Made by a program: the position numbers and the translations under genes. Below are positions 1-64,000 of a stretch of DNA of 64,000 bases, in pieces (positions within the stretch are counted from its first letter, which is position 1; every line of letters starts with the position of its first letter). The DNA lies in assembly GCA_964636705.1 (NCBI GenBank), contig CAZWUJ010000013.1, positions 25,574 through 89,573 on the forward strand, written 5' to 3'. Under the pieces are notes generated by a model. The model was not told the DNA's origin. It did not search any database and saw nothing but the letters and a program-made list of their open reading frames with translations. This DNA comes from an uncultured Vicinamibacteraceae bacterium (GTDB lineage Bacteria; Acidobacteriota; Vicinamibacteria; Vicinamibacterales; UBA8438).

Positions 1-4
1 TAAA

Positions 5-56
5 GGTCCGCCGGCGTCCACGCCGGCACCTTTGCCGGCCTGGAGGCCGGCGGACC
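5..56. repeat. Inverted pair of REP-like 23-nt hairpin units
   Basis: GGTCCGCCGGCGTCCACGCCGGC (5-27) and GCCGGCCTGGAGGCCGGCGGACC (34-56) are opposite-orientation copies of the unit that recurs at 20930, 33560, 36709 and 43388. Each unit has a 7-bp GC stem around a 4-nt loop. Confidence 0.8.
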
Positions 57-72
57 GTGGATAATCGGTGAC

Positions 73-1188
73 GTGCAACGGATCGGCGCCGCCCTCCTGT
101 TCGTTTGCCTGCTGCCCGCCGCGACGGCGGCGGCGCATCCGCTCAGCTTCACGCAGGTGACGCTGGCGCTGCAGCCGGACGGCACCTTTGCAGCGGAACT
201 CATCTACGACCTGGACGCCCTGGCGTTGGGTGTGCCGATCGACACCGACGACGCCGAGCTCGCCGCGGCGCTGGCGGAGCTGCCACCGGAGGATTTCGAA
301 CAGCGCGTCGACCGGCTGCGCACCCTGTTCGAACGCCGCGTCCGCGTCCGCTTCGACGGAGAGCCGGTCCCGTTCGATGTCGCCTTCCCGGACTACGGCA
401 CGTCCCGGGCCACCGAGGCGGAAATCCCGACGGTGCTCGGCCTGACGGCGCGCCTGACCGGCCGCGTCCCGGAGGGCGCGGCCAATGTCGGCTTCTTCGC
501 GTCGCGCGCATTCGGCGAGGTGCACCTGACGATGGTCGATGCCATGCGCGGCATCGAGGTCCGCTCCGTCCTCGAGGCGGGCGCCCGCAGCGATCCGTTT
601 GACCTGACGGCTCCGGTCGAGCCGCCGGCGCGAGCGGAGGTCGCGTGGCGCTACGCCCGGCTCGGCTTCGTTCATATCGTGCCGGAGGGAACGGATCACA
701 TACTCTTCGTCCTCGGCCTGTTTCTGCTGAGCGCGCGGCTGCGTCCCCTGGTCTGGCAGGTGACGGCGTTCACGTTGGCGCACGCGGTAACGCTGACCCT
801 CGCCGCCTTCGACGTCGTGACCCTGCCGCCCCGCGTGGTAGAGCCGCTCATCGCGCTGTCGGTGGCCTACGTCGCCATCGAGAACGTGTTGACCGACCGC
901 ATGACACGCTGGCGGCCGGGAGTGGTGTTCGCCTTCGGCCTGCTGCACGGCCTCGGCTTCGCGGGCGTCCTGGGGGAGCTGGGACTCCCCGAGGACGAGC
1001 GCCTGCTGGCCCTGCTGTCGTTCAATGCGGGCATCGAGGTCGGGCAGCTCGCCGTTATCGCCACCGCGGCGCTGGCCATCGGCTGGTGGCGAACGCGAGC
1101 GTGGTACCGCCGCCGGGTGACGGTGCCGGCGTCGCTGGCGATCGCCGTGGCCGGGGTGGTCTGGGCGGTGGAGCGCGCCTTCTACTGA
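73..1188 (+). CDS. HupE/UreJ-family membrane protein with N-terminal periplasmic extension
   Basis: 371-aa ORF with signal peptide 'LLFVCLLPAATAAAHP'. The C-terminal TM block 'DHILFVLGLFLL ... LLHGLGFAGVL ... FNAGIEVGQL' is typical of HupE/UreJ. Confidence 0.7.
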   Translation: MQRIGAALLFVCLLPAATAAAHPLSFTQVTLALQPDGTFAAELIYDLDALALGVPIDTDDAELAAALAELPPEDFEQRVDRLRTLFERRVRVRFDGEPVPFDVAFPDYGTSRATEAEIPTVLGLTARLTGRVPEGAANVGFFASRAFGEVHLTMVDAMRGIEVRSVLEAGARSDPFDLTAPVEPPARAEVAWRYARLGFVHIVPEGTDHILFVLGLFLLSARLRPLVWQVTAFTLAHAVTLTLAAFDVVTLPPRVVEPLIALSVAYVAIENVLTDRMTRWRPGVVFAFGLLHGLGFAGVLGELGLPEDERLLALLSFNAGIEVGQLAVIATAALAIGWWRTRAWYRRRVTVPASLAIAVAGVVWAVERAFY

Positions 1189-1242
1189 GGCGCCCCGTCG
1201 GCTGGACGCCACGCCCGACCGCGGCCCGCGCGCCGCGGCGCG

Positions 1243-1563
1243 TCAGGCGGTGGGCTCGCTCTCGGCGCGGCGGGCGATGAGTCGGCCGATCGCCTTCAGC
1301 TTGCTCCAGAAGAAATCGAACTGGCCGAGCAGCGCGCCGTAGCCCAGCAGGAGCAACTGGTAGATCGGCAGCATGATCACGAGGTAGATCAACCAGCCGA
1401 GCCAGCCCGGGGTGCCGGCCGGCAGCAGCCACGCCGTCACCGGCTCCTTCAGGCCCGCCGTGGTCATGCCGGCGAGAGAGAACGCGGTCAGGATGGCAAC
1501 CACACCGACGGGCCCAACGCCCCACCGGGACTTCATCCGCTGAACCAGTCCGCGTTGCGTCAT
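1243..1563 (-). CDS. Small integral membrane protein (hypothetical)
   Basis: 106-aa ORF with two or three hydrophobic helices ('VGVVAILTAFSLAGM', 'WLGWLIYLVIMLPIYQLLLLGYGALL'). It sits in an otherwise empty gap. No function recognised. Confidence 0.5.
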   Translation of the reverse strand: MTQRGLVQRMKSRWGVGPVGVVAILTAFSLAGMTTAGLKEPVTAWLLPAGTPGWLGWLIYLVIMLPIYQLLLLGYGALLGQFDFFWSKLKAIGRLIARRAESEPTA

Positions 1564-1738
1564 GAATCGGTCGTCTGGATGGAGCTGGGGTTGCCTCGGG
1601 TCGGAGTAAACGCCACGACGGAGCGCCGGGTCGGATCGTATCAGACCGGCTGCGGCCCGCCCTCGGCGCCGGGCGTTCGGGGGGTCGCGTGCTAGAATCG
1701 CGGTTTGGCTCCGGCTTCACTTGAGTGAGGGATTGGCA

Positions 1739-3961
1739 ATGATCAGGGTGACTTTTTCGGTGCCGCTGCGCGCCGCGGCCCTCGCTTCCTGCCTCGTCGC
1801 GACAGGACTGTTCCTGCCGGCGTCCGGCGCGGAGGCACAGGACTGGCCGAGCTGGCGCGGGCGGGCCCAGACCGGCGTCTCCGAGTTGACGGGGCTGCCG
1901 TCGAGCTGGTCGGTGGACGGCGAGAACCTCGTCTGGTTCCAGCCCTACATCGCGCGGTCGACGCCGGCCGTCTTCGACGGGCGCGTCTGCGCCAACGGGC
2001 GGACGGGCGAGGATGTCGAAAAGAAGGAGATCGTCACCTGCTGGAACGCCGAGGACGGCACCGAGCTCTGGGAGCACACCTTCAGCGTTCTGAACACGAC
2101 TGTCCCGTACAACCGGGTCGGCTGGGGGAGCGTCACCGGCGATCCCGAGACCGGCTATCTCTACGCGTTGAACGTCGACGGCCATCTGCATGCGTTCGAC
2201 CGTGACGGGGAGATCGTCTGGAGCTGGCGCCTGCACGAGGATCTGGGCCGCGCCTCGGGCTACGGCGGCCGGACATCGACCCCCGTCATCGACGAGGACC
2301 GGCTGATCCTCAGCGTCATCGGCTCGGCGTGGGGCGATCTCGGCGGTCCTCCCAGGCACCGCTACGTCGCGTTCAACAAGAGGAACGGCGACGTCGAGTG
2401 GGTCTCGACGCCCGGCGGCCAGCCGGCCGATCTGAACACCCAGTCGGTGCCGATCATCGCCGTGGTGAACGGCCAGCGGCTGATCATCGACGGCAACGCC
2501 GACGGCCGCATATACGCGCTGCAGGCCCGAACCGGCGCAAAGGTGTGGGAGTTTCACCTCAGCCAGCGCGGCATCAACGTCTCCCCGGTGATCGACGGAA
2601 CGACCGTCTACGTGGCCCACAGTGAAGAGAACATCGACGTGGGAACGATGGGACGTGTCGTGGCTCTCGATGCCACGCGCGAGGGCGACATCACGGAGAC
2701 CGGCGAGATCTGGCGGATCAACGAACTGGCGGTCGGGTTTTCCTCGCCGCTGATCCATGAGGGCCGCCTCTACCTGATCGACAACTCGGCCAATCTCTAC
2801 GCGATTGACGCATCGGACGGGACCGTGCTGTGGGAGGAGAGCGTCGGCAACGTCGGCAAGTCGTCGCCGGTGTGGGCGGACGGCAAGCTCTACGTCACCG
2901 AGGTCAACGGCAACGTCCACATCCTCCGGCCCGGCGATGACGGCGTCGAGTTTCTCGACAGCGACGAGCTGGAAGTCGAGGACGGCCGCTACGCCGAGAT
3001 ATATGGTTCCTTCGCCCCGGCTTACGGCCGGCTCTACGTCACGGCGGAATCAGGCATCTACTGCATAGGCGATCCCGCCGCCGCGTTCGCCGCGACACCA
3101 GGCGAGACCCCGCCGCTCGGCAACGAGACGGCCGCCACCGGAACGGTCGCAAGCATCCAGGTACACCCGGCCGAAGTAATCGCCAGCGCGGGTGAGACTC
3201 TCCGTTTCCGCGTCGAGGCATTCGATGCGAATGGGCGATCCCTGGGCGCGCGCGACGCCACCTGGTCGCTCGACGGACTGACCGGGGCCCGCCTCCGCGT
3301 CAACGGGGAGTTCCAGTCGCCTCCCCGGTCGGCCAACGAGGCGGGGCGCGTCGTCGCGACGGTCGGCAACGTCTCCGCCGCGGCACGCGTCCGGGTCTTC
3401 TCACCCCTCCCCTGGACGGAGACCTTCGAGAGCGGCCGGCCCGGGCACTGGATTGGTGGCGGCGGCAGCCTCGCGGCGGTCGACGAAGGGGGCGAGCAGC
3501 TCTTTCGCAAGGGTCCGTCGCGCACCGGGATCCACCGGCACGCCATCTACATCGGTCCGTCCCGCATGTCGAACTACACGGTCCAGGCGGACGTGATGTC
3601 GACGGAGAAAGGCCGCCGCCGCCCCGACATCGGCCTGATCAACAGCGGCTACACGATGGACCTGCAGGGCAACCACCAGCGGATCGAGGTCCGATCCTGG
3701 GCGGCGGAGCTGCGGATGGCGGAACGGTTCGATTTCGCCTGGGAGCCGAACGTCTGGTACACGCTGAAACTGCGCGTCGACACCGATGACGATCGCGCGC
3801 TGATCCGCGGCAAGGTGTGGCGCCGGGGCGAAGCGGAGCCGGAAGACTGGACCGTCACCGCAGAGGATCCTCAACCGGTCCGCAACGGCAGCCCCGGACT
3901 CATCGGCTATTCGCCCATCGACATCTACTACGACAACGTGCATGTAATGGAGAACCAATGA
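1739..3961 (+). CDS. Secreted PQQ-like beta-propeller repeat protein with Ig-like and concanavalin/LamG-like C-terminal domains
   Basis: Signal peptide, then 'DWPSWRG' and repeated 'G.LYALN.DG.L.A.D..TG..VW' blades. C-terminus reads 'NYTVQADV...GLINSGY...WYTLKLRV'. ATG at 1739 is preceded by GAGGGA; the ORF track starts at an upstream TTG (1721). Confidence 0.8.
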   Translation: MIRVTFSVPLRAAALASCLVATGLFLPASGAEAQDWPSWRGRAQTGVSELTGLPSSWSVDGENLVWFQPYIARSTPAVFDGRVCANGRTGEDVEKKEIVTCWNAEDGTELWEHTFSVLNTTVPYNRVGWGSVTGDPETGYLYALNVDGHLHAFDRDGEIVWSWRLHEDLGRASGYGGRTSTPVIDEDRLILSVIGSAWGDLGGPPRHRYVAFNKRNGDVEWVSTPGGQPADLNTQSVPIIAVVNGQRLIIDGNADGRIYALQARTGAKVWEFHLSQRGINVSPVIDGTTVYVAHSEENIDVGTMGRVVALDATREGDITETGEIWRINELAVGFSSPLIHEGRLYLIDNSANLYAIDASDGTVLWEESVGNVGKSSPVWADGKLYVTEVNGNVHILRPGDDGVEFLDSDELEVEDGRYAEIYGSFAPAYGRLYVTAESGIYCIGDPAAAFAATPGETPPLGNETAATGTVASIQVHPAEVIASAGETLRFRVEAFDANGRSLGARDATWSLDGLTGARLRVNGEFQSPPRSANEAGRVVATVGNVSAAARVRVFSPLPWTETFESGRPGHWIGGGGSLAAVDEGGEQLFRKGPSRTGIHRHAIYIGPSRMSNYTVQADVMSTEKGRRRPDIGLINSGYTMDLQGNHQRIEVRSWAAELRMAERFDFAWEPNVWYTLKLRVDTDDDRALIRGKVWRRGEAEPEDWTVTAEDPQPVRNGSPGLIGYSPIDIYYDNVHVMENQ

Positions 3962-5409
3962 CTCGACGCTCGCTGATCACCGGAACCTGCATCGCGCTCT
4001 TTGCCGCTCTGGCCGCGCCGGCCGCCGCGCAGCAGGTGGCGATGTTCGGGAACACGCCCGACCGCAACATGGTGTCCAACGAGACCGGCGTCGTCTCGGA
4101 ATGGGACGTCGACACCGGGCGGAACGTCCTCTGGTCGCAGCCGGTCGGATCGCAGGCCTACGGCGGGCCGGTGGTGGCCAACGGCCGGGTCTATGTCGGC
4201 ACGAACAACGAGGGACGGCGCGATCCGGCGATCGAGGGAGACAAGGGCGTCGTCATGGCGTTCGACGCCGCAAGCGGCGACTTCCTCTGGCAAATGGTCC
4301 ACCCGAAGCTGTCCTCGGGCCGCGTGAACGACTGGCCGCTGCAAGGCGTCTGCTCCACCGCGTTCATCGACGGGGACCGTATCTGGTACGTCTCGAACGA
4401 GGCGCACGTCGTCTGCCTCGACGCCAAGGGCCTCGCCGACGGTAACGAAGGACCGTTCATGGACGAGGAGAACATGGGCGACCAGCATGGCGACATCATC
4501 TGGTCCTACGACATGATCGGCGAGCTGGACGTTTTCCCCCACAACCTCGCCACCGGCTCACCCCTCATCGTCGGCGATGTCCTCTACACGGTGACCAGCA
4601 ACGGCGTCGACGAGGGGCACGTCAATATCCCGTCGCCCTTCTCGCCGGATTTCATTGCCCTCGACAAGAACACCGGCGAACTGCTCTGGGAATCGAACCC
4701 GGTGAGCGAGGGAATCCTCCACGGCGCCTGGACCAACCCCGCCTACGCGGTCATCGAGGGCCGCGCCCAGGTGATCTTCCCCGGCGGCAACGGCGTCATC
4801 TACAGCCTCGATCCGGAGACGGGCGACCTGCTCTGGGAGTTCGACTGCAACCCGGAAGACTCCGAGTGGATCCTGGGGGGGCGGGGCACGCGCAACAACA
4901 TCCTCTCGACGCCCGTGATCTACGACGACAAGGTCTACATCGGCGTCGGCCAGGATCCGGAGCACGGCGAGGCGCCGGGCCACTTCTGGGTGATCGACGC
5001 CACCGGCAGCGGCGACGTGACCGATACGCACGTCGTCTGGCACCGCGGCGGCGAGGACTTCTACCGGACGATGTCGACCGCCGCCATCGCCGACGGCGTC
5101 CTGTACATCTCGAGCCTCTCCGGCTTCCTGCACGCCCTCGACCCGCAGACCGGCGAGGAGTTCTGGACCTACGACACGTTCGCGGCCGTCTGGGGCTCGC
5201 CGTTCGTCGCCGATGGCAAGGTCTTCCTGGGCGACGAGGATGGCGACGTTGTTGTCCTCCGCGCCGGCCGCGAGATGGAGGTCATCGGCGAGTACAACCT
5301 GGGCGCCGCCGTCTACTGCACCCCGGTCGTCCGCGACGGCATCCTCTACGTCCTCACCCGGAACCGCCTGTGGGCGTTTCAGGAGGGCGCGCAGGGCGAA
5401 CCGTTCTGA
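3958..5409 (+). CDS. Secreted PQQ-like beta-propeller repeat protein
   Basis: Internal ATG at 3958 gives the signal peptide 'MTRRSLITGTCIALFAALAAPAAAQQ' and overlaps the upstream stop (ATGA). Propeller blades include 'DGVLYISSLSGFLHALDPQTGEEFW' and 'DGKVFLGDEDGDVVVL'. Confidence 0.8.
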   Translation: MTRRSLITGTCIALFAALAAPAAAQQVAMFGNTPDRNMVSNETGVVSEWDVDTGRNVLWSQPVGSQAYGGPVVANGRVYVGTNNEGRRDPAIEGDKGVVMAFDAASGDFLWQMVHPKLSSGRVNDWPLQGVCSTAFIDGDRIWYVSNEAHVVCLDAKGLADGNEGPFMDEENMGDQHGDIIWSYDMIGELDVFPHNLATGSPLIVGDVLYTVTSNGVDEGHVNIPSPFSPDFIALDKNTGELLWESNPVSEGILHGAWTNPAYAVIEGRAQVIFPGGNGVIYSLDPETGDLLWEFDCNPEDSEWILGGRGTRNNILSTPVIYDDKVYIGVGQDPEHGEAPGHFWVIDATGSGDVTDTHVVWHRGGEDFYRTMSTAAIADGVLYISSLSGFLHALDPQTGEEFWTYDTFAAVWGSPFVADGKVFLGDEDGDVVVLRAGREMEVIGEYNLGAAVYCTPVVRDGILYVLTRNRLWAFQEGAQGEPF

Positions 5410-6855
5410 TCACCGCAGGCCGACGAGGCCCGTTACCGACGCCGCGAGGGCCGGCGCGTCGTAGCCGACCCCTTCCTTGAAGACCAGGGTCACGTTGCGG
5501 ATCTCGGCCTCGCGGCGCACGGGGTCGCCATCGATGACGACGAGGTCGGCCAGCTTGCCCGGCTCGATGGAGCCGAACCGGGTGTCCTCACCCAGCACGA
5601 TGGCGCCGTTGAGCGTCATGATCTGGATGACCTGCTCCGGGCTGAAGCCGGACTCGAGTAGCAGCTCGTAGTTGCGCTGATCGCCGTAGCCGGGCAACGC
5701 CCCGCCCATGCCGGTGGGATCGACCCCGGCGGCGAGCAGTCCGCCCGCCTCAACGAACATCCGCTCGAACTCCTGCGCCTTCGGGAACAGCGTCGCCATC
5801 GGGGCATCGTCGCGTGAGGCGACATCGGCGCGCGACTGCAGGTACTCCTCGCGGGCGCCGGGAGCCAGCGCGTCGAGGACGCGTTGCTCCAGCGGCGGGC
5901 GGTTGGGGACGCCGAGCTCGTAGACGGGGAGCGTCGAGGTCATGGCGACGCCTGCTTCGACCATCGCACGGATGGTGGCCGCTACTTCCTCGCCTTCCAG
6001 GTCGACCTCCAGCAGGCTGCGCTGCACGCCGGGCGGGCACACGCCGGGTTGCTTGTTGGGGACGTAGTCGCTGTTGGTGAAGAAACCGTGCTCGATGTTG
6101 TCGATGCCGAGGGCCACCGCCTCCTGGAACGAGACCGAGCAGAGATGGCCGGTGACCTTCACGCCCCGGCGATGCGCCTCGTCGATGGCGGCGGCCAGCT
6201 CCTCGTCGCCGATGCGGGTATAGGCCTTGAACCAGTCGACGCCCTCGTCGGCCCAGTAGGCGACGACGCGGCGGGCATCCTCCGGCGTTCCGACCTGGAA
6301 CATCTGCGACATCGCGCCGGCCCCCGAGAGGTACGGCCCGGTGATGTACATCCGCGGACCGATCTCCTGGCCCTCCTGGATCGACCGCTTGAGGTTCAGC
6401 TCGCTGTAGGGCGAGAAGGCGCCAGTGGTGCGGATGGTAGTCACGCCACTGGCCAGATAGAGGCGGGGCGCGCTGAAGTTGAGCTGCACGCGCCGGCCGC
6501 GGGTCATGTAGAACGTGTGGTCGTGCAGGCCGATGAAGCCGGGGACCACGGTATGCCCATCAAGGGCAAGGACGCGGGCGCCGTCCGGTATCCCGACATC
6601 GCCCTCCGGGCCCACCGCGGCGATGCGGCCGTCGCGGATCAGGATGGTCTGCCCGCCGGCCGCGGGAGCGCCGGTCCCATCCACCACCTGTACGCCAGTC
6701 AGGGCCACCATCGGGTCGTCGACTTCGACGAACTCCCGCACCGCGGCGGAGAGCGACTCCGCCGATTGCGCCGCGGCGGGTGAAGCGGCGGCCAGCACGG
6801 CAACGGCGACCGCGAGGGCGGCGAAACGGACGCGTCCGGTATTCAGCATGCGCAT
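5410..6855 (-). CDS. Periplasmic amidohydrolase-family protein
   Basis: Start at 'MRMLNTGRVRFAALAVAVAVLAAASPAAAQ' (signal peptide). Metal-binding motif 'GFIGLHDHTF', then 'VTGHLCS', 'NIEHGFF' and 'LADLVVIDGDP'. Confidence 0.8.
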   Translation of the reverse strand: MRMLNTGRVRFAALAVAVAVLAAASPAAAQSAESLSAAVREFVEVDDPMVALTGVQVVDGTGAPAAGGQTILIRDGRIAAVGPEGDVGIPDGARVLALDGHTVVPGFIGLHDHTFYMTRGRRVQLNFSAPRLYLASGVTTIRTTGAFSPYSELNLKRSIQEGQEIGPRMYITGPYLSGAGAMSQMFQVGTPEDARRVVAYWADEGVDWFKAYTRIGDEELAAAIDEAHRRGVKVTGHLCSVSFQEAVALGIDNIEHGFFTNSDYVPNKQPGVCPPGVQRSLLEVDLEGEEVAATIRAMVEAGVAMTSTLPVYELGVPNRPPLEQRVLDALAPGAREEYLQSRADVASRDDAPMATLFPKAQEFERMFVEAGGLLAAGVDPTGMGGALPGYGDQRNYELLLESGFSPEQVIQIMTLNGAIVLGEDTRFGSIEPGKLADLVVIDGDPVRREAEIRNVTLVFKEGVGYDAPALAASVTGLVGLR

Positions 6856-6890
6856 GGTGGCTCCATCACGCGGCCGCGTTCCGGGACCGG

Positions 6891-9107
6891 TCAGCGGCGA
6901 CCCGGAGGCGGTCCGGCCGCGACGTCGAAGACGAGCTTCATCCCCGATTCCAGGTGCTCGGCGATGTGGCAATGTAGCATCCACCGCCCGGGGTTGGACA
7001 GTTCAAGCAGGAGGTCGGCGGTCGAGCCGGCCGGCAGCAGCGTGGTGTCCTTCCAGACCAGATTGTCGTTCGGCACGCCGTCGCGGCTCAGCACCAGGAA
7101 CCGCTGGCCGTGGATGTGAACCGGGTGTTGCATGGCGTGCACGGCGTTGCGGTCGTTGCGCAGGCGGATCCTGACCACGTCGCCCCGGGTGAAGCGCCAG
7201 TCGATGGCGTCGTTCTCGAGGCCGGTGTCGAGGTCGCGCAGGATCCACCGCACCTCATCGGCCGTCGTCACCCAGTTCATGCGCGGCATCGTGCCGCTCC
7301 ACTCGACCGGGTTGAAGAACGACCGGTCCACGTTCAGCAGCGGCTCGATCGGGTCCGGCAGCTCACCGATTTCCAGCGTCAGGAGCAGCCGGTGGTCGAC
7401 CGGCCGGTCGAACTCGTCGCGGTAGCGGTCGATGTCGACTGCGACGTCGGGGTGGCTCCGCAGCTCCCGGAAGCTCGCCGCATGGTCCGGCGCGGCTGGC
7501 GTGTCGGTCACGGTGACGGTGCCGAGCGTCACGTCGTCCGGGAAGTAGTTCCCGTAGACGTGGTCGATCGCCTGCACGCGGTTGACCAGCGGGATCTCCC
7601 CCGCTTCGGCGAAGTGGACCTCGACGATGTAGCGCTCGGCGGGCGCGATCACCACGCTGTCGACCCACGCCTGCCGCTCGAACCTGCCGATGTCGGACGC
7701 GACGAGCTTGATGGCGGCGCCGCCGAACGACAGGTTGAACGTGCGCGTGTTCGAGACGTTGGTCAGGAAGAACCGGACCACCTCGCCCCGTGCCACGGTC
7801 AGGCGGTAGGCGGGCTCGCCGTTGACGAGCAACAGGTTGCCGAAGCGCCCCATCATCGCGTGGGTTGCCCGCTCGCGGCCGAACGGGGCGAGGCCGGTCC
7901 CGCCGACGAGGAGGTCGTCGAGCATCAGCACCTCTTCCCGGTTGGCCGGCCCGAAGTAGTCCGGGTCGGACGCGTCCACCCGCAGGTTGCCGTATAGCCC
8001 CAGGTCCTGCTGCACGTCCTCGCGGTGGTGGGGGTGGTACCAGTAAAGGCCGGCGTCCGGGAAGTGGATCCGGTACTGGAACGTCTGTCCGGGCTCGATC
8101 GGCTCCTGCGTCAGGCCGGGGACGCCGTCGTAGCGGTTCTCGAGGCGGATGCCGTGCCAGTGAACGGCGGTCGCCAGACTGAGGCGGTTGGTGACGTTGA
8201 CCGTGATCGTGGCGTCCTGGGGAACCTGGATGACGGGACCCGGGTACTGCCCGTTGAAGCCGTACATCGTGAACGTGCGGCCGTCGATCGTGCGATCGAC
8301 GAGACCGGCTTCCAGGTCGAGCGTGCCGCCGTCGCCGAGCCGGACGATCTCGCGCGGGCGTGCCGCCGGCGGGCGCGCCGCCGGAGGCAGATCGTCAGCG
8401 GACGGCAGGAACGGATCGACGGGTGGGGTCAGGCGGCCGACGCCCGGCATCATTGCCACCGACGGATGCATCGGTGGCCGCGTCCAGCCGCGCGCGGGGA
8501 GCGGCAGCTCCGCGCCGGCCACCATCCCCGTCACGGCCAGCAGGTCCTCCGGCTCCATGCGCATGCCGGCCGACGTGCCCCGCAGCACGATGCGTCCGTT
8601 CCACGCCGGCGCGTCGGGATCCGCCTCGGCGCTGACGAGCACGACGAACTTGTCGAGGTCGACCGGCCCGACCGTCGTGCGGCCATTCGCCACCGGTCCC
8701 AGGTTCACGACCGGCCGGAGCCGCGGGGTGGTCGCCCAGGCGACGTAGCCGGTGTAGTCGCCGAGCGACGCCGGATCCGGCAGGCCGGCGATGTGCAACG
8801 TGAGATCGAACCGGTGATGGCCGTCCACCGTGACCGAGACGCCGAACGGAGAAGACGGCGGCGTGAGCTCCACGTAGCCGGCCGCACCCGGGAAATCGGG
8901 GGCGTGGATCAGCTCGATGCAGTACAGGTCCGGATCGGCGGCGGGGCCGCGCTCGTCCAAGGCCGGACAGCGCAGCGTGTCACCGGCTTCCTGCCCCGCT
9001 GCCGCGGGCGGGGCGAGGGCCGCGACCGGCGCGGCCACCAGCCACCCCGCGAAGCAGGCCAAGAGCATCGCCGCCGGCAGGGCGCCGTGGTCCCGGTGCA
9101 AGCCCAT
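6891..9107 (-). CDS. Multicopper oxidase family protein
   Basis: All four copper motifs are visible: 'VHWHG', 'WYHPHH', 'HPVHIHG' and 'HCHIAEHLESGM'. The start at M20 (9107) avoids overlap with the abiEii stop at 9127. Confidence 0.85.
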   Translation of the reverse strand: MGLHRDHGALPAAMLLACFAGWLVAAPVAALAPPAAAGQEAGDTLRCPALDERGPAADPDLYCIELIHAPDFPGAAGYVELTPPSSPFGVSVTVDGHHRFDLTLHIAGLPDPASLGDYTGYVAWATTPRLRPVVNLGPVANGRTTVGPVDLDKFVVLVSAEADPDAPAWNGRIVLRGTSAGMRMEPEDLLAVTGMVAGAELPLPARGWTRPPMHPSVAMMPGVGRLTPPVDPFLPSADDLPPAARPPAARPREIVRLGDGGTLDLEAGLVDRTIDGRTFTMYGFNGQYPGPVIQVPQDATITVNVTNRLSLATAVHWHGIRLENRYDGVPGLTQEPIEPGQTFQYRIHFPDAGLYWYHPHHREDVQQDLGLYGNLRVDASDPDYFGPANREEVLMLDDLLVGGTGLAPFGRERATHAMMGRFGNLLLVNGEPAYRLTVARGEVVRFFLTNVSNTRTFNLSFGGAAIKLVASDIGRFERQAWVDSVVIAPAERYIVEVHFAEAGEIPLVNRVQAIDHVYGNYFPDDVTLGTVTVTDTPAAPDHAASFRELRSHPDVAVDIDRYRDEFDRPVDHRLLLTLEIGELPDPIEPLLNVDRSFFNPVEWSGTMPRMNWVTTADEVRWILRDLDTGLENDAIDWRFTRGDVVRIRLRNDRNAVHAMQHPVHIHGQRFLVLSRDGVPNDNLVWKDTTLLPAGSTADLLLELSNPGRWMLHCHIAEHLESGMKLVFDVAAGPPPGRR

Positions 9108-9126
9108 GGAGGTCAGTCTGCCGCAA

Positions 9127-10005
9127 TTACGCCGCGCCTGCCAGATGCGCCGCCCGAGCGACATGGTCGACGGCCCGATCGAGATCGAACCTCGCCAGGT
9201 CGGCTTCCCGCAGAACGGGCTTCAATTGCGGCTCGATCTGACCACGCAGGCGCCTGACTCTCGCGGGTGACATGTCCACCGGTTCGGTCCCCGGCACGGA
9301 AAGCTTGTCTCTCAGCAGCTCGACGAGCGGCGCGTCGCTGACGTCGACTCTCCCGGATGTGATCGCGTGGTCCAGATCGAAGAAGTCACGAATAGCCGGC
9401 TCCGGTCGTGTTATGGCAGCTCGCAGCTTCTCGGCGTACGCTTCACGCACGGACAAGACCCGGGACGAGAAGACCGGGACGGCCGGCGCACCGCTGAAGG
9501 GGTCAACGAGCACGGTGTGGGTCCCGAGCAGGACGGCCGGTTCGACAATCGGCTCACGAAGGCTCACTTCGATCTTGATTGACTCGTCCTGTCCGGTGAC
9601 TTCCGACGCGTAGGTGATACGTGCTCCGTACTGGGTCGACTCGTTGAAGCCGTGCAACTCCCGCGCCAACCGCAGGCGCCGTTGTCGCGCTGGTAGACCG
9701 TTCAGGTGCTCCCTGATCGGGGCGATCCGGCGGCGCCGTTCGCCACGTGCCGAGGTCGTCGGCATGGAAACGGTGAAATCGAGATCCTCGCTGAGGCGGG
9801 AGTAGTCGGAGTGGACCTTGCTGAGGCAGGTTCCGCCCTTGAACACGGGTACGGTGCGGCCCAGTGTCCGCAGGTCAGCAAGAATCAGCGAGCAGTAGTA
9901 GTCCTTCTCGACGAGCCGTTGGCTGAACCCTGTCGCGGCGGCGGTGAACCGGAGAGCATCGCGGAACAACACGGCATCATGGTGATAGCCCGGCGGATCA
10001 TTCAT
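9127..10005 (-). CDS. Nucleotidyltransferase AbiEii/AbiGii-family toxin (type IV TA)
   Basis: 'EKDYYCSLILADL', 'FKGGTCLSKVH' and 'LSEDLDFTV' match the AbiEii family. ATG at 10005 overlaps the upstream antitoxin stop (ATGAATGA). Confidence 0.8.
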   Translation of the reverse strand: MNDPPGYHHDAVLFRDALRFTAAATGFSQRLVEKDYYCSLILADLRTLGRTVPVFKGGTCLSKVHSDYSRLSEDLDFTVSMPTTSARGERRRRIAPIREHLNGLPARQRRLRLARELHGFNESTQYGARITYASEVTGQDESIKIEVSLREPIVEPAVLLGTHTVLVDPFSGAPAVPVFSSRVLSVREAYAEKLRAAITRPEPAIRDFFDLDHAITSGRVDVSDAPLVELLRDKLSVPGTEPVDMSPARVRRLRGQIEPQLKPVLREADLARFDLDRAVDHVARAAHLAGAA

Positions 10006-10792
10006 TGAAGACGACACCCCACCGCCGGTCAACAGTGCCTTGCTTCGGACGCGTGGGACACCAGGGAATGAGCGCACTCGTCGCTCGCAACTCGCCTTCC
10101 AGTTTCTCGAGCACTACCGCGCTCACACCCTCGCGTTCGAGCAGTTTTCCGATGCGCCGGCGCGTGCTCGTGTTGCCGAACCGGACAGCGGCGTTCGCAA
10201 TATCGTCACCATCGATCTTCCCCTGCGCGAGTTCGTCGCGAATCCAGCCATAGGCTCTCGGCAGGCTGCCGAAGCGCGACCAGTCGTACACGGCGTCAAT
10301 CAGGCTCCGCGCCCGTGAAGAATAGACGGCCGTTGCCCCGTCCGGCGTCGTGAACGACTCGACACCACCCAACCTGGCGTCGCTCACCTTGATCAGGGTG
10401 AGGACGGTACTGCCGATCCGGCGTTCGCCGGACAGCCGATTGTTGTACGCGTATACCCGGTTGGGAACCTGCTCGTCCCAGCCGTAACGTTGAAAGGCGC
10501 TCGGACCGCACATCTGATAGCGCCCGCCGCGATCGGCCAGGAGCGTTTCGACAGCCATGAATTCGCTGGGGCTCCAGCGCCCTCCCGGGGGAATACGTGG
10601 CGGGACGAGGTATAGCCCTCGACGGACTCTGGCGATGAGGTTCCGTCGCGCCAGACGACTGAGAAGCTCGCGCGTCTGGACAGCCGTGATACGCAGGGCT
10701 CCGCTGATTTCCTCCGAGGCGACGGCCGGTTTGCCGCGCATCTGGATGTAGGCGAACGCCTGCGTCTCAAGCTTGCCAAGGACAGCGGACAT
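9998..10792 (-). CDS. AbiEi-family antitoxin / transcriptional regulator (type IV TA)
   Basis: N-terminal winged-helix region 'ITAVQTRELLSRLARRNLIARVRRGLYLV', then 'YQMCGPSAFQRYGWDEQVPNRVY'. Translationally coupled to abiEii. An alternative GTG start lies at 10810. Confidence 0.75.
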   Translation of the reverse strand: MSAVLGKLETQAFAYIQMRGKPAVASEEISGALRITAVQTRELLSRLARRNLIARVRRGLYLVPPRIPPGGRWSPSEFMAVETLLADRGGRYQMCGPSAFQRYGWDEQVPNRVYAYNNRLSGERRIGSTVLTLIKVSDARLGGVESFTTPDGATAVYSSRARSLIDAVYDWSRFGSLPRAYGWIRDELAQGKIDGDDIANAAVRFGNTSTRRRIGKLLEREGVSAVVLEKLEGELRATSALIPWCPTRPKQGTVDRRWGVVFNE

Positions 10793-10809
10793 GGGTGTAT
10801 TTCTTTTCA

Positions 10810-10836
10810 CGTAAATTGCTCATGAAGCAATTTACG
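10810..10836. promoter_or_regulatory. Perfect 11-bp inverted repeat, candidate AbiEi operator
   Basis: CGTAAATTGCT-catga-AGCAATTTACG sits in an AT-rich patch centred about 31 nt upstream of the abiEi ATG. Confidence 0.5.
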
Positions 10837-11128
10837 CAGATATTAACACACCGCCGCTACTGGCGGACGAGAACGTTCGCGTCAATCGCGCGCATGGGTG
10901 CGCCGCACGTGCGACCGAATACCCTCCTCCAGGCTCGCAAGGCTCCTGCGCACCGGAGGGCTGCTGAACACGGTCCGGTGAATGGCCAGGGACGTGATCC
11001 TCGATTCGGTCGTTGCCCTGTTCTCGTGTCCGTCGCACATTCCAAGATGGTCGCATGCATTACCCGGGTGATCAATCACCGGCGAAAGAACGCCCCCGAT
11101 GTGAGTATCATGGCGGCGGGAGTCCAAC

Positions 11129-12229
11129 ATGACGAAGCTGAAGGTCGCGATGCTCTCGGCGGGACTGGTCTTGAGTCACGCTGCGGTTCACGCGCAGAGC
11201 GGCGCGCCCGGTGCGTGGGACGCTCAGGGCGCCGCCGCCTACCTCGACCAGCGCGCGGACTGGTGGTCGGGCTGGGAGACGGCGGCGCGCGAACGCGGCA
11301 CGTTCTGTGTCTCGTGCCATACGACAGCTCCGTACGGTCTTGCCCGGCCGATGCTGCGACCGGCGGGCGCCGCCGGCGAGGTGACGCGGCACGAGCGCAC
11401 GGTCCTGGAGAGTGCGACGACGCGCGTCGCACTCTGGGGCGAGATTGAACCCTTCTACACGGACGAGCGCAACGGTCCGCCCAAGACAAGCGAATCGCTC
11501 GGTACGGAAGCGATCCTCAACGCCCTGATACTCGCCCGGCACGACGCCCGGAGAGGCGCGCTGAGCGACCCGACGCGTCAGGCGTTCGACCACCTCTGGG
11601 CGCTGCAACAGACGAGCGGTGACGCCGCGGGCGCCTGGCCCTGGCTGTACTTCAACCTCGCGCCGTGGGAATCGAAAGAGGGGCCGTACCACGGGGCGGC
11701 GCTGGCCGCCGTTGCCGTCGGAGCCGCACCGGAGAACTACGGCGCCCGCCCCGCCATCCAGGAGAATGTCGAACGGCTCCGCGACTACCTGCGACGGCAA
11801 CTCGACGGCCAGCCGCCGTTCAATCGCGCCATGGCGCTGTGGGCGTCCGGCGCACTGCCCGGGCTGCTGACGGACAAGCAACGGCAGGCAGTTGTCGACG
11901 AGATCGCCGCCCTTCAGCAGGACGACGGCGGCTGGAGCCTGTCGTCGCTGGGAGACTGGTCCCGCCGCGACGACACTCCGGTGGACACGAACAGCGACGG
12001 CTATGCGACCGGATTGGTCACGTTCGCCCTGCAGCAGGCGGGCCTGTCACGAGATCACGACGTGGTCGCGAGCGGGCTCGCCTGGCTCGTCCGGAACCAG
12101 GACGCCGACGGATCGTGGCCTGCCGCGTCGCTCAACCGGAAGCACGATCCGGGGTCGGACCGTGGTCGCTTCATGCGTGATGCCGCCACCGCGCATGCCG
12201 TCCTCGCCCTCACCGGCGGCGAGCCGTAG
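11129..12229 (+). CDS. Secreted protein with one CXXCH haem-c motif and prenyltransferase/terpene-cyclase-like repeats
   Basis: Signal peptide 'MLSAGLVLSHAAVHAQ', motif 'FCVSCHTT', and alpha/alpha-toroid-like repeats 'DDGGWSL', 'DGYATGLVTFALQQAGL' and 'WLVRNQDADGSWPA'. Confidence 0.6.
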   Translation: MTKLKVAMLSAGLVLSHAAVHAQSGAPGAWDAQGAAAYLDQRADWWSGWETAARERGTFCVSCHTTAPYGLARPMLRPAGAAGEVTRHERTVLESATTRVALWGEIEPFYTDERNGPPKTSESLGTEAILNALILARHDARRGALSDPTRQAFDHLWALQQTSGDAAGAWPWLYFNLAPWESKEGPYHGAALAAVAVGAAPENYGARPAIQENVERLRDYLRRQLDGQPPFNRAMALWASGALPGLLTDKQRQAVVDEIAALQQDDGGWSLSSLGDWSRRDDTPVDTNSDGYATGLVTFALQQAGLSRDHDVVASGLAWLVRNQDADGSWPAASLNRKHDPGSDRGRFMRDAATAHAVLALTGGEP

Positions 12230-12462
12230 CCGGAAGGCCCTTGCCAGAGCGGCGGGAACGTGACAAGCTAACCCAGCTACTTTTCTGAGACCTGCCGCTG
12301 ATTCTCGGCGTTCTGCCGAAGCTGAAGCTCCAATCCTCACCAAAGCGGCTATCTACGCGCGCGCGGCTTCATGAGGAAGCTGAGAGGCATTGCCGTCAAC
12401 TTGACAATCTCCTCGGCGCGTTCGCGGCCAATGGCGGCCGAACTCACTGAGAGGACTCACAC

Positions 12463-12666
12463 ATGTCAACCACGACCGGCACGATCAAGCGCATGACGGA
12501 CAGGGGCTTCGGCTTCATCGCCGCACCCGATGGCGTCGAGTACTTCTTCCACCGCTCCGCGTGCACGAGCACGCCATTCGACGCGCTGCGCGAAGGCGAT
12601 AGCGTGACATTTACGCTCGGCCGAGGCCCGAAGGGTCCGCGGGCCGAGAACGTCACCCCGGCCTGA
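12463..12666 (+). CDS. Cold-shock domain protein (CspA family)
   Basis: 67 aa. 'GTIKRMTDRGFGFI' carries the RNP1-like motif and 'EYFFH' is RNP2-like. GAGAGG lies upstream of the ATG. Confidence 0.9.
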   Translation: MSTTTGTIKRMTDRGFGFIAAPDGVEYFFHRSACTSTPFDALREGDSVTFTLGRGPKGPRAENVTPA

Positions 12667-12762
12667 CCGGATCATTCGGATCCGCTCTCGGCGGCCCATC
12701 AGGGTCGCTCACGCCCGCAAGACGCTGCCCGGCGGCTGCCGGTCCGGCTGACGCCGGCCCGT

Positions 12763-14385
12763 TCACTGCGCGAGCAGGAGATAGCAGCCGACCGAGCAGA
12801 CGCTCACGAACACCGCCAGCGCTTTCGCGTGCTTCCAGGGCGTCATGTCCACCGGCGCCGCGCCAGGCTCTGCGGCACGGCTCCGGGCGGGCCGGAGCCT
12901 GGCAGAGACCAGCATGAAAGCGGCCACCGCCACGAAGACGATCGCGAGGAAGTGCAGGAAGTGGATTTCGTGTGTCGTGCCCAACACGCCCTGCAGGAAC
13001 GCCTGCACGGGATCGTCGAACGAGAAGACCATCAGGAAGAACAGGACCGGGCCGCCGACCAGGCCCGCCTTGGCCGCGAACGCCGAGACCCGCGCTGAGA
13101 ACATGCCCAGCAGGATCACCGCAAGCATCGGACCGAAGAACGCCGCGTTGATCGTCTGCAGATAGTTGTACAGGCTGCCCGACGTGTCGAGCATCGGCGC
13201 GACGAGCATCGCGGCCGCCGCGATCGCGATACTGCACGCGCGGCCAGCACGGACGAACTCGCGCGGGGAGGCATCCGGCCGCATGACCGAACCGTAGATG
13301 TCGCGGCAGAACAGCGTGGCGGACGAGTTCAGCACGCTGTTGAATGTGCTCAGCACGGCGCCCACCATGACCGCGGCGAAGAAACCGGTCAGCCAGTCCG
13401 GCAGAACCGCCCTCACGAGCGTCGGGTAGGCCAGCAGGTAGTCCTCGGGCCCCAGCGTGTCCTTGAACATGTGGTAGGCGATCACACCCGGCAGCACGAC
13501 GATGAGAGGGCCCACCAGCTTGAAGCACGCGGCGATCAGGACTCCCTTCTGCCCTTCCTTGAGATTCCTGGCCCCCAGACCCCGCTGGATGAACTGCTGC
13601 CCGGTGCACCAGGCGAAGGCCTGGTTGACGACCATGCCCGTGAACAGGGCGCCGAACGGCAGGAACGAGCCCGGCTCGTCGCCCGTGATGTCGAACTTCG
13701 GATGCTCCTCCACGTACACGGTCTCGAGCCCCGCCCAGGGATTCCCGTTTCCGATCTGGATCAGCGCCAGCAGGGGAATCAGCAGGCCGCCCAGGAGGAA
13801 CCCGACGCCATTGATCGTGTCCGATATCGCGACAGCCTTGAGGCCCCCGAGAATCGCGTAGAGCGAACCCAGCGTTCCGACACCCCAGACGAGGAGCCAG
13901 ATCACCTGCGCCTGGCTCAGGCCGAACGCCTCCTGCAAGCCGAACAGGCTGTCGATGCCGGTGGCTCCGGACAGCAGCACCACGGGCAGGATCGCGAGCA
14001 CGTACGAGAACAGGAACACGCTCGCGGCGATCACGCCGGTGGCCCTGTCGTAGCGGGCGGCAAGGTACTCCGGTATGGTCGACAGGCCCATGCGCAAGAA
14101 GCGGGGCAGGAAGAAGAGCGCGGTTGCGACCATCGCGATCGCTGCGGTCGTCTCCCAGGCGGTGACGGCGATGGTGTGGTTGAAGGCGTCCCCGTTCAGG
14201 CCGATCAGGTGCTCGGTCGAGAGGTTGGTGAGCATCAGCGAGCCGGCAATGACCCAGGCTGACAGGCTGCGGCCTCCAAGGAAGTACGCGTCCCAGGTCG
14301 TCATCCTGTCGTGTCGCGTGCAGGCGTAGGAAACCGCCGCGACCAGCAGGGTGAAGCCCAGGAAAGACACGGTAGTCACAAGCAC
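12763..14385 (-). CDS. Sodium:solute symporter (SSS/SLC5) family transporter
   Basis: 540 aa with about 13 hydrophobic segments. 'AYFLGGRSLSAWVIAGSLMLTNLSTEHLIGLNG' is typical of the SSS N-terminus. Confidence 0.85.
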   Translation of the reverse strand: MLVTTVSFLGFTLLVAAVSYACTRHDRMTTWDAYFLGGRSLSAWVIAGSLMLTNLSTEHLIGLNGDAFNHTIAVTAWETTAAIAMVATALFFLPRFLRMGLSTIPEYLAARYDRATGVIAASVFLFSYVLAILPVVLLSGATGIDSLFGLQEAFGLSQAQVIWLLVWGVGTLGSLYAILGGLKAVAISDTINGVGFLLGGLLIPLLALIQIGNGNPWAGLETVYVEEHPKFDITGDEPGSFLPFGALFTGMVVNQAFAWCTGQQFIQRGLGARNLKEGQKGVLIAACFKLVGPLIVVLPGVIAYHMFKDTLGPEDYLLAYPTLVRAVLPDWLTGFFAAVMVGAVLSTFNSVLNSSATLFCRDIYGSVMRPDASPREFVRAGRACSIAIAAAAMLVAPMLDTSGSLYNYLQTINAAFFGPMLAVILLGMFSARVSAFAAKAGLVGGPVLFFLMVFSFDDPVQAFLQGVLGTTHEIHFLHFLAIVFVAVAAFMLVSARLRPARSRAAEPGAAPVDMTPWKHAKALAVFVSVCSVGCYLLLAQ

Positions 14386-14439
14386 GTCGGTATCTTAAGA
14401 ACTTCAGGAAAACATAAGAAGAACTTCAGCAAGCCTTCA

Positions 14440-16130
14440 GATACCGCCGCCCTGCTCCACCTACGCGGAGCTCGGACTCTCGACAACCACCGGATCCGAC
14501 GGAACCTTCGTCATCCGCGAGATCCCCGCTGGCAGCTACAGCCTGACCGTGACCCGACAGGGATTCGCTCCCCTCACCTCCCGCATCACCGTGGCGGCGG
14601 GAGCGCCGATCCGGCTCGACCTGCGCCTCCCGGCCGCGGCGTTTCAGGAAGCGGTGGTGGTCACCGGGATTCGAAGCGAGCTGGCCCTCGCCGAAGAGAC
14701 GGACACGGGCAGCCGCCTGGGCTTGACCGCCATGGAAGTCCCGGCGTCACTCAATGTCGTCGACAGTTCGGGGGCTACGTCCAACGGATGAACCCAAGCT
14801 CGTCCAACGTCACCGGCAGTCTTCTGTGCTGCTGCCGGAGGCCCACGTCGTCGAACCCCTCGACGTCATCACGACGACGACGGGGGAAGGCATCGACGCG
14901 CGCACGCGCTTCCTCAACTACAACGTGGGGGACGCCATCAACGATTCGCGCCAGCTCCTGGTCCGCTCCGACGCGGAGTTCCGCCTGAGCGACCAGGTCA
15001 CGCTCCGCAACACGGCGTACGGGTTCGGCGCCGATCGAGACTGACAGAACGGCGACGGCTTCGCCTACTGCACCTCCGTCGTCGACGTGTGCAAGCGGGT
15101 CGGCGAGGTCCAGCGGTACTACGGCTACTTCTGGCTCGACCACGATCAGCGGCTCTACGGCGACCGGCTGTTCCTCGACGTGCGCACGCCGACGGCGGCG
15201 GGCGAGAACCGGGCGACGATCGGCTTCGAAGTCTCCGCGCTCGACTTCGAGCGCACGCGCGGCTTCCGGATCAACGTGCCGCAAGTGCCTGGCGACGGCG
15301 TCGATCTGCTGAACCCGGTGCCGGGTGTCTATGGGACGCGGGAGCTCCGCGGGATCGCGCCGACCACCATCGACTCGCGGGCGTTCTTCATCGAAGACTC
15401 CCTGTCGGTCACCAGTCGCCTGCGCGTCACCGGAGCCCTGCGCTACGAGGGGATGGACCTGGAGCGCGTGAACCTGAACGCGAGGCGCGAGGTCGAGGGC
15501 GGCGGCTTTACACGCGCGCTCCGGTGGTGGAGCTGGCGTGCCGGGACCGTCGTGGACCTGCGCAGCGACCTGGTCGCCTACGCGCAGATGAGCAATGCGA
15601 AGGACCCCGTGGACGCCAACATCTTCCTCGTCAATGCGAGCCGGGACTTCGACCTGACTGACGCCCGCCAATGGGAGGTCGGACTGAAGGCGGATCTGGC
15701 CGGCGGCCGGACGCAGGTCACCGCCGCATGGTTCGATATCGAGCGCGACGACGTGCTGGAGCAGTTCGCCCGCGACAGCGCGACCACCATTGGCGGGATC
15801 GCCTCGCGCGGGTTCGAACTCGCCGCGGCGGCCAACCCGTCGGAAGGCGTGCGCATCGGCGCCAGCCTGGCCGTCACCGACGCGGTATTCCTGCCGTCGG
15901 CCAACTTCGTGCAGTTCGCCGGGAACACGCCGCCGAACGTGCCGACCATGCTGACGAACCTCTGGGCCAGCGCCCGGGACATCGGCGGAACGCCGGTCGA
16001 GATCGGCGGCGCGGTGCGAGTGGTCGGCGACCGCCAGGCCAACAACGCCAACACGATTGTCCTGAACGGCTACGCGCTGGCCGACGCCTGGGTCGCATGG
16101 GCGAATGACCGCGTGCGAGGTTCACGGTCA
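14440..16130 (+). pseudogene. Degraded TonB-dependent receptor with CarboxypepD_reg-like N-terminus
   Basis: The homology is split over three frames (14549-14791, 14754-15044, 15087-16187). Recognisable pieces are 'DGTFVIREIPAGSYSLTVTRQGF', the plug start 'EAVVVTG...LTAMEVPASLNVVD', and barrel strands 'QVTAAWFDIERDDVL' and 'GFELAAAANP'. There is an in-frame TGA at 15042-15044. Most of the plug and the C-terminal strand are missing, and the total is about 560 codons where 900 or more are expected. Confidence 0.6.
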
Positions 16131-17563
16131 TGGGTCCGCGCAACGGGTCGGCGACACGTATCGCGGCCAGCTTGCGGCGCGGGTTGATCTGGACGCACCG
16201 CTACGTCGGGATTCCCCTCAGCCCGCTGTTCATACTCTGGTTCCTCACCGGTGTCGTCATGATGTACACCGGCGGCATGCCGGAGCTGGCGCCGGAGCAG
16301 CGGATCGAGCGCAGGGAGCCGCTCGATCTCTCCCGGATCCGCTTGACCCCGGAGGCCGCCGCGGAGCGCGGCGAAGTCCGCCGGCCGCCAACGCAAGCGA
16401 AGTTGCTATCGGTTGTGGGGCGGCCCGCGTACCGCTTCGACAGCGTCACCGTCTTTGCCGACACCGGCGAGCGGCTTTCCCCGCTGGAGCCGCAGGAAGC
16501 CGTGAAGGTGGTGCGCCAGTTCATTGGCGCGCCGCAGGCGAGCATCTCGCATGCCCGCCTGGTCGTGGAGCCGGATCAGTGGATGCTGATCGCGCAGCAG
16601 TTCCTGCCGGCGCACAAGTTCCTGGTGTCCGACGCCGCCGGCACGGAGGTCTACGTCGAACAGTGGACGGGCGAGGTGGGGATGGTCACGACCCGAGGGA
16701 GCCGGGCCCTGGCCTGGATCGGCGCAATCCCGCACTGGTTCTATCTGCCCGCCCTCCGGATCGACCGCCCGCTGTGGGAAGCGGTCATCGTCTGGACCTC
16801 GGCGATCGGCTGCCTGATCGCGATCGCCGGCCTGCTGCTCGGACTGATTCAGTTCCGGTGGAAGCGGACCCAGCGCAACCAATCGCGAATTCCCTACGCC
16901 GGCTGGCTCCGGTGGCACTACCTCACCGGCGTCGTCTTCGGCGTCGTCACGCTGACGTGGGTCTTCAGCGGGCTGTTGTCGGTTCAGCCGTTCGCGTGGA
17001 TGACGGCGGAGGGCCTGCACGTTCCGCCCGAGGCGGTCAGCGGTGGCGTGCTGGATCTGGGCGACTTCCCGCCCATCGATCCGGCGGCCTGGGACCAGGC
17101 GACATCAGGGAGGGCGGTCAAGGAAGTCGAGTTGCTTCGGATCGAGGGCGTGGCGCACTACGACGTCCTGATGGCAGGCGAATCGGCGGCGTCAGACGGC
17201 CAAAGCCCACCTGGCCGCCTGCTGGTCGGCCCGGACCGTCCCCCGCTGCCCGCCGTGCGGATTCGCTTTGCCGACCCGATGCGGACGTGGGTGTACGTGG
17301 ACCCCGCCACGAGCCGGCTCCTCCAGACGGTCACCCGTTGCGGCCGGCTCGAGCGCTGGCTGTTCAACGGGCTGCACAGCCTGGACTTCAACTTCTGGTA
17401 CGACCGCCGGCCGCTCTGGGACCTCGGGTTGATCGCGCTGATGACGGGCGGCCTCGTGTCCAGCGGAAATCGGCCTCTGGCTGGGCGCGGGCCGGATTCG
17501 CCGCGCGCTGCGGCGGCCATAGGCCTTGCGGGCCCGCGGTTCACTCCCGCGCGCGGGGAATGA
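16130..17563 (+). CDS. PepSY-associated TM helix protein (PiuB-like)
   Basis: 'LIWTHRYVGIPLSPLFILWFLTGVVMMY' and 'IPHWFYLPALR' are hallmarks of PepSY_TM proteins, which usually partner siderophore receptors. Confidence 0.8.
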   Translation: MGPRNGSATRIAASLRRGLIWTHRYVGIPLSPLFILWFLTGVVMMYTGGMPELAPEQRIERREPLDLSRIRLTPEAAAERGEVRRPPTQAKLLSVVGRPAYRFDSVTVFADTGERLSPLEPQEAVKVVRQFIGAPQASISHARLVVEPDQWMLIAQQFLPAHKFLVSDAAGTEVYVEQWTGEVGMVTTRGSRALAWIGAIPHWFYLPALRIDRPLWEAVIVWTSAIGCLIAIAGLLLGLIQFRWKRTQRNQSRIPYAGWLRWHYLTGVVFGVVTLTWVFSGLLSVQPFAWMTAEGLHVPPEAVSGGVLDLGDFPPIDPAAWDQATSGRAVKEVELLRIEGVAHYDVLMAGESAASDGQSPPGRLLVGPDRPPLPAVRIRFADPMRTWVYVDPATSRLLQTVTRCGRLERWLFNGLHSLDFNFWYDRRPLWDLGLIALMTGGLVSSGNRPLAGRGPDSPRAAAAIGLAGPRFTPARGE

Positions 17564-19364
17564 GCTCGAGGGTGATCCGCTCGCCGTCGCGGTCGACGAT
17601 CACCTCGGCAGGCTGGTCGACGCGGAGCAGATCGAGGGCGAACATGTAGTCGTAGATGTCGCCCACCTCGCGGCCGGCGAGGCTGACGATGACGTCACCC
17701 CCTTCGATTCCCGCTTCCGCCGCGGGACCTCCGGCGACGACCCCCGAGAGCGCGAGCCCCTCCGTTTCCTGCGTGTAATCCGGGATGGTGCCAGTATAGA
17801 TGCGCATCATCGCGGTGCCGCCCTGCTGTTCCTCGCGCTCCACCTCGACGAAGTCGGGCGGCTCCGGACGGAGGGCGAGGCTGCCGGTGACGGCGGCGGC
17901 GAGGTCGACGATCTTCGCGATGCCATCGTAGTTGAGCGTGTGCGCGTCGTCGCTCGGCCGGTGATATTCCTCGTGCGAGCCGGTGAAGAAGTTGAGGCTC
18001 GGGACGCCGGCGTCGTTCAGGCTGCGGACATCGGTCGGCAAGTACGGGTCGGCCACGAACGACAGCGTCAGTCCGACCGGCTCGTTGAGCTCCTCCACCA
18101 GATCGGTCCAGATGGAGCTGCTGCCCACCGCCTGCACGTTGACGGTGTTCTCGCGCAGGCGGCCCACCATGTCGAAGTTGAGGTAGGCGGCGATCTCGTC
18201 GGCCGGCACCAGCTCCCGCTCGACGAAGTCGTCGGAGCCGAGGAGTCCCAGCTCCTCCCCCGACCAGAACGCCAGGATGACGCCCCGGTCGCGCTCGACG
18301 GCGCCCATCCGCTCGCCGATCGCGAGGACGGCGGCGGTGCCGGACGCGTTGTCGTCGGCGCCGTTGTGGATCTCGCCCACTTCGTCGTCACGCGCCAGCG
18401 AATCGCCGCCGCGGCCTCGGCCCAGATGGTCGTAGTGGGCGCCGAGCAGGAGGTACGGCTTGTCCACCTCCGCGTCGTTGGTCGGCGGCAGCCAGCCGAT
18501 CACGTTGTGGCCGGTGCCCGGCTGCCGCTCCAGGCGGACGTCGAGTGACGCGCTAAGCGGCAGATCGAAGCCGGCGATGTGGGGGTTGGCGGTGTCGAGC
18601 TCCGCCTGCACCTCGGCGAGGGAGCGGCCGGCGCTCTCGACAATCGCGGCGCCGAGCGCGCCATCGACCGTCGCCGCGACCAGGCCGGCGTCGCCCATCG
18701 CGTTGTCGAAGGTGAGCGGCGCGAGTTCTCCCGCGTTGGGCGACGTCGGACCCGTCACCACGATCAGGCCCACCGCGCCGCGCTCGCGCGCCACGAACGC
18801 CTTGTTGCGAAGTCCCGCGACGCGCGACAGCTCGCCGCGTACGTCGCCCTCCGATTCCTCCGGAAAGTAGCGGAGGACGACGGCGATCTTTCCTTCGACA
18901 TCGAGGGTCGCGTAGCTGTCGTAGCTGAAGCCGTCGGCGGCCTCCGGAACCGACAGGCCGTAGCCCGCGAAGACGAGCGGCGCCTCGACGGCGGCGGTCT
19001 CGGAGAAGGCGAGGCCACGGACGGGCGAGCCCTCGCCGGCGGACGGAGCGGGCAACTCGACGGGCGCGCCGTCGGCATCGCTTAGCGCGATCGTGGTGCC
19101 GCTGTCCTCGATTCCCGACGTGAACGTGAACTCGTGGCGGTAGGCGTCGTAGCCCGGCAGCGGCTCGGCGCCGATCGACTGCAACTGGCCGATCAGATAG
19201 TGCGCCGCCATCTGCTCGCCCGTCGATCCCGTGAGGCGGCCTTCGTAGTCGTCACTTGCCAGGATCTCGACGACCGTCCGCGTGTCGTCCGGCGGGGGCG
19301 GGCCGCAGGCGGCCGCAAGGACGAAGAATCCAATCAGTGACCCGGCGCACGCGCGTGTTCTCAT
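17541..19364 (-). CDS. M28-family aminopeptidase with PA and C-terminal PDZ domains
   Basis: Metal ligand motifs 'LLLGAHYDHLG', 'DDNASGTAAVL' and 'SGEELGLLGS'. C-terminal PDZ region 'GGPAAEAGIEGGDVIVSLAG'. Confidence 0.85.
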   Translation of the reverse strand: MRTRACAGSLIGFFVLAAACGPPPPDDTRTVVEILASDDYEGRLTGSTGEQMAAHYLIGQLQSIGAEPLPGYDAYRHEFTFTSGIEDSGTTIALSDADGAPVELPAPSAGEGSPVRGLAFSETAAVEAPLVFAGYGLSVPEAADGFSYDSYATLDVEGKIAVVLRYFPEESEGDVRGELSRVAGLRNKAFVARERGAVGLIVVTGPTSPNAGELAPLTFDNAMGDAGLVAATVDGALGAAIVESAGRSLAEVQAELDTANPHIAGFDLPLSASLDVRLERQPGTGHNVIGWLPPTNDAEVDKPYLLLGAHYDHLGRGRGGDSLARDDEVGEIHNGADDNASGTAAVLAIGERMGAVERDRGVILAFWSGEELGLLGSDDFVERELVPADEIAAYLNFDMVGRLRENTVNVQAVGSSSIWTDLVEELNEPVGLTLSFVADPYLPTDVRSLNDAGVPSLNFFTGSHEEYHRPSDDAHTLNYDGIAKIVDLAAAVTGSLALRPEPPDFVEVEREEQQGGTAMMRIYTGTIPDYTQETEGLALSGVVAGGPAAEAGIEGGDVIVSLAGREVGDIYDYMFALDLLRVDQPAEVIVDRDGERITLELIPRARE

Positions 19365-19389
19365 CGTCGATCTCCCGCTGGTAGCGCGA

Positions 19390-22300
19390 TCATTCTTGCA
19401 CGGCGGCCGCGCCGGCGGCGACCGGGGCGGGCGGCAGCAACTCGACCATCTCGCCCGAGAGAGTGCTCACGCGCGCCCCGGGCGTAACGATGCCCGCCAG
19501 GTTCATCGGGTCGGCGGCGGCGACGCGAACCCCGCGGCCCTGATCGATACGGCCGCCGTCGCGGCGGACGATGCGCAGCAGCTCCACCGCGTCGGGCCGC
19601 GCGAACTGCTCTCCCACGAAGCCGGCGACGAAGCGGCCGCCGCGCACCTCGCCGCGGGCCTCCATCCGGCGGAGGGACGCAAGCAGATCGCGCCACGGCG
19701 GCATCAGTGTCTCGCGACGGACGAGGTCACGGAAGACGACGCCCCAGCGCAGCAGCAACTGGCGCGCGAAGGCATCGGCGCGCTCGCGTTCGGCGGCGCG
19801 GTCCGGTTGGGCGCCGGGGTCGCCGGCCGATGCGCCGGCTTCCGCCCCTGCCGCGGTTCCGGCCTGAGCGCCCGTGCGTCCCGGCGCGAGCAGCGCCCAG
19901 CGGCCCGCGGTATGACGCGGGCGGGCGGCGCGGAAGCGGCCCTCTCCGCGACGGCGCTTCGGGTTGGTCAAAGCCCGCAGGTTGTCGAAACCGTCGGCCG
20001 TAACGAGGCCGGCCGCGACCAGTTCCCAGAGTCCGTCCTCGACCTCGCTCGGCAACCGGCGCGTCTCCTGCACGAGCTCGCGAAGGAACGACGCGCCCCG
20101 CCGCTGGAGGGCATCGAGCACGGCCTGGGCGGGATGCGAGAGGACCGGCGGATGCGCATCCTCCCGATGGCCGCCGGGCGGGAGCAGCCAGTCGAGGTCT
20201 TCCCGCAGGAAGAGAGCGACTGGCGCGACGCGGGTGGGGCGGACGCGGCGCGCGCGGCCTCCGGCCGCCTCGCCGTTCTCGCCACCGTTCCGGGACTCGA
20301 AGGCCGGATGCGGCGACAACCGTCCCCACATCACTTCGCCCGACAGGCACAACTGGTCGAGCATCTCCGGGTCGTACTTCGCCATGCGGGCGGCAAGCAC
20401 GTCGCGTTCCCAGGCGGCGGCCGACACCTCGCAGCCCTGCAGTTGCTGAATCACCTGCAACAGGCCGGCGGCGCCGTGCAGCCTCGTCCCGTCCGAAAGA
20501 CGCTGCCAGCGCGCGAGGAAGCGGACGAGATCGGCCGACGTCACCGGTTCGATCTCGCGGCGGAGGCGGCCGAGGGTGAGGCGATGGATCCTCGCGAGGA
20601 CGCGCCGGTTGCACCATTCCGTCGGTGCCCCTTCGGCGCGGCCGGCCGCCGTGAAGCGGCCCCGGAGCACCTGGCCCTCGCCCTCGAGGCGGGTGAGCGC
20701 CGCCGTGATCCGATCCTCGGGAATGGCGAGAGTGGCGGCGAGGGCGGGCGCGGTCATCGGGCCCACCGAGTCGAGCCAGCCGCGCAGGATCTCGACCACG
20801 GCGGCGTCGGCGGTGTCCGGCGTCGGCTGATCGATGTCGGGAGGATCCGGATCGACGGCGGCGGCCGGGTGGACGAGGCGCGCGGTGCGGAGGCGTTCGG
20901 TGGCGACCCAGAAGGTGGGAGGTGCGGGTGCCGGCCTGGAGGCCGGCGGACCAGGGGCCGGCCTGGAGGCCGGCGGACCAGGGGCCGGCGTGGAGGCCGG
21001 CGGACCTTGTGCCGGCCTGGAGGCCGGCGGACCGGGGGGCGGACCGGTGAGGGTGGTGGCGCGGCCGGTGTCGGCGAGACTGGCGAACCATTCGCGCCAG
21101 GCGTCGCGCGGCGGGACGAGGATGAGCGTCAGCAGGGCGTCATGGAGCTCCTCGGGGTCGCGCACGACGGGCCATGCTTCGTCCGCCACCTCCCGGATCG
21201 CCGCCTCGTCGAGCGCGCCCATCTCGCCGCCGTCGTCCCCGAGCGTCCGGCGCAACTGGACGGCGCGCGCGCGGCGTTCCTCGAGCGGGGCATCGTCGAG
21301 GAAGGCGTAGGGGTTCGCGTTCAGAATCTCGTGGCCGAGGGGCGACGGTTCGGCCGTGTCGATGGCGTGCGTCGCGACCGTGCCGTCCTCGATGCCGGCA
21401 ACCAGGTCGCGCAATCCGTCGATGTCCATCGCCTCGTGCAGGCAGTCGCGGATGGTCTCGTCCACCAGGGGGTGGTGCGGGATCCGGATCTCGCCGCTCA
21501 GGTTCTCGGCGCACGCCACCTGGTCGGGGAAGACCGCCGCAAGGAGATCGTCGGATCGCATCCGCAGGATGGGCGGCGGCACCTTCTTGCCGCCCGCGAA
21601 GCGGAGGATGGCGAGGGAGCGCGACGCGTTCCAGCGCCAGCGCGCCCCGAACATCGGCGACGGAAGCATCGCCTGGGTCAGCACGTCCTCCACCGTTTCC
21701 GGATGCAGGAAGCGGAAGACCACCTCGAGGGGAAAGCTGTGCTGCTCGGCCAGCGAGATCACGAGGCCGTTGTCGGTGGCCGCCGCCTGGAGCTCGACGT
21801 TGAAGCTGCGGCAGAAGCGCTTGCGGAGCGCGAGCCCCCAGGCGCGGTTGACGCGGGCGCCGAGCGGTGCGTGCAGCACGAGTTGCATGCCGCCGCTCTC
21901 GTCGAAGAACCGTTCCGCAACCAACGTGCGGTTCGACGGCACCGCGCCCAGCACGCCCACGCCCGCCCGCACGTAGGCGACGGCCTGCTCGGCCCCGGAA
22001 CGGTCCAGGCCGCATTCCCGGACGAGAAACGCGACCGCATCATCGTCGGCGTCCGCCGCGGCAACGTGCTCACGGATGCGGGACACCTCGTCCGACAGCT
22101 CGCGCGTTCTCCCCGGCGCTTCTCCGAGCCAGAACGGCACGGACGGCGCGGCGCCGTGCGCATCCTCCACCCGGACGCGCCCCGCCTCGACCCGGCGGAT
22201 CCGCCACGATGTCGTCCCGAGCAGGAAGACGTCGCCGGCCAGGCTCTCGACGGCGAAGTCCTCGTCGACCGTTCCCACAGTCGTTCCCTCCGGCTCCGCC

Positions 22301-23820
22301 ACCACCTGGTAGTTGGCGTTGTCCGGGATCGCGCCGCCCGACGTGATCGCCGCCAGGCGCGCGCCGCGGCGGCCGCGCACGACGCCGTTCACCCGATCGC
22401 GGTGCAGCCAGGCTCCATTCCGGCCCCTCGACGAGGCGATGCCGTCCGACAGCATCGTCACCACCTCGTCGAATATCCCGCGCGGCAGGTCGCGGTACGG
22501 GTAGGCGCTCCGCACCAGGTCGAAGAGCTCGTCCTCGTTCCAGTCGCCGGCGCCCGCCGCCGCGACGACCTGCTGCGCCAGCACGTCGCGCGGCCACGGC
22601 ATCACCGTCCGCTCGTCGAGCAGTCCGCCCCGAATGGCGCTCACCAGCGCCGCGCATTCGATCAGCTCGTCGCGCGTCGCCGGGAAGAAGCGGCCCTTCG
22701 GGACGAACGCCCGATCCACCTTGTGGCCGGAACGGCCGATGCGCTGCAGCGCGACGGCGATCGAGCGGGGCGTGCCGATCTGGCAGACCAGATCGACCGA
22801 ACCGATGTCGATGCCGAGTTCGAGCGACGCGGTGGCGACGATGGCCCGGAGCCGTCCCTCCTTGAGCGCCGTCTCGGCCGCCTGCCGCAGCCGCCGGGAC
22901 AGGCTGCCATGATGCGACAGCACCGCGTCGTCGCCCAGGCGCTCCGCCAGTTGATGCGCCACGCGTTCGGCGAGGCGCCGCGTGTTGACGAAGACGATCG
23001 TCGTCCGGTGCGACAGGATGAGCTCCGCGATCCGGTCGTAGATCTCTCCCCACATGCCGGTCGTGGCGACGGCCCCCAGTTCTTCCTGCGGCGCCTCGAC
23101 CGCGAGGTCCAGTTCGCGGCGGTGACCCGAATCGACGACCGCGGTCTCGCCGCCGTCCACCTCCCCGGTGAGGAACGACGCGACCTCCGAGATGGGCTTC
23201 ACCGTCGCGGACAGTCCGATGCGCTGCGGGCGCGCGCCGCCGGTGGATCTCACGAGGTGGTCGAGCCGGGCCAGACTGATGGCGAGGTGCGCGCCCCGCT
23301 TGTCGTCCAGCACGGCGTGGATCTCGTCGACGATCACCGTCGTTGCGGTCGAGAGCATCGCCCGGCTCCGCTCCGCGGTCAGCAGAATGAACAGCGACTC
23401 GGGTGTCGTGACGAGGATGTGCGGCGGCCGCCGCACCATCTGCTCGCGATCCCAGGCCGGCGTATCGCCGGTCCGGATCGCGGTGCGGATGTCCGCCAAC
23501 TCGGCGCCGGACGCCTCCGCCAGCGCACCCAACTCCGCGAGCGGCTCCTGGAGGTTCCGGTGGATGTCGTTGCTGAGCGCCTTGAGCGGCGAGACGTAGA
23601 CGACCGAGGTCCGATCTTCCAGCCGCCCTTCGAGCCCTTCGGACACCAGGCGATCGATGCAGCTCAGGAACGCCGCCAGCGTCTTGCCCGAGCCGGTCGG
23701 GGCCGAGATCAGCAGGTCGCTCCCCTCCCGGATCAGCGGCCATGCCTCCGCCTGAGCTGGCGTCGCCTGCCCGAACTTCCCCCTGAACCACTCCGCCGTC
23801 AGCGAACAGAAACCGTCCAT
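19390..23820 (-). CDS. lhr: ATP-dependent helicase Lhr (large DEAD/DEAH helicase)
   Basis: 'ATPAQAEAWPLIREGSDLLISAPTGSGKTLAAF', 'VIVDEIHA' and 'HHGSLS' are visible, and the length is about 1480 aa. Start is either ATG 23820 or GTG 23832. Confidence 0.9.
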   Translation of the reverse strand: MDGFCSLTAEWFRGKFGQATPAQAEAWPLIREGSDLLISAPTGSGKTLAAFLSCIDRLVSEGLEGRLEDRTSVVYVSPLKALSNDIHRNLQEPLAELGALAEASGAELADIRTAIRTGDTPAWDREQMVRRPPHILVTTPESLFILLTAERSRAMLSTATTVIVDEIHAVLDDKRGAHLAISLARLDHLVRSTGGARPQRIGLSATVKPISEVASFLTGEVDGGETAVVDSGHRRELDLAVEAPQEELGAVATTGMWGEIYDRIAELILSHRTTIVFVNTRRLAERVAHQLAERLGDDAVLSHHGSLSRRLRQAAETALKEGRLRAIVATASLELGIDIGSVDLVCQIGTPRSIAVALQRIGRSGHKVDRAFVPKGRFFPATRDELIECAALVSAIRGGLLDERTVMPWPRDVLAQQVVAAAGAGDWNEDELFDLVRSAYPYRDLPRGIFDEVVTMLSDGIASSRGRNGAWLHRDRVNGVVRGRRGARLAAITSGGAIPDNANYQVVAEPEGTTVGTVDEDFAVESLAGDVFLLGTTSWRIRRVEAGRVRVEDAHGAAPSVPFWLGEAPGRTRELSDEVSRIREHVAAADADDDAVAFLVRECGLDRSGAEQAVAYVRAGVGVLGAVPSNRTLVAERFFDESGGMQLVLHAPLGARVNRAWGLALRKRFCRSFNVELQAAATDNGLVISLAEQHSFPLEVVFRFLHPETVEDVLTQAMLPSPMFGARWRWNASRSLAILRFAGGKKVPPPILRMRSDDLLAAVFPDQVACAENLSGEIRIPHHPLVDETIRDCLHEAMDIDGLRDLVAGIEDGTVATHAIDTAEPSPLGHEILNANPYAFLDDAPLEERRARAVQLRRTLGDDGGEMGALDEAAIREVADEAWPVVRDPEELHDALLTLILVPPRDAWREWFASLADTGRATTLTGPPPGPPASRPAQGPPASTPAPGPPASRPAPGPPASRPAPAPPTFWVATERLRTARLVHPAAAVDPDPPDIDQPTPDTADAAVVEILRGWLDSVGPMTAPALAATLAIPEDRITAALTRLEGEGQVLRGRFTAAGRAEGAPTEWCNRRVLARIHRLTLGRLRREIEPVTSADLVRFLARWQRLSDGTRLHGAAGLLQVIQQLQGCEVSAAAWERDVLAARMAKYDPEMLDQLCLSGEVMWGRLSPHPAFESRNGGENGEAAGGRARRVRPTRVAPVALFLREDLDWLLPPGGHREDAHPPVLSHPAQAVLDALQRRGASFLRELVQETRRLPSEVEDGLWELVAAGLVTADGFDNLRALTNPKRRRGEGRFRAARPRHTAGRWALLAPGRTGAQAGTAAGAEAGASAGDPGAQPDRAAERERADAFARQLLLRWGVVFRDLVRRETLMPPWRDLLASLRRMEARGEVRGGRFVAGFVGEQFARPDAVELLRIVRRDGGRIDQGRGVRVAAADPMNLAGIVTPGARVSTLSGEMVELLPPAPVAAGAAAVQE
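20930..21045. repeat. Four REP-like units with 27-nt period inside the lhr ORF
   Basis: Units lie at 20930-52, 20957-79, 20984-21006 and 21011-33, with a partial GGCGGACC at 21038-45. They are translated on the minus strand as 'GPPPGPPASRPAQGPPASTPAPGPPASRPAPGPPASRPAPAPP'. Confidence 0.85.
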
Positions 23821-23888
23821 CGCGTCCCCCACAGTCTACGCCGGGCCGCCCCGCCGCCATCCGGACCCTTGGAACAAGAGTAGGATGG

Positions 23889-25934
23889 ATGCCGTCGGGA
23901 TACACGATGGCGCGCGACGAGCACTATCTCAAGACCGAGCTGTACGAGCTGGTTCGGAAGGACCCGGCGATCTTCGAGTTCCTGCAGGCAGGCTCCCTCG
24001 ACGGGATCTGGTACTGGGACGTCGAGCGGCAGGACCAGGAGTGGATGAGCCCCCGGTTCAAGGAGGTCTTCGGCTACCGGGACGACGAGATCCCCAACAC
24101 GTCCGACTGGTGGCAAGCAAACATCCATCCGGACGATCTGGCGGTCGCGCTCGACAACTTCGGGAAGCACCTGGAGGACCCGAGCCATCCGTACGATCAG
24201 ATCGTCCGGTACCGCCACCGCGACGGGGGCACCGTCTGGGTCAGGTGCCGCGGCCTGGCGATCCGGGACGACGACGGGCAACCGATCCGCCTGCTCGGCT
24301 GTCACACCGACGTCACCGCCCTGAAGCGGGCCGAAGAGGACCTGCGGCGGCAGGCGAACGAGCTGCGGGAGGCACGCGACAGCGCCCAGCGGGCCAACCG
24401 GGCCAAGAGCACGTTCCTGGCGAACGTGAGCCATGAGATCCGGACACCCCTCAACGCCGTGATCGGAAGCGCGGAGTTGCTCGGCGACACCGACCTGACA
24501 CCCGACCAGCAGTGCCACGTGGAGGCGATCCACATCTCGGCCGAGGCGTTGCTCGACATCCTCAACGACATCCTCGACTTCTCGAAGCTCGAGGCGGGCC
24601 GTGTAGAAGCCGACTCCTGCCCCTTCCGACTCCGGGAGCGGATCGAGGCGTGGGTCCGCTCGCTCGCGCCCCGCCTGCATGACAAGCCGGTCAACCTCGT
24701 CACCGACATCGCCCCGGACGTCCCCGAGGCACTCGTCGGCGACGAACGCCTGCTGCGGCAGGTGCTGGCGAACCTGCTCTCGAATGCGATCAAGTTCACC
24801 GCGACCGGGCGAATCGCCCTGCGCGTCTGGACCGAGTCGCACGACGGCGACGACGTTGCCCTCAGGTTCGAAGTGGAGGACACCGGGATCGGCATCCCGC
24901 CGGAAAAGCAACGGGTGATCTTCGAGGAGTTCGTACAGGGCGATGCCTCGACAACCCGCCACTACGGCGGTACCGGACTCGGCTTGGCCATCGCGGCGCG
25001 CCTGGTCGACGTGTTGGGAGGCGATATCGGACTCGTGAGCGAGCCGGGCCGGGGCAGCACCTTCCACTTCACAGCGCGCTTCGTGCAGCCGTCGCTCGAC
25101 GCCCCCGGAGTCGACACCGGCGCCGAGCCGGCCAGCGAAGCGGTCGCCCTGGGACCGCTGCGCATCCTCGTCGTGGAGGACAGCGTCGCCAATCAGCAGG
25201 TGGCCATCGGGATGCTGGAGAAGCGCGGCCATGCCGTCGACGTGGTCGCCAGCGGCGGCGATGCCGTGGAGGCGACGTCCGACGCGCCCTACGATGTCGT
25301 CCTGATGGATCTGCAGATGCCCGAGATGGACGGCTACGAGGCGACGCGCCTCATCCGGCGGCGCGAAGCGGCAACGGGCGCCGCGCCGGCGGCGATAGTC
25401 GCCCTCACCGCCCGGGCGTCACGGGGCAGCGAGGCGTACTGCCTGCAGTCCGGATTCGACGGCTATCTGCTCAAACCGTACCGGTCACGCGAGTTGTTCG
25501 ACGTGATAGCCACGGCAGTGGGAATCGGGCGCGCGGCGGCGACGTCCGATGGCGGGGCCGAGGCTGACACGCGACCCGTTCCCGCGCCCGAGGCCGGCGC
25601 GCGCCTCGACTGGGACGCCGCGCTGGCCGCGGTGGACGGCGAGAGCGAGTTGCTGCGCAAGGTGATCGGCGGCTACCTGGGTCAGCAGACGGCCCTGGTC
25701 GACGAACTGCGCGCCGCCCTTGTCGGGAATGACCTGGCCATCGCGCAGCGCGTCGCGCACACGATCGCCGGATCGCTTCGCCTCTTCGAGGAGGCACGCG
25801 TCGTTGCGCTCGCGCATGAACTGGAGGACCGGGCGCGCGAGGGCGACTCGGGAGGCGCGGGCCGGGCCTGGGCCGTTCTGGAACCGGAGCTGAACGCCGT
25901 CGAGACCGAACTGCGGGCCTGGAACGGAAACTGA
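23889..25934 (+). CDS. Hybrid sensor histidine kinase (PAS-HisKA-HATPase-REC-Hpt)
   Basis: PAS region 'WYWDVERQDQEWMSPRFKEVFGY', H-box 'FLANVSHEIRTPLNAV', G-box 'GTGLGLAI', REC 'VLMDLQMPEMDG' and Hpt 'HTIAGSLRLF'. Confidence 0.9.
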   Translation: MPSGYTMARDEHYLKTELYELVRKDPAIFEFLQAGSLDGIWYWDVERQDQEWMSPRFKEVFGYRDDEIPNTSDWWQANIHPDDLAVALDNFGKHLEDPSHPYDQIVRYRHRDGGTVWVRCRGLAIRDDDGQPIRLLGCHTDVTALKRAEEDLRRQANELREARDSAQRANRAKSTFLANVSHEIRTPLNAVIGSAELLGDTDLTPDQQCHVEAIHISAEALLDILNDILDFSKLEAGRVEADSCPFRLRERIEAWVRSLAPRLHDKPVNLVTDIAPDVPEALVGDERLLRQVLANLLSNAIKFTATGRIALRVWTESHDGDDVALRFEVEDTGIGIPPEKQRVIFEEFVQGDASTTRHYGGTGLGLAIAARLVDVLGGDIGLVSEPGRGSTFHFTARFVQPSLDAPGVDTGAEPASEAVALGPLRILVVEDSVANQQVAIGMLEKRGHAVDVVASGGDAVEATSDAPYDVVLMDLQMPEMDGYEATRLIRRREAATGAAPAAIVALTARASRGSEAYCLQSGFDGYLLKPYRSRELFDVIATAVGIGRAAATSDGGAEADTRPVPAPEAGARLDWDAALAAVDGESELLRKVIGGYLGQQTALVDELRAALVGNDLAIAQRVAHTIAGSLRLFEEARVVALAHELEDRAREGDSGGAGRAWAVLEPELNAVETELRAWNGN

Positions 25935-25938
25935 AGCG

Positions 25939-26829
25939 GTGGCGACCATCCTTGTCGTGGACGACTCGGCAGCCGATAGGAGACTGGCTCAGCATCTCCT
26001 GGAGAAGCAGTCGTGGGACGTGCTGCAGGCGGAACACGGGCAGCAGGCGCTGGACCGGATGGCGACAGCCGAAGTCGATCTGGTGCTCACCGACCTCGTG
26101 ATGCCGGAGATGGACGGTCTCGCCTTCGTCAAGCACGCGGCGGCCGACCACCCCCTGCTGCCGGTGGTGCTGATGACGGGACGCGGCAGCGAAGAGATTG
26201 CGGTGAAGGCGCTCGAGGCCGGCGCAGCGAGCTACGTCCCGAAGAAGCTGCTCGCGCGCGACCTGATCGAGGTGGTGGAACGGATCCTCGAAACCTCGCG
26301 CGAGCGGCGCAGCTACAAGCGGCTGCTGGGGCGCCTGCGGAACGCGTCGTTCGTCCTGGAAAACGACCTCCGGCTGATCGCTTCACTCGTCAGCTACCTG
26401 ACCGGCATCCTGCGCGACTCCGGAATCTTCAACGAATCGGATTGCCACGGCGTCTCGACCGCGCTCGACGAGGCCCTGACCAACGCCTACTTCCACGGCA
26501 ACCTGGAGGTTTCTTCCAAGATCCGAGAACACGACCCGCGGGCCTACCGTGCCCTGGCCGAGGAACGCCGTCAGGTTGCACCGTACCGCGACCGCCGCAT
26601 CGTGGTTCGCGCCGCCCTGAGCGACGACGACGTACGCTTCGTAGTCTCGGACGAGGGACAGGGCTTCGACGTCGACGCCGTACCCGATCCGACGCTGCCG
26701 GAGAACCTCATTCAGCCCAGCGGAAGGGGTATCTTCCTGATGCGGACGTTCCTCGACGAAGTGAACTACAACGACGCCGGGAACGAGGTAACGCTACTCA
26801 AGCGCCGGCCGCCGCGGCGGAACGACTGA
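25939..26829 (+). CDS. Response regulator receiver fused to an RsbW/SpoIIAB-like HATPase domain
   Basis: REC region 'ILVVDDSAADRR...LVLTDLVMPEMDG'. C-terminus 'LDEALTNAYFHGN ... SDEGQGFD ... GRGIFLMRTFLDEV'. GTG start lies 4 nt after the kinase stop. Confidence 0.8.
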   Translation: MATILVVDDSAADRRLAQHLLEKQSWDVLQAEHGQQALDRMATAEVDLVLTDLVMPEMDGLAFVKHAAADHPLLPVVLMTGRGSEEIAVKALEAGAASYVPKKLLARDLIEVVERILETSRERRSYKRLLGRLRNASFVLENDLRLIASLVSYLTGILRDSGIFNESDCHGVSTALDEALTNAYFHGNLEVSSKIREHDPRAYRALAEERRQVAPYRDRRIVVRAALSDDDVRFVVSDEGQGFDVDAVPDPTLPENLIQPSGRGIFLMRTFLDEVNYNDAGNEVTLLKRRPPRRND

Positions 26830-26894
26830 CGCGGCCGGCCGTCCAACGGACCTAGCCACACCCGGGCCGCGGAGCCGCAGGCGACGATGCCCGG

Positions 26895-29246
26895 TCAGAC
26901 CTCGCGAAACGCCTGATCGCACGCCCGCTGGAACCGGCGGTCCAGCGCGGACGCATCAGCACCGCGGACGGACCCAAGCTGGCGCCGCGCAGCCACCAGG
27001 CGCTTCACTTCCTCGCGCGCGGCGCGCCGGCGGGCAACCTGGTCGCCCCTCAGGCCTATGGTGTTGGAGGCCATCTGCTCTCGCCACCGCCGCGCGAGCA
27101 TCGCGGCGGGCGATTCGCGAGACGGCGCTTCCCTTGCCGGTTGATCGTCCGGCAGCAGCTTCTCGGCCCGGTCGCAAAGTTCCATCAGCCGGGCAAGCTG
27201 CTGCTCGCGGTCGACGGCGGGCGGCGACGGACGCTTGCCGTTCTTCGGGCTGTTCCGCAAGCTCTCCCTGTGGCGCTCGAACAGCACGTCGCAGGCCGCC
27301 CGGAAACGCTTCCAGATCGCGTCGGCTCGTGATCGCCTGACCGGGCCGACCGATTTCCACTCCGCCTGGGCCTGCTTCGTTTCGTTGATGGCGGCGGTCA
27401 GATCCTCCGCGCCCGCGAGCGCCTCGATCCGCTCGCAAAGCGCCGTCTTCTTGTCGAAGTTCTCCGCCCAGACCTGCTTGCGCTCCGCGAGGTCCGCCTT
27501 GCGCCGCTCGAAGAAGGTCCCGCTCGCCTTGCGGAAGCGATCCCAGAGCTTCCGTTGCGCCTTGTACGGCGCGGAGCCGAGAGACTTCCAATCCTTCTGC
27601 AGCTCGGTCATCCGCTCGACCGTCTTCAGCCAGTCGTCCGACGTGGCCAGCCGCTCCGCTTCTTCGACGAGCTCCCGGCGGCGTTTCAGATTCTTCGCCT
27701 GCTCCTCCTTGCGGGCGGCGAAATAGGCCTCGCACAACGGGTACACGCGATCGTGCGCGGCCTTGAAACGCTCCCAGAGCGCCTGTCCGCGCGCCTTCGG
27801 CACGTCGGCCGCCTGCCGCCACCGCTTCATGATGTCGCTGAAGGCGCCCGCCAGTGCGGCTTCGTCCTTCGGGGATCCGTCGTCCGACGCCAGCACCTCC
27901 ATCTCGCGGCAGAGCCCTTCCTGCACGCCGAGGTTGGCCCACTGCTGCCAGTCGGCGAACTCGCGGAGCTCCCGCACCGTAACCGTGAGCTTGGTGGCGC
28001 GCGCGCGGAGCTTCTTCGTGATGGCTTCCCGGTCGTGCCGCGACGGGAGCGGCGGCATCTCCTTGAGTGCTTGCCGAACCGTCCGGAGCAGCCTCTCCGC
28101 CTCGCCGAGCGACATGCCCTTGTCGCCGGTCATCACCGTCGCGGCCTTGTCCAGCAACGCCTCGAGCTGCGTCAGGTTGTCGCGCGCCTCCTTCTTGCGC
28201 GCCGCCTTTGCTTCCGCCGCTTCCAGCCTGCGCTGTTCCTCTTCCGCCGCCGCCGCGAGTCGCCGCTCCTCCGCGGCTTCCGCCGCGGCTTGCCGGCGCT
28301 CCGCCTCGACGGCCGCCTCCGCCGCCTTCCGCTCGGCCGCCCGGCGCGTTTCGACCACCGCCCGGTCCAGCGCGAGGAGGCGATCCTCGGCCGCGGTCCG
28401 CGCCTCCGCGAAGCGCGCGCTGACGGCCTGATCGACCGGCCCGTCGAGATTGGACCAAGCCTCCAGAATGGCATCGAGGTCGCGGCGCCCCTGCTCCAGA
28501 TCGTTCGTCGACCCGGCCAGCGATTCGAGCCGTTCGCACTCGGCAACCCCGGCGTTCGGATCCGGCTCCGGCTGGGATGGCGTCTCCGGGGCCGCGGGCT
28601 CGGCCCGCGCCTCGAGCTGCGCGCGCGCCCACCGGGCGGACGCCTTGCTGCGCGCGGTACGAGCGACCAGATCGAGCGTTGCCCCGTCGAGGGTGGCCGT
28701 CGACAGCCGTTCGCAGGCGGCCAGGGCGGGGCCCTTCGACTCGGCCTTGACCGCGACGGCCAGCAGTTCGTCGTGGCTCACGATGCGGGCTACTGCCTCG
28801 ACCGCCATGTCGGCCCGCTCCGCGCGGCGCGCAATCGAACCGAGCGTCGGTTCGTCGGTTACGCGTTCGAGCGCCGCCCGCGCCACCACTTCCGATCTCG
28901 CGGACCGGGCTACCCGGGCTAGATCCTGCTCGTCGGTCAGCACTTCCAAGGCGTCAGTCATGTCAATGTCGTCCCTTGCCGCGATCAACGTTTCCCGGAC
29001 GCCCTCCACCGCCTCGACCCGCGCTGCCGCATCGTCTCCCGGATCCTGGAGAAACCCGACGAGCGTTCGGAGGTTGGGCATCTGCTCCACCGCCGTGAGA
29101 CGCACCTCCGGCGAGGGATCCTCGCGTGCGATCTCGATCAGCAGTTCAACCGCGTCGTCGTCCAGACTGCGCACCGCCGCAACGCGCGCTTGCGGGTCGT
29201 CGCTCTGCCAGGAAGGCTGCGACCGAAGGCGTTCCAGAAGCTTCAT
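26895..29246 (-). CDS. DUF349 repeat protein with N-terminal HEAT-like repeats
   Basis: Repeated 'W.....A..LW.RF..A.D.....R' modules, for example 'EWKSVGPVRRSRADAIWKRFRAACDVLFER' and 'DWKSLGSAPYKAQRKLWDRFRKASGTFFERR'. Confidence 0.75.
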   Translation of the reverse strand: MKLLERLRSQPSWQSDDPQARVAAVRSLDDDAVELLIEIAREDPSPEVRLTAVEQMPNLRTLVGFLQDPGDDAAARVEAVEGVRETLIAARDDIDMTDALEVLTDEQDLARVARSARSEVVARAALERVTDEPTLGSIARRAERADMAVEAVARIVSHDELLAVAVKAESKGPALAACERLSTATLDGATLDLVARTARSKASARWARAQLEARAEPAAPETPSQPEPDPNAGVAECERLESLAGSTNDLEQGRRDLDAILEAWSNLDGPVDQAVSARFAEARTAAEDRLLALDRAVVETRRAAERKAAEAAVEAERRQAAAEAAEERRLAAAAEEEQRRLEAAEAKAARKKEARDNLTQLEALLDKAATVMTGDKGMSLGEAERLLRTVRQALKEMPPLPSRHDREAITKKLRARATKLTVTVRELREFADWQQWANLGVQEGLCREMEVLASDDGSPKDEAALAGAFSDIMKRWRQAADVPKARGQALWERFKAAHDRVYPLCEAYFAARKEEQAKNLKRRRELVEEAERLATSDDWLKTVERMTELQKDWKSLGSAPYKAQRKLWDRFRKASGTFFERRKADLAERKQVWAENFDKKTALCERIEALAGAEDLTAAINETKQAQAEWKSVGPVRRSRADAIWKRFRAACDVLFERHRESLRNSPKNGKRPSPPAVDREQQLARLMELCDRAEKLLPDDQPAREAPSRESPAAMLARRWREQMASNTIGLRGDQVARRRAAREEVKRLVAARRQLGSVRGADASALDRRFQRACDQAFREV

Positions 29247-29490
29247 TCAACCGGTCGAGTGGACAGGTCTCGATGGATTATGCATACTCGGGGCCAGTTT
29301 TGGAGAAGCGGCAAGTCGGGACCAAAATGCCGCAAACAGACCACTTTTGGCGGATCAGGGCAGCGATCACCCTTCGGGCACCGAATTGAGTCCCGGTTCT
29401 TTGGATCTGGAAATTCAAAGTATTGAATACTCCAGCCGCCTTGGGGAGCAGCGGCACGCTGCCACGAACAGCCGCAAAGGAGCAGGACCG

Positions 29491-30060
29491 ATGTCGTTTC
29501 GCAACGCAGTCATCGGCGGCATGTTGGGCATCATGATGGCAGTACCCGGACAGGCAGCAGCGCAGAACCCCACCGTGGTGATGGAGACCAGCATGGGCAA
29601 CATCACCATCGAGCTTCTCCAGCAGGAGGCGCCGATCACCGTGGAAAACTTCCTCCAGTACGTCGATGACGGCTTCTTTGGGGGAACCGTCTTCCACCGG
29701 GTGATCGAGGGCTTCATGATCCAGGGCGGCGGGCTCACCGCCAACCTCACGGAGAAGCAGACCCGCGCCCCGATCACGAACGAAGCGAACAACGGCGTCA
29801 GCAACGCGCGCGGGACGATCGCGATGGCGCGAACCAACGTGGTCGACAGCGCTACCGCGCAGTTCTTCATCAACACCGTCGACAATGCCCGCAGCCTCGA
29901 TCACCAGGGTCCACAGAACTACGGCTACGCCGTCTTTGGCCGCGTGACCGAGGGCATGGACGTGGTGGACGCGATCGCCGGGGTCGCGACAGGGCGGCAG
30001 GGTCCGCACCAGAACGTCCCCGTCGAGCCGATCACCATCAACGCCGTTACGCGACAGTAG
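29491..30060 (+). CDS. Secreted cyclophilin-type peptidyl-prolyl isomerase
   Basis: 'METSMGNITIELLQQEAPITVENFLQY', 'FHRVIEGFMIQGGG' and 'GTIAMART...SATAQFFIN'. Signal peptide 'MLGIMMAVPGQAAAQ'. Confidence 0.9.
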   Translation: MSFRNAVIGGMLGIMMAVPGQAAAQNPTVVMETSMGNITIELLQQEAPITVENFLQYVDDGFFGGTVFHRVIEGFMIQGGGLTANLTEKQTRAPITNEANNGVSNARGTIAMARTNVVDSATAQFFINTVDNARSLDHQGPQNYGYAVFGRVTEGMDVVDAIAGVATGRQGPHQNVPVEPITINAVTRQ

Positions 30061-30070
30061 CCGGATTCCC

Positions 30071-30685
30071 ATGATGTATTGCACCCGCCGGAGTAGCTTC
30101 GCCGCCGTTGTCTGCCTTGCGTTCCTCCTTGCCGTCTCCGGTCCCCTGCCGGCGGCGGCCCAGGAGCCGCCCCCCAATCCGCGCGTCGTCGTCGAAACCT
30201 CGATGGGCGACTTCACCATCGAGCTGCTGCGACCCGATGCGCCGGCGTCGGTCGCCAACTTCCTCACCTACGTCCAGGACGGCTACTACGACGGCACGGT
30301 CTTCCACCGGGTGCTCCGGGGTGTGATCATCCAGGGTGGAGGACTGACCGAAGACCTGATGCCGAAGCTCGAGGGGCTACGGGGGCCCATACTGAACGAG
30401 GCCACCAACCGCGTGCCGCACCGGCGCGGAACCGTAGCCATGGCCCGGCTCGGGGAACCGAATACCGCCCGCTCGCAGTTCTTCATCAATATCGACCACA
30501 ACGACACGTTCAATCACCGGGATCGGACCACCCGGGGTTACGGCTACGCCGTCTTCGGACGGGTCGTCGACGGAATGGACGTGGTGGAAGACATATCGCG
30601 GGTCCGAACCACACGCGTCGATCGGATGCAGGACGTCCCCCGCGAAACGGTCTTCATCGAGACCATCCGCCGCGTCGAGCCCTGA
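30071..30685 (+). CDS. Secreted cyclophilin-type peptidyl-prolyl isomerase (paralog)
   Basis: 'ETSMGDFTIELLRPDAPASVANFLTY', 'FHRVLRGVIIQGGG' and 'GTVAMARLGEPNTARSQFFIN'. Confidence 0.9.
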   Translation: MMYCTRRSSFAAVVCLAFLLAVSGPLPAAAQEPPPNPRVVVETSMGDFTIELLRPDAPASVANFLTYVQDGYYDGTVFHRVLRGVIIQGGGLTEDLMPKLEGLRGPILNEATNRVPHRRGTVAMARLGEPNTARSQFFINIDHNDTFNHRDRTTRGYGYAVFGRVVDGMDVVEDISRVRTTRVDRMQDVPRETVFIETIRRVEP

Positions 30686-30708
30686 CGAACGCCGCAACCA
30701 TTCGCGGC

Positions 30709-33543
30709 ATGCCTTCAGCGTCAGGCGTCGGCCCGAACGTGGAGGAGCGTGTCCTCGACGTCATTGCCGAGCTGGCTGGCGAGTTGCGCGGCGGGGCGGA
30801 GGGCGGCGCGGTTGAGGTCAAGAGCGGCGACTCGCTGGAACGCGACCTCGGAATCAGCAGCCTGGAACGGGTAGAGCTGCTGATCCGCCTGGAGCGCAGT
30901 TTCGGCATCCGCCTGGGCGACGACGCCATGATGGCGGCGGAGACGCCGGCCGACCTGGCCGCGGCCATCGCCCGGGCCGCTGCCGCGCCGGCCGTCGCGA
31001 AGACGCCTGCTTCCGGGGTTGGCGCGCTCGGGGAGGCGGCGCCCGCCGCCGAATCGAGAGTCGCCACTCCCTCGGCGGAGGGCCCGCCGGCGCATGCGCA
31101 GACCATTATCGAGGCGCTTGCCTGGCACGTCGAGCGGACGCCCGACCGCGTCCACATGCACCTGCGCGAGGACGACGGCAACGAGGTCACGCTGACCTAC
31201 GGCTGGCTCTGGGACGAAGCCCGCGCCGTGGCCGGCGGTCTGACGGCGCGCGGCCTCGGACGGGGCGACCGCGTCGCCCTCATGCTCAGAACCGAGCGGG
31301 CGTTCTTTCCCACCTTCATCGGGACGCTGATGGCGGGCTGTGTTCCCGCGCCCCTCTACCCGCCGTTCCGGGCCGACCGGATCGAGGAGTACGCGGCGCG
31401 GCAGGTGGCCATTCTCCGCAACGCGGGCGCGCGGCTCCTGGTCGCGTTCGCCGAGGTGCAGCGCGTGGCGGCGCTGCTGAAGCAGCAGGCGCCGTCGCTC
31501 GAGGCGGTCGTCGGAACGGACGAGCTCCCGGGCGAGGCGCGGCGCCCGGTCCCGACCACGGGAGACGACCCCGCGCTCATCCAGTACACCTCCGGCAGCA
31601 CCGGCGAGCCGAAGGGCGTCCTGCTCACCAACGCCAACGTGCTGGCCAACATCCGGGCCATCATCGAGCGCCTCGGCTTTGCAGGGAATGACGTTGGCGT
31701 GAGCTGGCTGCCGCTCTACCACGACATGGGGCTGATCGGCGCCTGGCTGGGCACGCTCTACACCGGCGCGCCGCTCGTGCTGATGTCGCCGCTCGCGTTT
31801 CTCGCGCGTCCCGTCCGCTGGCTGCAGGCGCTCTCCACGCACCGCGGCACCGTCTCGCCGGCGCCCAACTTCGCTTACGACCTCTGCGTGTCGCGCATTT
31901 CCGATGACGAACTGGACGGACTGGATCTGCGCTCGGTACGCACCCTGCTCAACGGATCCGAGGCGGTCTCGCCCGACACGCTGCGACGCTTCAACGAGCG
32001 GTTCGCACCGTACGGACTCGATCCGACGGCGATCCTGCCCGTCTACGGCCTTGCCGAATGCACGGTCGGACTCGCCACGCCGACGGTTGGAACGCCGTTC
32101 CGGATCGATCGGATCGACCGGGAACGCTACGAGTTGTCAGGCGAGGCGGCAGCGGCGGCAGCGGACGACGCCCACGCGCTGGAGTTCGTCTCGTGCGGCC
32201 GGGTGCTGGCAGGCCACGACATGGCGGTGGTCGACGACGCGAACGCCCGGGTGCCGGAACGCCGCCGCGGCCGAATCCGATTCCGCGGCCCATCGGCAAC
32301 ACGGGGCTACTTCCGCAACCCGGAGGCGACCAGCACGCTGATCGGCGACGACGGCTGGCTCGAGACGGGCGACGTCGGCTACATCGCGGACGGCGATCTC
32401 TTCATCACCGGCCGTTCGAAGGACCTGATCATCAAGGCCGGCCGCAACCTCGCGCCGCCCGAAGCAGAAGAGCTGGCCAGCGCCGTCGACGGCATCCGCG
32501 CCGGCTGCGTCGCCGCCTTCGGCGTGCGCGATGAGGCACGGGGAACCGAACAGTTCATCGTCGTCGCAGAGACTCGCGTAACCGATGCCAAGGCGCGAAC
32601 CACACTCCGCCAGGCAGTGAACCGGGCGATCACCGGCGCGATGGGCGTCGCCCCGGATCGGATTGTGCTGGCGCCGCCGGGATCGGTCCTCAAGACGTCG
32701 AGCGGCAAGATTCGCCGCGGCGCAACGCGCGACGCCTGGCTCAGCGGAGCCATCGACCGGGGCCGCTCCAACATGGTGGCTCAGTGGATCCGCCTCGGGG
32801 CCGGGGCGGCGGGCGCGATGGTAGGCCGGGTAGCCGGACGCGCGGGACACATCCTTTTTTCCGGCTATGCCTACACGCTCGTGTTCGGCACCGCCATCCC
32901 CGCTTCGGTGCTCCTGCGGTTCTGGCCCCGCAGCCGGCCATCGGATGCGCTCATCGGCCGCTGGACGCGTTTCGTAATGGCGCTCACGCGATGCCCGATC
33001 GACGTGGTGATGCCGGAAAGCGGACGGATCGAGCCGCCCGTCGTCTTCGTCGCCAATCACGCCAGCTTCCTCGATCCGCCGGTGATGATGGCGACTCTGC
33101 CGGTCCCCGCCCGTTTCGCGGCCAAGGCCAAGCTAGCGCGCTATCCGGTGGTCGGCCCCGCGATCCGCAAGGGCGGCCACATCCGCCTGCACAAGACGGA
33201 TCAGGCCCAGCGCATCGAGGATGCGGGCACCATCCGCGGGCCGCTCGACGCGGGCGAGGCGCTCTTCGTCTTCCCCGAGGGAACCTTCGAGCGGGCGCCG
33301 CGCCTCCTCCCCTTCCGGCTCGGCGCCTTCCGCGCCGCCGTCGACGCCGGCTGCCCCATCGTCCCCGTCGCCATCCACGGCACCCGCTACATCTGGCCCG
33401 CCAACACGCTGCTGCTTCGACCCGCCCGCATCACCGTCACGTTCGGAGAGCCGCTACACCCGCGGGGAACCGACTGGTCGGAGATCGTGCGCCTGCGCGA
33501 CGAGGCGCGAGCCTTCATCTCCACGCACTGCCGCGAGCCCTAG
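30709..33543 (+). CDS. Tri-domain ACP / fatty-acyl-AMP ligase / lysophospholipid (PlsC-type) acyltransferase
   Basis: Carrier-protein site 'DLGISSLERVELL', adenylation motifs 'IQYTSGSTGEPKGV', 'YGLAECT' and 'GDVGY...GRSKDLIIKAGRN', and acyltransferase motifs 'ANHASFLDPP' and 'FPEGTF'. Confidence 0.8.
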   Translation: MPSASGVGPNVEERVLDVIAELAGELRGGAEGGAVEVKSGDSLERDLGISSLERVELLIRLERSFGIRLGDDAMMAAETPADLAAAIARAAAAPAVAKTPASGVGALGEAAPAAESRVATPSAEGPPAHAQTIIEALAWHVERTPDRVHMHLREDDGNEVTLTYGWLWDEARAVAGGLTARGLGRGDRVALMLRTERAFFPTFIGTLMAGCVPAPLYPPFRADRIEEYAARQVAILRNAGARLLVAFAEVQRVAALLKQQAPSLEAVVGTDELPGEARRPVPTTGDDPALIQYTSGSTGEPKGVLLTNANVLANIRAIIERLGFAGNDVGVSWLPLYHDMGLIGAWLGTLYTGAPLVLMSPLAFLARPVRWLQALSTHRGTVSPAPNFAYDLCVSRISDDELDGLDLRSVRTLLNGSEAVSPDTLRRFNERFAPYGLDPTAILPVYGLAECTVGLATPTVGTPFRIDRIDRERYELSGEAAAAAADDAHALEFVSCGRVLAGHDMAVVDDANARVPERRRGRIRFRGPSATRGYFRNPEATSTLIGDDGWLETGDVGYIADGDLFITGRSKDLIIKAGRNLAPPEAEELASAVDGIRAGCVAAFGVRDEARGTEQFIVVAETRVTDAKARTTLRQAVNRAITGAMGVAPDRIVLAPPGSVLKTSSGKIRRGATRDAWLSGAIDRGRSNMVAQWIRLGAGAAGAMVGRVAGRAGHILFSGYAYTLVFGTAIPASVLLRFWPRSRPSDALIGRWTRFVMALTRCPIDVVMPESGRIEPPVVFVANHASFLDPPVMMATLPVPARFAAKAKLARYPVVGPAIRKGGHIRLHKTDQAQRIEDAGTIRGPLDAGEALFVFPEGTFERAPRLLPFRLGAFRAAVDAGCPIVPVAIHGTRYIWPANTLLLRPARITVTFGEPLHPRGTDWSEIVRLRDEARAFISTHCREP

Positions 33544-33559
33544 CCGCTGCCCCGGCCTT

Positions 33560-33690
33560 GGTCCGCCGGCCTCCAGGCCGGCCTTGGTGCTCCCGCATTG
33601 GTCCGCCGGCCTCCAGGCCGGCACGGTTCCCACGGTCCGCCGGCCTCCAGGCCGGCACGGTTCCCACGGTCCGCCGGCCTCCAGGCCGGC
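33560..33690. repeat. Array of four REP-like hairpin units
   Basis: GGTCCGCCGGCCTCCAGGCCGGC occurs at 33560-82, 33600-22, 33634-56 and 33668-90, with spacing 40, 34 and 34 nt. The spacer ACGGTTCCCAC is repeated. The array starts 16 nt after the stop of the tri-domain gene. Confidence 0.85.
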
Positions 33691-33738
33691 ACTAGCTCCT
33701 CCGAAAGCTCCTTGAAGAGACCGAGGATTCGCTCGCGA

Positions 33739-34155
33739 TCAAGGAACCCACTTATGCCGTTCTCCACCCCGGCTGTCGAGATCACGCGGGTCTGGTAGCG
33801 CCCCGTGCCGCAGGAACGCGCCCGGCGCGAATACCAACGCGTTCATCCGAATCGACCGGATAGGTGACACGACCCAGGTCCTGTCGAGGAACCGTTCCGG
33901 CTCGTCCACCCATGCCGGCGGTTCGTGCCCGTGAAGTCGCGCCACGTGCTCCACCACCGCGGCCAGGAGCGCGTCCCACTTGGTGTGCGTCAGTGGCACC
34001 CGCTCCGCCAGCGCTTCCCTTTGCTCCGCCTCGCTACAGGCATGGAATCCCCGCGGCAAGCCGTGCACGACCATCCGATAGATGTCCGTTTCCGGCCAAC
34101 CCTCCGCGACTCCCTTGATGTAGTTCGACAAAGAGAAACGCAATGTTCCGCTCAT
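33739..34155 (-). CDS. Hypothetical protein
   Basis: ORF read from ATG 34155 ('MSGTLRFSLSNYIKGVAEGW...'). No motif recognised. The coding call rests only on length and position. Confidence 0.4.
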   Translation of the reverse strand: MSGTLRFSLSNYIKGVAEGWPETDIYRMVVHGLPRGFHACSEAEQREALAERVPLTHTKWDALLAAVVEHVARLHGHEPPAWVDEPERFLDRTWVVSPIRSIRMNALVFAPGAFLRHGALPDPRDLDSRGGERHKWVP

Positions 34156-34244
34156 CGTTAGCAAAGTACACCCTTGAGTAGCGCGACGGCGTGAGCCGAT
34201 TCCTCCCTCGTTTGCGCACCACCAAACAGGGGGAGGAAACACCG

Positions 34245-34814
34245 ATGCGGAGCTCACCGATCGCCCTGTCTGCCGTCGCCAGCACCCTGGCGCTTGCCGT
34301 CCTGGCCCCGTGGCCGGCCAACGGCCAGACCCGAGCCCCCGACGTCCGGGTCACGTGGGGCTACAACTTCGGCCTGGATGACACACCGCCTCATGGCCTC
34401 GTCGGCGGTCTCTCGGTTACGACCCCGGTCACGGATCACATTCGCGTCGGCGGCGAAGCCCAGAAGGTCAACCAGTTCGGCCCTTACTACGACTACAAGG
34501 GCCGCGCGCTGCTCGCGCGCGCCCTCGTCGAGTACGAACTGCTCCCGGGACGGCGTTTCAACCCCTACTGGATGGTCGGCGCCGGCCCCACGCAATACCG
34601 CACGCGCTATCCGGTCGGCTACGTCTACGACGAGGCCCTCGACGACTACATCCCGATCGACGCCTTCGAATGGGATGTCCAGCACCGTTTCCATTTCACG
34701 GGCGGCATCGGCCTCCGCGCCTATGTCAGCGACCACATCTTCGTGAATCCCGAACTACGTCTCGGACTTCTTCCGCTCGTTCAGGGAACCATCGCGGTTG
34801 GGGTCTCGTTCTGA
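34245..34814 (+). CDS. Small outer-membrane beta-barrel protein
   Basis: GGGAGGA lies upstream of ATG 34245. Signal peptide 'ALSAVASTLALAVLAPWPANGQ'. Alternating aromatic beta-strand pattern with terminal 'GTIAVGVSF'. Confidence 0.6.
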   Translation: MRSSPIALSAVASTLALAVLAPWPANGQTRAPDVRVTWGYNFGLDDTPPHGLVGGLSVTTPVTDHIRVGGEAQKVNQFGPYYDYKGRALLARALVEYELLPGRRFNPYWMVGAGPTQYRTRYPVGYVYDEALDDYIPIDAFEWDVQHRFHFTGGIGLRAYVSDHIFVNPELRLGLLPLVQGTIAVGVSF

Positions 34815-34842
34815 GAGCGCCGCCCGACAGGAGAGCAAAACC

Positions 34843-35343
34843 ATGACACATGCACGCACCCCGACACGCTTCACCGTCCTGCTGGCGGCGATCACGCTGC
34901 TGACCGGCTGCGCCACGCTGCGCCCGGCGACATTGCCGCAACCTGTTCCCGACAACACTCCGGACCTGACGCGCTGGGAACGCGTGCAGGTGCTGACTCC
35001 GGGTTCCCGCATCCGCGTCGAACTGGACACGGGCGGGTGGATGCGAGCCCGCTACCGCGATGCGGACGCCGAGACGCTGACCGTGATCAACGGGACCCGG
35101 TCGACCGTGCTGCAGCGGTCGGACGTGAAGCGCGTGCGTCTGGTCAGCACGCGCGCGGGTGAGTTCAGCATGTGGGGCCTGGGCGCCGGCAGCGCGGCCG
35201 GCGCCGTCCTGGGCATGCTCGTCGACGAGGCGGGCGGTGGCGCGGTTGCGTTCACCACCCCGTGGTTCGGTGGCGTCGGCGCCGCGGCGGGCGCGTTGCT
35301 CGGGCTGACGCCGCTGGAGTCGACCGTCTACGAGGCGCCGTGA
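34843..35343 (+). CDS. Lipoprotein with C-terminal Gly-zipper
   Basis: Lipobox 'LLTGC' after 'MTHARTPTRFTVLLAAITLL'. C-terminus 'GLGAGSAAGAVLGMLV...GGVGAAAGALLGL'. Confidence 0.6.
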   Translation: MTHARTPTRFTVLLAAITLLTGCATLRPATLPQPVPDNTPDLTRWERVQVLTPGSRIRVELDTGGWMRARYRDADAETLTVINGTRSTVLQRSDVKRVRLVSTRAGEFSMWGLGAGSAAGAVLGMLVDEAGGGAVAFTTPWFGGVGAAAGALLGLTPLESTVYEAP

Positions 35344-35431
35344 AGCCCGTGATATCGTTTGCCCACGCGCACCCAGGTGGCATAGGAAGGCGACGGCGGC
35401 ACTCGCGATTCCCCCTCCCCGGCGCGGATCC

Positions 35432-36465
35432 GTGACGCCGTGGCCCGGCCTGTCGTTCCTTGCCGAGCCGCGTCCGAGCCGCAGCGACCCGACGGGCGTG
35501 CGCCAACCGACGCTGGCGCAGGTGTTCGACGACTCGCTGTTCCTGGTGCAGTCGCACGAAGAGGACAGCGGCGGACGCTTCGCGGCGTGGGGGTGCGCCG
35601 ACTACCAGAACCTGAGCGGTGGCGGCGGCCCCGGGCGCGTCAACTGGAACGGCGACGTATCGAGCTGGCAAGCGGGGGCCGACGCGCGCATCAACCCCGA
35701 CCTTCTGGCCGGCGTCTCCGTGTCGCGGTCGCGGGGCTCGTTCGACTACCAGGGGGTTGGCCGGAACCGGGACGGCGCCGCCGGCTACGAGCTGAAGCTG
35801 ACCAGTTTGCATCCCTATCTGAGCTGGTCGGCCTTGCCGGACCTGGACGTGTGGGGAACCGCCGGCCACGGTTGGGGACGGCTCGTGATCCTGGACGAGC
35901 ATGCGGGAGAGGTCCATGCGAGCCCCGCCACGCTGGACTCGGGCATGGTGGGCGTGAACGGCCGGGTGCTGTCGCGCGGTGCGACGACGTTGAGGTTGAA
36001 GGGCGAATGGGCACTTGCGCAGATGGACGTCGCCCGCTCCCCCGAGGCGTTCGAGGTCCCAACGATGAACATGCGGCGGCTGCGGGTGGGCACTGAAGTC
36101 AACCGCCAGCACGTGTACGCCTCCGGCGTGTCGCTGACTCCCTGGGGGGAGTTCGGCCTGCGCCATGACGGGGGCGACGGGGAGACCGGCTCCGGGCTGG
36201 AACTGGGCGGCGGACTCCGCTACCGGAATCGCGAGGCAGGCCTGATCGCGGAAAGCTACGGCCGCTGGCTCACCGCGCGCAAGGGCACGCTCCGGGAATG
36301 GGGCTTCGGTGCGCTCGTCCGTTTCGCGCCGGGGACCGGCGGCCTCGGCCCGTCGGTGAGCCTGATGCCGTCCTGGGGTGAGACCGCGAGCGGCGTGCGG
36401 CGCCTGTGGGAACGCGGGGCTGCCGACCCGCTGCCTTACGACACGCCGGGCGAGCGTATGCGAAG
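35432..36465 (+). pseudogene. Orphan autotransporter beta-barrel domain, lacking signal peptide and passenger and truncated at the 3' end
   Basis: 'RFAAWGCADYQNLSG', 'WQAGADARINPDLLAGVSVSRSRGSFDY', 'LTSLHPYLSW' and 'GLELGGGLRYRN' look like an autotransporter translocator. Similarity ends near 36460, where the antisense DUF433 gene begins to match. Confidence 0.55.
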
Positions 36466-36659
36466 CAGGCTCGGATGTCGTCACGTTCGAGCCAAGGGTA
36501 GCCCTCCAGCAAGGTCTCGAACGTATCGCCGGCAGCCAGCATGCCAATTACGTGTTCGACCGCCAAGCGCCGATTCCTGATGATGGGCTTTCCGCCGAAG
36601 ATGTCGGGATTCGACGGGATTCGCCGGAGCAGAGCCGCTTCGTCGACGTTGGGTGTCAT
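36270..36659 (-). CDS. DUF433-domain protein with an aberrant C-terminal tail
   Basis: 'IPSNPDIFGGKPIIRNRRLAVEHVIGMLAAGDTFETLLEGYPWLERDDIRACFAYA' is a complete DUF433 domain. The remaining ~50 codons are antisense to the autotransporter remnant. Confidence 0.6.
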   Translation of the reverse strand: MTPNVDEAALLRRIPSNPDIFGGKPIIRNRRLAVEHVIGMLAAGDTFETLLEGYPWLERDDIRACFAYARPACRKAAGRQPRVPTGAARRSRSHPRTASGSPTGRGRRSPARNGRAHRSPIPGACPCAR

Positions 36660-36708
36660 CGCGGGTATCCGTTCATTCTCATGCTACTCGATCGCCGATT
36701 CGCCGACT

Positions 36709-36856
36709 GCCGGCCTGGAGGCCGGCGGACCGACGGAATGCCGGTCTGGAGGCCGGCGGACCGACGGAATGCCGGTCTGGAGGCCGGCGGACCGACGGAA
36801 TGCCGGCGTGGACGCCGGCGGACCAGTAAGAATGCCGGCGTGGACGCCGGCGGACC
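36709..36856. repeat. Array of five REP-like hairpin units (31-32 nt period)
   Basis: Units lie at 36709-31, 36740-62, 36771-93, 36802-24 and 36834-56. The spacer GACGGAAT repeats three times. Stem variants are GCCGGTC/GGCCGGC (T.G) and GCCGGCG/CGCCGGC (compensated). The array ends 1 nt before the topoisomerase B stop codon (36858-36860). Confidence 0.9.
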
Positions 36857-36857
36857 G

Positions 36858-38813
36858 CTAGACGTCGAGGTCGAGGGCCTGGTCGGCCCGTTCCATGATG
36901 AAGCGGAAGCGGGCTGACGGGTCCTTGCCCATGAGGTTGGCGATCACCCGGTCGGTGCGGTGCTGATCGTCGACGGCGACGCGCAGCAGGCGGCGGGTCT
37001 CGGGGTTGAGCGTGGTCTCCCAGAGCACCTTCGGCATCATCTCGCCGAGCCCCTTGAAGCGCGTGATCTCGGGGTTGCCGCGGCCGTTGTTGCGGGCGTT
37101 GACGATGGCGTCGCGGTGGGCGTCGTCGAGCGCCCAGTGGGTCTCCTTGCCGATGTCGACCCGGTAGAGCGGGGGCTGGGCGAGGTAGACCTTGCCGTGC
37201 GCGATCAATTCGGGGAGGAAACGGTAGAAGAAGGTGAGCAGCAGCGTCGCGATGTGGTTCCCGTCGGAGTCCGCGTCGGCCAGGATGATGATGCGGTCGT
37301 AGCGCAGCCGGTCGATATCGAACGTCTTGCCGATGCCGCAGCCGAGCGCGGTGACGAGGTCGGACAGCTCCTTGTTCTCGAAGACCTTCGACGGGGCCGC
37401 GCTCTCGACGTTCAGCACCTTGCCGCGCAGTGGGAGGATGGCCTGGCGCGTCCGGTCGCGCCCCTGCTTCGCCGACCCGCCGGCGGAGTCCCCCTCCACG
37501 ATGAACAGCTCGCTCCCGCCGCGCGCGCTCCCCGTGCAGTCGCTCAGCTTGCCCGGCAGGTTCAGCCGGTTGGTGGTGGCGCTCTTGCGCGTGACCGCCT
37601 GCTGCGCGGCGCGGCTCGCCTGCCGCGCCCGCGCGGCCAGGATGATGCGGGCGACGATGGCCTCGGCCGAGCTGATGTTGTGGTTCAGCCAGTGCTCCAG
37701 TGCGGGACGGATGGCGCCGTCGACAATCGGGGCCAGCTCGGGGTTGTTCAGCCGGTCCTTGGTCTGTCCCTGGAACTGCGGGTCCAGCAGGAAGACGCTG
37801 AGCACCCCGGCCAGTCCTTCCCGGATGTCGTCGGCGGTGAGCGCCACGCCCTTCGGCGTGAGGTTGTGCGTCTCGATGAAGTTGCGGACCGCCTTGCCCA
37901 GTCCCGCGCGCAGTCCGGTCTCGTGGGTGCCGCCGGAGCCGGTCGGGATGCCGTTGACGTAGCTGCGGAACCGCTCGTCGGTCGCCTCGGTCCAGCGCAG
38001 CGCCACCTCGATGCGCGTCCCGCTCTCGGCATGGTCGCGCTGGAGGACGAACGCGGCGTCGTGCACCGGCGCGGCGTCCATCTCCTTGACGATCCGGGCG
38101 AGATAGTCGGGCAGCCCGTCGTCGTGGCGGAACTTCTCCTCGGTCCCGCGCGCCTCGTTCTCGAAGATGAACTCGACGCCACCGTGGATGTAGCTCGCAA
38201 TCTCGATCCGCTCCCGGAGCAGCGCCTCGTCGAACGCCGTCTTCGGAAAGATGCGCGGGTCGGGCCGGAACCGGACGGTCGTGCCGGAGCCGCGCGCCGC
38301 CTTCACCCTGGCGAGCGGCCCGGCCGGCTTGCCGCGCCGGAACGTCTGCCGCCACAGCGCGCCGTCGCGCTTCGACTCCGCCACCAGCTCTGCCGACAGC
38401 GCGTTCACGACGCTGGCCCCGACGCCGTGCAGGCCGCCCGCGGCCCGGTACGACCCGTTCCCGAACTTCCCGCCGGCGTGCAGCGTCGTGAAGATCACCT
38501 CCAGCGCGCTCTTGCGGCTGCCCTTGTGCTGATCCACCGGGATGCCGCGGCCGTCGTCCGACACCGTGATCGCCGACCCCTTCGCGTGCAGCGTCAGGCG
38601 CACCTGCCGGGCATGGCCGTTCATCGCCTCGTCGACCGCGTTGTCGAAGATCTCCCAGACCAGGTGGTGCAGGCCGGCGGGTCCGACGCCGCCGATGTAC
38701 ATCCCGGGCCGCTTGCGGACGGGCGCGAGGCCTTCGAGAACGGTGATGTCCTTCGCCGTATATGACTGCGCCACGGTCCTGTCCGTCCGGAGGGGGGATC
38801 CGAAGCTTACCAT
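36858..38813 (-). CDS. Type IIA topoisomerase subunit B (GyrB/ParE family)
   Basis: 'LEGLAPVRKRPGMYIGG', 'GLHHLVWEIFDNAVDEA', 'DDGRGIPV', Toprim 'ELFIVEGDSAGGSAKQGRDR' and 'IIILADADSDGNHI'. Confidence 0.9.
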   Translation of the reverse strand: MVSFGSPLRTDRTVAQSYTAKDITVLEGLAPVRKRPGMYIGGVGPAGLHHLVWEIFDNAVDEAMNGHARQVRLTLHAKGSAITVSDDGRGIPVDQHKGSRKSALEVIFTTLHAGGKFGNGSYRAAGGLHGVGASVVNALSAELVAESKRDGALWRQTFRRGKPAGPLARVKAARGSGTTVRFRPDPRIFPKTAFDEALLRERIEIASYIHGGVEFIFENEARGTEEKFRHDDGLPDYLARIVKEMDAAPVHDAAFVLQRDHAESGTRIEVALRWTEATDERFRSYVNGIPTGSGGTHETGLRAGLGKAVRNFIETHNLTPKGVALTADDIREGLAGVLSVFLLDPQFQGQTKDRLNNPELAPIVDGAIRPALEHWLNHNISSAEAIVARIILAARARQASRAAQQAVTRKSATTNRLNLPGKLSDCTGSARGGSELFIVEGDSAGGSAKQGRDRTRQAILPLRGKVLNVESAAPSKVFENKELSDLVTALGCGIGKTFDIDRLRYDRIIILADADSDGNHIATLLLTFFYRFLPELIAHGKVYLAQPPLYRVDIGKETHWALDDAHRDAIVNARNNGRGNPEITRFKGLGEMMPKVLWETTLNPETRRLLRVAVDDQHRTDRVIANLMGKDPSARFRFIMERADQALDLDV

Positions 38814-38821
38814 GCGCCCCG

Positions 38822-41170
38822 TCAGCCTCCGTTCAGCGCCGGCACCGTAACCGGCCGCGGCACGACGCGGGTGAAACCGCCCCGCTGCGTCAGCTCGCGT
38901 CCCTTGCCGCCCCGGCCCACGACCTCGTACTTCGCGGTGCTGATGTTCTGGGTGGCGCCACGGTCCGTCTCGACCGTCAGCAGGTCGCGGGCGCCGGACG
39001 ACGCGACGAATCCGATCACCTGGTCCCCATCCAGCAGCCGGATCAAGCGCACGCCCTTGCCGGGACCCGACAGGAAGTTGACCTCGCGCGCCTGGCAGAG
39101 GATGGCGCGTCCCTGGCGGGTGGCGGCGATCAGCACTTCGTTTCCGTTCATGGGGACGACCCCCAGGACCTCGCTCTTCCCCGCCGGCCGCGCGAACCTG
39201 CGGCCCGCCCGCGTGCTCGGCTCGGCGAACGGCGCCAGGCTGAACCGCAGGCTGTAGCCGTCGGTGGTGACGGCCACCGCATGCGTGCGCGGCTCGGGCT
39301 GGTCCGGCGCGTCCGCGATGCCGGGGGCGAGGCGCGGGTCCAGGCTGAGCACCGACACCACCCGCTCGCCGTCCTTCAGCTTGAAGAGGCGCTGGATCGG
39401 CTCGCCGTAGCCGGTGGTGGCCGGGACATCGATCAGGCGGCACGAGTACGCCGTCCCGAAGTTGGTGAAGCAGACCATCACGGCGCGCGTGCTGCCGGCC
39501 ACGGCGGTCAGCAGGGCGTCGCCCTCGCGCAGCCGCGTCGCCGACGGGTCCTTGACTTCGCGCTGCCGCTTCACCCAGCCGTCGCGCGACACCAGGACAA
39601 CCGCGTTCTCGTCCACGATCAGGTCGTCCGCGCTGTAGGTCGCCTCGTCCGCGTCCGGCCCCTCGATCCGGGTCAGCCGCGGATTCAGCTTCGGGCCGCC
39701 ATAGGTCTTCCGGATCTCGACCAGCTCCTCGCGGACGATCGCCCAGCGGCTGTCCTCATCGCGGAGCTGTTGCGTGATCGTGTGGGCGCGGGTCCGCTTC
39801 TCCTTCAGTTCCTGCCGGATCAGGAGGATCTCGAGGCGCGCGAGCCGGTAGATTTTCAGCTCCAGGATCGCGTCGGTCTGCTCGGCGTCGAGCGGGAACC
39901 GCTCCATGATGCGCTTCGCCGCGTCCGCCTTCCCCTCCGAACGCCGGATCAGCGCGATGATCTCGTCCAGCGCGTCGAAGACCAGGGTGAAGCCCTCCAG
40001 CAGGTGGATCCGCTTCGTGAGGGCGGCCAGCTCGTGCTCCAGCCGTAGAGTCACCACATCCAGACGGAAGTGGAGGAAGTGGCTGAGCACGGCCTTCAGG
40101 TCGAGCCGCTCGGGGCGTCCGACGCCCGCATGCTCGGTCGGCACGAGGCACGTGAGGTTGACCGGGAAGGTGGACTGCAGCGGCGTGTGGCGGAAGAGGT
40201 ACGCCATCACCTTCCGCTCGTCGGCATCCCGCTTCAGCTCCAGCTCGATCCGGACGTCGTCGGTCGAGACGTCCTTCACGTCGAGCAGATGCGGCAGCTT
40301 CCGGCCGATCACGACCTCGGCGATCCGCTCGACCAGTTGCGCCTTGTTGACGCCGTAGGGCACCGACGTGATGTGGACCGTCTTCGACCCGCGGTGCGCC
40401 CGCGCCGGCTCCCAGGTCGCCCGGATCCGCAGGGTGCCCGCGCCCGTCACGTAGATCTGCCGTAGCTCGTCCGCGGTGTTCACCAGCGTCCCGCCGGTCG
40501 GGAAGTCAGGTCCCTTGACCCAGCGCGCCAACTCGGCGCTCGTCAGTTCGAGGTTGTCGACGAGATGCACGAGCGCCGTCGAGACCTCGCCCAGGTTGTG
40601 GGGCGGGATGTTGGTCGCCATGCCGACGGCGATGCCGGTGGCGCCGTTCACCAGCAGGTTCGGCATCCGCGCCGGCAGCACGACCGGTTCCTGCCGGGTG
40701 CCGTCGTAGTTGGGCTGGAAGGGGACGGTGTCCCGATCGATCTCGGCCAGCAGCTCGGCGCTGATCGGCGCGAGGCGGCACTCCGTGTAGCGCATCGCCG
40801 CGGCGCCGTCGCCGTCCAGCGATCCGAAGTTGCCGGATCCGTCGATGAGCGGCGCGCGCAGGGTGAACGGCTGCGCCATCCGGACCAGGGTGTCGTAGAT
40901 CGCGGTGTCGCCATGCGGGTGGTAGCTCCCCATCACGTCGCCCACCACCTTCGCGCACTTCCGCGGCTTCGCATCGGCGCGGAGCCGCTGCTGCCACATC
41001 GTGTAGAGGATGCGGCGCTGCACCGGCTTCAACCCGTCGCGCACGTCGGGCAGCGCCCGCGACGTGATGACCGACAGCGCGTAGTTGAGGTAGCGCGACT
41101 CCGCCGCGGCGTCGAGGCTTACGACTTCGTCGCGGCCGCCCCGGCGCGCGAGAAGGTCCATCTGAGTCAT
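38822..41170 (-). CDS. Type IIA topoisomerase subunit A (GyrA/ParC family, ParC-like signatures)
   Basis: '[32 protein letters not shown]', 'HPHGD' and active-site 'AAMRYTE'. The gene lies 8 nt upstream of the B subunit. Confidence 0.9.
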
Positions 41171-41249
41171 CGCATGCAGCCCTCTTGCTTCCGGTTTCTC
41201 TTATCGGACGATCCGTGCAGTTTCGTGCCGATCTGCGCGGACTCGGAGG

Positions 41250-41906
41250 TCACCATGGATCGCGCGGCCCGAGGCCGAGCAGGGCCAGCAGTTCACCCAG
41301 GACCATGGCCGTCGCTCCCCAGACCCGCTCGTTGCGCAACGCGAAGTACGGCACGTCGAACCACTGATCGCGGCGCCAGCGGACGCCGAGCCGAAGATTC
41401 TCCGGATCCGCAACCTCGTCGAGCGGCACCGGCAGCAGGCGCGCCACCTCCGCCGCCCCGCGGCGCATGGCTGGCATGTGGCCGGCCACGCCGACCACCG
41501 GGTGGAGCACGTAGCCGCTGACGTTGATGTAGATCGGGGTCAGCTCCCCCACGAGACCGACGCCCGCGGCAGCGACGCCGGCTTCCTCGAACGCCTCGCG
41601 CAGCGCCGCCTGCTGCACCGTCTCGCCCGGTTCCACCAGCCCGCCGGGGAACGACACCTGCCCCGCGTGGAGGCGAAGCCGTCCATCGCGGACCGTCAAC
41701 AGAATGTGCGGCGCGTCGTCCTGTAAATACAGCAGCACGAGCGCGGCGGCGGCCTTGGCATCGTCCGGGATCTCGCCCGGCCGCCAGCCGTGCCGCAGCG
41801 GCTTCGGCGCCAGCAGGGCGTGCGCGTCCAGCCCCGTGCGCGACGCGTGGGCGGCGTCCTGAAAGCGCAAGGCGATCTGATACAGTGGCGCGGAATCGAC
41901 CGGCAC
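41250..41906 (-). CDS. Nudix hydrolase (CoA pyrophosphatase-like)
   Basis: Nudix box 'FPGGLVEPGETVQQAALREAFEEAGV'. Confidence 0.8.
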   Translation of the reverse strand: MPVDSAPLYQIALRFQDAAHASRTGLDAHALLAPKPLRHGWRPGEIPDDAKAAAALVLLYLQDDAPHILLTVRDGRLRLHAGQVSFPGGLVEPGETVQQAALREAFEEAGVAAAGVGLVGELTPIYINVSGYVLHPVVGVAGHMPAMRRGAAEVARLLPVPLDEVADPENLRLGVRWRRDQWFDVPYFALRNERVWGATAMVLGELLALLGLGPRDPW

Positions 41907-41953
41907 GGTAGGACACCTAATCTTACTGCGGCCCGCACCGACAGTTCCTCGCG

Positions 41954-43375
41954 ATGAGCGACAGCGACACGGGCCGACCCAAACGAACCTTCGATCGCGC
42001 GATCGTCGAGGGCCCGCTTCCCCGCGCCGTCTGGCGCATCGCCTGGCCCACCATGCTGCAGAACGTCATTGGCGGGATGCAGGGGATCATCGACCAGGCG
42101 ATGGTCGGCAACGTCGTGGGCCACATCGGCAACGCGGCGATCGGCGTCAGCACCCAGATATTCATCCTGGTGATCGTCTTCGTCGCCTCCGTCTTCAGCG
42201 GGATGGGGGTGCTCGTCGCCCGCTTCGCCGGCGCCAACGATTCCGACAAGGTGAACCGCGTCGTCTACCAGGCGTTCCTCACCGCGGTCGTGATGTCGCT
42301 GCTGATCCTGGCGCCCATCGGCTACGTCGCGGCGCCGGCGCTGCTCGCGATGGTGAACGCGGCGCCGGAGGTCCAGTCCGAAGCCCTGCCCTACCTCCGC
42401 ATCATGTTCGTGTTCAGCATCGGCATGCTGATCTTCTTCATGATGAGCGGCGCGCTCCGCTCCGCCGGCGATGCCCGGACGCCGCTCCGCCTGGGCGTGG
42501 TGATGACCGCGCTCAACATCGTGCTGAACGTCATCCTGATTGGCGGACTGGGTCCGATTCCGGCGTTCGGAACCATCGGGGCGGCGATGGGCACCGCGAT
42601 TGCGACCGGTGCGACCGCGCTGGTCTTCCTCTGGCTGCTCTTCTCGGATCGCCTCGTCGTCCACTTCTCCTGGCGGATGTCGTTCGCGCCCGACTGGCAG
42701 ATCATCCGCGAGCTGTTCCGCTTCGGCCTGCCGACCGGCTTCCAGGGGATCGTGATGAACATTGCCGGCCTGCTGCTCATCCGGTTCGTCGGATCGCTCG
42801 CCCAGAGCGCCGAGGCCCAGGCCGCCTATGCGGTCGGCTACACGCAGCTCTTTGCTCTAATCACCTGGACGTCGGTCGGGCTGATGGCCGCCACGGCGGC
42901 GGTGGCGGGACAGAACCTGGGCGCGGGCCGGCCGGAGCGAAGCACGCGCGCCGCGGTGGTCGCCGCCGGTTACGGCGTGGGTGGCGCGGCTGCGATCGGC
43001 GCGGCATTCCTGGCGTTTCCAGGTCCGCTGCTCGCCGTCTTCGGCATGACCAGCGGGCCGGCGTTCGACCTGGGACGGCAACTGCTCGCGTACCTTTCCA
43101 TTTCCGCCATCTTCGTCACCGTCGCGCTCATCTACACCGGCGGCCTGCAGGGGACCGGCGACACGCGGAGCCCGCTCTACATCTCGATCGTCTCGCAGGT
43201 GATCATTCCGATTGGCCTCTGCACCTACCTCCAGGCGACCACCGGCCTGGAAGCGTCCGACATCTGGCTGGCGATAGTGCTGGGCCATGTCACCCGCGCC
43301 TCGCTGAGCGTCGCCCGCTTCCACCAGGGCAAGTGGCGCGACATCGCCGTCGACATCGGACCGGCGCGGGCGTAG
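41954..43375 (+). CDS. MATE-family efflux transporter
   Basis: 473 aa with about 12 TM segments. 'LPRAVWRIAWPTMLQNVIGGMQGIIDQAMVG' is a typical MATE N-terminus. Confidence 0.85.
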   Translation: MSDSDTGRPKRTFDRAIVEGPLPRAVWRIAWPTMLQNVIGGMQGIIDQAMVGNVVGHIGNAAIGVSTQIFILVIVFVASVFSGMGVLVARFAGANDSDKVNRVVYQAFLTAVVMSLLILAPIGYVAAPALLAMVNAAPEVQSEALPYLRIMFVFSIGMLIFFMMSGALRSAGDARTPLRLGVVMTALNIVLNVILIGGLGPIPAFGTIGAAMGTAIATGATALVFLWLLFSDRLVVHFSWRMSFAPDWQIIRELFRFGLPTGFQGIVMNIAGLLLIRFVGSLAQSAEAQAAYAVGYTQLFALITWTSVGLMAATAAVAGQNLGAGRPERSTRAAVVAAGYGVGGAAAIGAAFLAFPGPLLAVFGMTSGPAFDLGRQLLAYLSISAIFVTVALIYTGGLQGTGDTRSPLYISIVSQVIIPIGLCTYLQATTGLEASDIWLAIVLGHVTRASLSVARFHQGKWRDIAVDIGPARA

Positions 43376-43387
43376 TCTCGCCGAGCT

Positions 43388-43410
43388 GGTTCGCCGCCCT
43401 CCAGGCCGGC
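43388..43410. repeat. Single degenerate REP-like unit
   Basis: GGTTCGCCGCCCTCCAGGCCGGC lies between the MATE stop and the next gene. The left stem arm is degenerate. Confidence 0.5.
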
Positions 43411-43452
43411 ATTGGATCGGCCCCGTTCCCTCCGGTATACACTCCCGCTCCT

Positions 43453-44610
43453 ATGTCCGAGCTTCCTCCCAATCAGCAACCTTCCACGATTGCCGCCCAG
43501 GCGGGCGGATGGATCGATCCACCCACCGGCGGACTCGTCCCGCCCATCCATACCGCGGTGCAGTATCAGCGGACGCCGGAAGGTGAGGCGACGGCGGGGC
43601 GCATCTACACGCGCGATCAGAATCCGACCTACGAACCGCCCGAGCGGCTGCTCGCCACGCTGGAGGGCGGGAGCGCCGCGATGCTGTTCAGCTCCGGCGT
43701 ATCGGCCGCCATCAGCGCGTTCGAGACCCTGGAGATCGGCGCGCACGTCGTTGCGCCGGTCGAGATGTACTGGATGCTGCGCCGCTGGCTCGAGATGCAG
43801 CACGAACGGAAGCGGCTCGAGCTGGAGCTGGTGCCGAACGGCGACCTGGACGCCCTGCGCGCGGCGCTCCGCCCGGGCGAGACGCGCATCGTCTGGGCCG
43901 AGACTCCCGCCAACCCCGGCGGCGTCATCACCGACCTGCGCGCCGCGGCGGAGATCGCGCACGCCGCGGGCGCGCGCCTCGGCGTGGACAACACGGTGCC
44001 GACTCCTGTCCTGACGCGGCCCATCGAGCATGGCGCGGACCTCGTCATGCACTCCGCGACCAAGCAGCTCAACGGCCACTCCGACGTGCTCGCGGGCGCC
44101 CTCGTCACGGCCGAGGAAGACGACTTCTGGAGGGCGTGCCGCCGCGAGCGGGCGTTTCGCGGCGCCGTGCTCGGCCCCTTCGAGAGCTGGCTGCTGCTGC
44201 GCGGCATGCGGACCGTCGTTCTGCGCGTCAAGGCGTCGGCCCGGAACGCCCAGCGGATTGCCGAGCACTTCGTCGGCCATCCCGCCGTCGCGGACGTGCG
44301 CTATCCCGGGCTGCCCGGCTTTCCGGGACACGCCATCGCAGCGCGCCAGATGGACGGGGGCTTCGGAGCCGTCGTGTCCATGCGGATGGCAGGGGGCGCG
44401 ACGGCGGCGGCGCAGGTCGTCCGGTCGTTCCGCGTGTTCCACAACGCCACGTCGCTCGGCGGCGCCGAGAGCCTCGCCGAGCAGCGCCGGATGTCGGAGG
44501 GGCCGGGCTCCCCTGTTCCCGACGACCTCGTGCGCTTTTCCGTCGGCATCGAGGCGGCCGAGGATCTCATCGCCGACATCGAACAGGCGTTCGACCGCGT
44601 GACCGCCTGA
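43453..44610 (+). CDS. Cys/Met-metabolism PLP-dependent enzyme (cystathionine gamma-synthase/lyase family)
   Basis: 'YTRDQNPT', PLP-lysine context 'HSATKQLNGHSDVLAG' and 'SLGGAESL'. ATG at 43453. Confidence 0.85.
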   Translation: MSELPPNQQPSTIAAQAGGWIDPPTGGLVPPIHTAVQYQRTPEGEATAGRIYTRDQNPTYEPPERLLATLEGGSAAMLFSSGVSAAISAFETLEIGAHVVAPVEMYWMLRRWLEMQHERKRLELELVPNGDLDALRAALRPGETRIVWAETPANPGGVITDLRAAAEIAHAAGARLGVDNTVPTPVLTRPIEHGADLVMHSATKQLNGHSDVLAGALVTAEEDDFWRACRRERAFRGAVLGPFESWLLLRGMRTVVLRVKASARNAQRIAEHFVGHPAVADVRYPGLPGFPGHAIAARQMDGGFGAVVSMRMAGGATAAAQVVRSFRVFHNATSLGGAESLAEQRRMSEGPGSPVPDDLVRFSVGIEAAEDLIADIEQAFDRVTA

Positions 44611-44649
44611 GGAGCCCGACCGCCTGTCCGCCTGAGGAAACTGACCGCC

Positions 44650-45171
44650 ATGGCCCAGCCTGACGCAACCCGCCGTAACGACCCGGCGACCTTCCGGATC
44701 GACCCGGCGACGCCGGCCGACGTCCCGCTCATCCTCGCGCTCATCCGGGAGCTGGCCGAGTACGAAGCGCTTCTGGACGACGTCGTGGCGACCGACCAAA
44801 TGATCCACGACGCGCTCTTCGGCGACTCGCCGCACGCCGAGGCGGTGGTCGCCCGCGTCGGCGACGAACCCGTCGGCTTCGCCCTCTACTTCCACACCTT
44901 CTCGACCTTCCTCGCGCGCCCCGGCCTCTACCTGGAGGACCTCTACGTCCGGCCGGCGCACCGCGGAAACGGCTACGGCCGCCGGCTGCTCGTGCACCTC
45001 GCCCGCATCGCGGTCGAGCGCGGCTGCGGCCGGTTCGAGTGGTCCGTTCTCGACTGGAACGAGCTGGCGCAGGGCACCTACCGGCGAGCCGGCGCGGTGC
45101 CGATGGATGAGTGGACCGTCTGGCGGCTGACCGGGGAGGCGTTGCGGAGGCTGGCCGACGAGGGGGATTGA
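44650..45171 (+). CDS. GNAT-family N-acetyltransferase
   Basis: 'IDPATPADVPLILALIRELAEYE' and motif A 'LYVRPAHRGNGYGRRLL'. Confidence 0.85.
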   Translation: MAQPDATRRNDPATFRIDPATPADVPLILALIRELAEYEALLDDVVATDQMIHDALFGDSPHAEAVVARVGDEPVGFALYFHTFSTFLARPGLYLEDLYVRPAHRGNGYGRRLLVHLARIAVERGCGRFEWSVLDWNELAQGTYRRAGAVPMDEWTVWRLTGEALRRLADEGD

Positions 45172-45272
45172 CGGCGTCGCGCGTTCACAATCAAGGCGGC
45201 TGCCAAGCTCAACCGGATCGTGCACGAAGTCGGGGCCCGCGCCAACCCTCGTCAAACAACGCGAACAAGTCA

Positions 45273-45684
45273 GCACGGAATCCCGGGCGCTGGCGAGAGC
45301 CGCAAGGGCCTGCGCCCTGGTCACTGACGGGAATTGGTCGAGGAACTCTTCAAGCGACTCGCCGCCCTCCAGGTAATCGAACAGCGTCCGGGCCGGCACC
45401 CGAGTACCACGAAATACTGGCGTGCCACCGGAAATCTCCGGGTCGCTGTGAACGATCGACTCCGAGACAGTCGGTACGTCGGCCAGCTCCCCGCCGGCGG
45501 CGAACGCAAGACAGGCGCGAATGTCCTCGCGTTCCAGGTCGGGGAAGTCCCGCAGAATGTCGCCCTCGGATATGCCGGACGCCAGGTAGTCGAGCACGTC
45601 GGAGACCGTCATGCGCAAGCCGCGGATGCAGGGCTCATCGCCGCGCTTTCCGGGCTCAATCGTGATCCGGTCCAGGTGCGCCAT
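45273..45684 (-). pseudogene. Tandem DUF433-DUF433 ORF that has lost its stop codon
   Basis: 'ITIEPGKRGDEPCIRGLRMTVSDVLDYLASGISEGDILRDFPDLEREDIRACLAFAA' is followed by 'DPEISGGTPVFRGTRVPARTLFDYLEGGESLEEFLDQFPSVTRAQALAALA'. The frame then runs antisense through the GNAT and PLP genes to 43225. The paralogous remnant at 52180 keeps the stop that is lost here through a 2-nt length difference. Confidence 0.55.
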
Positions 45685-45699
45685 CGGCTCGGCCTACGG

Positions 45700-45895
45700 A
45701 TTCCCATGCTCGACTCTGGAGTCCAGATGCTTGACTTCGTGTTCCAGGACCGCCTTGACCTGCCTCTACGGTTGCGCCTTCCGCCAGGTTCGCGAACAGG
45801 CTCGATACGGGCACCCGGCTGTCCTTGAATACCCACGCGCCGCTGAGCCTTCCCGGTACGCTCTCCACCGCAGGGCACGTTGTCCAATCCGCCAT
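45700..45895 (-). pseudogene. DUF433-like gene with internal deletion and frameshift
   Basis: 'SGAWVFKDSRVPVSSLFANLAEGATVE' is in one frame and the C-terminal 'VKAVLEHEVKHLDSRVEHGNP*' is in another. Confidence 0.5.
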
Positions 45896-46132
45896 GTCGT
45901 TACCTCTCGAACCGGAAGCCGGTCATGCACATGCTCGCCCGCCATCGAACGATACGCGAAATAGCAGGCAGCCCGGCACTCTGGTCCAGTGAACGCCCAG
46001 GCCGCACTGATCCTGCCGAGGTTTCGTTGCGATCCGGAACTGCGTCACTCAGGGTCGATGGTCGTCGCGGTAGGCTCCTTCCCCGCTGTTTGCTCTGCTG
46101 TGCCGTCCTGAGACGCGACGCGGCGCGGCTCA

Positions 46133-47449
46133 TCATTCCCCGGCCGCGTAGATCGTGAGCATGAGTTCTGCTTCGTCGACAAGGCGATATTCCGGCGTTC
46201 TCCCGGACAGTTGTTCACTGTTCTCCAGGATCAGGCGCACGCCCTCGCCGCGCCGGTCCGTGAGGGCGCGGCGGTCGGTGCCGAGCCAGGGAACCTCGGC
46301 CGGCACCGCGCACCTTGCCAGCAGGCTCATGACAACGTCGTTGCGGGTGGACTGCAAGTAGGCGAGATTCTCGACCGTCATTCCGTTCGGGATCGCACCG
46401 GGAGAGTGGAGCTCCAGCCGATTCTCGAACAACTGCAATCTGACTTTGGCCCCGTGAATCGCGTAGTCTCGATGGGCGACAGCATTGACGACGGCTTCGA
46501 ACACAGCCGTCATGTCGAAACACGGGATGTCCCTGCGCCCGAGGTCCTTGACCGCCGCCACCTTCATGTTTCTCGTGACGAAACGGCACGCACCCTCAAT
46601 CTGAGCATCCAGCGGCCCGGTGATGTCGGCGGCATCAAGCTGGTAGGGCGCCCCCGTTGCGTCCGGCCGAATCGCATCACCCCGGTAGGCGACGGCCTGC
46701 ACGTAGGCGTTCGGCAGCCAGCGGCGCGGGTCGCGCGTCCCGATGAGCACGCCAGCTACGGTGGGTCGCGCCATGCCGTCGTCATCCCGGCGCGCCAAGC
46801 CAAGCTTTGCCAGAAACGTCTCCCGATCCTCATCGGAGCGGGGCCCCCTAAAGCGCTCCCAGAGATCCGCGTCCAAGTCGTCGATCCGGGCGTTGGACAC
46901 GATCTGCTCATCAAAGCGGATGAGCCGCGTCTGGCTACGCTGCTGGAATAGCCGCGCCAGATACTCGGGAGACATGACGCGTCGTGCGCTGCCGACGCGG
47001 TACAGGTAGCCTCCGGGGCTCCGGTGCACGAAGAGACTGCGTGGCACGTCGATCCTGATGACCGGCACGTCTTCGCCCGTGGTCGTGGGAAGTTCCAGTC
47101 GCTCGATAGCGGCGGTGAGGGGTGGTTCCACCGAGTCGTGACACAACTCGTGGACGAAGCGCTCGACCGTGTCGAGGCAGTGGAGGGGAATCCCCAGCAC
47201 CTCACGCGTGCGGTCTTCGATGCCCAGAATCAGGACGCCCCCACGACTGTTGGCGAAGGCAGCCAGCTCGTCGGCCAGTGACTCCCGCCGCGGTTCGGAG
47301 ACGCGATCGCCTGTGAAGCGAACCTCCTTGCATTCGAGGAACGAGTCCTCACCCAATCGGATCTTGTCGAGCAGCTCCTTCCGACTGTCAAACACCAGCC
47401 GGCTCCCGTCCCAACCGGCGGTACCGGCGTCCGAACGCCTCGCGGCCAC
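46133..47449 (-). CDS. AlbA_2 (Schlafen-like) DNA-binding domain protein with HATPase_c_4-like C-terminus
   Basis: 'EDSFLECKEV...LADELAAFANSRGGVLILGIED' (AlbA_2) and 'AVFEAVVNAVAHRDYAIHGAKVRLQLFENRLELHSPG'. An alternative GTG start at 47395 overlaps the upstream stop (GTGTTTGA). Confidence 0.75.
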   Translation of the reverse strand: MAARRSDAGTAGWDGSRLVFDSRKELLDKIRLGEDSFLECKEVRFTGDRVSEPRRESLADELAAFANSRGGVLILGIEDRTREVLGIPLHCLDTVERFVHELCHDSVEPPLTAAIERLELPTTTGEDVPVIRIDVPRSLFVHRSPGGYLYRVGSARRVMSPEYLARLFQQRSQTRLIRFDEQIVSNARIDDLDADLWERFRGPRSDEDRETFLAKLGLARRDDDGMARPTVAGVLIGTRDPRRWLPNAYVQAVAYRGDAIRPDATGAPYQLDAADITGPLDAQIEGACRFVTRNMKVAAVKDLGRRDIPCFDMTAVFEAVVNAVAHRDYAIHGAKVRLQLFENRLELHSPGAIPNGMTVENLAYLQSTRNDVVMSLLARCAVPAEVPWLGTDRRALTDRRGEGVRLILENSEQLSGRTPEYRLVDEAELMLTIYAAGE

Positions 47450-50243
47450 CCTCCATCACCCGGCAGATCTCTTCCCGCATCGCTGCGTCCTGCAGGGATC
47501 CCTTCTGGATGACCCGGCACTGCCCGTGAACAAAGTCCAGAGCGTGCAACATCTCGGCGTCGCCGTTCACCACGATGTTGGGGTTGTGCGTCACGACGAT
47601 GATTTGCCGTCGGACCTTGTTCTCCCGGATCTGCCGCACGATCAGGTCATAGATCAGGTGGTTGTCCAGATCGTCCTCAGGCTGATCCAGCACGAGCGGC
47701 TCGCTGCCATGTGCGAGGAGGAAGGCCAGCATCGCGGCTGAACGCTGGCCGGCCGATGCCTGGGTGATGGGGCGAAAGTCCTGCCCATCACCCGCCCGGC
47801 TGTATTCAACGCTCAGGCCGTCCTCGGGGAACCAGGTCAGGAGGTTGTCGAGCAACTCCGGCTTTCGCTCTGACTCCCGCGCGAGATGGTTGTTGAAGTG
47901 GCCGCCGAAGTCGCCGTTGCCTTTGCACGCGCGCGTCAGCCGGTCCTTGAGCGTCGCGATGCGCTGCCCGAGCTCCGTCGCGCGTTGCGAGGGATCGTCG
48001 GGCAGCTTCTTGAGGAGATCCGCCACGATGCCGCCCGTCGGTCGGTCGTTCTCCATGACGAGGATGTCGCCCGTGAACCGATCGTCCAGGACATCGAGGG
48101 CCTCACGCAGCGAACGTTCGATAGCGCGTGGATCGTTGCCGTACATCACGCTGCGGATTCGCACGAAGTCGTTCTGAGACAGTGTCTGCTCCAGGAACTC
48201 ATCCCGGGCGCGACTCACTTCGCGGCGCGCTGCCTCGACTCTCCCCCACTGCAGACGCATCCGGTCCATCAGTTGGTTGCGTTCTTCGCCCATTGACTCC
48301 AGGCGCTTCGTCTCGCTGTCGAGGAGCTGTCGTTCCTGCGCCAGACGACCATACTCACTCGGGTCAGCAACACCTTCCGCACGCAGCGCATCCACGAGGT
48401 TGTTGTAGGCATCGCTCGCTTGCTGCGCAGCCACTTGCCATGCGCTCTCGTTCAAATCCCTGCGTCGTGCCGCTACAGTCTCGCGCAGCTCTTGCGCACT
48501 GCGCCGCATATTCTCGGTGGTGTTGCGCACCGCGGTCGCGAGGCCTTCCACGATCTCGAGCACGCGCCGCTCTTCGTCCACGCTCGTATCGAGCAGATCG
48601 TCGGGCAGGTCCTCAGGCTGCAGCCCTGCGGCAGTTGCTTCGACGCGATCGGCGATAGCGGTCGCCCCACCAAGCTGACGCTCGACCTCCGCGTGCTGAC
48701 GCCGACGGCGACCGTAGGTCGTCAGGACAGTGGAATGCCCGGCCTCCTCGAAACGCTTCAACTTGCGTTCGACGTCCTGCTGACGGACAGCGACGTTGTT
48801 TCGCTGGCCCAGCATTCCTTCTAGTTCGCGGATCTTGGCCCGCGATGCGAGAAAAGCGTCTCGCGCCGCGTTCAGGTTCTCTCGGTGCGCGTCCACGCCC
48901 GCCGCCTGGTCGATCAAGTGCATCAACGCCTGCTGGTTCTCCCCCGAGAGCGCGGCGATCTGCCCCTGGCTGAACAGCCGGAGCGGGAACCGATCCGGTG
49001 TGACGCCCTGAACGGACGAGGGCTTCCAGCCGTCCTCCTGCTGCTCTTCTACCATCACGTCGTTCCCGCCGCCGCTCCATTCGATGCGGTGTCGCACGCC
49101 GTCTCGCATCACGGTCCATCGGATCTTCGTCGCTGTCTCCAATCCTCCTCTGTCCATACGGTGTGTTGGCACGCGATTGAACCGCTCAAAGGTCCGGCGA
49201 GGTTCACTGGCTTCGTCCAGATTCATCAACTCCGGCTCCCGTCGTGCGACGAGCCGTAGTGTATGAAGGACCGTGGACTTGCCTGTACCGCGCCCGCCCA
49301 CCAACGCATTGAGCCACGGGGTGAATGCGAACGTAGCCGGATTGCCGTGACCCATGTACCGCGCGCCTTCGATTTCGATCATTTCAACGAAATGCTCCGG
49401 CAGAACCCACGGGGCGAATGGCTGTGACTCGTCGCTACGTCGAATCGAAAAGCCGTCGCCGTCCAGCAGTGCGAGCCGAAGCCCTCCCAACGACGGCGCC
49501 GCCATCTTCACCCACGTGTAGTGCGATCCGGGAAAGCAAGTCCCGTCAACGCCGGTAGGGTGGTGCGAGTCTGACCCCAGCACCTCCGCCCAGGCGAGCT
49601 TCCGCTGACGATACAGATCTGGCTTCGCGGACCCGCGATCGAGGACCTCCATGGCGAACAGCCCCGGTGTGTCGAGCAATGGCATGAGCACGTTTCCCTG
49701 AAGTTTCCACGCACCCGAGGGTCGGTCGACGTGCGCGAGAATCGGTATGCCCCCCGCCTTGGTAATCGCCTCGGTGACGCCTCGCGGGTCGGCCTCGGCC
49801 ACCGTGTCGCACGCGCCCCGTGTTCCCCGATATCCGACGTCACCGAGCAACGTCGCTATATCGGCAGAAGTCCTGTCCATGTCCAGTATCGCCAGCACGT
49901 GAGTCCCGGTGCTCGCCGTGATCTCCACTCCAGGAAATAGACGCAACGGTCGGAAATCCGGGTGATTCTTGGTCTCCAGTTCGCGGAGTGCATTCTTGAG
50001 CCTGTCGATCCAGTCTCCGGAGTTGTGGTCCGTGACCGCCACGCAATCGATGCCCGCCCGCATGAAGGCGAGCAACCATTCCTCCGGCGAGATCTTGCGA
50101 ACTGCGGTTTGTCCCGCACCCTTGCCGTAGTCGCTGGACGCGGGCGTGTGGGCGTGGAGATCGAACTTCCACCATCGGGCCCCTGGGTAGCACCAGTTCC
50201 GACCGCGATCGGCTTGCGAAGACGGGCTGGAGTTCCCAGTCAT
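47388..50243 (-). CDS. PHP-domain phosphoesterase fused to an SMC/Rad50-like ABC ATPase with a long coiled coil
   Basis: PHP motifs 'FDLHAHTP', 'VTDHN', 'GVEI' and 'ILAHVD'. Walker A 'GGRGTGKST', then about 280 aa rich in heptad-like E/R/L. Signature 'SAGQRS', Walker B 'LVLDQPEDDLD' and 'VVTHNPN'. Confidence 0.8.
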   Translation of the reverse strand: MTGNSSPSSQADRGRNWCYPGARWWKFDLHAHTPASSDYGKGAGQTAVRKISPEEWLLAFMRAGIDCVAVTDHNSGDWIDRLKNALRELETKNHPDFRPLRLFPGVEITASTGTHVLAILDMDRTSADIATLLGDVGYRGTRGACDTVAEADPRGVTEAITKAGGIPILAHVDRPSGAWKLQGNVLMPLLDTPGLFAMEVLDRGSAKPDLYRQRKLAWAEVLGSDSHHPTGVDGTCFPGSHYTWVKMAAPSLGGLRLALLDGDGFSIRRSDESQPFAPWVLPEHFVEMIEIEGARYMGHGNPATFAFTPWLNALVGGRGTGKSTVLHTLRLVARREPELMNLDEASEPRRTFERFNRVPTHRMDRGGLETATKIRWTVMRDGVRHRIEWSGGGNDVMVEEQQEDGWKPSSVQGVTPDRFPLRLFSQGQIAALSGENQQALMHLIDQAAGVDAHRENLNAARDAFLASRAKIRELEGMLGQRNNVAVRQQDVERKLKRFEEAGHSTVLTTYGRRRRQHAEVERQLGGATAIADRVEATAAGLQPEDLPDDLLDTSVDEERRVLEIVEGLATAVRNTTENMRRSAQELRETVAARRRDLNESAWQVAAQQASDAYNNLVDALRAEGVADPSEYGRLAQERQLLDSETKRLESMGEERNQLMDRMRLQWGRVEAARREVSRARDEFLEQTLSQNDFVRIRSVMYGNDPRAIERSLREALDVLDDRFTGDILVMENDRPTGGIVADLLKKLPDDPSQRATELGQRIATLKDRLTRACKGNGDFGGHFNNHLARESERKPELLDNLLTWFPEDGLSVEYSRAGDGQDFRPITQASAGQRSAAMLAFLLAHGSEPLVLDQPEDDLDNHLIYDLIVRQIRENKVRRQIIVVTHNPNIVVNGDAEMLHALDFVHGQCRVIQKGSLQDAAMREEICRVMEGGREAFGRRYRRLGREPAGV

Positions 50244-50299
50244 CCGCTCCCCAAGCTCTCGCGGCCCGCGCCCGCAACAAGCTCTCCGCGCATCGCCAT
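50240..50299 (-). other. Possible 19-codon leader ORF overlapping the PHP-ATPase start (ATGA)
   Basis: ATGGCGATGCGC...GGATGA encodes 'MAMRGELVAGAGRESLGSG'. The first 11 nt and 22 upstream nt are shared with the small ORF at 57444. Confidence 0.3.
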
Positions 50300-50321
50300 G
50301 TCACAACGATAGCCGATGCCG

Positions 50322-50597
50322 TTATCTTGAGCGCCTTGCAAGGGATCGTTCGCGCTGAGTAGGCGTGAATCGCAACAGTGCACTCCGCCTCATGCAAACG
50401 ACGACCTTCTCGTCTCGATAGTCATCACCGGCTGCGGCCAGAGCATCCCGTCGATTGAACTCGAGCGCCTCAGCAAGAGCATCGGCAAGGCTCTGCCGCA
50501 ATTCCTCGTGGGTGCGTTCCTGGCAGTTGACGCTCGGCTCTTCGTTGACGCACGTCTCCTCGGTCTGTCCCTCCACGTGCAGCAGCAACCGGCTCAC
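50322..50597 (-). pseudogene. Chimeric ORF made of a DUF4276 N-terminal stub joined to a HicB/UPF0150-like fragment
   Basis: 'SRLLLHVEGQTEETCVNE' is the DUF4276 start. It is followed directly by 'CQERTHEELRQSLADALAEALEF', which resembles a HicB-type fold. Confidence 0.35.
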
Positions 50598-51080
50598 GGC
50601 ACGGGCCCGTTCTCGTGATCTTCACGCATTGACCGTCCGCCGAACTGGTTCTTCTCCCACAGTTGACCGAGGCTGTAGTCCTCCAGCCACGTCTCCAGCG
50701 CGGCGCCGTCAAGCCGGGTGAATTGTGTCTGCCCTCCCGCACGTTTAGCCACGAGGACGTCCTCCGGTCGGAAGTGATCCAGTAGCAGCGGCGACTGGGT
50801 CGCCTACACGACCTGGGTCCTGAACCGAAGCGAACCATCGGAAAGGGACGATGCAGCGAAGTAAGCGTCCGACGTTTGATGTTTCCATTCGAGACGAATC
50901 GTGTCTTCGTTGAGGGCCAGCGGCTCCAGGCGGAAATCATCGAAGAAGGGCGCAACAAGCTGGACGGTCCGCCGGATCAGAGCGTAGCAATCGGCGTGCT
51001 TTAGGGACAGGGATTGGCGTCAGAGGCAAGCGCTCGATGCACTTGATGCTCCTGAATCCTTCTACGGTGATGCAGTCGGC
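50594..51080 (-). pseudogene. Fragments of an AAA_15/21-type ATPase, the usual DUF4276 partner
   Basis: Pieces lie in different frames: 'ITVEGFRSIKCIERLPL', 'FRLEPLALNEDTIRLEWKH...SLSDGSLRF' and 'SPLLLDHFRPEDVLVAKRAGGQTQFTRLD...WLEDYSLGQLWEKNQFGGR'. There is an internal TAG, and Walker A is missing. Confidence 0.5.
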
Positions 51081-51115
51081 ACCGTCGCTGCGGACCTCCC
51101 CGGTGGTCGGGTAAG

Positions 51116-51263
51116 AGCGGTTGCGCCGTTCGTAGGCGACCTGGACGGGGCTCTGCGCGGACCGGTCCATCACCGACCGGAGCTCGGCCGTCGGGGTGTT
51201 CTTGCGCGACGCCTCCTCGTGCTTCAGAGTCGCGACGATCTTGTGGGACGGCCTCTTGGGCAT
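51116..51263 (-). pseudogene. N-terminal stub of a type III-like DNA methyltransferase
   Basis: 'MPKRPSHKIVATLKHEEASRKNTPTAELRSVMDRSAQSPVQVAYERRNR' resembles the conserved N-terminus of adenine-specific mod methylases. Homology stops after about 49 codons. Confidence 0.45.
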
Positions 51264-51283
51264 GCGGGCAGGACCACGGACGC

Positions 51284-51499
51284 TCAGACGGCCCTATAGG
51301 AGCGTACGGGCAAGGCGCGGGTTTCGACCGTGGCCAGATCGTGCTTCGCGGCGGCGCCGTCGATATCGAACCCCACGACGTTTCCCTCGGCGTCGAGATC
51401 GACGTTGATCCCGGCGGACACTTCACGTGTTTCCACGCCAGGGCCGGCCTTGAGCTCGAAGTACAGACTGTCGGTTTCGGGGTAGTAGTGAAGCTTCAT
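51284..51499 (-). CDS. DUF2283-domain protein
   Basis: 'MKLHYYPETDSLYFELKAGPGVETREVSAGINVDLDAEGNVVGFDIDGAA'. Confidence 0.75.
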   Translation of the reverse strand: MKLHYYPETDSLYFELKAGPGVETREVSAGINVDLDAEGNVVGFDIDGAAAKHDLATVETRALPVRSYRAV

Positions 51500-51572
51500 G
51501 ACGCATCCCTTCGAAAGCCACGGTCGAAGCACGCATTGTGGATTGTCTCAAAGTCGTCCAGGGTCCGACTGA

Positions 51573-52154
51573 TGGCCGCGCCTGTGCTTCAGAAGCCCCG
51601 CCGTCTCCGGCGTCACCTTCCAGGAGTTCGGATCCGGAAGCTCGCGCCACCGATCCACGCGCGGCCTGCGTGGCCTCGTCGAAGACCAAGCCGCGCCCGC
51701 CGACGTCCCGCTCATCCTCGCGCTCATCCGGGAGCTGGCCGAGTACGAGAAGCTCCTGGACGCGGTCGTAGCGACAGAGGAACTGATCCATGTCGCGCTC
51801 TTCAGCGACACGCCGCACGCCGAGGCGGTAGTCGCCCGCGTCGGCGACGAATCGGTCGGTTTCGCCCTCTACTTCCGCACCTTCTCGACCTTCCTCGCGC
51901 GCCCCGGCCTGTACCTGGAACACCTCTGCGGCCGCCCGGCGCACCGCGGCAACGGCTACGGCCGGCGGCTGCTCGTGCACCTTGCCCGCATCGCCGTCGA
52001 CAGCGGCTGCGGCCGGTTCGAGTGGTCCGTCCTTGACTGGAACGAGCTGGCGCAGGCTACCTACCGGCGGGCTGGCGCGGTGCCGATGGAGGAGTGGACT
52101 GTCTGGCGGCTTACCGGGGAGCCGTTGCGGAAACTGGCCGACGAGGCGGATTGA
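51573..52154 (+). pseudogene. GNAT paralog without a canonical start codon
   Basis: From 51702 to the stop at 52152-54 it is colinear with the GNAT at 44719-45171 (constant offset of 6983 nt). The open frame upstream has no ATG or GTG. Motif A is altered ('LEHLCGRPAHRG' versus 'LEDLYVRPAHRG'). Confidence 0.55.
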
Positions 52155-52179
52155 GGGCGAGCCTGGTGGCAGACTCTCG

Positions 52180-52331
52180 TCAAGCAGAGCGCGCACGAGT
52201 CAGGACGGAGTCCCGGGCGCTGGCGAGAACCGCAAGGGCCTGCGCCCTGGTCACCGACGGGAATTGGTCGAGGAACTCTTCGAGCGACTCGCCGCCCTCC
52301 AGGTAATCGAACAGCGTCCGGGCCGGCACCG
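52180..52331 (-). pseudogene. 3' remnant of a DUF433 gene plus the first codons of a DUF5615-like partner
   Basis: 'PARTLFDYLEGGESLEELLDQFPSVTRAQALAVLASARDSVLTRARSA*'. The overlapping GTG at 52196 opens 'VRALLDESLPPGS', which then runs into antisense GNAT. Confidence 0.45.
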
Positions 52332-52489
52332 GCTCGCTCTCAACGTGGCCAGCCTCTCTCGGATGTCCCGAGCCACTTCATCGACTTCGCGCGCCACTCG
52401 GGGCTCGCGTCCAAGCTCGCGCTCCAGAGCCGTAGTCAGGGGCAACAGGAGATCGGCGGCCGGCGACGCCTGAATTGGAACGCAACTCC

Positions 52490-52775
52490 GGAAGCGCAAG
52501 GACGGCCTCGACGTCGCGCTCGCACGCTGACTGATCACCGAGACCGATGAGCGCTTTGGCCCGAATCAGGTGGCCCCGCAGTCGCTGTGCCGGCGATCCT
52601 CTGTCCCGTCGTTCGACCAACAGTCCGGCCGTTTCGGCGGCCTTCTCGTACTGCCGGTTCTCGATCTCAATCTCTGCTCGCCTCAGCAGCGCGTCCTTGA
52701 CCTTCACACCGAGCGCTGGCGACGCGCTCTCTCCGAAGCGGCGGACCACCTCGTCGTAGGCCCTCAGCGCCTTCT
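52490..52775 (-). pseudogene. TPR-like protein fragment
   Basis: 'ALRAYDEVVRRFGESASPALGVKVKDALLRRAEIEIENRQYEKAAETAGLLVER...LIRAKALIGLGDQSACERDVEAVLAL' has no start and is fused out of frame to the HicB fragment. Confidence 0.3.
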
Positions 52776-52789
52776 TCCTGCATTGCGAC

Positions 52790-53044
52790 GTAGAGCGCCC
52801 CCTTGACCGCGACGTGAACCGGGACCGCAACAAGCACCTGTCCCGACTCCAAAGGACTCGGTGCGGGAATCTCAGCGCGGTCCACGATGCGTGCGCCGAT
52901 GGTTTCCGCAAGACAATCGGCGGCCATCGCAAGGGCATCGTCTCGATCCTCGCCCTGCGTGATTGCATCCGGCAGGTCCGGGAACGTTACCGTATAGCGA
53001 CCGTCGAGTTCGCGTTTCAGATGTGCCGGGTAAGCGAAATCCAT
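52790..53044 (-). pseudogene. HicB-family antitoxin, N-terminal domain only
   Basis: 'YPAHLKRELDGRYTVTFPDLPDAITQGEDRDDALAMAADCLAETIGARIVDRAEIPAPS' is present. The expected C-terminal DNA-binding part is replaced by unrelated sequence. Confidence 0.5.
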
Positions 53045-53087
53045 GTCGGTTTACCAATGGCCACGATTCACGCCGGCGAAAGCGATC

Positions 53088-53391
53088 TCACCCGCGCCGC
53101 CGGTGTGCATCATTCATCAATATGGTACGTATCCGTACTACATCAAGCGGCGGGGACTTGCGGCAACGGTACTGAGCGCGAATGGACTCGATGACCCCGC
53201 AGCGCCTGCGAAGGACTGAGCGGGTCCGCGCGGATGGCTCGGGTGACCTGTCAGTAGCGCTCCTGAAGCACGTGGACCGACACGGCCAGGCCGCCTTCCC
53301 GCAGTAGGCGCTACGCCCTGCGCCGCTTCTCGGCATCCTCGGCGGACGGACTCGCGGCGTAGATCAGGACGTTGATGTCAACGAACCGAAC
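53088..53391 (-). pseudogene. VapC-type PIN toxin pseudogene
   Basis: 'VRFVDINVLIYAASPSAEDAEKRRRA*RLLREGGLAVSVHVLQERY*' has in-frame stops at 53311-13 (TAG) and 53251-53 (TGA), then a frameshift. The first codon is GTT, which is not a start codon. Confidence 0.6.
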
Positions 53392-53674
53392 GCCGGTCGT
53401 GCAGAGCTTCGCGACTGAGATTGTCGGCCGCCCTGAATCCGCTACGGGTCGCGCAGATATCTTCGAAGATCTCGTCCAACAACCGCCCTCGGCGTTCGCC
53501 CTCGGTCTCCGCGTCCGGCCCGCGCGCACCGCTTTCGTCGGAACCGTCCCGAACGAGACGTTCGAGGAAGTCCCGCACGAGTGCCGACACGGAGGTGTCC
53601 AACTCCGCAGCGCGAATGCGGGACTGCCGATACGTGTCGTCGTCCACCGACACCGTGATGTTCCTCATCGGCAA
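53378..53674 (-). CDS. Ribbon-helix-helix (CopG/VapB-like) antitoxin
   Basis: 'MRNITVSVDDDTYRQSRIRAAELDTSVSALVRDFLERLV'. Its stop overlaps the beginning of the PIN pseudogene. Confidence 0.65.
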   Translation of the reverse strand: MPMRNITVSVDDDTYRQSRIRAAELDTSVSALVRDFLERLVRDGSDESGARGPDAETEGERRGRLLDEIFEDICATRSGFRAADNLSREALHDRRSVR

Positions 53675-53787
53675 AGCCTCACAGTTTCAGCGTATCGCAG
53701 GAGCGGAGCAGCACATCTGCCTGCCTGCCTGGGCGGACCGAGAATGCCGCGGGGCGACCTCGGCGGCCCGAGAGGTCGCGGGCAGCT

Positions 53788-53976
53788 TCATACCGCGATG
53801 GCCTCCTCCCGAACGAGAAGCAACCGGATCACGCGCGGCGCCCTGTCCTTGTCGAAGTGACAGCGCACGGCGTCTCTCGCCATCTCCTTCAGATCCTCCC
53901 AGTTCTCTCCCTGCGTGCAGATGCTGTAGCCGAGCGCCCTCCTGTCAGTCATTGGCCACTCCGTTGCGCTTGTCAT
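53788..53976 (-). CDS. Small HicB/UPF0150-like protein, N-terminally short
   Basis: 'GYSICTQGENWEDLKEMARDAVRCHFDKDRAPRVIRLLLVREEAIAV' resembles the small HicB-like family but lacks about 15 N-terminal residues. Confidence 0.45.
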   Translation of the reverse strand: MTSATEWPMTDRRALGYSICTQGENWEDLKEMARDAVRCHFDKDRAPRVIRLLLVREEAIAV

Positions 53977-54013
53977 CGCGCCGAGTCAGACCCACCGGCC
54001 ATTCGCGCAGCGT

Positions 54014-55102
54014 CTACAAGGCAAAGCAGAAGTCGTGCTCCTCGAAGCGCGACACCTTCGAGCCGCGAAACACGTTCGCCTGCGTCTTGCCGACTTCGGT
54101 CGTCACGCCATCGTCGACGAGTTGAACGTCGCGCCCCAGACCAAGAGTGAGCGACTGCAACAAGCCGGCGCGAAGTTCCAACTTCTGCAAGCGGCGTCCG
54201 CCGATTCGAATCACTAGCCGTGCGCGTGCCGCCAGCAGAGGCGCCAGCCCCCGCATCGACGCCTGGATGAACGTCCAGTAGTTCTCCGGGTTGTAGTGCC
54301 GGTCATCCCCGCGACCGCGGGGCACGAGCGGCTCGCCGCCCAGAAACCAGAGGCGCAGCCACTGGTCCTCCCGGTAGTTCGTGGTGTCGAGGTACGGCGG
54401 CGAGGTGATTACGTCGGTGACACGGCCCTCAAGGGAGGGGAACGCTGCAGAAACCCGGCGAGCGTCCGCTTGAACGACCACAGCGGAACCATCCGGAGGT
54501 CGGGTCCGAAAGCGGTAATCGAGCATCCTTTCGAGGATTTCGAAGACATCCCGCGGCGGAGGCTTGTACTCCCGCTCAGTCCACCACCGAACCGAGTAGT
54601 CGGGTTTGGTGCTGATCGTTCGCGGCATGCGGTTACTGAAGCAGTTGGGTGATCGGTGGGATTCGCCGTGCAGCGCCCCGAGGCATAGCGCCGCAATGAA
54701 ACGATCGTCCTTCCGATTGCGCCAGTCCAGGACGGAACGCAGATAGCGCACCTGCAACAGCGTTTCCCGATGGAAGCAGAGTTCGAAGAACCGACCGAGA
54801 TCCCCCTGCCACGCGCCGTCGTTCGGCTCGCCGCATCCGCGACGAAGCTCGCCCAGGCGCGCCCGGGCGCCCGACAGCGCGGGCGGATCACCCTTCGCGC
54901 CGGAGATACACACTGCCACTGGATTCAGGTCCGCGCCGGCCGACTCCCGTCCCTGCAACAGCGCCTGAAACACGGTGGTTCCTCGCCCGCTGTACGGGTC
55001 AAAGACGACCCCGTCGTGCGGACTCGCGACAAGGTGCTTCTCGACGAACGTCTCAGGGAACATCGCGAAGTACGGACAGATCGAATGGAATCTATGCCTC
55101 AT
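54014..55102 (-). CDS. DNA methyltransferase (N6-A/N4-C type, motif I before motif IV)
   Basis: AdoMet motif 'VFDPYSGRGTTVFQAL' near the N-terminus and catalytic 'VITSPPYLD' about 190 residues later. The start overlaps the upstream stop (ATGA). Confidence 0.75.
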   Translation of the reverse strand: MRHRFHSICPYFAMFPETFVEKHLVASPHDGVVFDPYSGRGTTVFQALLQGRESAGADLNPVAVCISGAKGDPPALSGARARLGELRRGCGEPNDGAWQGDLGRFFELCFHRETLLQVRYLRSVLDWRNRKDDRFIAALCLGALHGESHRSPNCFSNRMPRTISTKPDYSVRWWTEREYKPPPRDVFEILERMLDYRFRTRPPDGSAVVVQADARRVSAAFPSLEGRVTDVITSPPYLDTTNYREDQWLRLWFLGGEPLVPRGRGDDRHYNPENYWTFIQASMRGLAPLLAARARLVIRIGGRRLQKLELRAGLLQSLTLGLGRDVQLVDDGVTTEVGKTQANVFRGSKVSRFEEHDFCFAL

Positions 55103-56097
55103 GCCGCCGCTCCCGTCCGGCTGCGATAGTCCGAGACCCAGCGCGCGGCCTCCGCCAGCCGATCGTACCCTTCGATCGCAACGCCTGCGTCAACCAACCC
55201 CGCGGCCTCCTCCACGCGACGCGGAACCCGCAACCGGTGCAGCACGTTGCCCATCACGCGAACATCGTCCACGAACTGATTGTCGGCCGTTGCGAACGGT
55301 ACAACCATATAGGGGATGAATTCGGTCACCGGCTGCGTCCCGAACCATCGGCTCTTGAACGCACCCAGATGCCCCTTCAGCGACTTCTCCCTTGCGTTCC
55401 GGCCCGTCGCGACCTGCGCGGCGGCGAGCGGGAAGCCCGGCAGCCGATCGAGGTGCGGGCGGGCGGCAAAGACATCGACCTGATCGTCCTTCGGCAGCCG
55501 GGGCACGCCGGCCTGCGCCTCAACGCGACCGTCGCCGAGCTGCAGCCAGATCTGCTCCAGTTTGTGGAGAAACGGAGAACGGTCCGGCCGCGGAAACCCG
55601 AATGACCACGCATGCCCCTGCACCTCCGCCGCCATGGCCGCAGTTGCGAAGAACTGGAAGTACTCCCGCAGACGTGGCACCTCGGCATCGCCTGGATGCA
55701 GGTCCGAACCCTCGAGTATCGGCGTCACTGCCCGCAGATTGGACAGCACGAGGCTGAGCACATACGCGGTCTGCCCGAACGACTCCTCATTCAACTCGCA
55801 GGTCAGAACATCGCCGCGACCATCGAGCACGAACGGATACGCCGTGCCGAGTGCGTCCCGCCGCGTCTGGATCCGGGACGCGGCGCTGCATACGATTTCC
55901 TCCTCGCCGTCGAACATCTCGGCCTGCACGTCGACGTGATCTTCGGCTGCGCCGAGAGAGGCTGCGTTCGCGAGGTCGGACGTTCGAGCTGTACTGTCGG
56001 CGGCGAAGAAGGCGGTGAGCTCAAGATAGTCGGCGGCCAGATCGACGTCGATCGAAGAGCCGGTTACCGCGTCCGTGGGCAGGTAAAGGGCGAGCAT
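55099..56097 (-). CDS. Unknown 332-aa protein, possible nuclease-fold effector
   Basis: No family recognised. 'PKDDQVDVFAARPH...AAAQVATGRNAREK' loosely recalls a D...(D/E/Q)xK nuclease core, but the lysine is not evident. Coupled to both neighbours by overlapping start and stop codons. Confidence 0.6.
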   Translation of the reverse strand: MLALYLPTDAVTGSSIDVDLAADYLELTAFFAADSTARTSDLANAASLGAAEDHVDVQAEMFDGEEEIVCSAASRIQTRRDALGTAYPFVLDGRGDVLTCELNEESFGQTAYVLSLVLSNLRAVTPILEGSDLHPGDAEVPRLREYFQFFATAAMAAEVQGHAWSFGFPRPDRSPFLHKLEQIWLQLGDGRVEAQAGVPRLPKDDQVDVFAARPHLDRLPGFPLAAAQVATGRNAREKSLKGHLGAFKSRWFGTQPVTEFIPYMVVPFATADNQFVDDVRVMGNVLHRLRVPRRVEEAAGLVDAGVAIEGYDRLAEAARWVSDYRSRTGAAA

Positions 56098-57245
56098 CAG
56101 TCCGACGAACGTGCGTGCCGGCGCTTCTTCGCCATGCGCGCATGCACGGCTTCGGCCGTCTCCTTGATGTCCTCCGCGATGTCAAGGAGTGACTGGTCCC
56201 GCCCGTCGTAGGCTCGCAGCGAGCCGGCTGCGTCCCCGATAGCCTCCCGCGCGCGGAGCAGCGACGCCGTGAACCGCGTGTCCACGGATTCTGTGCTTGC
56301 GTGCGCCTCGTCCAGATCGCCCGTCTGCTTCAGGACGTGTAGCGACTCGGCGTGGACGAGCACTTCACCGAGACGCTTGATGTCAGGGTTCTGCTTTTGG
56401 ACGACCGGCGCCACGTCGTCGGCCTTCGAGCCGTATATCCAGACCAGCACCTGCTTCAGCCGAGGGAGTCTGTCCCGCGGGACCTGATCCGGCGTCGGAT
56501 CATGGCGCGACCACGCGGCTTCCAGACCCAGGTAGTCCATGTACTGAGAGCGCGAGAGCGCCGTGTACAGATGTGAGAAACCGAACTTCGGAGGGTATCG
56601 GTCCTCGATATCGAACAGCCCTTGCTCTCGCGCCTGGTCCAGCACGTAGATGGCCGACACCATGCGTTTGATCGTGTCGTGCCTATCGCCGATGGCCTGC
56701 GCTATCTGTTCCAGGCCGATCCCATTCTCGCGGCCTTTCTGGTACCAGTCCGCCGCAAACCGAGCCTTCGCGTAGGCGTCCCATTTCTGCGGACCGTTGA
56801 TGTGCTTGAAGCCGATGAAGGCGCGAGCCCGTTGCCGGCTTGCGACGGGATACACGGAAACCTCGTCGAGCGTCTGCTGGACCCCGTCGTCGATCTCCGG
56901 AACGGTGATACGCGTGCTCTCAGCGGCTGCGATCCTTCGCACCAGGGCCGGTTCCCGCAGGAGACGCAGCGTTGCAAGCCGCCGGTTGCCCTCCAAGACA
57001 ATCAGCGCGTCATCGTCGGCGTCGTCTTCCATCACGACGAGGGGCTCGATGTCGAGGTAGCCGTTGGCGGAGATTGACTGCAGGAGCTCGTCGAGCTCCG
57101 CCGACCGATAGAGCCGCGCGATGATCCATTCGTCGGACGCATCCGTTGCCTCGCCGACCAGCCGCGGATTCCCCCGGTCCAGCCGCAGCCGCTCGACCGG
57201 AACCTTCGCGGTCGTCTCAAGTACCATGCTCACCCCGCTGTGCAC
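56097..57245 (-). CDS. ParB/Srx N-terminal-domain protein
   Basis: 'RLDRGNPRL', 'NGYLDIEPLVV' and 'LIVLEGNRRLATLRLL' (the ParB GxxR box), followed by a helical C-terminal region. An alternative start lies at 57227. Confidence 0.75.
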   Translation of the reverse strand: MHSGVSMVLETTAKVPVERLRLDRGNPRLVGEATDASDEWIIARLYRSAELDELLQSISANGYLDIEPLVVMEDDADDDALIVLEGNRRLATLRLLREPALVRRIAAAESTRITVPEIDDGVQQTLDEVSVYPVASRQRARAFIGFKHINGPQKWDAYAKARFAADWYQKGRENGIGLEQIAQAIGDRHDTIKRMVSAIYVLDQAREQGLFDIEDRYPPKFGFSHLYTALSRSQYMDYLGLEAAWSRHDPTPDQVPRDRLPRLKQVLVWIYGSKADDVAPVVQKQNPDIKRLGEVLVHAESLHVLKQTGDLDEAHASTESVDTRFTASLLRAREAIGDAAGSLRAYDGRDQSLLDIAEDIKETAEAVHARMAKKRRHARSSD

Positions 57246-57444
57246 CGTCGCCTGACGGTGGTTCCTCCGCTTCCTGCCCGCGCGCGACCCGCCGCGGTGG
57301 GTAGCTCACGTACTCGATACCGGACTCGGCCTCCCGTTTCCGGATGCGTCGGAAGATCTCCTTGACGTCGTTGCCGCACTCCGCAGCGAACTTGTCGCGT
57401 ATCGCAAGCACTTCAGCCACGACAGGATCATCCCGCATCGCCAT
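57217..57444 (-). CDS. Small hypothetical protein (75 aa) heading the ParB operon
   Basis: 'MAMRDDPVVAEVLAIRDKFAAECGNDVKEIFRRIRKREAESGIEYVSYPPRRV'. It overlaps the ParB-like start. Confidence 0.5.
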   Translation of the reverse strand: MAMRDDPVVAEVLAIRDKFAAECGNDVKEIFRRIRKREAESGIEYVSYPPRRVARGQEAEEPPSGDGAQRGEHGT

Positions 57445-57479
57445 GTCACAAAGATAGCCGATGCCGGCGGCCGCTCGGA

Positions 57480-57730
57480 CTCGGAACACCTTCATCACCT
57501 CGTCGCCGAGGTGATTGATGACCTGGACGGCGATGCGGCCCGACTCGGGGCGGCCGAACGGACGCCAGATGTCGCTGTGGAGCGAACGACCACGCGTCGG
57601 CGTTGATCTCGGCCTTGAGCGCCTTGTAGGGGTCGTTCGCAGCGAGGAAGTAGGCGTACCGGACGACGAAGCTCTCCTCGTCGTAGTCGGTGTCGCTGAA
57701 CCAAAACGCGATGCCGTCGATGTGGGCGGC
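57480..57730 (-). pseudogene. C-terminal remnant of a type III-like DNA methyltransferase
   Basis: 'IDGIAFWFSDTDYDEESFVVRYAYFLAANDPYKALKAEINADAWS', then after a frameshift 'RPFGRPESGRIAVQVINHLGDEVMKVFRV'. This is the typical C-terminus of mod-type methylases. Confidence 0.5.
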
Positions 57731-57744
57731 TAGCGTCGACCTGC

Positions 57745-57885
57745 CGCGAGGCGGAAGAGACCCGTTCTACGAGCGATTGAATCGTGTTCTTGACGAGGCG
57801 GGCCTCGACGACTTTGTCGAGAGCGCGTGCGCGAAGTTCTACGCGGGCGGGGTGGGCCGTCCGAGTCTGGCTCGGGCCGTGAATC
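57745..57885 (+). mobile_element. IS5/IS1182-type transposase N-terminal fragment (InsH-N/DUF772-like)
   Basis: 'RDPFYERLNRVLDEAGLDDFVESACAKFYAGGVGRPSLA'. No catalytic domain and no recognisable inverted repeats. Confidence 0.5.
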
Positions 57886-58371
57886 AGTTGAAGGAGGCCT
57901 TACAAGCTGAGGTCCTGCGCCGCGTTCTTGAAGCCCCGCCGGCATTCCTGGAGCAAATCGTCGTAGGTCTTCTGAATCAAAATGGGCTACGGCGGAGGTG
58001 ATGCTTCCATGGGCCGCGTCACCGGCGGCGCCGGCGACGGTGGGATCGACGGAACGATCCGGGAGGACAAGCTGGGACTGGATGAAGTCTACGTTCAGGC
58101 AAAGAAGTACGCCGACGGAAAGACCGTCGGTGAAGCCGAACTGCGGAACTTTGCGGGGGCCATCGACGCAGCGGGCACGACCAAGGGCGTATTCGTCACT
58201 ACGTCCAGATTCACGGACGCCGCGAAGCACTGCGTGGCGCGCAGTCCGAAGCGGATCGTCTTGATCGACGGGGAGGAACTGGCGCGTCTCATGGTCGAGC
58301 ACGGCGTCGGCGTGCGGCTCAGGGATCGTTACGAGGTCAAGAGGATCGACGAGGACTACTTCGACATGTGA
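57886..58371 (+). pseudogene. Mrr-family restriction endonuclease, N-terminally truncated and frameshifted
   Basis: 'PPAFLEQIVVGLL' is in one frame and 'MGYGGG...GDGGIDGTIREDKLGLDEVYVQAKKY...KGVFVTTSRFT...IVLIDGEELARLMVEHGVGV' is in another. The Mrr N-terminal winged-helix is absent. Confidence 0.65.
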
Positions 58372-58396
58372 TCCGGAACCAAGCCGGTCGTTCTCT

Positions 58397-59035
58397 CTAC
58401 CACAAGTCCTTCCGCAGCTGCCTCACGAGCCTGAACGTCCGACGGGCCGGCCGCGCCTTGAACATCTCAACGCCACAACTCTCACGAAGGGCGGATTCCA
58501 TCTCGTTGCGAGAAATGTCAGATTCGGCTCCTACGATTACTTGCTTGAGCGCAAGTTCGTCGGACAACCGGACGAAGTAGTGCTCGCCATCTCTCTTGCA
58601 CTTATGAAGCTGAACAACTGCGCGCCGTTCTTTTTCGTACCTCCAGTGCCAGAACTTCTTCAGAAACAGGCCCTGGGCGAAGTCCTGAGTTAACATTTCC
58701 CTCCGCGGAGGCGGGAATTCTCGCTTAGGAACATACACGACCGGGTGCACAAAGTCTTCGGGAACGTCGAATCCCAGGCAGACACCCTTGTGTTTGTCGG
58801 CATAGTGAGCCCACATCAGTGGGCTTCGCCACGTTTCGCTAAAGCAGACCAGTCCGTGGGTTCGTCCAAACCGGTGCTTTGTGTTCCGCAAGACCTGTCG
58901 AACACTCGGGTCGGAGAGTTTCACTGCAAGGAACTCAAAGGGGTCGTTCAGGTTCTCAATACACGAGACCTTCAGGCGTCTCTTTCGTAGATTCTCCACA
59001 CCGTAGTGCTTGCAGACGAAATGGTAAACGCGCAT
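58397..59035 (-). CDS. DUF2971-family protein
   Basis: 'VYHF...ENLNDPFEF', 'LVCFSETWRSPLMWAHYADKHKGVCLGF'. GGAGGA lies upstream of the ATG. The gene sits in a visibly lower-GC patch. Confidence 0.7.
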   Translation of the reverse strand: MRVYHFVCKHYGVENLRKRRLKVSCIENLNDPFEFLAVKLSDPSVRQVLRNTKHRFGRTHGLVCFSETWRSPLMWAHYADKHKGVCLGFDVPEDFVHPVVYVPKREFPPPRREMLTQDFAQGLFLKKFWHWRYEKERRAVVQLHKCKRDGEHYFVRLSDELALKQVIVGAESDISRNEMESALRESCGVEMFKARPARRTFRLVRQLRKDLW

Positions 59036-59319
59036 GAGTCATGTCCTCCCCGCTTCGCCACCCCGAGCCGAGGCACCCACTGGCTCTGCTGACTCAACGC
59101 ACGGGCGATCACATGCGCTCGACCAACCAACGCCTGGAACTGTGCCTTCAGCACGTCCTTCAAGTCCGGCTCCATCGTGTAGACCGTCCGATTGATCATG
59201 GACCGGGCCGACGAAACGCTGAACCTCGACGTCGACCCGGTGCAGGTGCGCCGGTGCGTAGCAAGACTGGCGATGGAGTAGCATGAGAGACGAACGGGAT
59301 GGGCATCGAGGGAGAAACA

Positions 59320-59559
59320 ATGACGAAGAGGAACACAGCCAAGTATCATTTCAAGGACGGCAATTTCATCGTGCACACTGGAATCACGACTGACCTTGAG
59401 AGGCGTGAAGCTGATCACCAACGAGAGTCAGGTGTGGACAGCGGCCACATCACGAAGGTTGGCCGCCTCACGACTCCTGAAGCAGCGAAAGAGTGGGAGC
59501 GAGAGCAACGAGACGCCGGAAAGCCAACCGAAGGGTACCGAACACGTCCCAGAAAATGA
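59320..59559 (+). CDS. Small GIY-YIG-like protein
   Basis: 'KYHFKDGNFIVHTGITTDLERREADH' resembles the GIY...YIG...R...E core. GGGAGA lies upstream of ATG 59320. Confidence 0.4.
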   Translation: MTKRNTAKYHFKDGNFIVHTGITTDLERREADHQRESGVDSGHITKVGRLTTPEAAKEWEREQRDAGKPTEGYRTRPRK

Positions 59560-59565
59560 CCTGCG

Positions 59566-61713
59566 CTAATCACCGACTCGAAGACGGTGTCGCTCATCAG
59601 CGGCATTCCCCGCACGCAGATCGTCCAGAAACTCCGAGCAAGGATCGACGCCGGTCACCAGTAGCCGGTCGCGTGCACGGGTGCACGCGACGTAGAGCAG
59701 GTGTCGTTCGGTGCCGTAAACCTCCTCGAGATCGGCGTCATCGCCAACGCGTTCGATCCGGGTCTGTAGCGGAATGACCTCGTCGTCGCAGGCGGCTACC
59801 GCGACCGCCCTGAACTCCAGCCCCTTGGCGAGGTGCATCGTGCCGACCGCGACCGATCCGGACACGCCGCCGGAACCGCCGTCGAGCCGCACAGCCCGCA
59901 TATCCGCCGCCTGCACAGCGGAGAGCGCTCGCTCGATCTGCTCCGACGACCTGACGAAGACGCCGATAGCTTGCGGCGCGTAGCCCTCGTCCCGTCGTGC
60001 TCGAAGCCAGTCCGCGATGGCCTCCGTCTCGTCCTCCGGCGAATCGAACGTCCTGACTTCGGGTGCCGGTCCGTTGAACACCGAGACCGTCGCTCCTCGA
60101 TGCTCCGCATCGCCGTCGACGTCTGCCAGCTCGGCCGGCAAGAGGCGGTCGGCCTGACGCCGGATCTGATGCGACGTACGGTAGTTGATCCGCAGCGTAT
60201 GGGATCGCCCGCGCACGTCGACGCCGAGCGCCCTCCAGGAGAACGGCGTCTGGAAGATCCGCTGTCCGAGATCACCGGCAAAGAACAAGCTGTTCGGCCG
60301 GCTCCCACCGAGGGCCGCCAGAAACCGCAACTCTGGGACGCCGACATCCTGCGCCTCATCGATCACGCAGAAGTCGAACGGGGGATGCGCTGCCTCTGTC
60401 ATCTTCGCCGCCACCCGCGCGAACATGCCGGGCTCCGTCAGTTTCCCGTGTTCGGCGAGCGCAGACCGGACCCGCAAGAAGATCGACCAGAGCAACTCCC
60501 GCTGCTTCTCGGCCAAGCGGGTCTTGCGGCCGAGCCGCTGCACGTCGCGATAGTCCTCCCAACTCGCGAGCTGCCAGGCGTCGACCACAACGCTCCATTC
60601 CGTCCAGAGAAAGTGCGCACCGAAACGATGGCCTTCGACCTCGGCTGCCGCTTGCCGGAGCAGTGCCCGTGTCTCTTCGTCCGCCGCCAAGTTGAGGCGG
60701 CCGACATTCGCCGTGTAGAGACGCCGACCGATGTCGCTCATCGAATGCACTTCGAGACGCTCGGCGATCTTCGGCTCGTTCCCGATGAGGCGCCTGAGAC
60801 GCGTCCGTAACGCGCCGGCCAGCGCATCCGAGAAGGTCGCGAGCAGCACGCGGCTCTCCGGATGTGCGCGCGCCAAATGCACTGCCCGATGGAGCGCCAC
60901 GATGGTCTTGCCGGTGCCGGCCGAACCCGAGAGACGAGCCGGGCCGGTGTAGTCCCGTTCGACGAGTTGTCGCTGGGCAGGGTGCAGGAAGACGGTCCAC
61001 TTCTCCCACGGGTAGTCCAGCGCGCGCTCCAGCGATTCCACGTCCGCCATCACCCGGAAGCGGCGCTGCGCATCGGGATGTGCAAACGGATCCGCGCCCG
61101 CTACGGCAGGCGCCGGACGGTCAGGCGCACCGCCGGTCGCAAGCTGCAGGAGCGCCTCGGCAGCCTCGCCCGGCAGGTGATCGGCAAGGTCGAGCAGCGT
61201 GTCCTCGGTCGCCGCCCGCACGTCACCGAGCCACTCGACCGGCACGCCGTAGCCCAGTAGATCGTCGTCCGACGCGCCGGCGAAGATTGCCGTACCCGAC
61301 GCCGTTGGTCCGCCTGCCGCCGCGCCCCGACTGGGCGCCGGGAGGTTCACCTCCACATACCGCGGTACCGGAATCTCACGTACCGTCTCACGGATCTCGA
61401 CGAGTTGGGCGGCGCCTGTCGTCGGATGCCGTTCCAGCCGCCGCCGTTCGGCCCACTGATAGGCGGCGTCGTGATGGTCGACGTAGCAGAGCAGGAAGCT
61501 GGAGGCTGTCCGGTGGACGATCAGTCGGATGTCGCGACTGACCCGAGCGGACCAGAAGTCCTTGTCCTTCGCGCGGTCGACTTGGTGCAGCTTCAGCCCC
61601 GGATGCGCCGGGTTCATCTGCAGGTCGAAAGCCGCGGTCTTGACCGCCTTCTGCTCGTCGCCGGTCAGCTTGGCGAGGCTGTCGGTGAAGGTGTCGGCGA
61701 TGCGGAACTGCAT
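59566..61713 (-). CDS. UvrD/Rep-like SF1 helicase with a RelE/ParE-like N-terminal domain
   Basis: N-terminus 'FWSARVSRDIRLIVHRTASSFLLCYVDHHDAAYQWA'. Helicase motifs 'LSGSAGTGKT', 'CVIDEAQD', 'FFAGDLGQRIF', 'NYRTS', 'TMHLAKGLEFRAV' and 'LLYVACTRARDRL'. The start overlaps the S8 peptidase stop (TGATG). Confidence 0.8.
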   Translation of the reverse strand: MQFRIADTFTDSLAKLTGDEQKAVKTAAFDLQMNPAHPGLKLHQVDRAKDKDFWSARVSRDIRLIVHRTASSFLLCYVDHHDAAYQWAERRRLERHPTTGAAQLVEIRETVREIPVPRYVEVNLPAPSRGAAAGGPTASGTAIFAGASDDDLLGYGVPVEWLGDVRAATEDTLLDLADHLPGEAAEALLQLATGGAPDRPAPAVAGADPFAHPDAQRRFRVMADVESLERALDYPWEKWTVFLHPAQRQLVERDYTGPARLSGSAGTGKTIVALHRAVHLARAHPESRVLLATFSDALAGALRTRLRRLIGNEPKIAERLEVHSMSDIGRRLYTANVGRLNLAADEETRALLRQAAAEVEGHRFGAHFLWTEWSVVVDAWQLASWEDYRDVQRLGRKTRLAEKQRELLWSIFLRVRSALAEHGKLTEPGMFARVAAKMTEAAHPPFDFCVIDEAQDVGVPELRFLAALGGSRPNSLFFAGDLGQRIFQTPFSWRALGVDVRGRSHTLRINYRTSHQIRRQADRLLPAELADVDGDAEHRGATVSVFNGPAPEVRTFDSPEDETEAIADWLRARRDEGYAPQAIGVFVRSSEQIERALSAVQAADMRAVRLDGGSGGVSGSVAVGTMHLAKGLEFRAVAVAACDDEVIPLQTRIERVGDDADLEEVYGTERHLLYVACTRARDRLLVTGVDPCSEFLDDLRAGNAADERHRLRVGD

Positions 61714-64000
61714 CAAGTCTCTATCTCTATCGGCACACCGATCTGGTTCGCGACCTCCGTCCGCAGGTCCACGTTTACGTCTGGTGCACGTATGCTGACG
61801 ATCAGCGCATATCGCGCGGCCTGGTCGTACCTCTCGAGGGCCTGGCGGGTCTTCCACCAGCCCACCGCGGGGTAGACGGCGAGACACCCCCGACTCGCAA
61901 GGTCGGCTGCGCTACCTCGCCAGATGTCGCCATGCAGTGAACCTCGGTGACGGGTCTGCTTTCCAATAAGCCACTCGGGATCGTTGCCGTGCCCGGCGTG
62001 GGTCCCCTCCTCCTCGTTCCGTGCGGCCGCATTGATCCGCGTCCGGAAGTCATCGACCGACTCGTGCGGGCGCTTGACGTCGAAACGGAGACCATGGGAC
62101 TCGTAGCGGTACCGCGAACGCATCCCACGCCGTGACGGGTTCGGCTCGATGAAATAAGACAGGGTGATTCGCATCTCCACCTGCGTTGCTCCGAGGCCCT
62201 CCAGCGCTTCGCGTGGCCAAGGCAGGTTGTAGAGATGCATGTCCCGAAGCTTCGGTTGGTTCGATCCTTCACGCCGAAACGGATGCAGACGCTCCTCGAT
62301 CACCATCGCCAACGAGTTGTCGACACTCCAGAGCGCACGCTCAAGATCTGGAACTCCGAAGCCACAGCGCTGTACCAGATTTCGGTAGTGAGCCTTCGTG
62401 GCCGCGCCGGTTGTGGGCAACGAGGCTCGTCGCATGGCCTCGGTCCACTCCGCCGAATGCACGATCAGAGCGCGGACGGTCTCGGGCCACAACGTCGGAT
62501 AGGCGACCATGATTCGGGCAGCAAGCCGCGCAGCCAGCGCCATCGCCGCGCTCGTCGCGTTGGTCGTAGTGAAGATCCGTTCTGCGGGACGGTAATGCGT
62601 CGTCAGTAGGCTGAGGCTGTCCGCCGTCACTGCCGAGAGCAAGTCCTTGGCCGCATTGCCGCCTTCGAGCACCACGTCCGGCTTCAGCGGCCAGTACTTC
62701 TCCCAGGTAAGCGAGGTGGTGCTGAACGGGCTCAGACCTCCTCGTGGTGCGACCGGTGCGTAGTTTGCTGTGTCGGGCTCAGTAATCCGAACCAGTTCTG
62801 TGAACGCCCCTACCGTCAGTGCATTCCAAGCCTGCGCGGGATCATGCACGCCGTCGGTGTCATTCGAATACGGGTAGTTGCGCCATGCATCTGAATCCTG
62901 GACGTTCCCGGCCGACTGGACAAGCAGGCGCGGACGCTCGCCTGCCGCATCGGCGTCGGCCGCCAGTGCGTCCACGGCTGCCGACCACGCCGACGGGCGG
63001 CCTCGGTCGCGGTCGTCACGAGCCGTAACGGCCATGCCGAATACTCGAGGTCGCCTCGGAGCAGCGATCTCCGGACGCGCGACGGCTTCGACGGTGACGA
63101 AGCCGTGGTGCCGCGAGTCTCCGCCGCCCCCTGGCCCCGGTAGCAGCTTGACCGATTCCAGGCGGTGGTCGAGCACGACGATATCGTTGGCGTCGACAAG
63201 CGTCGTCAGATCCCCGGCAAGTGCGACGCCGGCCATCTGCGTCCCGTGGCCGTGCGTATCGTTCGTGCCCCAACCCGGCTCGACGGTGTGCAGATCTCCG
63301 GGGTCAAGTGCTCGCTGCAGAAATCGGTGACCGCGATTGACTCCTGTGTCGAGCAAACAAACGCGCGGCACCTCGTCAGCATCGGCAGGGAACTGGGTCC
63401 GCGCAAGCAGATCGTCGAGCCATTCCTGCTGCTCTTCGGGCCGCAGGGAGTCGAAGAACTCGGCTGTCTCCTTCGCCCGTCGAAGCTCCGCGATACTGTT
63501 GAGCGTCAGCATCGAGTGCTGCATCTGCTCCAGTGAAGCGGACACCAGTAGCACGGTGCGCTCGGGAAAGACCAACTCGCCTGGAACAAGGCGCATCCCC
63601 TGGGCTTCTGCTTGTCCTCGAAAGGACTCGACTACCGCCTGCCGGTCTCTCCGAACCGGCAGCCACACTTCCCACCAGAGTGAGCCTTCATCCTCTGTCG
63701 GGAACTCCGTAGCCGTGTCGGTCCACAGTGCTCGAAGACTCGCAGCACGAATCTCCTGAATCGCATCGACGAGCTTCCTGTTGTCGCGAGCGCGTCCGAT
63801 GCTGTCCCGCCGTTCTTCCAGATAGTGACGGACGAGCCGCTCGAAGTGATCGAGCTTTCCGTCGGGCACGAAAACGGTTGCGAACGTTCGATTGCCGGCT
63901 CGCCGGACGTTGAGCAGCTCTATCCCAGACCGCTCGCGCGCCAAGCTCTCGAAGGCCGGCTCGATGTCGGGAAAGCTCTGGAACTCGACGCGGAGGCCCA
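61713..64000 (-). CDS. S8 (subtilisin-like) serine peptidase with a large N-terminal domain; 5' end outside the window
   Basis: Catalytic 'CLLDTGVNRGH', 'HGHGTQMAG', 'SAGN' and 'NATSAAMALAA'. The frame stays open upstream of the TTG at 63944 to the window edge. Confidence 0.8.
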   Translation of the reverse strand, partial: GLRVEFQSFPDIEPAFESLARERSGIELLNVRRAGNRTFATVFVPDGKLDHFERLVRHYLEERRDSIGRARDNRKLVDAIQEIRAASLRALWTDTATEFPTEDEGSLWWEVWLPVRRDRQAVVESFRGQAEAQGMRLVPGELVFPERTVLLVSASLEQMQHSMLTLNSIAELRRAKETAEFFDSLRPEEQQEWLDDLLARTQFPADADEVPRVCLLDTGVNRGHRFLQRALDPGDLHTVEPGWGTNDTHGHGTQMAGVALAGDLTTLVDANDIVVLDHRLESVKLLPGPGGGGDSRHHGFVTVEAVARPEIAAPRRPRVFGMAVTARDDRDRGRPSAWSAAVDALAADADAAGERPRLLVQSAGNVQDSDAWRNYPYSNDTDGVHDPAQAWNALTVGAFTELVRITEPDTANYAPVAPRGGLSPFSTTSLTWEKYWPLKPDVVLEGGNAAKDLLSAVTADSLSLLTTHYRPAERIFTTTNATSAAMALAARLAARIMVAYPTLWPETVRALIVHSAEWTEAMRRASLPTTGAATKAHYRNLVQRCGFGVPDLERALWSVDNSLAMVIEERLHPFRREGSNQPKLRDMHLYNLPWPREALEGLGATQVEMRITLSYFIEPNPSRRGMRSRYRYESHGLRFDVKRPHESVDDFRTRINAAARNEEEGTHAGHGNDPEWLIGKQTRHRGSLHGDIWRGSAADLASRGCLAVYPAVGWWKTRQALERYDQAARYALIVSIRAPDVNVDLRTEVANQIGVPIEIET

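Follow-up and report, generated by a model that had tools for sequence, protein, structure and literature searches.

The 64,000-nucleotide stretch of DNA analysed here (the window) carries what we judge, on balance, to be an intact, horizontally mobile three-gene cassette for methylation-linked defence, related to the PD-lambda-5 system but with a different effector. The genes encode a ParB-like protein, an uncharacterised protein (X) and a DNA methyltransferase, and together they probably act like a restriction-modification system. Mechanistically, the methyltransferase would mark the host DNA. The ParB-like protein, by virtue of its ParB-type NTP pocket and HTH, would be the DNA-engaging, nucleotide-gated subunit, and X, with weak Mrr-like fold matches and a conserved D...D...Q...K set, would be the executing nuclease. 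Both proteins would form a joint restriction module against DNA without the mark, X being licensed once the ParB-like subunit binds nucleotide; unmarked DNA would then be the presumed target.

Gene layout and surroundings

The preliminary description had proposed an operon of four minus-strand genes, and the ORF list places all four where they were reported:

54014-55102, minus strand: DNA methyltransferase gene, 362 aa
55099-56097, minus strand: gene of protein X, 332 aa, uncharacterised family
56097-57227, minus strand: ParB-like gene, 376 aa from the ATG at 57227; the ORF reaches a GTG at 57245
57217-57444, minus strand: small ORF, 75 aa from its ATG, apparently a narrow-family passenger
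57417-57466, no strand: one copy of a 50-nt direct repeat, overlapping the start of the small ORF; second copy at 50272-50321
57478-57718, minus strand: last ~84 codons of a remnant 943-aa N6_N4 methyltransferase gene (tblastn with the protein of locus L004)

The junctions described earlier are also present: stop and start codons overlap twice, as TGATG between the ParB-like gene and X (56095-56099) and as ATGA between X and the methyltransferase gene (55099-55102). The small ORF shares its last 11 nt with the start of the ParB-like gene. Translation of the ParB-like gene most likely begins at ATG 57227, judging from a 376-aa product that is identical to the called protein P0270 and homologues of ~375–377 aa; the GTG at 57245 is an unlikely start.

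The proposed operon stands for the three coupled genes and fails for the fourth. The small ORF belongs to a real but narrow family (7 clusters, 72–90 aa) with no match in any profile library searched (Pfam, NCBIfam, PADLOC, PHROG), and just 4 of the 80 related loci have it beside the cassette, L011 in a different position. By this distribution it is a lineage-specific passenger outside the conserved cassette, and the unit is therefore one of three genes. That these are real genes follows from the number of database relatives (816 for X, 2285 for the ParB-like protein) and from dN/dS values of 0.10–0.27 against loci L010, L016 and L022 (~0.10–0.11 for the methyltransferase). Purifying selection acts on all three.

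The window is a lower-GC island with the wreckage of defence genes, in agreement with the decayed defence island first suggested. The damaged neighbours include the 943-aa methyltransferase in two fragments (its first 50 codons lie at 51114-51263, again by tblastn with the L004 protein), an AAA_21 gene of which half remains and a shortened Mrr_cat gene, together with HicB and FitA-like antitoxin genes whose toxin partner is absent among the ORFs scanned. The 943-aa enzyme or its remnant recurs in 14 of the 80 loci, essentially full-length and directly upstream of the cassette in ~10. The two copies of the 50-nt repeat are 84% identical.

The cassette is clearly mobile, the block of nucleotide homology stopping no more than ~20 nt from its genes. 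Its clade was not found among IMG/VR viral contigs, and an X relative occurs in only 2 of 72,556 plasmid records.

The three proteins

The methyltransferase looks intact, as previously claimed, with an AdoMet motif (FDPYSGRGTT) near the N-terminus and a catalytic TSPPY at about residue 233; 56 of 57 homologues retain SPPY, and none contains an internal stop. Compared with the Pfam N6_N4_Mtase model, the motifs come in permuted order, residues 11–63 matching model positions 162–215 of PF01555 (3e-10), and the PADLOC MTase_II model PDLC03325 covers residues 12–313 (1.1e-24). The SPPY motif suggests N4-methylcytosine as the product, on the presumption that it marks N4-cytosine enzymes.

The ParB-like protein begins with a ParB/Srx-type N-domain, in which the NPR and GNRR motifs lie, and continues with an HTH ('LEQIAQAIGDRHDTIKRMVSAIYVL') and a helical C-terminal region. 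The GxxR box noted before ('LEGNRRLATLRLL') is there, and its GNRR, invariant across distant relatives, aligns with GERR of the H. pylori ParB/Spo0J protein, the catalytic Glu being replaced by Asn. From the cassette to true PD-Lambda-5_A proteins, D17, N20, P21, R22, G80, N81, R82 and R83 are invariant, as are R131, H142, G145, W149 and K154. Among profiles, phrog_3694 matches the full length (1.5e-80), PADLOC PD-Lambda-5_A residues 12–170 (6e-23) and PDC-M38A residues 48–354 (2.7e-18); Pfam ParB_N gives an E-value of 0.025, which misses the family cutoff, and the Pfam search returned no DUF262 (PF03235) match. With the AlphaFold2 model (pLDDT 83), the top 22 Foldseek matches in the PDB are all ParB, KorB or Noc (E 2e-6 to 9e-5, 227–266 columns), CTP- or CDP-bound structures among them reaching probability 1.00. 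The protein would bind NTP. All 80 loci share one and the same HTH recognition helix, whichever methyltransferase adjoins, and the helix therefore gives no hint of a specificity matched to the methyltransferase. Across 81 sequences, no conserved operator or parS-like site was found upstream of the ParB-like gene.

Protein X escapes the profiles, as reported at the outset, with no match in Pfam, NCBIfam or PADLOC and no sequence match in the PDB. None of 64 diverse family members matches a relevant Pfam family, Mrr_cat included, and X does not belong to a common housekeeping family; phrog_14650 does match it (6e-23). The AlphaFold2 model (pLDDT 80.6, pTM 0.86) has a winged-helix-like N-terminal half followed by an alpha/beta domain with weak Mrr-like or PD-(D/E)xK-like fold matches, the top ones being an Mrr-like domain protein in BFVD (E 4.8e-3, probability 0.98) and VC1899 and MspJI in the PDB (E 0.02–0.07). 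Over 64 sequences of 18–69% identity, D204, D208 and Q228 never vary, and K238 reaches at least 90% conservation; within the model, these four candidate catalytic residues map to a helix-strand-strand-strand-helix-strand core. The canonical ExK lysine position is unconserved, the motif being Q-x-A, and hhalign aligned only 11 columns of X with a real Mrr_cat fragment. Taken together, X would be a nuclease, an activity towards which its predicted fold points weakly.

Linkage across genomes and competing explanations

The preliminary description called for co-occurrence of the genes beyond the source genome, and this is what we found. The comparison covered loci of 80 species-level genomes spread over many phyla, among them Acidobacteriota, Proteobacteria, Cyanobacteria, Chloroflexota, Spirochaetia and Nitrospirales. 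The ParB-like gene immediately precedes X in every locus, an arrangement shared by three X relatives of only 28–32% identity, and the cognate methyltransferase lies directly downstream of X in 57–58. Extrapolated junctions range from -11 to +7 nt between the ParB-like gene and X, and from -13 to -1 nt between X and the methyltransferase in 56 of 57 loci. The percent identities of the three proteins correlate across loci (r = 0.88–0.94).

The cognate methyltransferase is absent from the other 22 loci, where the ParB-like/X pair is intact and stop-free and keeps all its conserved residues. Four of these loci retain only an N-terminal stump of the enzyme, eight show no methyltransferase of the four kinds used as queries, and in several loci other than those with a stump the pair is followed by a housekeeping gene (for Dus, an SDR or a ribosome hibernation factor) or by an IS481 transposase gene. 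A strict restriction-modification dependency can therefore not be claimed. The earlier idea of a sensor and an effector agrees with the proteins found, a ParB/KorB/Noc-like fold with an HTH beside a weakly Mrr-like X. The same loci weigh against our preferred explanation, since a nuclease constantly cutting unmarked DNA should not outlive the loss of its methyltransferase. Further points against it are the weak support for a nuclease fold in X, the unconserved ExK lysine, the Asn in place of the catalytic Glu of GERR, and the HTH helix that stays the same beside different methyltransferases.

These pair-only loci, some of them between housekeeping genes and some with the stump beside an intact pair, lend substance to a different and rather unlikely explanation, in which the pair is a self-sufficient gated nuclease that works independently of methylation, by infection-triggered or Type IV-like sensing. 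The methyltransferase would then be an optional accessory that, for example, fine-tunes self-protection or shields the mobile cassette. It also fits with the top fold matches of X, which are Mrr-like and hence of a Type IV family, and with the precedent of GmrSD and SspE, nucleases gated by ParB-superfamily NTPase domains (PMC12065111). A dispensable passenger is nevertheless hard to square with the independent recruitment of three methyltransferase classes beside homologous pairs, or with an enzyme that is coupled to X through ATGA in 56 of 57 loci and co-evolves with the pair (r ~0.9), and a nuclease directed at modified DNA would be a hazard beside its own methyltransferase.

An ordinary Type II system, with X alone as the sequence-specific endonuclease, the methyltransferase as its partner and the ParB-like protein as a regulator or accessory DNA-binding factor, seems improbable. 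The Type II methyltransferase model match, the invariant HTH (as if binding one fixed site) and the winged-helix-like half of X, which could read DNA, are all compatible with it, as are the weak nuclease-like fold matches of X. Yet no conserved operator precedes the operon in the 81 sequences, and the loss of the methyltransferase with retention of the putative endonuclease in 27% of loci is atypical for Type II. Controller proteins, moreover, are of ~80–100 aa and often dispensable, whereas the ParB-like protein has 376 aa, keeps the NTP-pocket signature, is conserved like X and is never absent.

Restriction-modification-like modules can serve as addiction systems, and ParB, KorB and Noc, the nearest folds to the ParB-like protein, act in partition or silencing. 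It is nonetheless very improbable that the mobile cassette, with its sharply bounded homology block, serves a mobile element for maintenance, partition or addiction instead of defence, with the ParB-like protein in segregation or silencing, given the lack of a ParA-type partner among the neighbours scanned, the chromosomal setting amid defence genes, the rarity of plasmid relatives, the strict pairing with a nuclease-like protein and a methyltransferase, and phage versions that occupy the P2 accessory defence hotspot and not a partition locus (PMC9519451).

Relation to known systems

No profile library puts the three genes in one system, so that the initial impression of an unnamed system stands; it was incomplete in that relatives exist, namely PD-Lambda-5_A and proteins of P2-like phages.

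PD-lambda-5 is an experimentally validated defence system (Vassallo et al. 2022, PMC9519451). It shares with the cassette a homologous ParB-type N-domain of ~160 residues (6e-23) with the invariant NPR and GNRR, the link to a methyltransferase and the location in defence islands or prophage hotspots. The PD-Lambda-5_B (D12/Dam-like) methyltransferase is present in sister triads, and in loci L069 and L070 true PD-lambda-5 pairs directly adjoin the pair of the cassette. In contrast, PD-lambda-5 has two genes, with an A protein of 440–500 aa and another C-terminal part. The alignment with the 376-aa ParB-like protein is confined to the N-domain, the putative effector of the cassette is the separate 332-aa X, with no similarity to PD-Lambda-5_A, and its methyltransferase, which has SPPY, belongs to the N6_N4 (PF01555) type instead of D12. 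PD-lambda-5 is listed as HEPN-containing in a preprint (10.1101/2024.10.26.620412), and the HEPN would correspond to the C-terminal part of its A protein.

PDC-M38A aligns over a longer stretch of the ParB-like protein than PD-Lambda-5_A does, but only positions 58–348 of its 715-position model are matched, X has no PADLOC match at all, PDC-M38A included, and PDC-M38A is itself only a candidate system.

Distant triads occur at a portal-adjacent hotspot of P2-like phages, including orf98/orf96/mth of Wphi. Their ParB-like protein is 25% identical over 85–94% of its length, and it overlaps with the gene of a ~300–370 aa protein, a remote X homologue, beside which lies a DNA methyltransferase. 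In two of three phage proteins, hhalign places a D-x3-D and a Q region in register with X, although the similarity is very distant (probability 14–52%). The phage methyltransferase, on the other hand, belongs to the C5-cytosine class and is encoded on the opposite strand, and the triads are phage-borne whereas the Vicinamibacteraceae cassette is chromosomal. PHROGs 3694 and 14650 are both labelled 'unknown function', and no functional characterisation of the phage cassettes was found in the literature.

GmrSD, SspE, BrxU and the Menshen protein NsnA, in which ParB-DUF262 NTPase sensors are coupled to nucleases, likewise set ParB/Srx nucleotide-binding and DNA-binding domains beside a nuclease effector in a defence locus (PMC12065111, PMC12373910), and their DGQQR motif is paralleled by the (D/E)GNRR of the ParB-like protein. 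The latter, however, lacks DUF262 and has a fold nearer to canonical ParB, KorB and Noc than to a minimal Srx, the nuclease candidate of the cassette is a separate and apparently PD-(D/E)xK-like protein rather than HNH/DUF1524, and those systems attack modified DNA without including a methyltransferase themselves. With the CTP-dependent clamps ParB, KorB and Noc, the ParB-like protein shares the N-domain, the HTH, the GxxR arginines and NPR, but it differs in the Asn for the GERR Glu, in the C-terminal region, in marginal sequence likeness and in having neither a ParA partner among the neighbours scanned nor a conserved parS-like site upstream of its gene.

The modelled layout of X, a winged-helix-like part before an alpha/beta nuclease-like core, recalls Mrr and MspJI, and its KDxGIDVIAW resembles GDGGIDG of Mrr_cat. 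Mrr, unlike X, is a stand-alone, modification-dependent enzyme; X also lacks the (D/E/Q)xK lysine, with a conserved Lys 10 residues later, and the Mrr_cat profile matches none of the 64 family members.

On this comparison of sequences, the cassette is conserved, unnamed and distantly related to PD-lambda-5, whose anti-phage role is validated, and it may exert an anti-phage effect of its own.

A three-gene unit in a decayed island

The preliminary description read the minus-strand ORFs of this region as a translationally coupled four-gene operon, made of a small ORF, a ParB/Srx-like gene, the gene of a 332-aa protein (hereafter X) and a DNA methyltransferase gene. The ORFs are laid out as follows:

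57217-57498, minus strand: small ORF, 93 aa as listed
56097-57245, minus strand: ParB-like ORF, 382 aa from GTG
55099-56097, minus strand: protein X ORF, 332 aa
54014-55102, minus strand: methyltransferase ORF, 362 aa

The shared strand and the coupling hold: as read from the ORF coordinates and bases, the ParB-like stop overlaps the X start in TGATG, and the X stop overlaps the methyltransferase start in ATGA. The fourth gene does not belong. Across 80 X-carrying loci from many phyla (one genome per species scanned, mostly metagenome-assembled genomes, with neighbours located by tblastn), the small ORF, whose homologues are few (72-90 aa), is present in four, in one of them elsewhere in the locus, and the four-gene reading is thereby ruled out. 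The unit consists of the ParB-like gene, X and the methyltransferase gene, together called the cassette.

The ParB-like protein most likely starts at ATG 57227, since the resulting 376-aa product is identical to a called protein and its homologues measure ~375-377 aa; the small ORF probably begins at ATG 57444 (75 aa). Database searches returned 816 relatives of X and 2285 of the ParB-like protein, and dN/dS is 0.10-0.27 for all three genes when compared with three relatives (loci L010, L016 and L022; comparisons of X with L011 and L017 were excluded for a wrong overlapping frame). Judged by their sequences, these are genuine genes and not chance ORFs of GC-rich DNA. A scan for sigma-70 promoters found none, and the single terminator-like site was no better than chance.

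The expectation that the genes would co-occur beyond the source genome was borne out. A ParB-like gene lies directly 5' of X in 80/80 loci (extrapolated junctions of -11 to +7 nt), and in 57-58 of them X is directly followed by a gene homologous to that of the 362-aa methyltransferase over its full length, with a junction of -13 to -1 nt in 56/57. The percent identities of the three proteins correlate across loci (r = 0.88-0.94), indicating that the three genes evolve as one unit. Nucleotide homology with the closest loci starts at the ParB-like start (in L010, at the small ORF) and stops at most ~20 nt from the methyltransferase stop, which marks the cassette as compact and mobile. Three X relatives at 28-32% identity are likewise preceded directly by a ParB-like gene bearing NPR and GNRR motifs, and one of the three has, some genes further downstream, a D12-class methyltransferase gene on the other strand. 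Scanning IMG/VR with the close alignment found no relatives.

GC content is ~0.70 over positions 1-45000 and falls to 0.58-0.67 over 45000-64000, the defence-gene region, a drop consistent with a horizontally acquired island. The cassette is surrounded there by the following features:

47388-50243, minus strand: intact gene whose 951-aa product matches AAA_21 and SMC_N-type ATPases
50322-50597: DUF4276-like remnant beside the 951-aa ATPase gene
50603-51001: C-terminal half of an AAA_21 gene, adjoining the next fragment
51114-51263, minus strand: first 50 codons (residues 1-50) of a 943-aa N6_N4 methyltransferase
57478-57718, minus strand: last ~84 codons (residues ~860-943) of the 943-aa methyltransferase
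57982-58371: truncated Mrr_cat gene

The cassette had been called the intact occupant of a defence locus in decay, and the fragments of the 943-aa methyltransferase, AAA_21 and Mrr_cat genes bear this out, as do the orphan HicB and FitA-like genes, which like a DUF2283 gene near the cassette are partnerless among the ORFs scanned. A UvrD-like helicase gene and a DUF2971 gene are also close by. The two pieces of the 943-aa methyltransferase are separated by 6 kb and flank the cassette in the wrong order; together with the half AAA_21 gene, they suggest recombination of two versions of a larger island. Such a larger island recurs in other genomes in the order 943-aa methyltransferase, cassette, UvrD-like helicase (L013, L015, L017, L018, L029, L030, L045 and L048; also L034, L037, L043 and L044), with ResIII helicase and PhdYeFM/PIN genes further upstream in L004 and L048. 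Whole or as a remnant, the gene of the 943-aa methyltransferase occurs in 14/80 loci, being essentially full-length and upstream of the cassette in ~10, and a UvrD gene is downstream of the cassette in 9/80. In several loci the ParB-like start comes ~25-60 nt past the stop of the 943-aa methyltransferase gene, which makes co-transcription possible.

A 50-nt direct repeat (84% identity) occurs at 50272-50321 and 57417-57466, both copies carrying 'GTGACATGGCGATGCG' on the minus strand. In the latter copy this stretch includes the small-ORF ATG at 57444 (MAMRDD...), and the former starts a 19-codon ORF (MAMRGELVAGAGRESLGSG) whose end, from the ORF coordinates, seems to overlap the 951-aa ATPase gene start in an ATGA. 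The repeat is possibly part of a shared leader or promoter. The ATPase itself, with an N-terminal stretch ('DLHAHTPASSDY') whose sequence looks PHP-like, may be another intact defence gene of the island.

The three proteins

The ParB-like protein falls under the cutoff for Pfam ParB_N (E 0.025). In PADLOC, its first ~160 residues match many models of PD-Lambda-5_A, the ParB-type protein of the two-gene anti-phage system PD-lambda-5 (best 6e-23), while residues 48-354 match the candidate PDC-M38A; phrog_3694 is matched over the full length (1.5e-80). For the AF2 model (pLDDT 83), the best 22 Foldseek matches in the PDB are ParB, KorB and Noc (E 2e-6 to 9e-5, probability 1.00), covering 227-266 columns that correspond to the N-domain and the helical region after it, and several of the matched structures contain CDP or CTPγS. 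Sulfiredoxin ranks after these proteins, at ~0.04. Foldseek and alignment together identify a ParB N-domain fold with its GxxR phosphate-binding box, which the preliminary description had considered intact and which is indeed kept as GNRR. Aligned with ParB 4umk, GNRR falls on GERR, so that the position of the catalytic Glu is occupied by Asn, as it is throughout the ParB-like family. The invariant residues (D17, N20, P21, R22, G80, N81, R82, R83, R131, H142, G145, W149 and K154) extend from the cassette via phage versions to true PD-Lambda-5_A.

On our reading of the model helices, the stretch 'LEQIAQAIGDRHDTIKRMVSAIYVL' looks like a ParB HTH pattern. Its recognition helix is identical in 80/80 loci whichever methyltransferase adjoins, leaving the idea of an HTH specificity matched to the methyltransferase unsupported. 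No ParA-type gene was seen among the scanned neighbours, and a search upstream of the ParB-like gene in 81 sequences revealed no conserved parS-like or operator motif, yielding just the tail of the neighbouring 943-aa methyltransferase gene in ~10 loci.

The 332-aa protein had matched nothing recognisable at first reading, and this stands: X has no match in Pfam, NCBIfam or PADLOC, and no sequence relative in the PDB with either a close or a diverse profile. Among 64 diverse members, none matches any meaningful Pfam family, Mrr_cat (PF04471) included (0/64). Its sole profile match is phrog_14650, of unannotated function, although tblastn found no X in phage records. With 452 representatives at 50% identity, X founds a sizeable unannotated family, in every case partnered with a ParB-like protein.

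The AF2 model of X (pLDDT 80.6, pTM 0.86) combines an N-terminal half that resembles a winged helix in topology (helix-strand-helix-helix-strand-strand) with a C-terminal half built on an alpha/beta core. Its structural matches are weak. In BFVD an Mrr-like domain protein ranks first (215 columns, E 4.8e-3, probability 0.98) and a Type IV Mrr-domain protein next; in the PDB, VC1899 and MspJI come first (E 0.02-0.07), then forkhead and other winged-helix domains. These weak matches agree with one another. In 64 sequences of 18-69% identity, D23, E26, R79, Y87, P88, Y112, L116, D204, D208, Q228 and R288 are invariant, K238 is conserved at no less than 90%, and the consensus 'KDxGIDVIAW...GQxASGxNWxxKS' recalls the Mrr_cat motif. 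An hhalign comparison with the Mrr_cat fragment of the window placed 'KDxGIDVI' on 'GDGGIDGT' in the expected register, over 11 columns and without significance. Mrr_cat nucleases proper combine a profile match with a D...(D/E/Q)xK site, whereas X has no profile match and its fold matches are weak. X is a likely but unproven nuclease.

SPPY is typical of N4-cytosine enzymes. In the cassette methyltransferase, PF01555 (N6_N4_Mtase) matches residues 11-63 only, on the C-terminal AdoMet region of the model, so the AdoMet motif precedes the catalytic TSPPY, an order permuted relative to the Pfam model; the PADLOC MTase_II (Type II) model covers residues 12-313 (1.1e-24). The enzyme had been judged intact, and the homologues favour that view: FDPxxGRGT and TSPPY are kept in 56/57, with no stops, and dN/dS is ~0.1.

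Relationship to PD-lambda-5 and other ParB-type systems

PD-lambda-5 consists of two genes, stems from an E. coli prophage and was validated in E. coli (PMC9519451); one preprint lists it among HEPN-containing systems (10.1101/2024.10.26.620412). It is a relative of the cassette and differs from it in both components. Its A models span ~440-500 positions, of which positions ~5-165 alone are matched, by residues 12-170 of the ParB-like protein; a true A protein (466 aa, locus L069) covers model positions 1-462 of 463 (4e-156), and BLASTP aligns the ParB-like protein with it in the N-domain alone. X has no similarity to PD-Lambda-5_A, which rules out that PD-Lambda-5_A arose by joining the ParB-like protein with X. 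The B component is a D12/Dam-like methyltransferase (true members 8e-120), in contrast to the PF01555 N6_N4 enzyme of the cassette, for which PD-Lambda-5_B is absent among the best 25 of 35 PADLOC matches and MTase_II models rank first.

In two loci, the ParB-like/X pair is intact but lacks its own methyltransferase, and a true PD-lambda-5 A and B follow immediately downstream (L069, 7062-9403; L070, 4298-6642), which prompts one to ask if a single methyltransferase can serve more than one related system. A second, paralogous triad adjoins methyltransferase-less pairs in L063 (7019-10061) and L057, where it is convergent with the pair, and also in L038, L074, L084 and L087. It is composed of a 379-aa ParB-like protein, a 312-aa X-like protein (hhalign 97% to X) and a PD-Lambda-5_B-type D12 methyltransferase, and many of the D12 methyltransferases adjacent to pairs belong to such neighbouring paralogous systems.

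More distant triads occur in P2-like phages (Wphi orf98/orf96/mth; vB_EcoM-12474III gp04-06, directly adjoining the portal gene; Pseudomonas phage D14A), and differ from the cassette in that their own methyltransferase is a C5-cytosine enzyme on the opposite strand. Among 5426 complete E. coli genomes, 104-140 contain the Wphi-type triad, in each case in the chromosome. RefSeq labels its genes 'ParB N-terminal domain-containing protein', 'hypothetical protein' and 'DNA cytosine methyltransferase', the hypothetical protein being the counterpart of X. The presence of this triad in E. coli, for instance in the laboratory strain W (NC_017635.1, 4338703-4341873), offers a convenient and tractable experimental model.

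GmrSD, SspE, DndB and Menshen NsnA provide cases in which a ParB-superfamily NTPase with a DNA-binding domain senses DNA beside a swappable effector (PMC12065111). GmrSD and SspE carry DUF262 (DGQQR) fused to an HNH/DUF1524 nuclease, whereas in the cassette the motif reads EGNRR and the putative nuclease is encoded separately and is not of HNH type; neither PF03235 nor DUF1524 matches the cassette proteins.

The proposal of an undescribed system can thus be kept in part. We found no published name for the three-gene architecture in the literature on PD-lambda-5, PDC-M38 and ParB in defence, CTPase or P2-hotspot contexts, but PD-lambda-5-related, sister and phage triads exist, and rather than standing without relatives, the cassette represents an unnamed variant of a PD-lambda-5-related group.

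Mechanism and implications

A restriction-modification-like module is plausible, though not established. It is favoured by the constant pairing of the ParB-like gene with X, by the translational coupling and co-evolution of the methyltransferase with the pair, by the independent recruitment of three methyltransferase classes by homologous pairs, and by the location of cassettes in defence islands and phage hotspots. The methyltransferase would mark self DNA, and the ParB-like protein and X would form a two-protein, nucleotide-gated nuclease. The earlier interpretation along these lines was reasonable but incomplete, as the PD-lambda-5-related group exists.

Pairs without a methyltransferase are the main difficulty for this model. 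As in Type II restriction-modification, the cassette enzyme looks active; a restriction gene without a methyltransferase is not expected in such systems, however, and 22/80 loci depart from this rule, having no cognate methyltransferase while their ParB-like protein and X keep all conserved residues and contain no stops. Four of the 22 retain just an N-terminal stump of the methyltransferase, ~11 have a D12 methyltransferase nearby, in many cases part of a neighbouring system, and in eight none of the four methyltransferase kinds used as queries was found within ~6 kb, the neighbours including housekeeping genes and an IS481 transposase. One of three explanations must then hold: the X nuclease stays inactive until something triggers it, the host of a pair-only locus is protected by a methyltransferase encoded elsewhere, or unmethylated DNA is not what the pair attacks.

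A specific form of the triggered nuclease, which we consider rather unlikely, would make a ParB-type nucleotide-switch clamp the DNA-scanning subunit of a restriction enzyme, licensing the separate, Mrr-like X on unmarked DNA. In this scheme the ParB-like protein, once loaded on DNA, would close upon binding CTP or another NTP and slide, X would be licensed solely on DNA lacking the methyl mark, and intact pair-only loci would hold a nuclease kept off until the switch fires. If true, this would define a new class of restriction-modification, signalling along DNA by a ParB clamp and not by a helicase or translocase motor.

Taken globally, the cassette, PD-lambda-5, the D12 sister triads and the P2-phage cassettes outline a group of methyltransferase-linked systems that share one ParB-type module and exchange the effector (an Mrr-like protein or possibly a HEPN domain) and the class of methyltransferase (N6_N4, D12 or C5). 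As PADLOC has no model for X and its PD-Lambda-5_A model is matched in part, present defence-finding tools would be expected to miss the cassette. Were a ParB/KorB-like nucleotide switch to act in immunity, CTP-switch biology would reach beyond chromosome segregation and gene silencing.

Follow-up and report, generated by a model that had tools for sequence, protein, structure and literature searches.

An IetS-like protease gene overlapping the gene of a UvrD-like helicase with a RelE-type N-terminal fold: a probable guest in a res-mod-helicase operon

The protease and helicase genes

The two genes considered here, along with the overlap that joins them, are on the minus strand at the end of the window (the whole stretch of 64 000 nucleotides that was analysed). 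The first to be read, at 61713..64000, codes for an IetS-like S8 serine protease and is truncated at its 5′-end: no stop interrupts the frame between the window end (64000) and a TGA at 61715-61713, with 761 residues visible. Compared with the 834 aa of full-length relatives, ~74 residues are lacking. The visible part consists of an N-terminal Y4kK_N-type domain, a subtilase domain (residues 212-548; Pfam Peptidase_S8, E=9.6e-55) and a conserved C-terminal domain. The Y4kK_N label was taken solely from the precomputed annotation of relatives; the Pfam search of the protease did not report it for the N-terminus. With the residues lost beyond the window end counted in, the N-terminal domain would be ~285 aa long, a correction of the ~200 aa given in the first-pass annotation. 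The same annotation had described an intact D/H/N/S catalytic set, which we saw to be right: codons for Asp (63348-63350, in LLDTGV), His (63246-63248, in GHGT), the oxyanion Asn (62904-62906, in SAGN) and Ser (62550-62552, in ATSAA) are all present, and the four residues are invariant across 12 relatives.

The protease gene runs into the helicase gene through a TGATG stop/start overlap (61711..61715), where a single base is common to the TGA (61715-61713) and to the ATG of the helicase (61713-61711). The motif was read directly in the sequence (...GAGACTTGATGCAG...), as had been reported earlier together with its likely role in translational coupling.

The helicase gene (59566-61713) codes for 715 aa; its start, MQFRIADTF, is conserved in all homologues. 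The larger part of the product, encoded at 59566..60993, is a UvrD-like SF1 helicase core, delimited by Pfam, motifs, blastn and alignment. Pfam UvrD-helicase and UvrD_C both match, and the expected motifs are in place: Walker A, GSAGTGKT, at 60904-60927; DEAQD at 60346-60360; motif V at 59812-59841; and motif VI at 59671-59694. The initial assignment to SF1 helicases thus stands. In blastn comparisons homology to the relatives stops at 59617; therefore, the last ~15 residues of the helicase are unique to the window. A search for the exact sequence of the window helicase found no record.

Upstream of the core, at 60994..61383, alignment and AF2 delineate a variable low-complexity linker (~residues 111-145; pLDDT 28-32) and a small conserved helical domain (~residues 149-192, LLGYGVP..EWL..LP.EAAEALL), with a pLDDT of 62-79 for the helices after the linker; Pfam gave no match in this region.

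The first 110 residues (61384..61713), which had been described as resembling a RelE/ParE toxin, are predicted to fold like the RelE/YoeB/ParE toxins. The AF2 model of the full-length helicase was poor (pLDDT 57, pTM 0.32), that of residues 1-125 had a pLDDT of 82. The best 30 Foldseek matches of the N-terminus in PDB were all to toxins of the RelE/YoeB/YafQ/ParE family, with probability 1.00 and target TM of 0.50-0.76; the best were 3g5o RelE2, 2a6r YoeB, 3bpq RelE, YafQ and ParE2. Six residues, R63, H80, H81, D82, Y85 and W87, are invariant, also in relatives at 32-44% identity; the toxins, too, conserve an Arg in the central strand and have His and Tyr residues clustered at the C-terminal end. 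Similarity at the sequence level is below threshold: Pfam HigB-like_toxin matched with E=0.027 (15.3 bits versus a cut-off of 27), profile matches to RelE3 and YoeB sequences were weak, and a phmmer search against PDB with residues 1-115 returned noise alone. It is thus AF2 and Foldseek that reveal the fold, and an RNase activity of the domain would be at most putative. Some homologous fragments carry a precomputed PF05015 label and the JGI name RelE.

Unlike the toxins, the domain forms one polypeptide with a 600-aa helicase, and there is no gene for a cognate antitoxin. A search with the N-terminal domain alone produced, among the top 120 matches listed, fragments of the same family and no stand-alone toxin relatives. 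The helicase family forms about 2000 clusters at 50% identity, almost all of ~690 aa when complete (the profile used to search the representative library was near full length, 533 positions, and informs on family size only).

The protease as the probable IetS of an IetAS-type pair

IetAS is a self-sufficient pair, in which the protease is the toxin and the ATPase the antitoxin, with activity against phages and in plasmid exclusion. A link to it had been proposed for the window protease and is supported by the PADLOC IetS model PDLC02198 (E=1.5e-35), which aligns nearly full length (residues 36-737 to model positions 88-762 of 795). Furthermore, the IetS of locus L001 is 91% identical to the window protease. 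Considering 80 metagenome loci collected from the IetS side, we saw an IetA AAA ATPase gene directly upstream of IetS in 67 of 67 related loci; the IetA of L001 is matched, again nearly full length, by the PADLOC IetA model (E=1.2e-70).

Judged by its sequence, then, the window protease is very probably the IetS component of an IetAS-type pair. The intact catalytic set, the large N-terminal domain and, in the relatives, the adjacent ATPase gene are shared with known IetAS; the pair differs in being embedded in another operon and in belonging to a distant subfamily. The distance from the validated subfamily follows from the NCBIfam scores, far below the equivalog cut-offs for both IteS (58.7-64.2 bits versus 900) and IteA (196.7 bits versus 510).

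The window ends before the site where the first-pass annotation had suspected an off-window ATPase gene. Judging from relatives, IetA would lie just beyond base 64000, immediately upstream of the protease gene. The closest relatives, with helicases 91-93% identical to that of the window, are instructive in this respect (L001 is 90% identical at the nucleotide level to window positions 64000-59617). In L001, L002, L004 and L007 the genes follow in the order Res, N6_N4 MTase, AAA (IetA), Y4kK_N+S8, helicase. Hence the genes upstream of the protease in these loci are IetA, completing a known system, and beyond it a methyltransferase and a restriction endonuclease; for the window locus, IetA, mod and res are deduced from these relatives, as the DNA upstream of base 64000 is outside the window.

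The proposal that protease and helicase make up a new two-gene system is not supported. The helicase gene is downstream of IetS relatives in only 6 of the 55 loci with enough downstream DNA, and, seen from the helicase side, IetS is upstream in 9 of 60 loci; the pair is therefore not conserved. Other helicase loci have the methylase gene directly upstream or carry unrelated defence systems.

The probable res-mod-helicase host

From the helicase side, a sample of 80 species genomes was considered. A methyltransferase gene is upstream of the helicase gene, on the same strand, in 54 of the 55 loci with at least 3 kb of upstream DNA, and these loci come from many phyla; a Res gene is upstream in 36 of the 43 loci with at least 9 kb. 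The identities of Res and Mod were determined on the relatives, as the genes are outside the window. Res belongs to NCBIfam NF046055, ‘BPTD_3080 family restriction endonuclease’ (1319.6 bits versus a cut-off of 800), and matches Pfam ResIII and RE_endonuc, with an SF2 motor and a C-terminal PD-(D/E)xK nuclease domain. The methyltransferase matches PADLOC MTase_III PDLC03632 with E=0 as well as Pfam N6_N4_Mtase. The same three genes, res, mod and helicase, are present on RefSeq plasmids. With about 2000 helicase clusters, many phyla and plasmids, the module is widely spread. Gene order across these loci identifies the helicase as the conserved last gene of a module of res, then mod, then RelE-fold SF1 helicase.

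One could argue that the helicase is a stand-alone, single-gene defence of the NERD-UvrD or Nhi type situated at the edge of a defence island, with no tie to R-M or IetAS. The best PADLOC match of the helicase is indeed C3a187 ‘NERD+UvrD’ (3.3e-25), an effector-like domain fused to an SF1 motor is an architecture shared with the NERD-UvrD proteins (though the N-terminal domain here has the RelE fold in place of NERD), and this region of the window is a defence island. However, the same-strand linkage to one methyltransferase family in 54 of 55 loci across many phyla, often with a gap of 5-9 nt or with overlapping codons, speaks for a tie to R-M. Moreover, helicase homologues of 30-37% identity are once more preceded by a giant methylase and by a DruE-like helicase. 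We therefore regard the single-gene alternative as very improbable.

The module resembles Type III R-M (EcoP15I-like) in the match of Mod to the Type III Mod model at E=0 and in the SF2 ResIII motor and C-terminal PD-(D/E)xK nuclease domain of Res. The classical gene order is mod then res, whereas here res precedes mod and a conserved third gene, that of the helicase, is added; also, Mod is unusually large (~940 aa), and the PADLOC REase_III models match weakly (3e-5 to 7e-4). Searches of the literature, whether for BPTD_3080 or for a res-mod-UvrD/RelE system, yielded no description.

Several other systems were compared and set aside. Hma consists of the helicase HmaA, the m5C methylase HmaB and the ATPase HmaC (PMC8565338); in contrast to its m5C methylase, the MTase here is of the N6/N4 type (Pfam N6_N4_Mtase), and no Hma model was among the PADLOC matches listed for Res, MTase and helicase (unlisted matches are weaker than E=5e-4 for the helicase and 3e-7 for the MTase). 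GajB of Gabija has a UvrD-like SF1 core too, but GajB models match the helicase only in patches, and there is no GajA, the partner with an OLD-type ATPase-TOPRIM nuclease; the genes next to that of the helicase, in the window as in close relatives, are those of IetS and of unrelated proteins. MADS gave weak P-loop and MTase matches, to mad8 and mad2, of about 1e-7, and for Res there were no matches to DISARM or BREX.

How would such a module work? Res and Mod, to judge by their homologues, would restrict unmethylated DNA. One could speculate that the helicase serves R-M as an accessory or back-up subunit: the SF1 motor would act on DNA ends or on restriction complexes that have stalled, and RNA cleavage or a halt of translation, should restriction fail, would fall to the RelE-like domain with its invariant Arg and His-His-Asp..Tyr. 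A broader proposal can be made tentatively, with the odds somewhat against it: res, mod and the RelE-fold helicase may form an undescribed, very widespread three-component defence whose flanks carry exchangeable cassettes, with the helicase coupling restriction to an RNA-targeting (RelE-type) back-up and with relatives of the helicase serving Druantia-like (DruE plus methylase) loci. In any case, the fusion of a RelE-type fold and an SF1 helicase is strictly conserved in the product of the third gene of these methylation-based restriction systems.

The slot between methylase and helicase and its guests

The junction between the methylase and helicase genes could be followed in 60 loci: 15 were empty, with the two genes in direct succession, 9 held IetS/IetAS, and 36 held other cargo. 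This cargo includes SIR2+HerA, GmrSD/HEC-06, AbiP2, LmuA+LmuB (Lamassu), Dsr1, HamB (Hachiman), RT-UG10, PD-Lambda-5_A, SoFic, QatA and PtuA (Septu). IetAS is thus the most frequent single occupant; a dozen or more other guests alternate with it. The guests are mostly co-oriented with the operon: of the slot ORFs (≥150 aa, mechanically called), 92 of 103 are on the operon strand. In the helicase tree, a quick neighbour-joining tree with long terminal branches and no support values, loci with IetAS are dispersed among loci of different cargo; L032 (IetAS), for instance, is next to L052 (Dsr1). Across the IetAS-bearing loci IetS is 59-85% identical and the helicase 63-91% identical.

The stop/start overlap found in the window is not specific to the protease. 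The same overlap joins the helicase gene to the methyltransferase gene in L067, L076, L079 and L084, and to Dsr1 in L052. Over the 45 nt that precede the helicase starts there is no conservation, except where the upstream gene is the same. The helicase ATG is tightly coupled to the stop of whatever gene precedes it, and the TGATG reflects the architecture of the operon and no partnership of protease and helicase. Taken alone, the tight overlap would have pointed to a novel defence system of protease and helicase, a false call that the comparison of loci averted.

Could the helicase still be the third component of an IetAS variant, required along with IetA and IetS for sensing or for control of the protease? 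There is a precedent in ietHAS, an IetAS variant that needs a helicase, ietH, which is essential and modulates toxicity (PMC13069673). An IetAS pair beside a helicase gene in one operon is common to both cases, and the one-base overlap and the top rank of IetAS among slot occupants would fit as well. However, the ietH gene precedes ietA and codes for an SNF2, DrmD-like helicase (PMC13069673), whereas the helicase here is UvrD-like SF1, is encoded after ietS and is linked primarily to R-M genes. Where the helicase does follow IetS relatives (the 6 of 55 loci), the R-M genes are there too wherever upstream DNA suffices; moreover, elsewhere a dozen or more unrelated systems accompany the helicase, or it follows the methylase directly, and the identical overlap is also seen for methylase and Dsr1. 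A three-component IetAS is accordingly improbable in our judgement.

The res|mod junction is occupied as well, less often than mod|helicase, and TA genes (PIN, HicAB) are frequent guests there. Together with the RelE/YoeB fold and its invariant Arg and His/Tyr positions, such guests might suggest that the RelE-like domain works as a genuine toxin in a TA-like addiction module that stabilises the operon, with the preceding product (the protease) or the helicase body as antitoxin. Against this, no small antitoxin-like gene is conserved upstream, the neighbour differs between loci, and the domain never occurs apart from the helicase in the family census (~2000 clusters at 50% identity); we give this idea hardly any credence.

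The explanation that we consider highly probable is that of two interleaved systems: the IetAS pair would be a swappable guest in the mod|helicase slot of a res-mod-helicase operon. A search of the minus strand at 59000-64000 found no promoter-like site; the whole unit would be transcribed from upstream as one operon, in which case guest and host would be co-regulated and would move together. Given the tight coupling and long co-residence of IetS and the helicase, some functional cross-talk of guest with host is conceivable.

Embedding of defence systems in Hma, BREX, DISARM and Type I R-M, such as BrxU in BREX, was described by Payne et al. under ‘guilt by embedding’, with an occupancy of 62.7% for Hma (bioRxiv 10.1101/2024.01.29.577857). 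There are several similarities: self-contained systems are nested in the same orientation between the genes of a methylation-based system, 45 of the 60 junctions (75%) are occupied here, and the cargo is diverse and changing, with GmrSD/HEC-06 and Septu included. The host, with its BPTD_3080-type res, N6/N4 mod and RelE-fold SF1 helicase, is outside the four hosts of that study, and the res-mod-helicase operon would thus add a fifth, well-defined host type to embedded defence, with the slot filled in about three quarters of the loci. Some slot cassettes match nothing known, including those of L018/L022 (128+423 aa), L013 (441+307 aa), L066 (349+268 aa), L049 (640 aa) and L040 (446 aa); they can serve at once as candidates for new defence systems.

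Protease gene and its partner ATPase

The IetS-like S8 protease ORF lies on the minus strand; it is open at the window end (64000), stops with a TGA at 61715–61713 and has 761 visible residues. Pfam identified a Peptidase_S8 domain (E=9.6e-55) and, as the first-pass annotation had stated, the minus-strand codons for the catalytic Asp (63348–63350), His (63246–63248) and Ser (62550–62552) and for the oxyanion Asn (62904–62906) are intact; all four residues were invariant in an alignment of 12 protease relatives. The window edge truncates this gene; since complete relatives are 834 aa long, ~74 residues are absent, and the N-terminal domain (labelled Y4kK_N in precomputed Pfam annotation of relatives) is ~285 aa long rather than the ~200 aa first estimated.

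The link to IetAS, suspected from the sequence, was borne out: the PADLOC IetS model covers the protease nearly end to end (E=1.5e-35). In the closest relatives of the locus (L001, L002, L004 and L007, with helicases 85–93% identical to the window helicase; L001 has 90% nucleotide identity to window 64000–59617), a 329-aa AAA ATPase matching PADLOC IetA (1.2e-70) is encoded immediately upstream of the protease. IetS is described as a protease toxin and IetA as an ATPase antitoxin (PMC13069673). We scanned metagenome contigs with an alignment of the window-type IetS subfamily, counting loci with at least 700 nt upstream (for IetA) or at least 700 nt downstream (for the helicase). IetA lay ahead of IetS in all 67 loci, with the helicase following IetS in only 6 of 55; thus, the obligate partner of the protease is IetA. 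From these comparisons the window protease appears to be the IetS half of a distant IetAS subfamily (NCBIfam scores were 59–64 bits against an equivalog cut-off of 900 for IteS, and 197 bits against 510 for IteA), with IetA, the ATPase already suspected beyond the window, expected upstream as in the relatives.

The same counts do not support the idea of an undescribed protease–helicase pair. A variant of IetAS with a recruited helicase, ietHAS, is known (PMC13069673); its helicase, SNF2-type and DrmD-like, is encoded ahead of ietA (PMC13069673), so ietHAS gives no support to the pairing. The first-pass observation itself stands, its domains and absent ATPase being right and its new pairing wrong: the locus is a known system, of a distant subfamily, embedded in a restriction–modification–helicase module for which we found no published description. 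With the protease–helicase finding explained away, the host module, its uncharacterized cargo and the RelE-fold helicase remain worth study.

RelE-fold helicase and its restriction–modification module

The helicase gene (59566–61713, minus strand) encodes 715 aa with UvrD-helicase and UvrD_C domains and SF1 motifs, confirming its SF1 assignment. Its ATG (61713–61711), at a position kept in all aligned homologues, shares the A with the protease TGA, and the reported TGATG is thus real. The protease is not the only gene with such a stop/start overlap; TGATG-type overlaps join the helicase to the methylase in four loci (L067, L076, L079, L084) and to Dsr1 in L052.

The proposed RelE/ParE-like N-terminus held at the level of fold: an AlphaFold2 model of residues 1–125 (pLDDT 82) was matched by Foldseek to solved structures of RelE2, YoeB, RelE, YafQ and ParE2 (the best 30 matches with probability 1.00 and target TM 0.50–0.76). 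The sequence-level signal was sub-threshold (HigB-like toxin, E=0.027; with a family profile as query, RelE3 and YoeB at E about 0.4–1.2). Residues R63, H80, H81, D82, Y85 and W87 are invariant, including in Thermus and Pseudanabaena relatives at 32–44% identity; the Arg, His and Tyr positions presumably recall the Arg and C-terminal His/Tyr of YoeB-type RNases. One could speculate that the domain provides an RNA-directed back-up. The family comprises 1983 clusters (50% identity) at E≤1e-30, and complete members are nearly all ~690 aa long, N-terminal domain included. Two representative proteins, P0266 (1951 aa) and P0299 (2017 aa), open with a full helicase copy (~680 aa) followed by ~1300 aa more; either genuine fusion or read-through in gene calling could account for them.

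Scanning one genome per species yielded 80 helicase loci (helicases 62–91% identical to that of the window) spread over many bacterial phyla, among them Acidobacteriota, several classes of Pseudomonadota, Planctomycetota, Chloroflexota, Bacillota, spirochaetes, Nitrospirota and Bdellovibrionota. Where 3 kb or more of upstream sequence is available, a ~940-aa N6/N4 methyltransferase (mod) precedes the helicase on the same strand in 54 of 55 loci; where 9 kb or more is available, a ~1030-aa protein (res) lies still further upstream in 36 of 43. The methyltransferase of the relatives matches the PADLOC Type III Mod model PDLC03632 (E=0); the ~1030-aa protein combines a ResIII motor with an RE_endonuc domain at the C-terminus, and passes the NCBIfam equivalog NF046055, ‘BPTD_3080 family restriction endonuclease’ (1319.6 bits; cut-off 800). 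The same three genes reside on RefSeq plasmids of Pseudomonas amygdali, Gemmobacter fulvus and Rhizobium leguminosarum, where they are annotated piecewise as a BPTD_3080 family restriction endonuclease, a site-specific DNA-methyltransferase and a UvrD-helicase domain protein or ‘3′-5′ exonuclease’. Our literature searches found no paper describing this module.

Two plasmid loci, L169 (Thermus thermophilus pTthSNM3-3b, 1–10995) and L170 (Pseudanabaena PCC 7367, 1–11109), carry RelE-fold helicase homologues at 30–37% identity. These come after a giant DNA methylase and a 1840–2120-aa DruE-like helicase (PADLOC DruE1, 1e-96 to 1e-106), a gene order indicating that the family is also attached to Druantia-like loci and strengthening the case that the helicase serves methylation-based restriction rather than the guests. 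Speculatively, it could partner the restriction enzyme, either processing DNA after cleavage or detecting complexes that have stalled.

Variable slots and exchange of cargo

The distance from mod stop to helicase start can be as short as 5 nt or as long as about 10 kb; among 60 such junctions, 15 were direct, 9 held IetAS and 36 held other genes. The other occupants of this slot include known defence systems unrelated to one another: SIR2+HerA (four loci), GmrSD/HEC-06 (three), AbiP2 reverse transcriptase (three), Lamassu LmuA+LmuB (two), Dsr1, Hachiman HamA+HamB, an RT-UG10/PrimPol giant protein, PD-Lambda-5_A plus SoFic, QatA, Septu PtuA, and OLD-type and STAND-like ATPases. Mechanical calling of slot ORFs (≥150 aa) gave 103, of which 92 lie on the operon strand.

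Nesting of defence systems between genes of multi-gene methylation-based hosts (Hma, BREX, DISARM and Type I R-M) has been termed ‘embedding’, with BrxU in BREX as the classic example; occupancy in Hma is 62.7%, co-orientation with the host over the four hosts is 96.7%, and co-regulation and complementarity were proposed as its rationale (bioRxiv 10.1101/2024.01.29.577857). Could the present host be Hma itself? The Hma methylase is an m5C enzyme (PMC8565338), whereas that of the module is an N6/N4 enzyme, and no Hma model is among the PADLOC matches listed for Res, methyltransferase and helicase; these rule Hma out. Among the same matches, Res hits only Type III REase models, weakly. The whole unit may be a single operon, in which case a guest would be expressed and transferred together with its host; as weak evidence for this, a scan of the minus strand at 59000–64000 found no promoter-like site.

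Several slot cassettes matched no PADLOC model (L018 1621–3296, L022 3373–5044, L013 7662–9948, L066 8146–10001, L049 8062–9984, L040 7411–8751, L021 2141–3394, L030 7801–9969), and the L018 pair matched no Pfam family either; a 128+423-aa pair was found in two slot loci. By ‘guilt by embedding’, the unmatched cassettes are candidate new defence systems.

The res|mod junction also acts as a slot, but less often: of 35 measured gaps, 21 were <160 nt and 14 were 300–2400 nt. Occupants include a toxin-antitoxin-type PIN + HicB + HicA set (L006 5416–6537) and a DUF2283 gene (L004 3397–3612).

In a helicase neighbour-joining tree built without support values, IetAS-bearing loci are dispersed among loci with other cargo, e.g. 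L032 (IetAS) beside L052 (Dsr1), L115 (IetS) beside L047 (NsnA-like) and L087 (IetS) beside L031 (SIR2-HerA), a dispersal which indicates that cargo has been exchanged repeatedly in the slot. In L008, the IetS-3′/helicase-5′ junction occurs as a direct repeat (4913–5696 and 9681–10865; 90.7% identity over 540 bp and 97.6% over 254 bp), and the intervening DNA carries a truncated first helicase copy together with IS3-like transposase genes. The arrangement resembles the scar of such an exchange, left when two diverged modules recombined. Nucleotide homology between the window and every relative reaches only to 59617, 17 codons short of the helicase stop, which places the right edge of the module at the 3′-end of this gene. 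The final ~15 residues of the window helicase (59566–59617; AGNAADERHRLRVGD) are unique, suggesting a recombination or insertion breakpoint within this 3′-end.

Defence island downstream of the helicase

The region downstream of the helicase (46000–59560) is a defence island with G+C of 0.60–0.65 versus ~0.69 elsewhere in the window. Its minus-strand genes include a short pAgo-like ORF (46133–47449; 1.3e-16), a Ppl homologue (47388–50243; PADLOC 2e-122), a HicB-like gene (52667–53044), an RHH antitoxin (53378–53674) and PDC-S31/DUF2971 (58397–59035). A stretch of ~450 nt (51117–51569) is 78–84% identical to the res|mod insert of L004 (3326–3779, where the insert includes a DUF2283 gene) and L007 (3349–3797), indicating a small element located inside the module there and outside it here.

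A three-gene minus-strand operon with overlapping stops and starts (54014–57245) encodes a ParB-like protein (56097–57245) matching PD-Lambda-5_A in its N-terminal half only (6e-23), a 332-aa protein that matched no family (55099–56097) and a Type II-class N6/N4 methyltransferase (54014–55102); it may be a PD-Lambda-5-related variant containing a methylase. On the plus strand, a Mrr-type Type IV restriction enzyme gene (57690–58371) is apparently disrupted, with only the C-terminal 129 aa in frame (Mrr_cat; PADLOC mREase_IV, 6.8e-44); a 103-aa ORF precedes this part in a different frame, and its start resembles, by eye, the N-terminus of an IS transposase.
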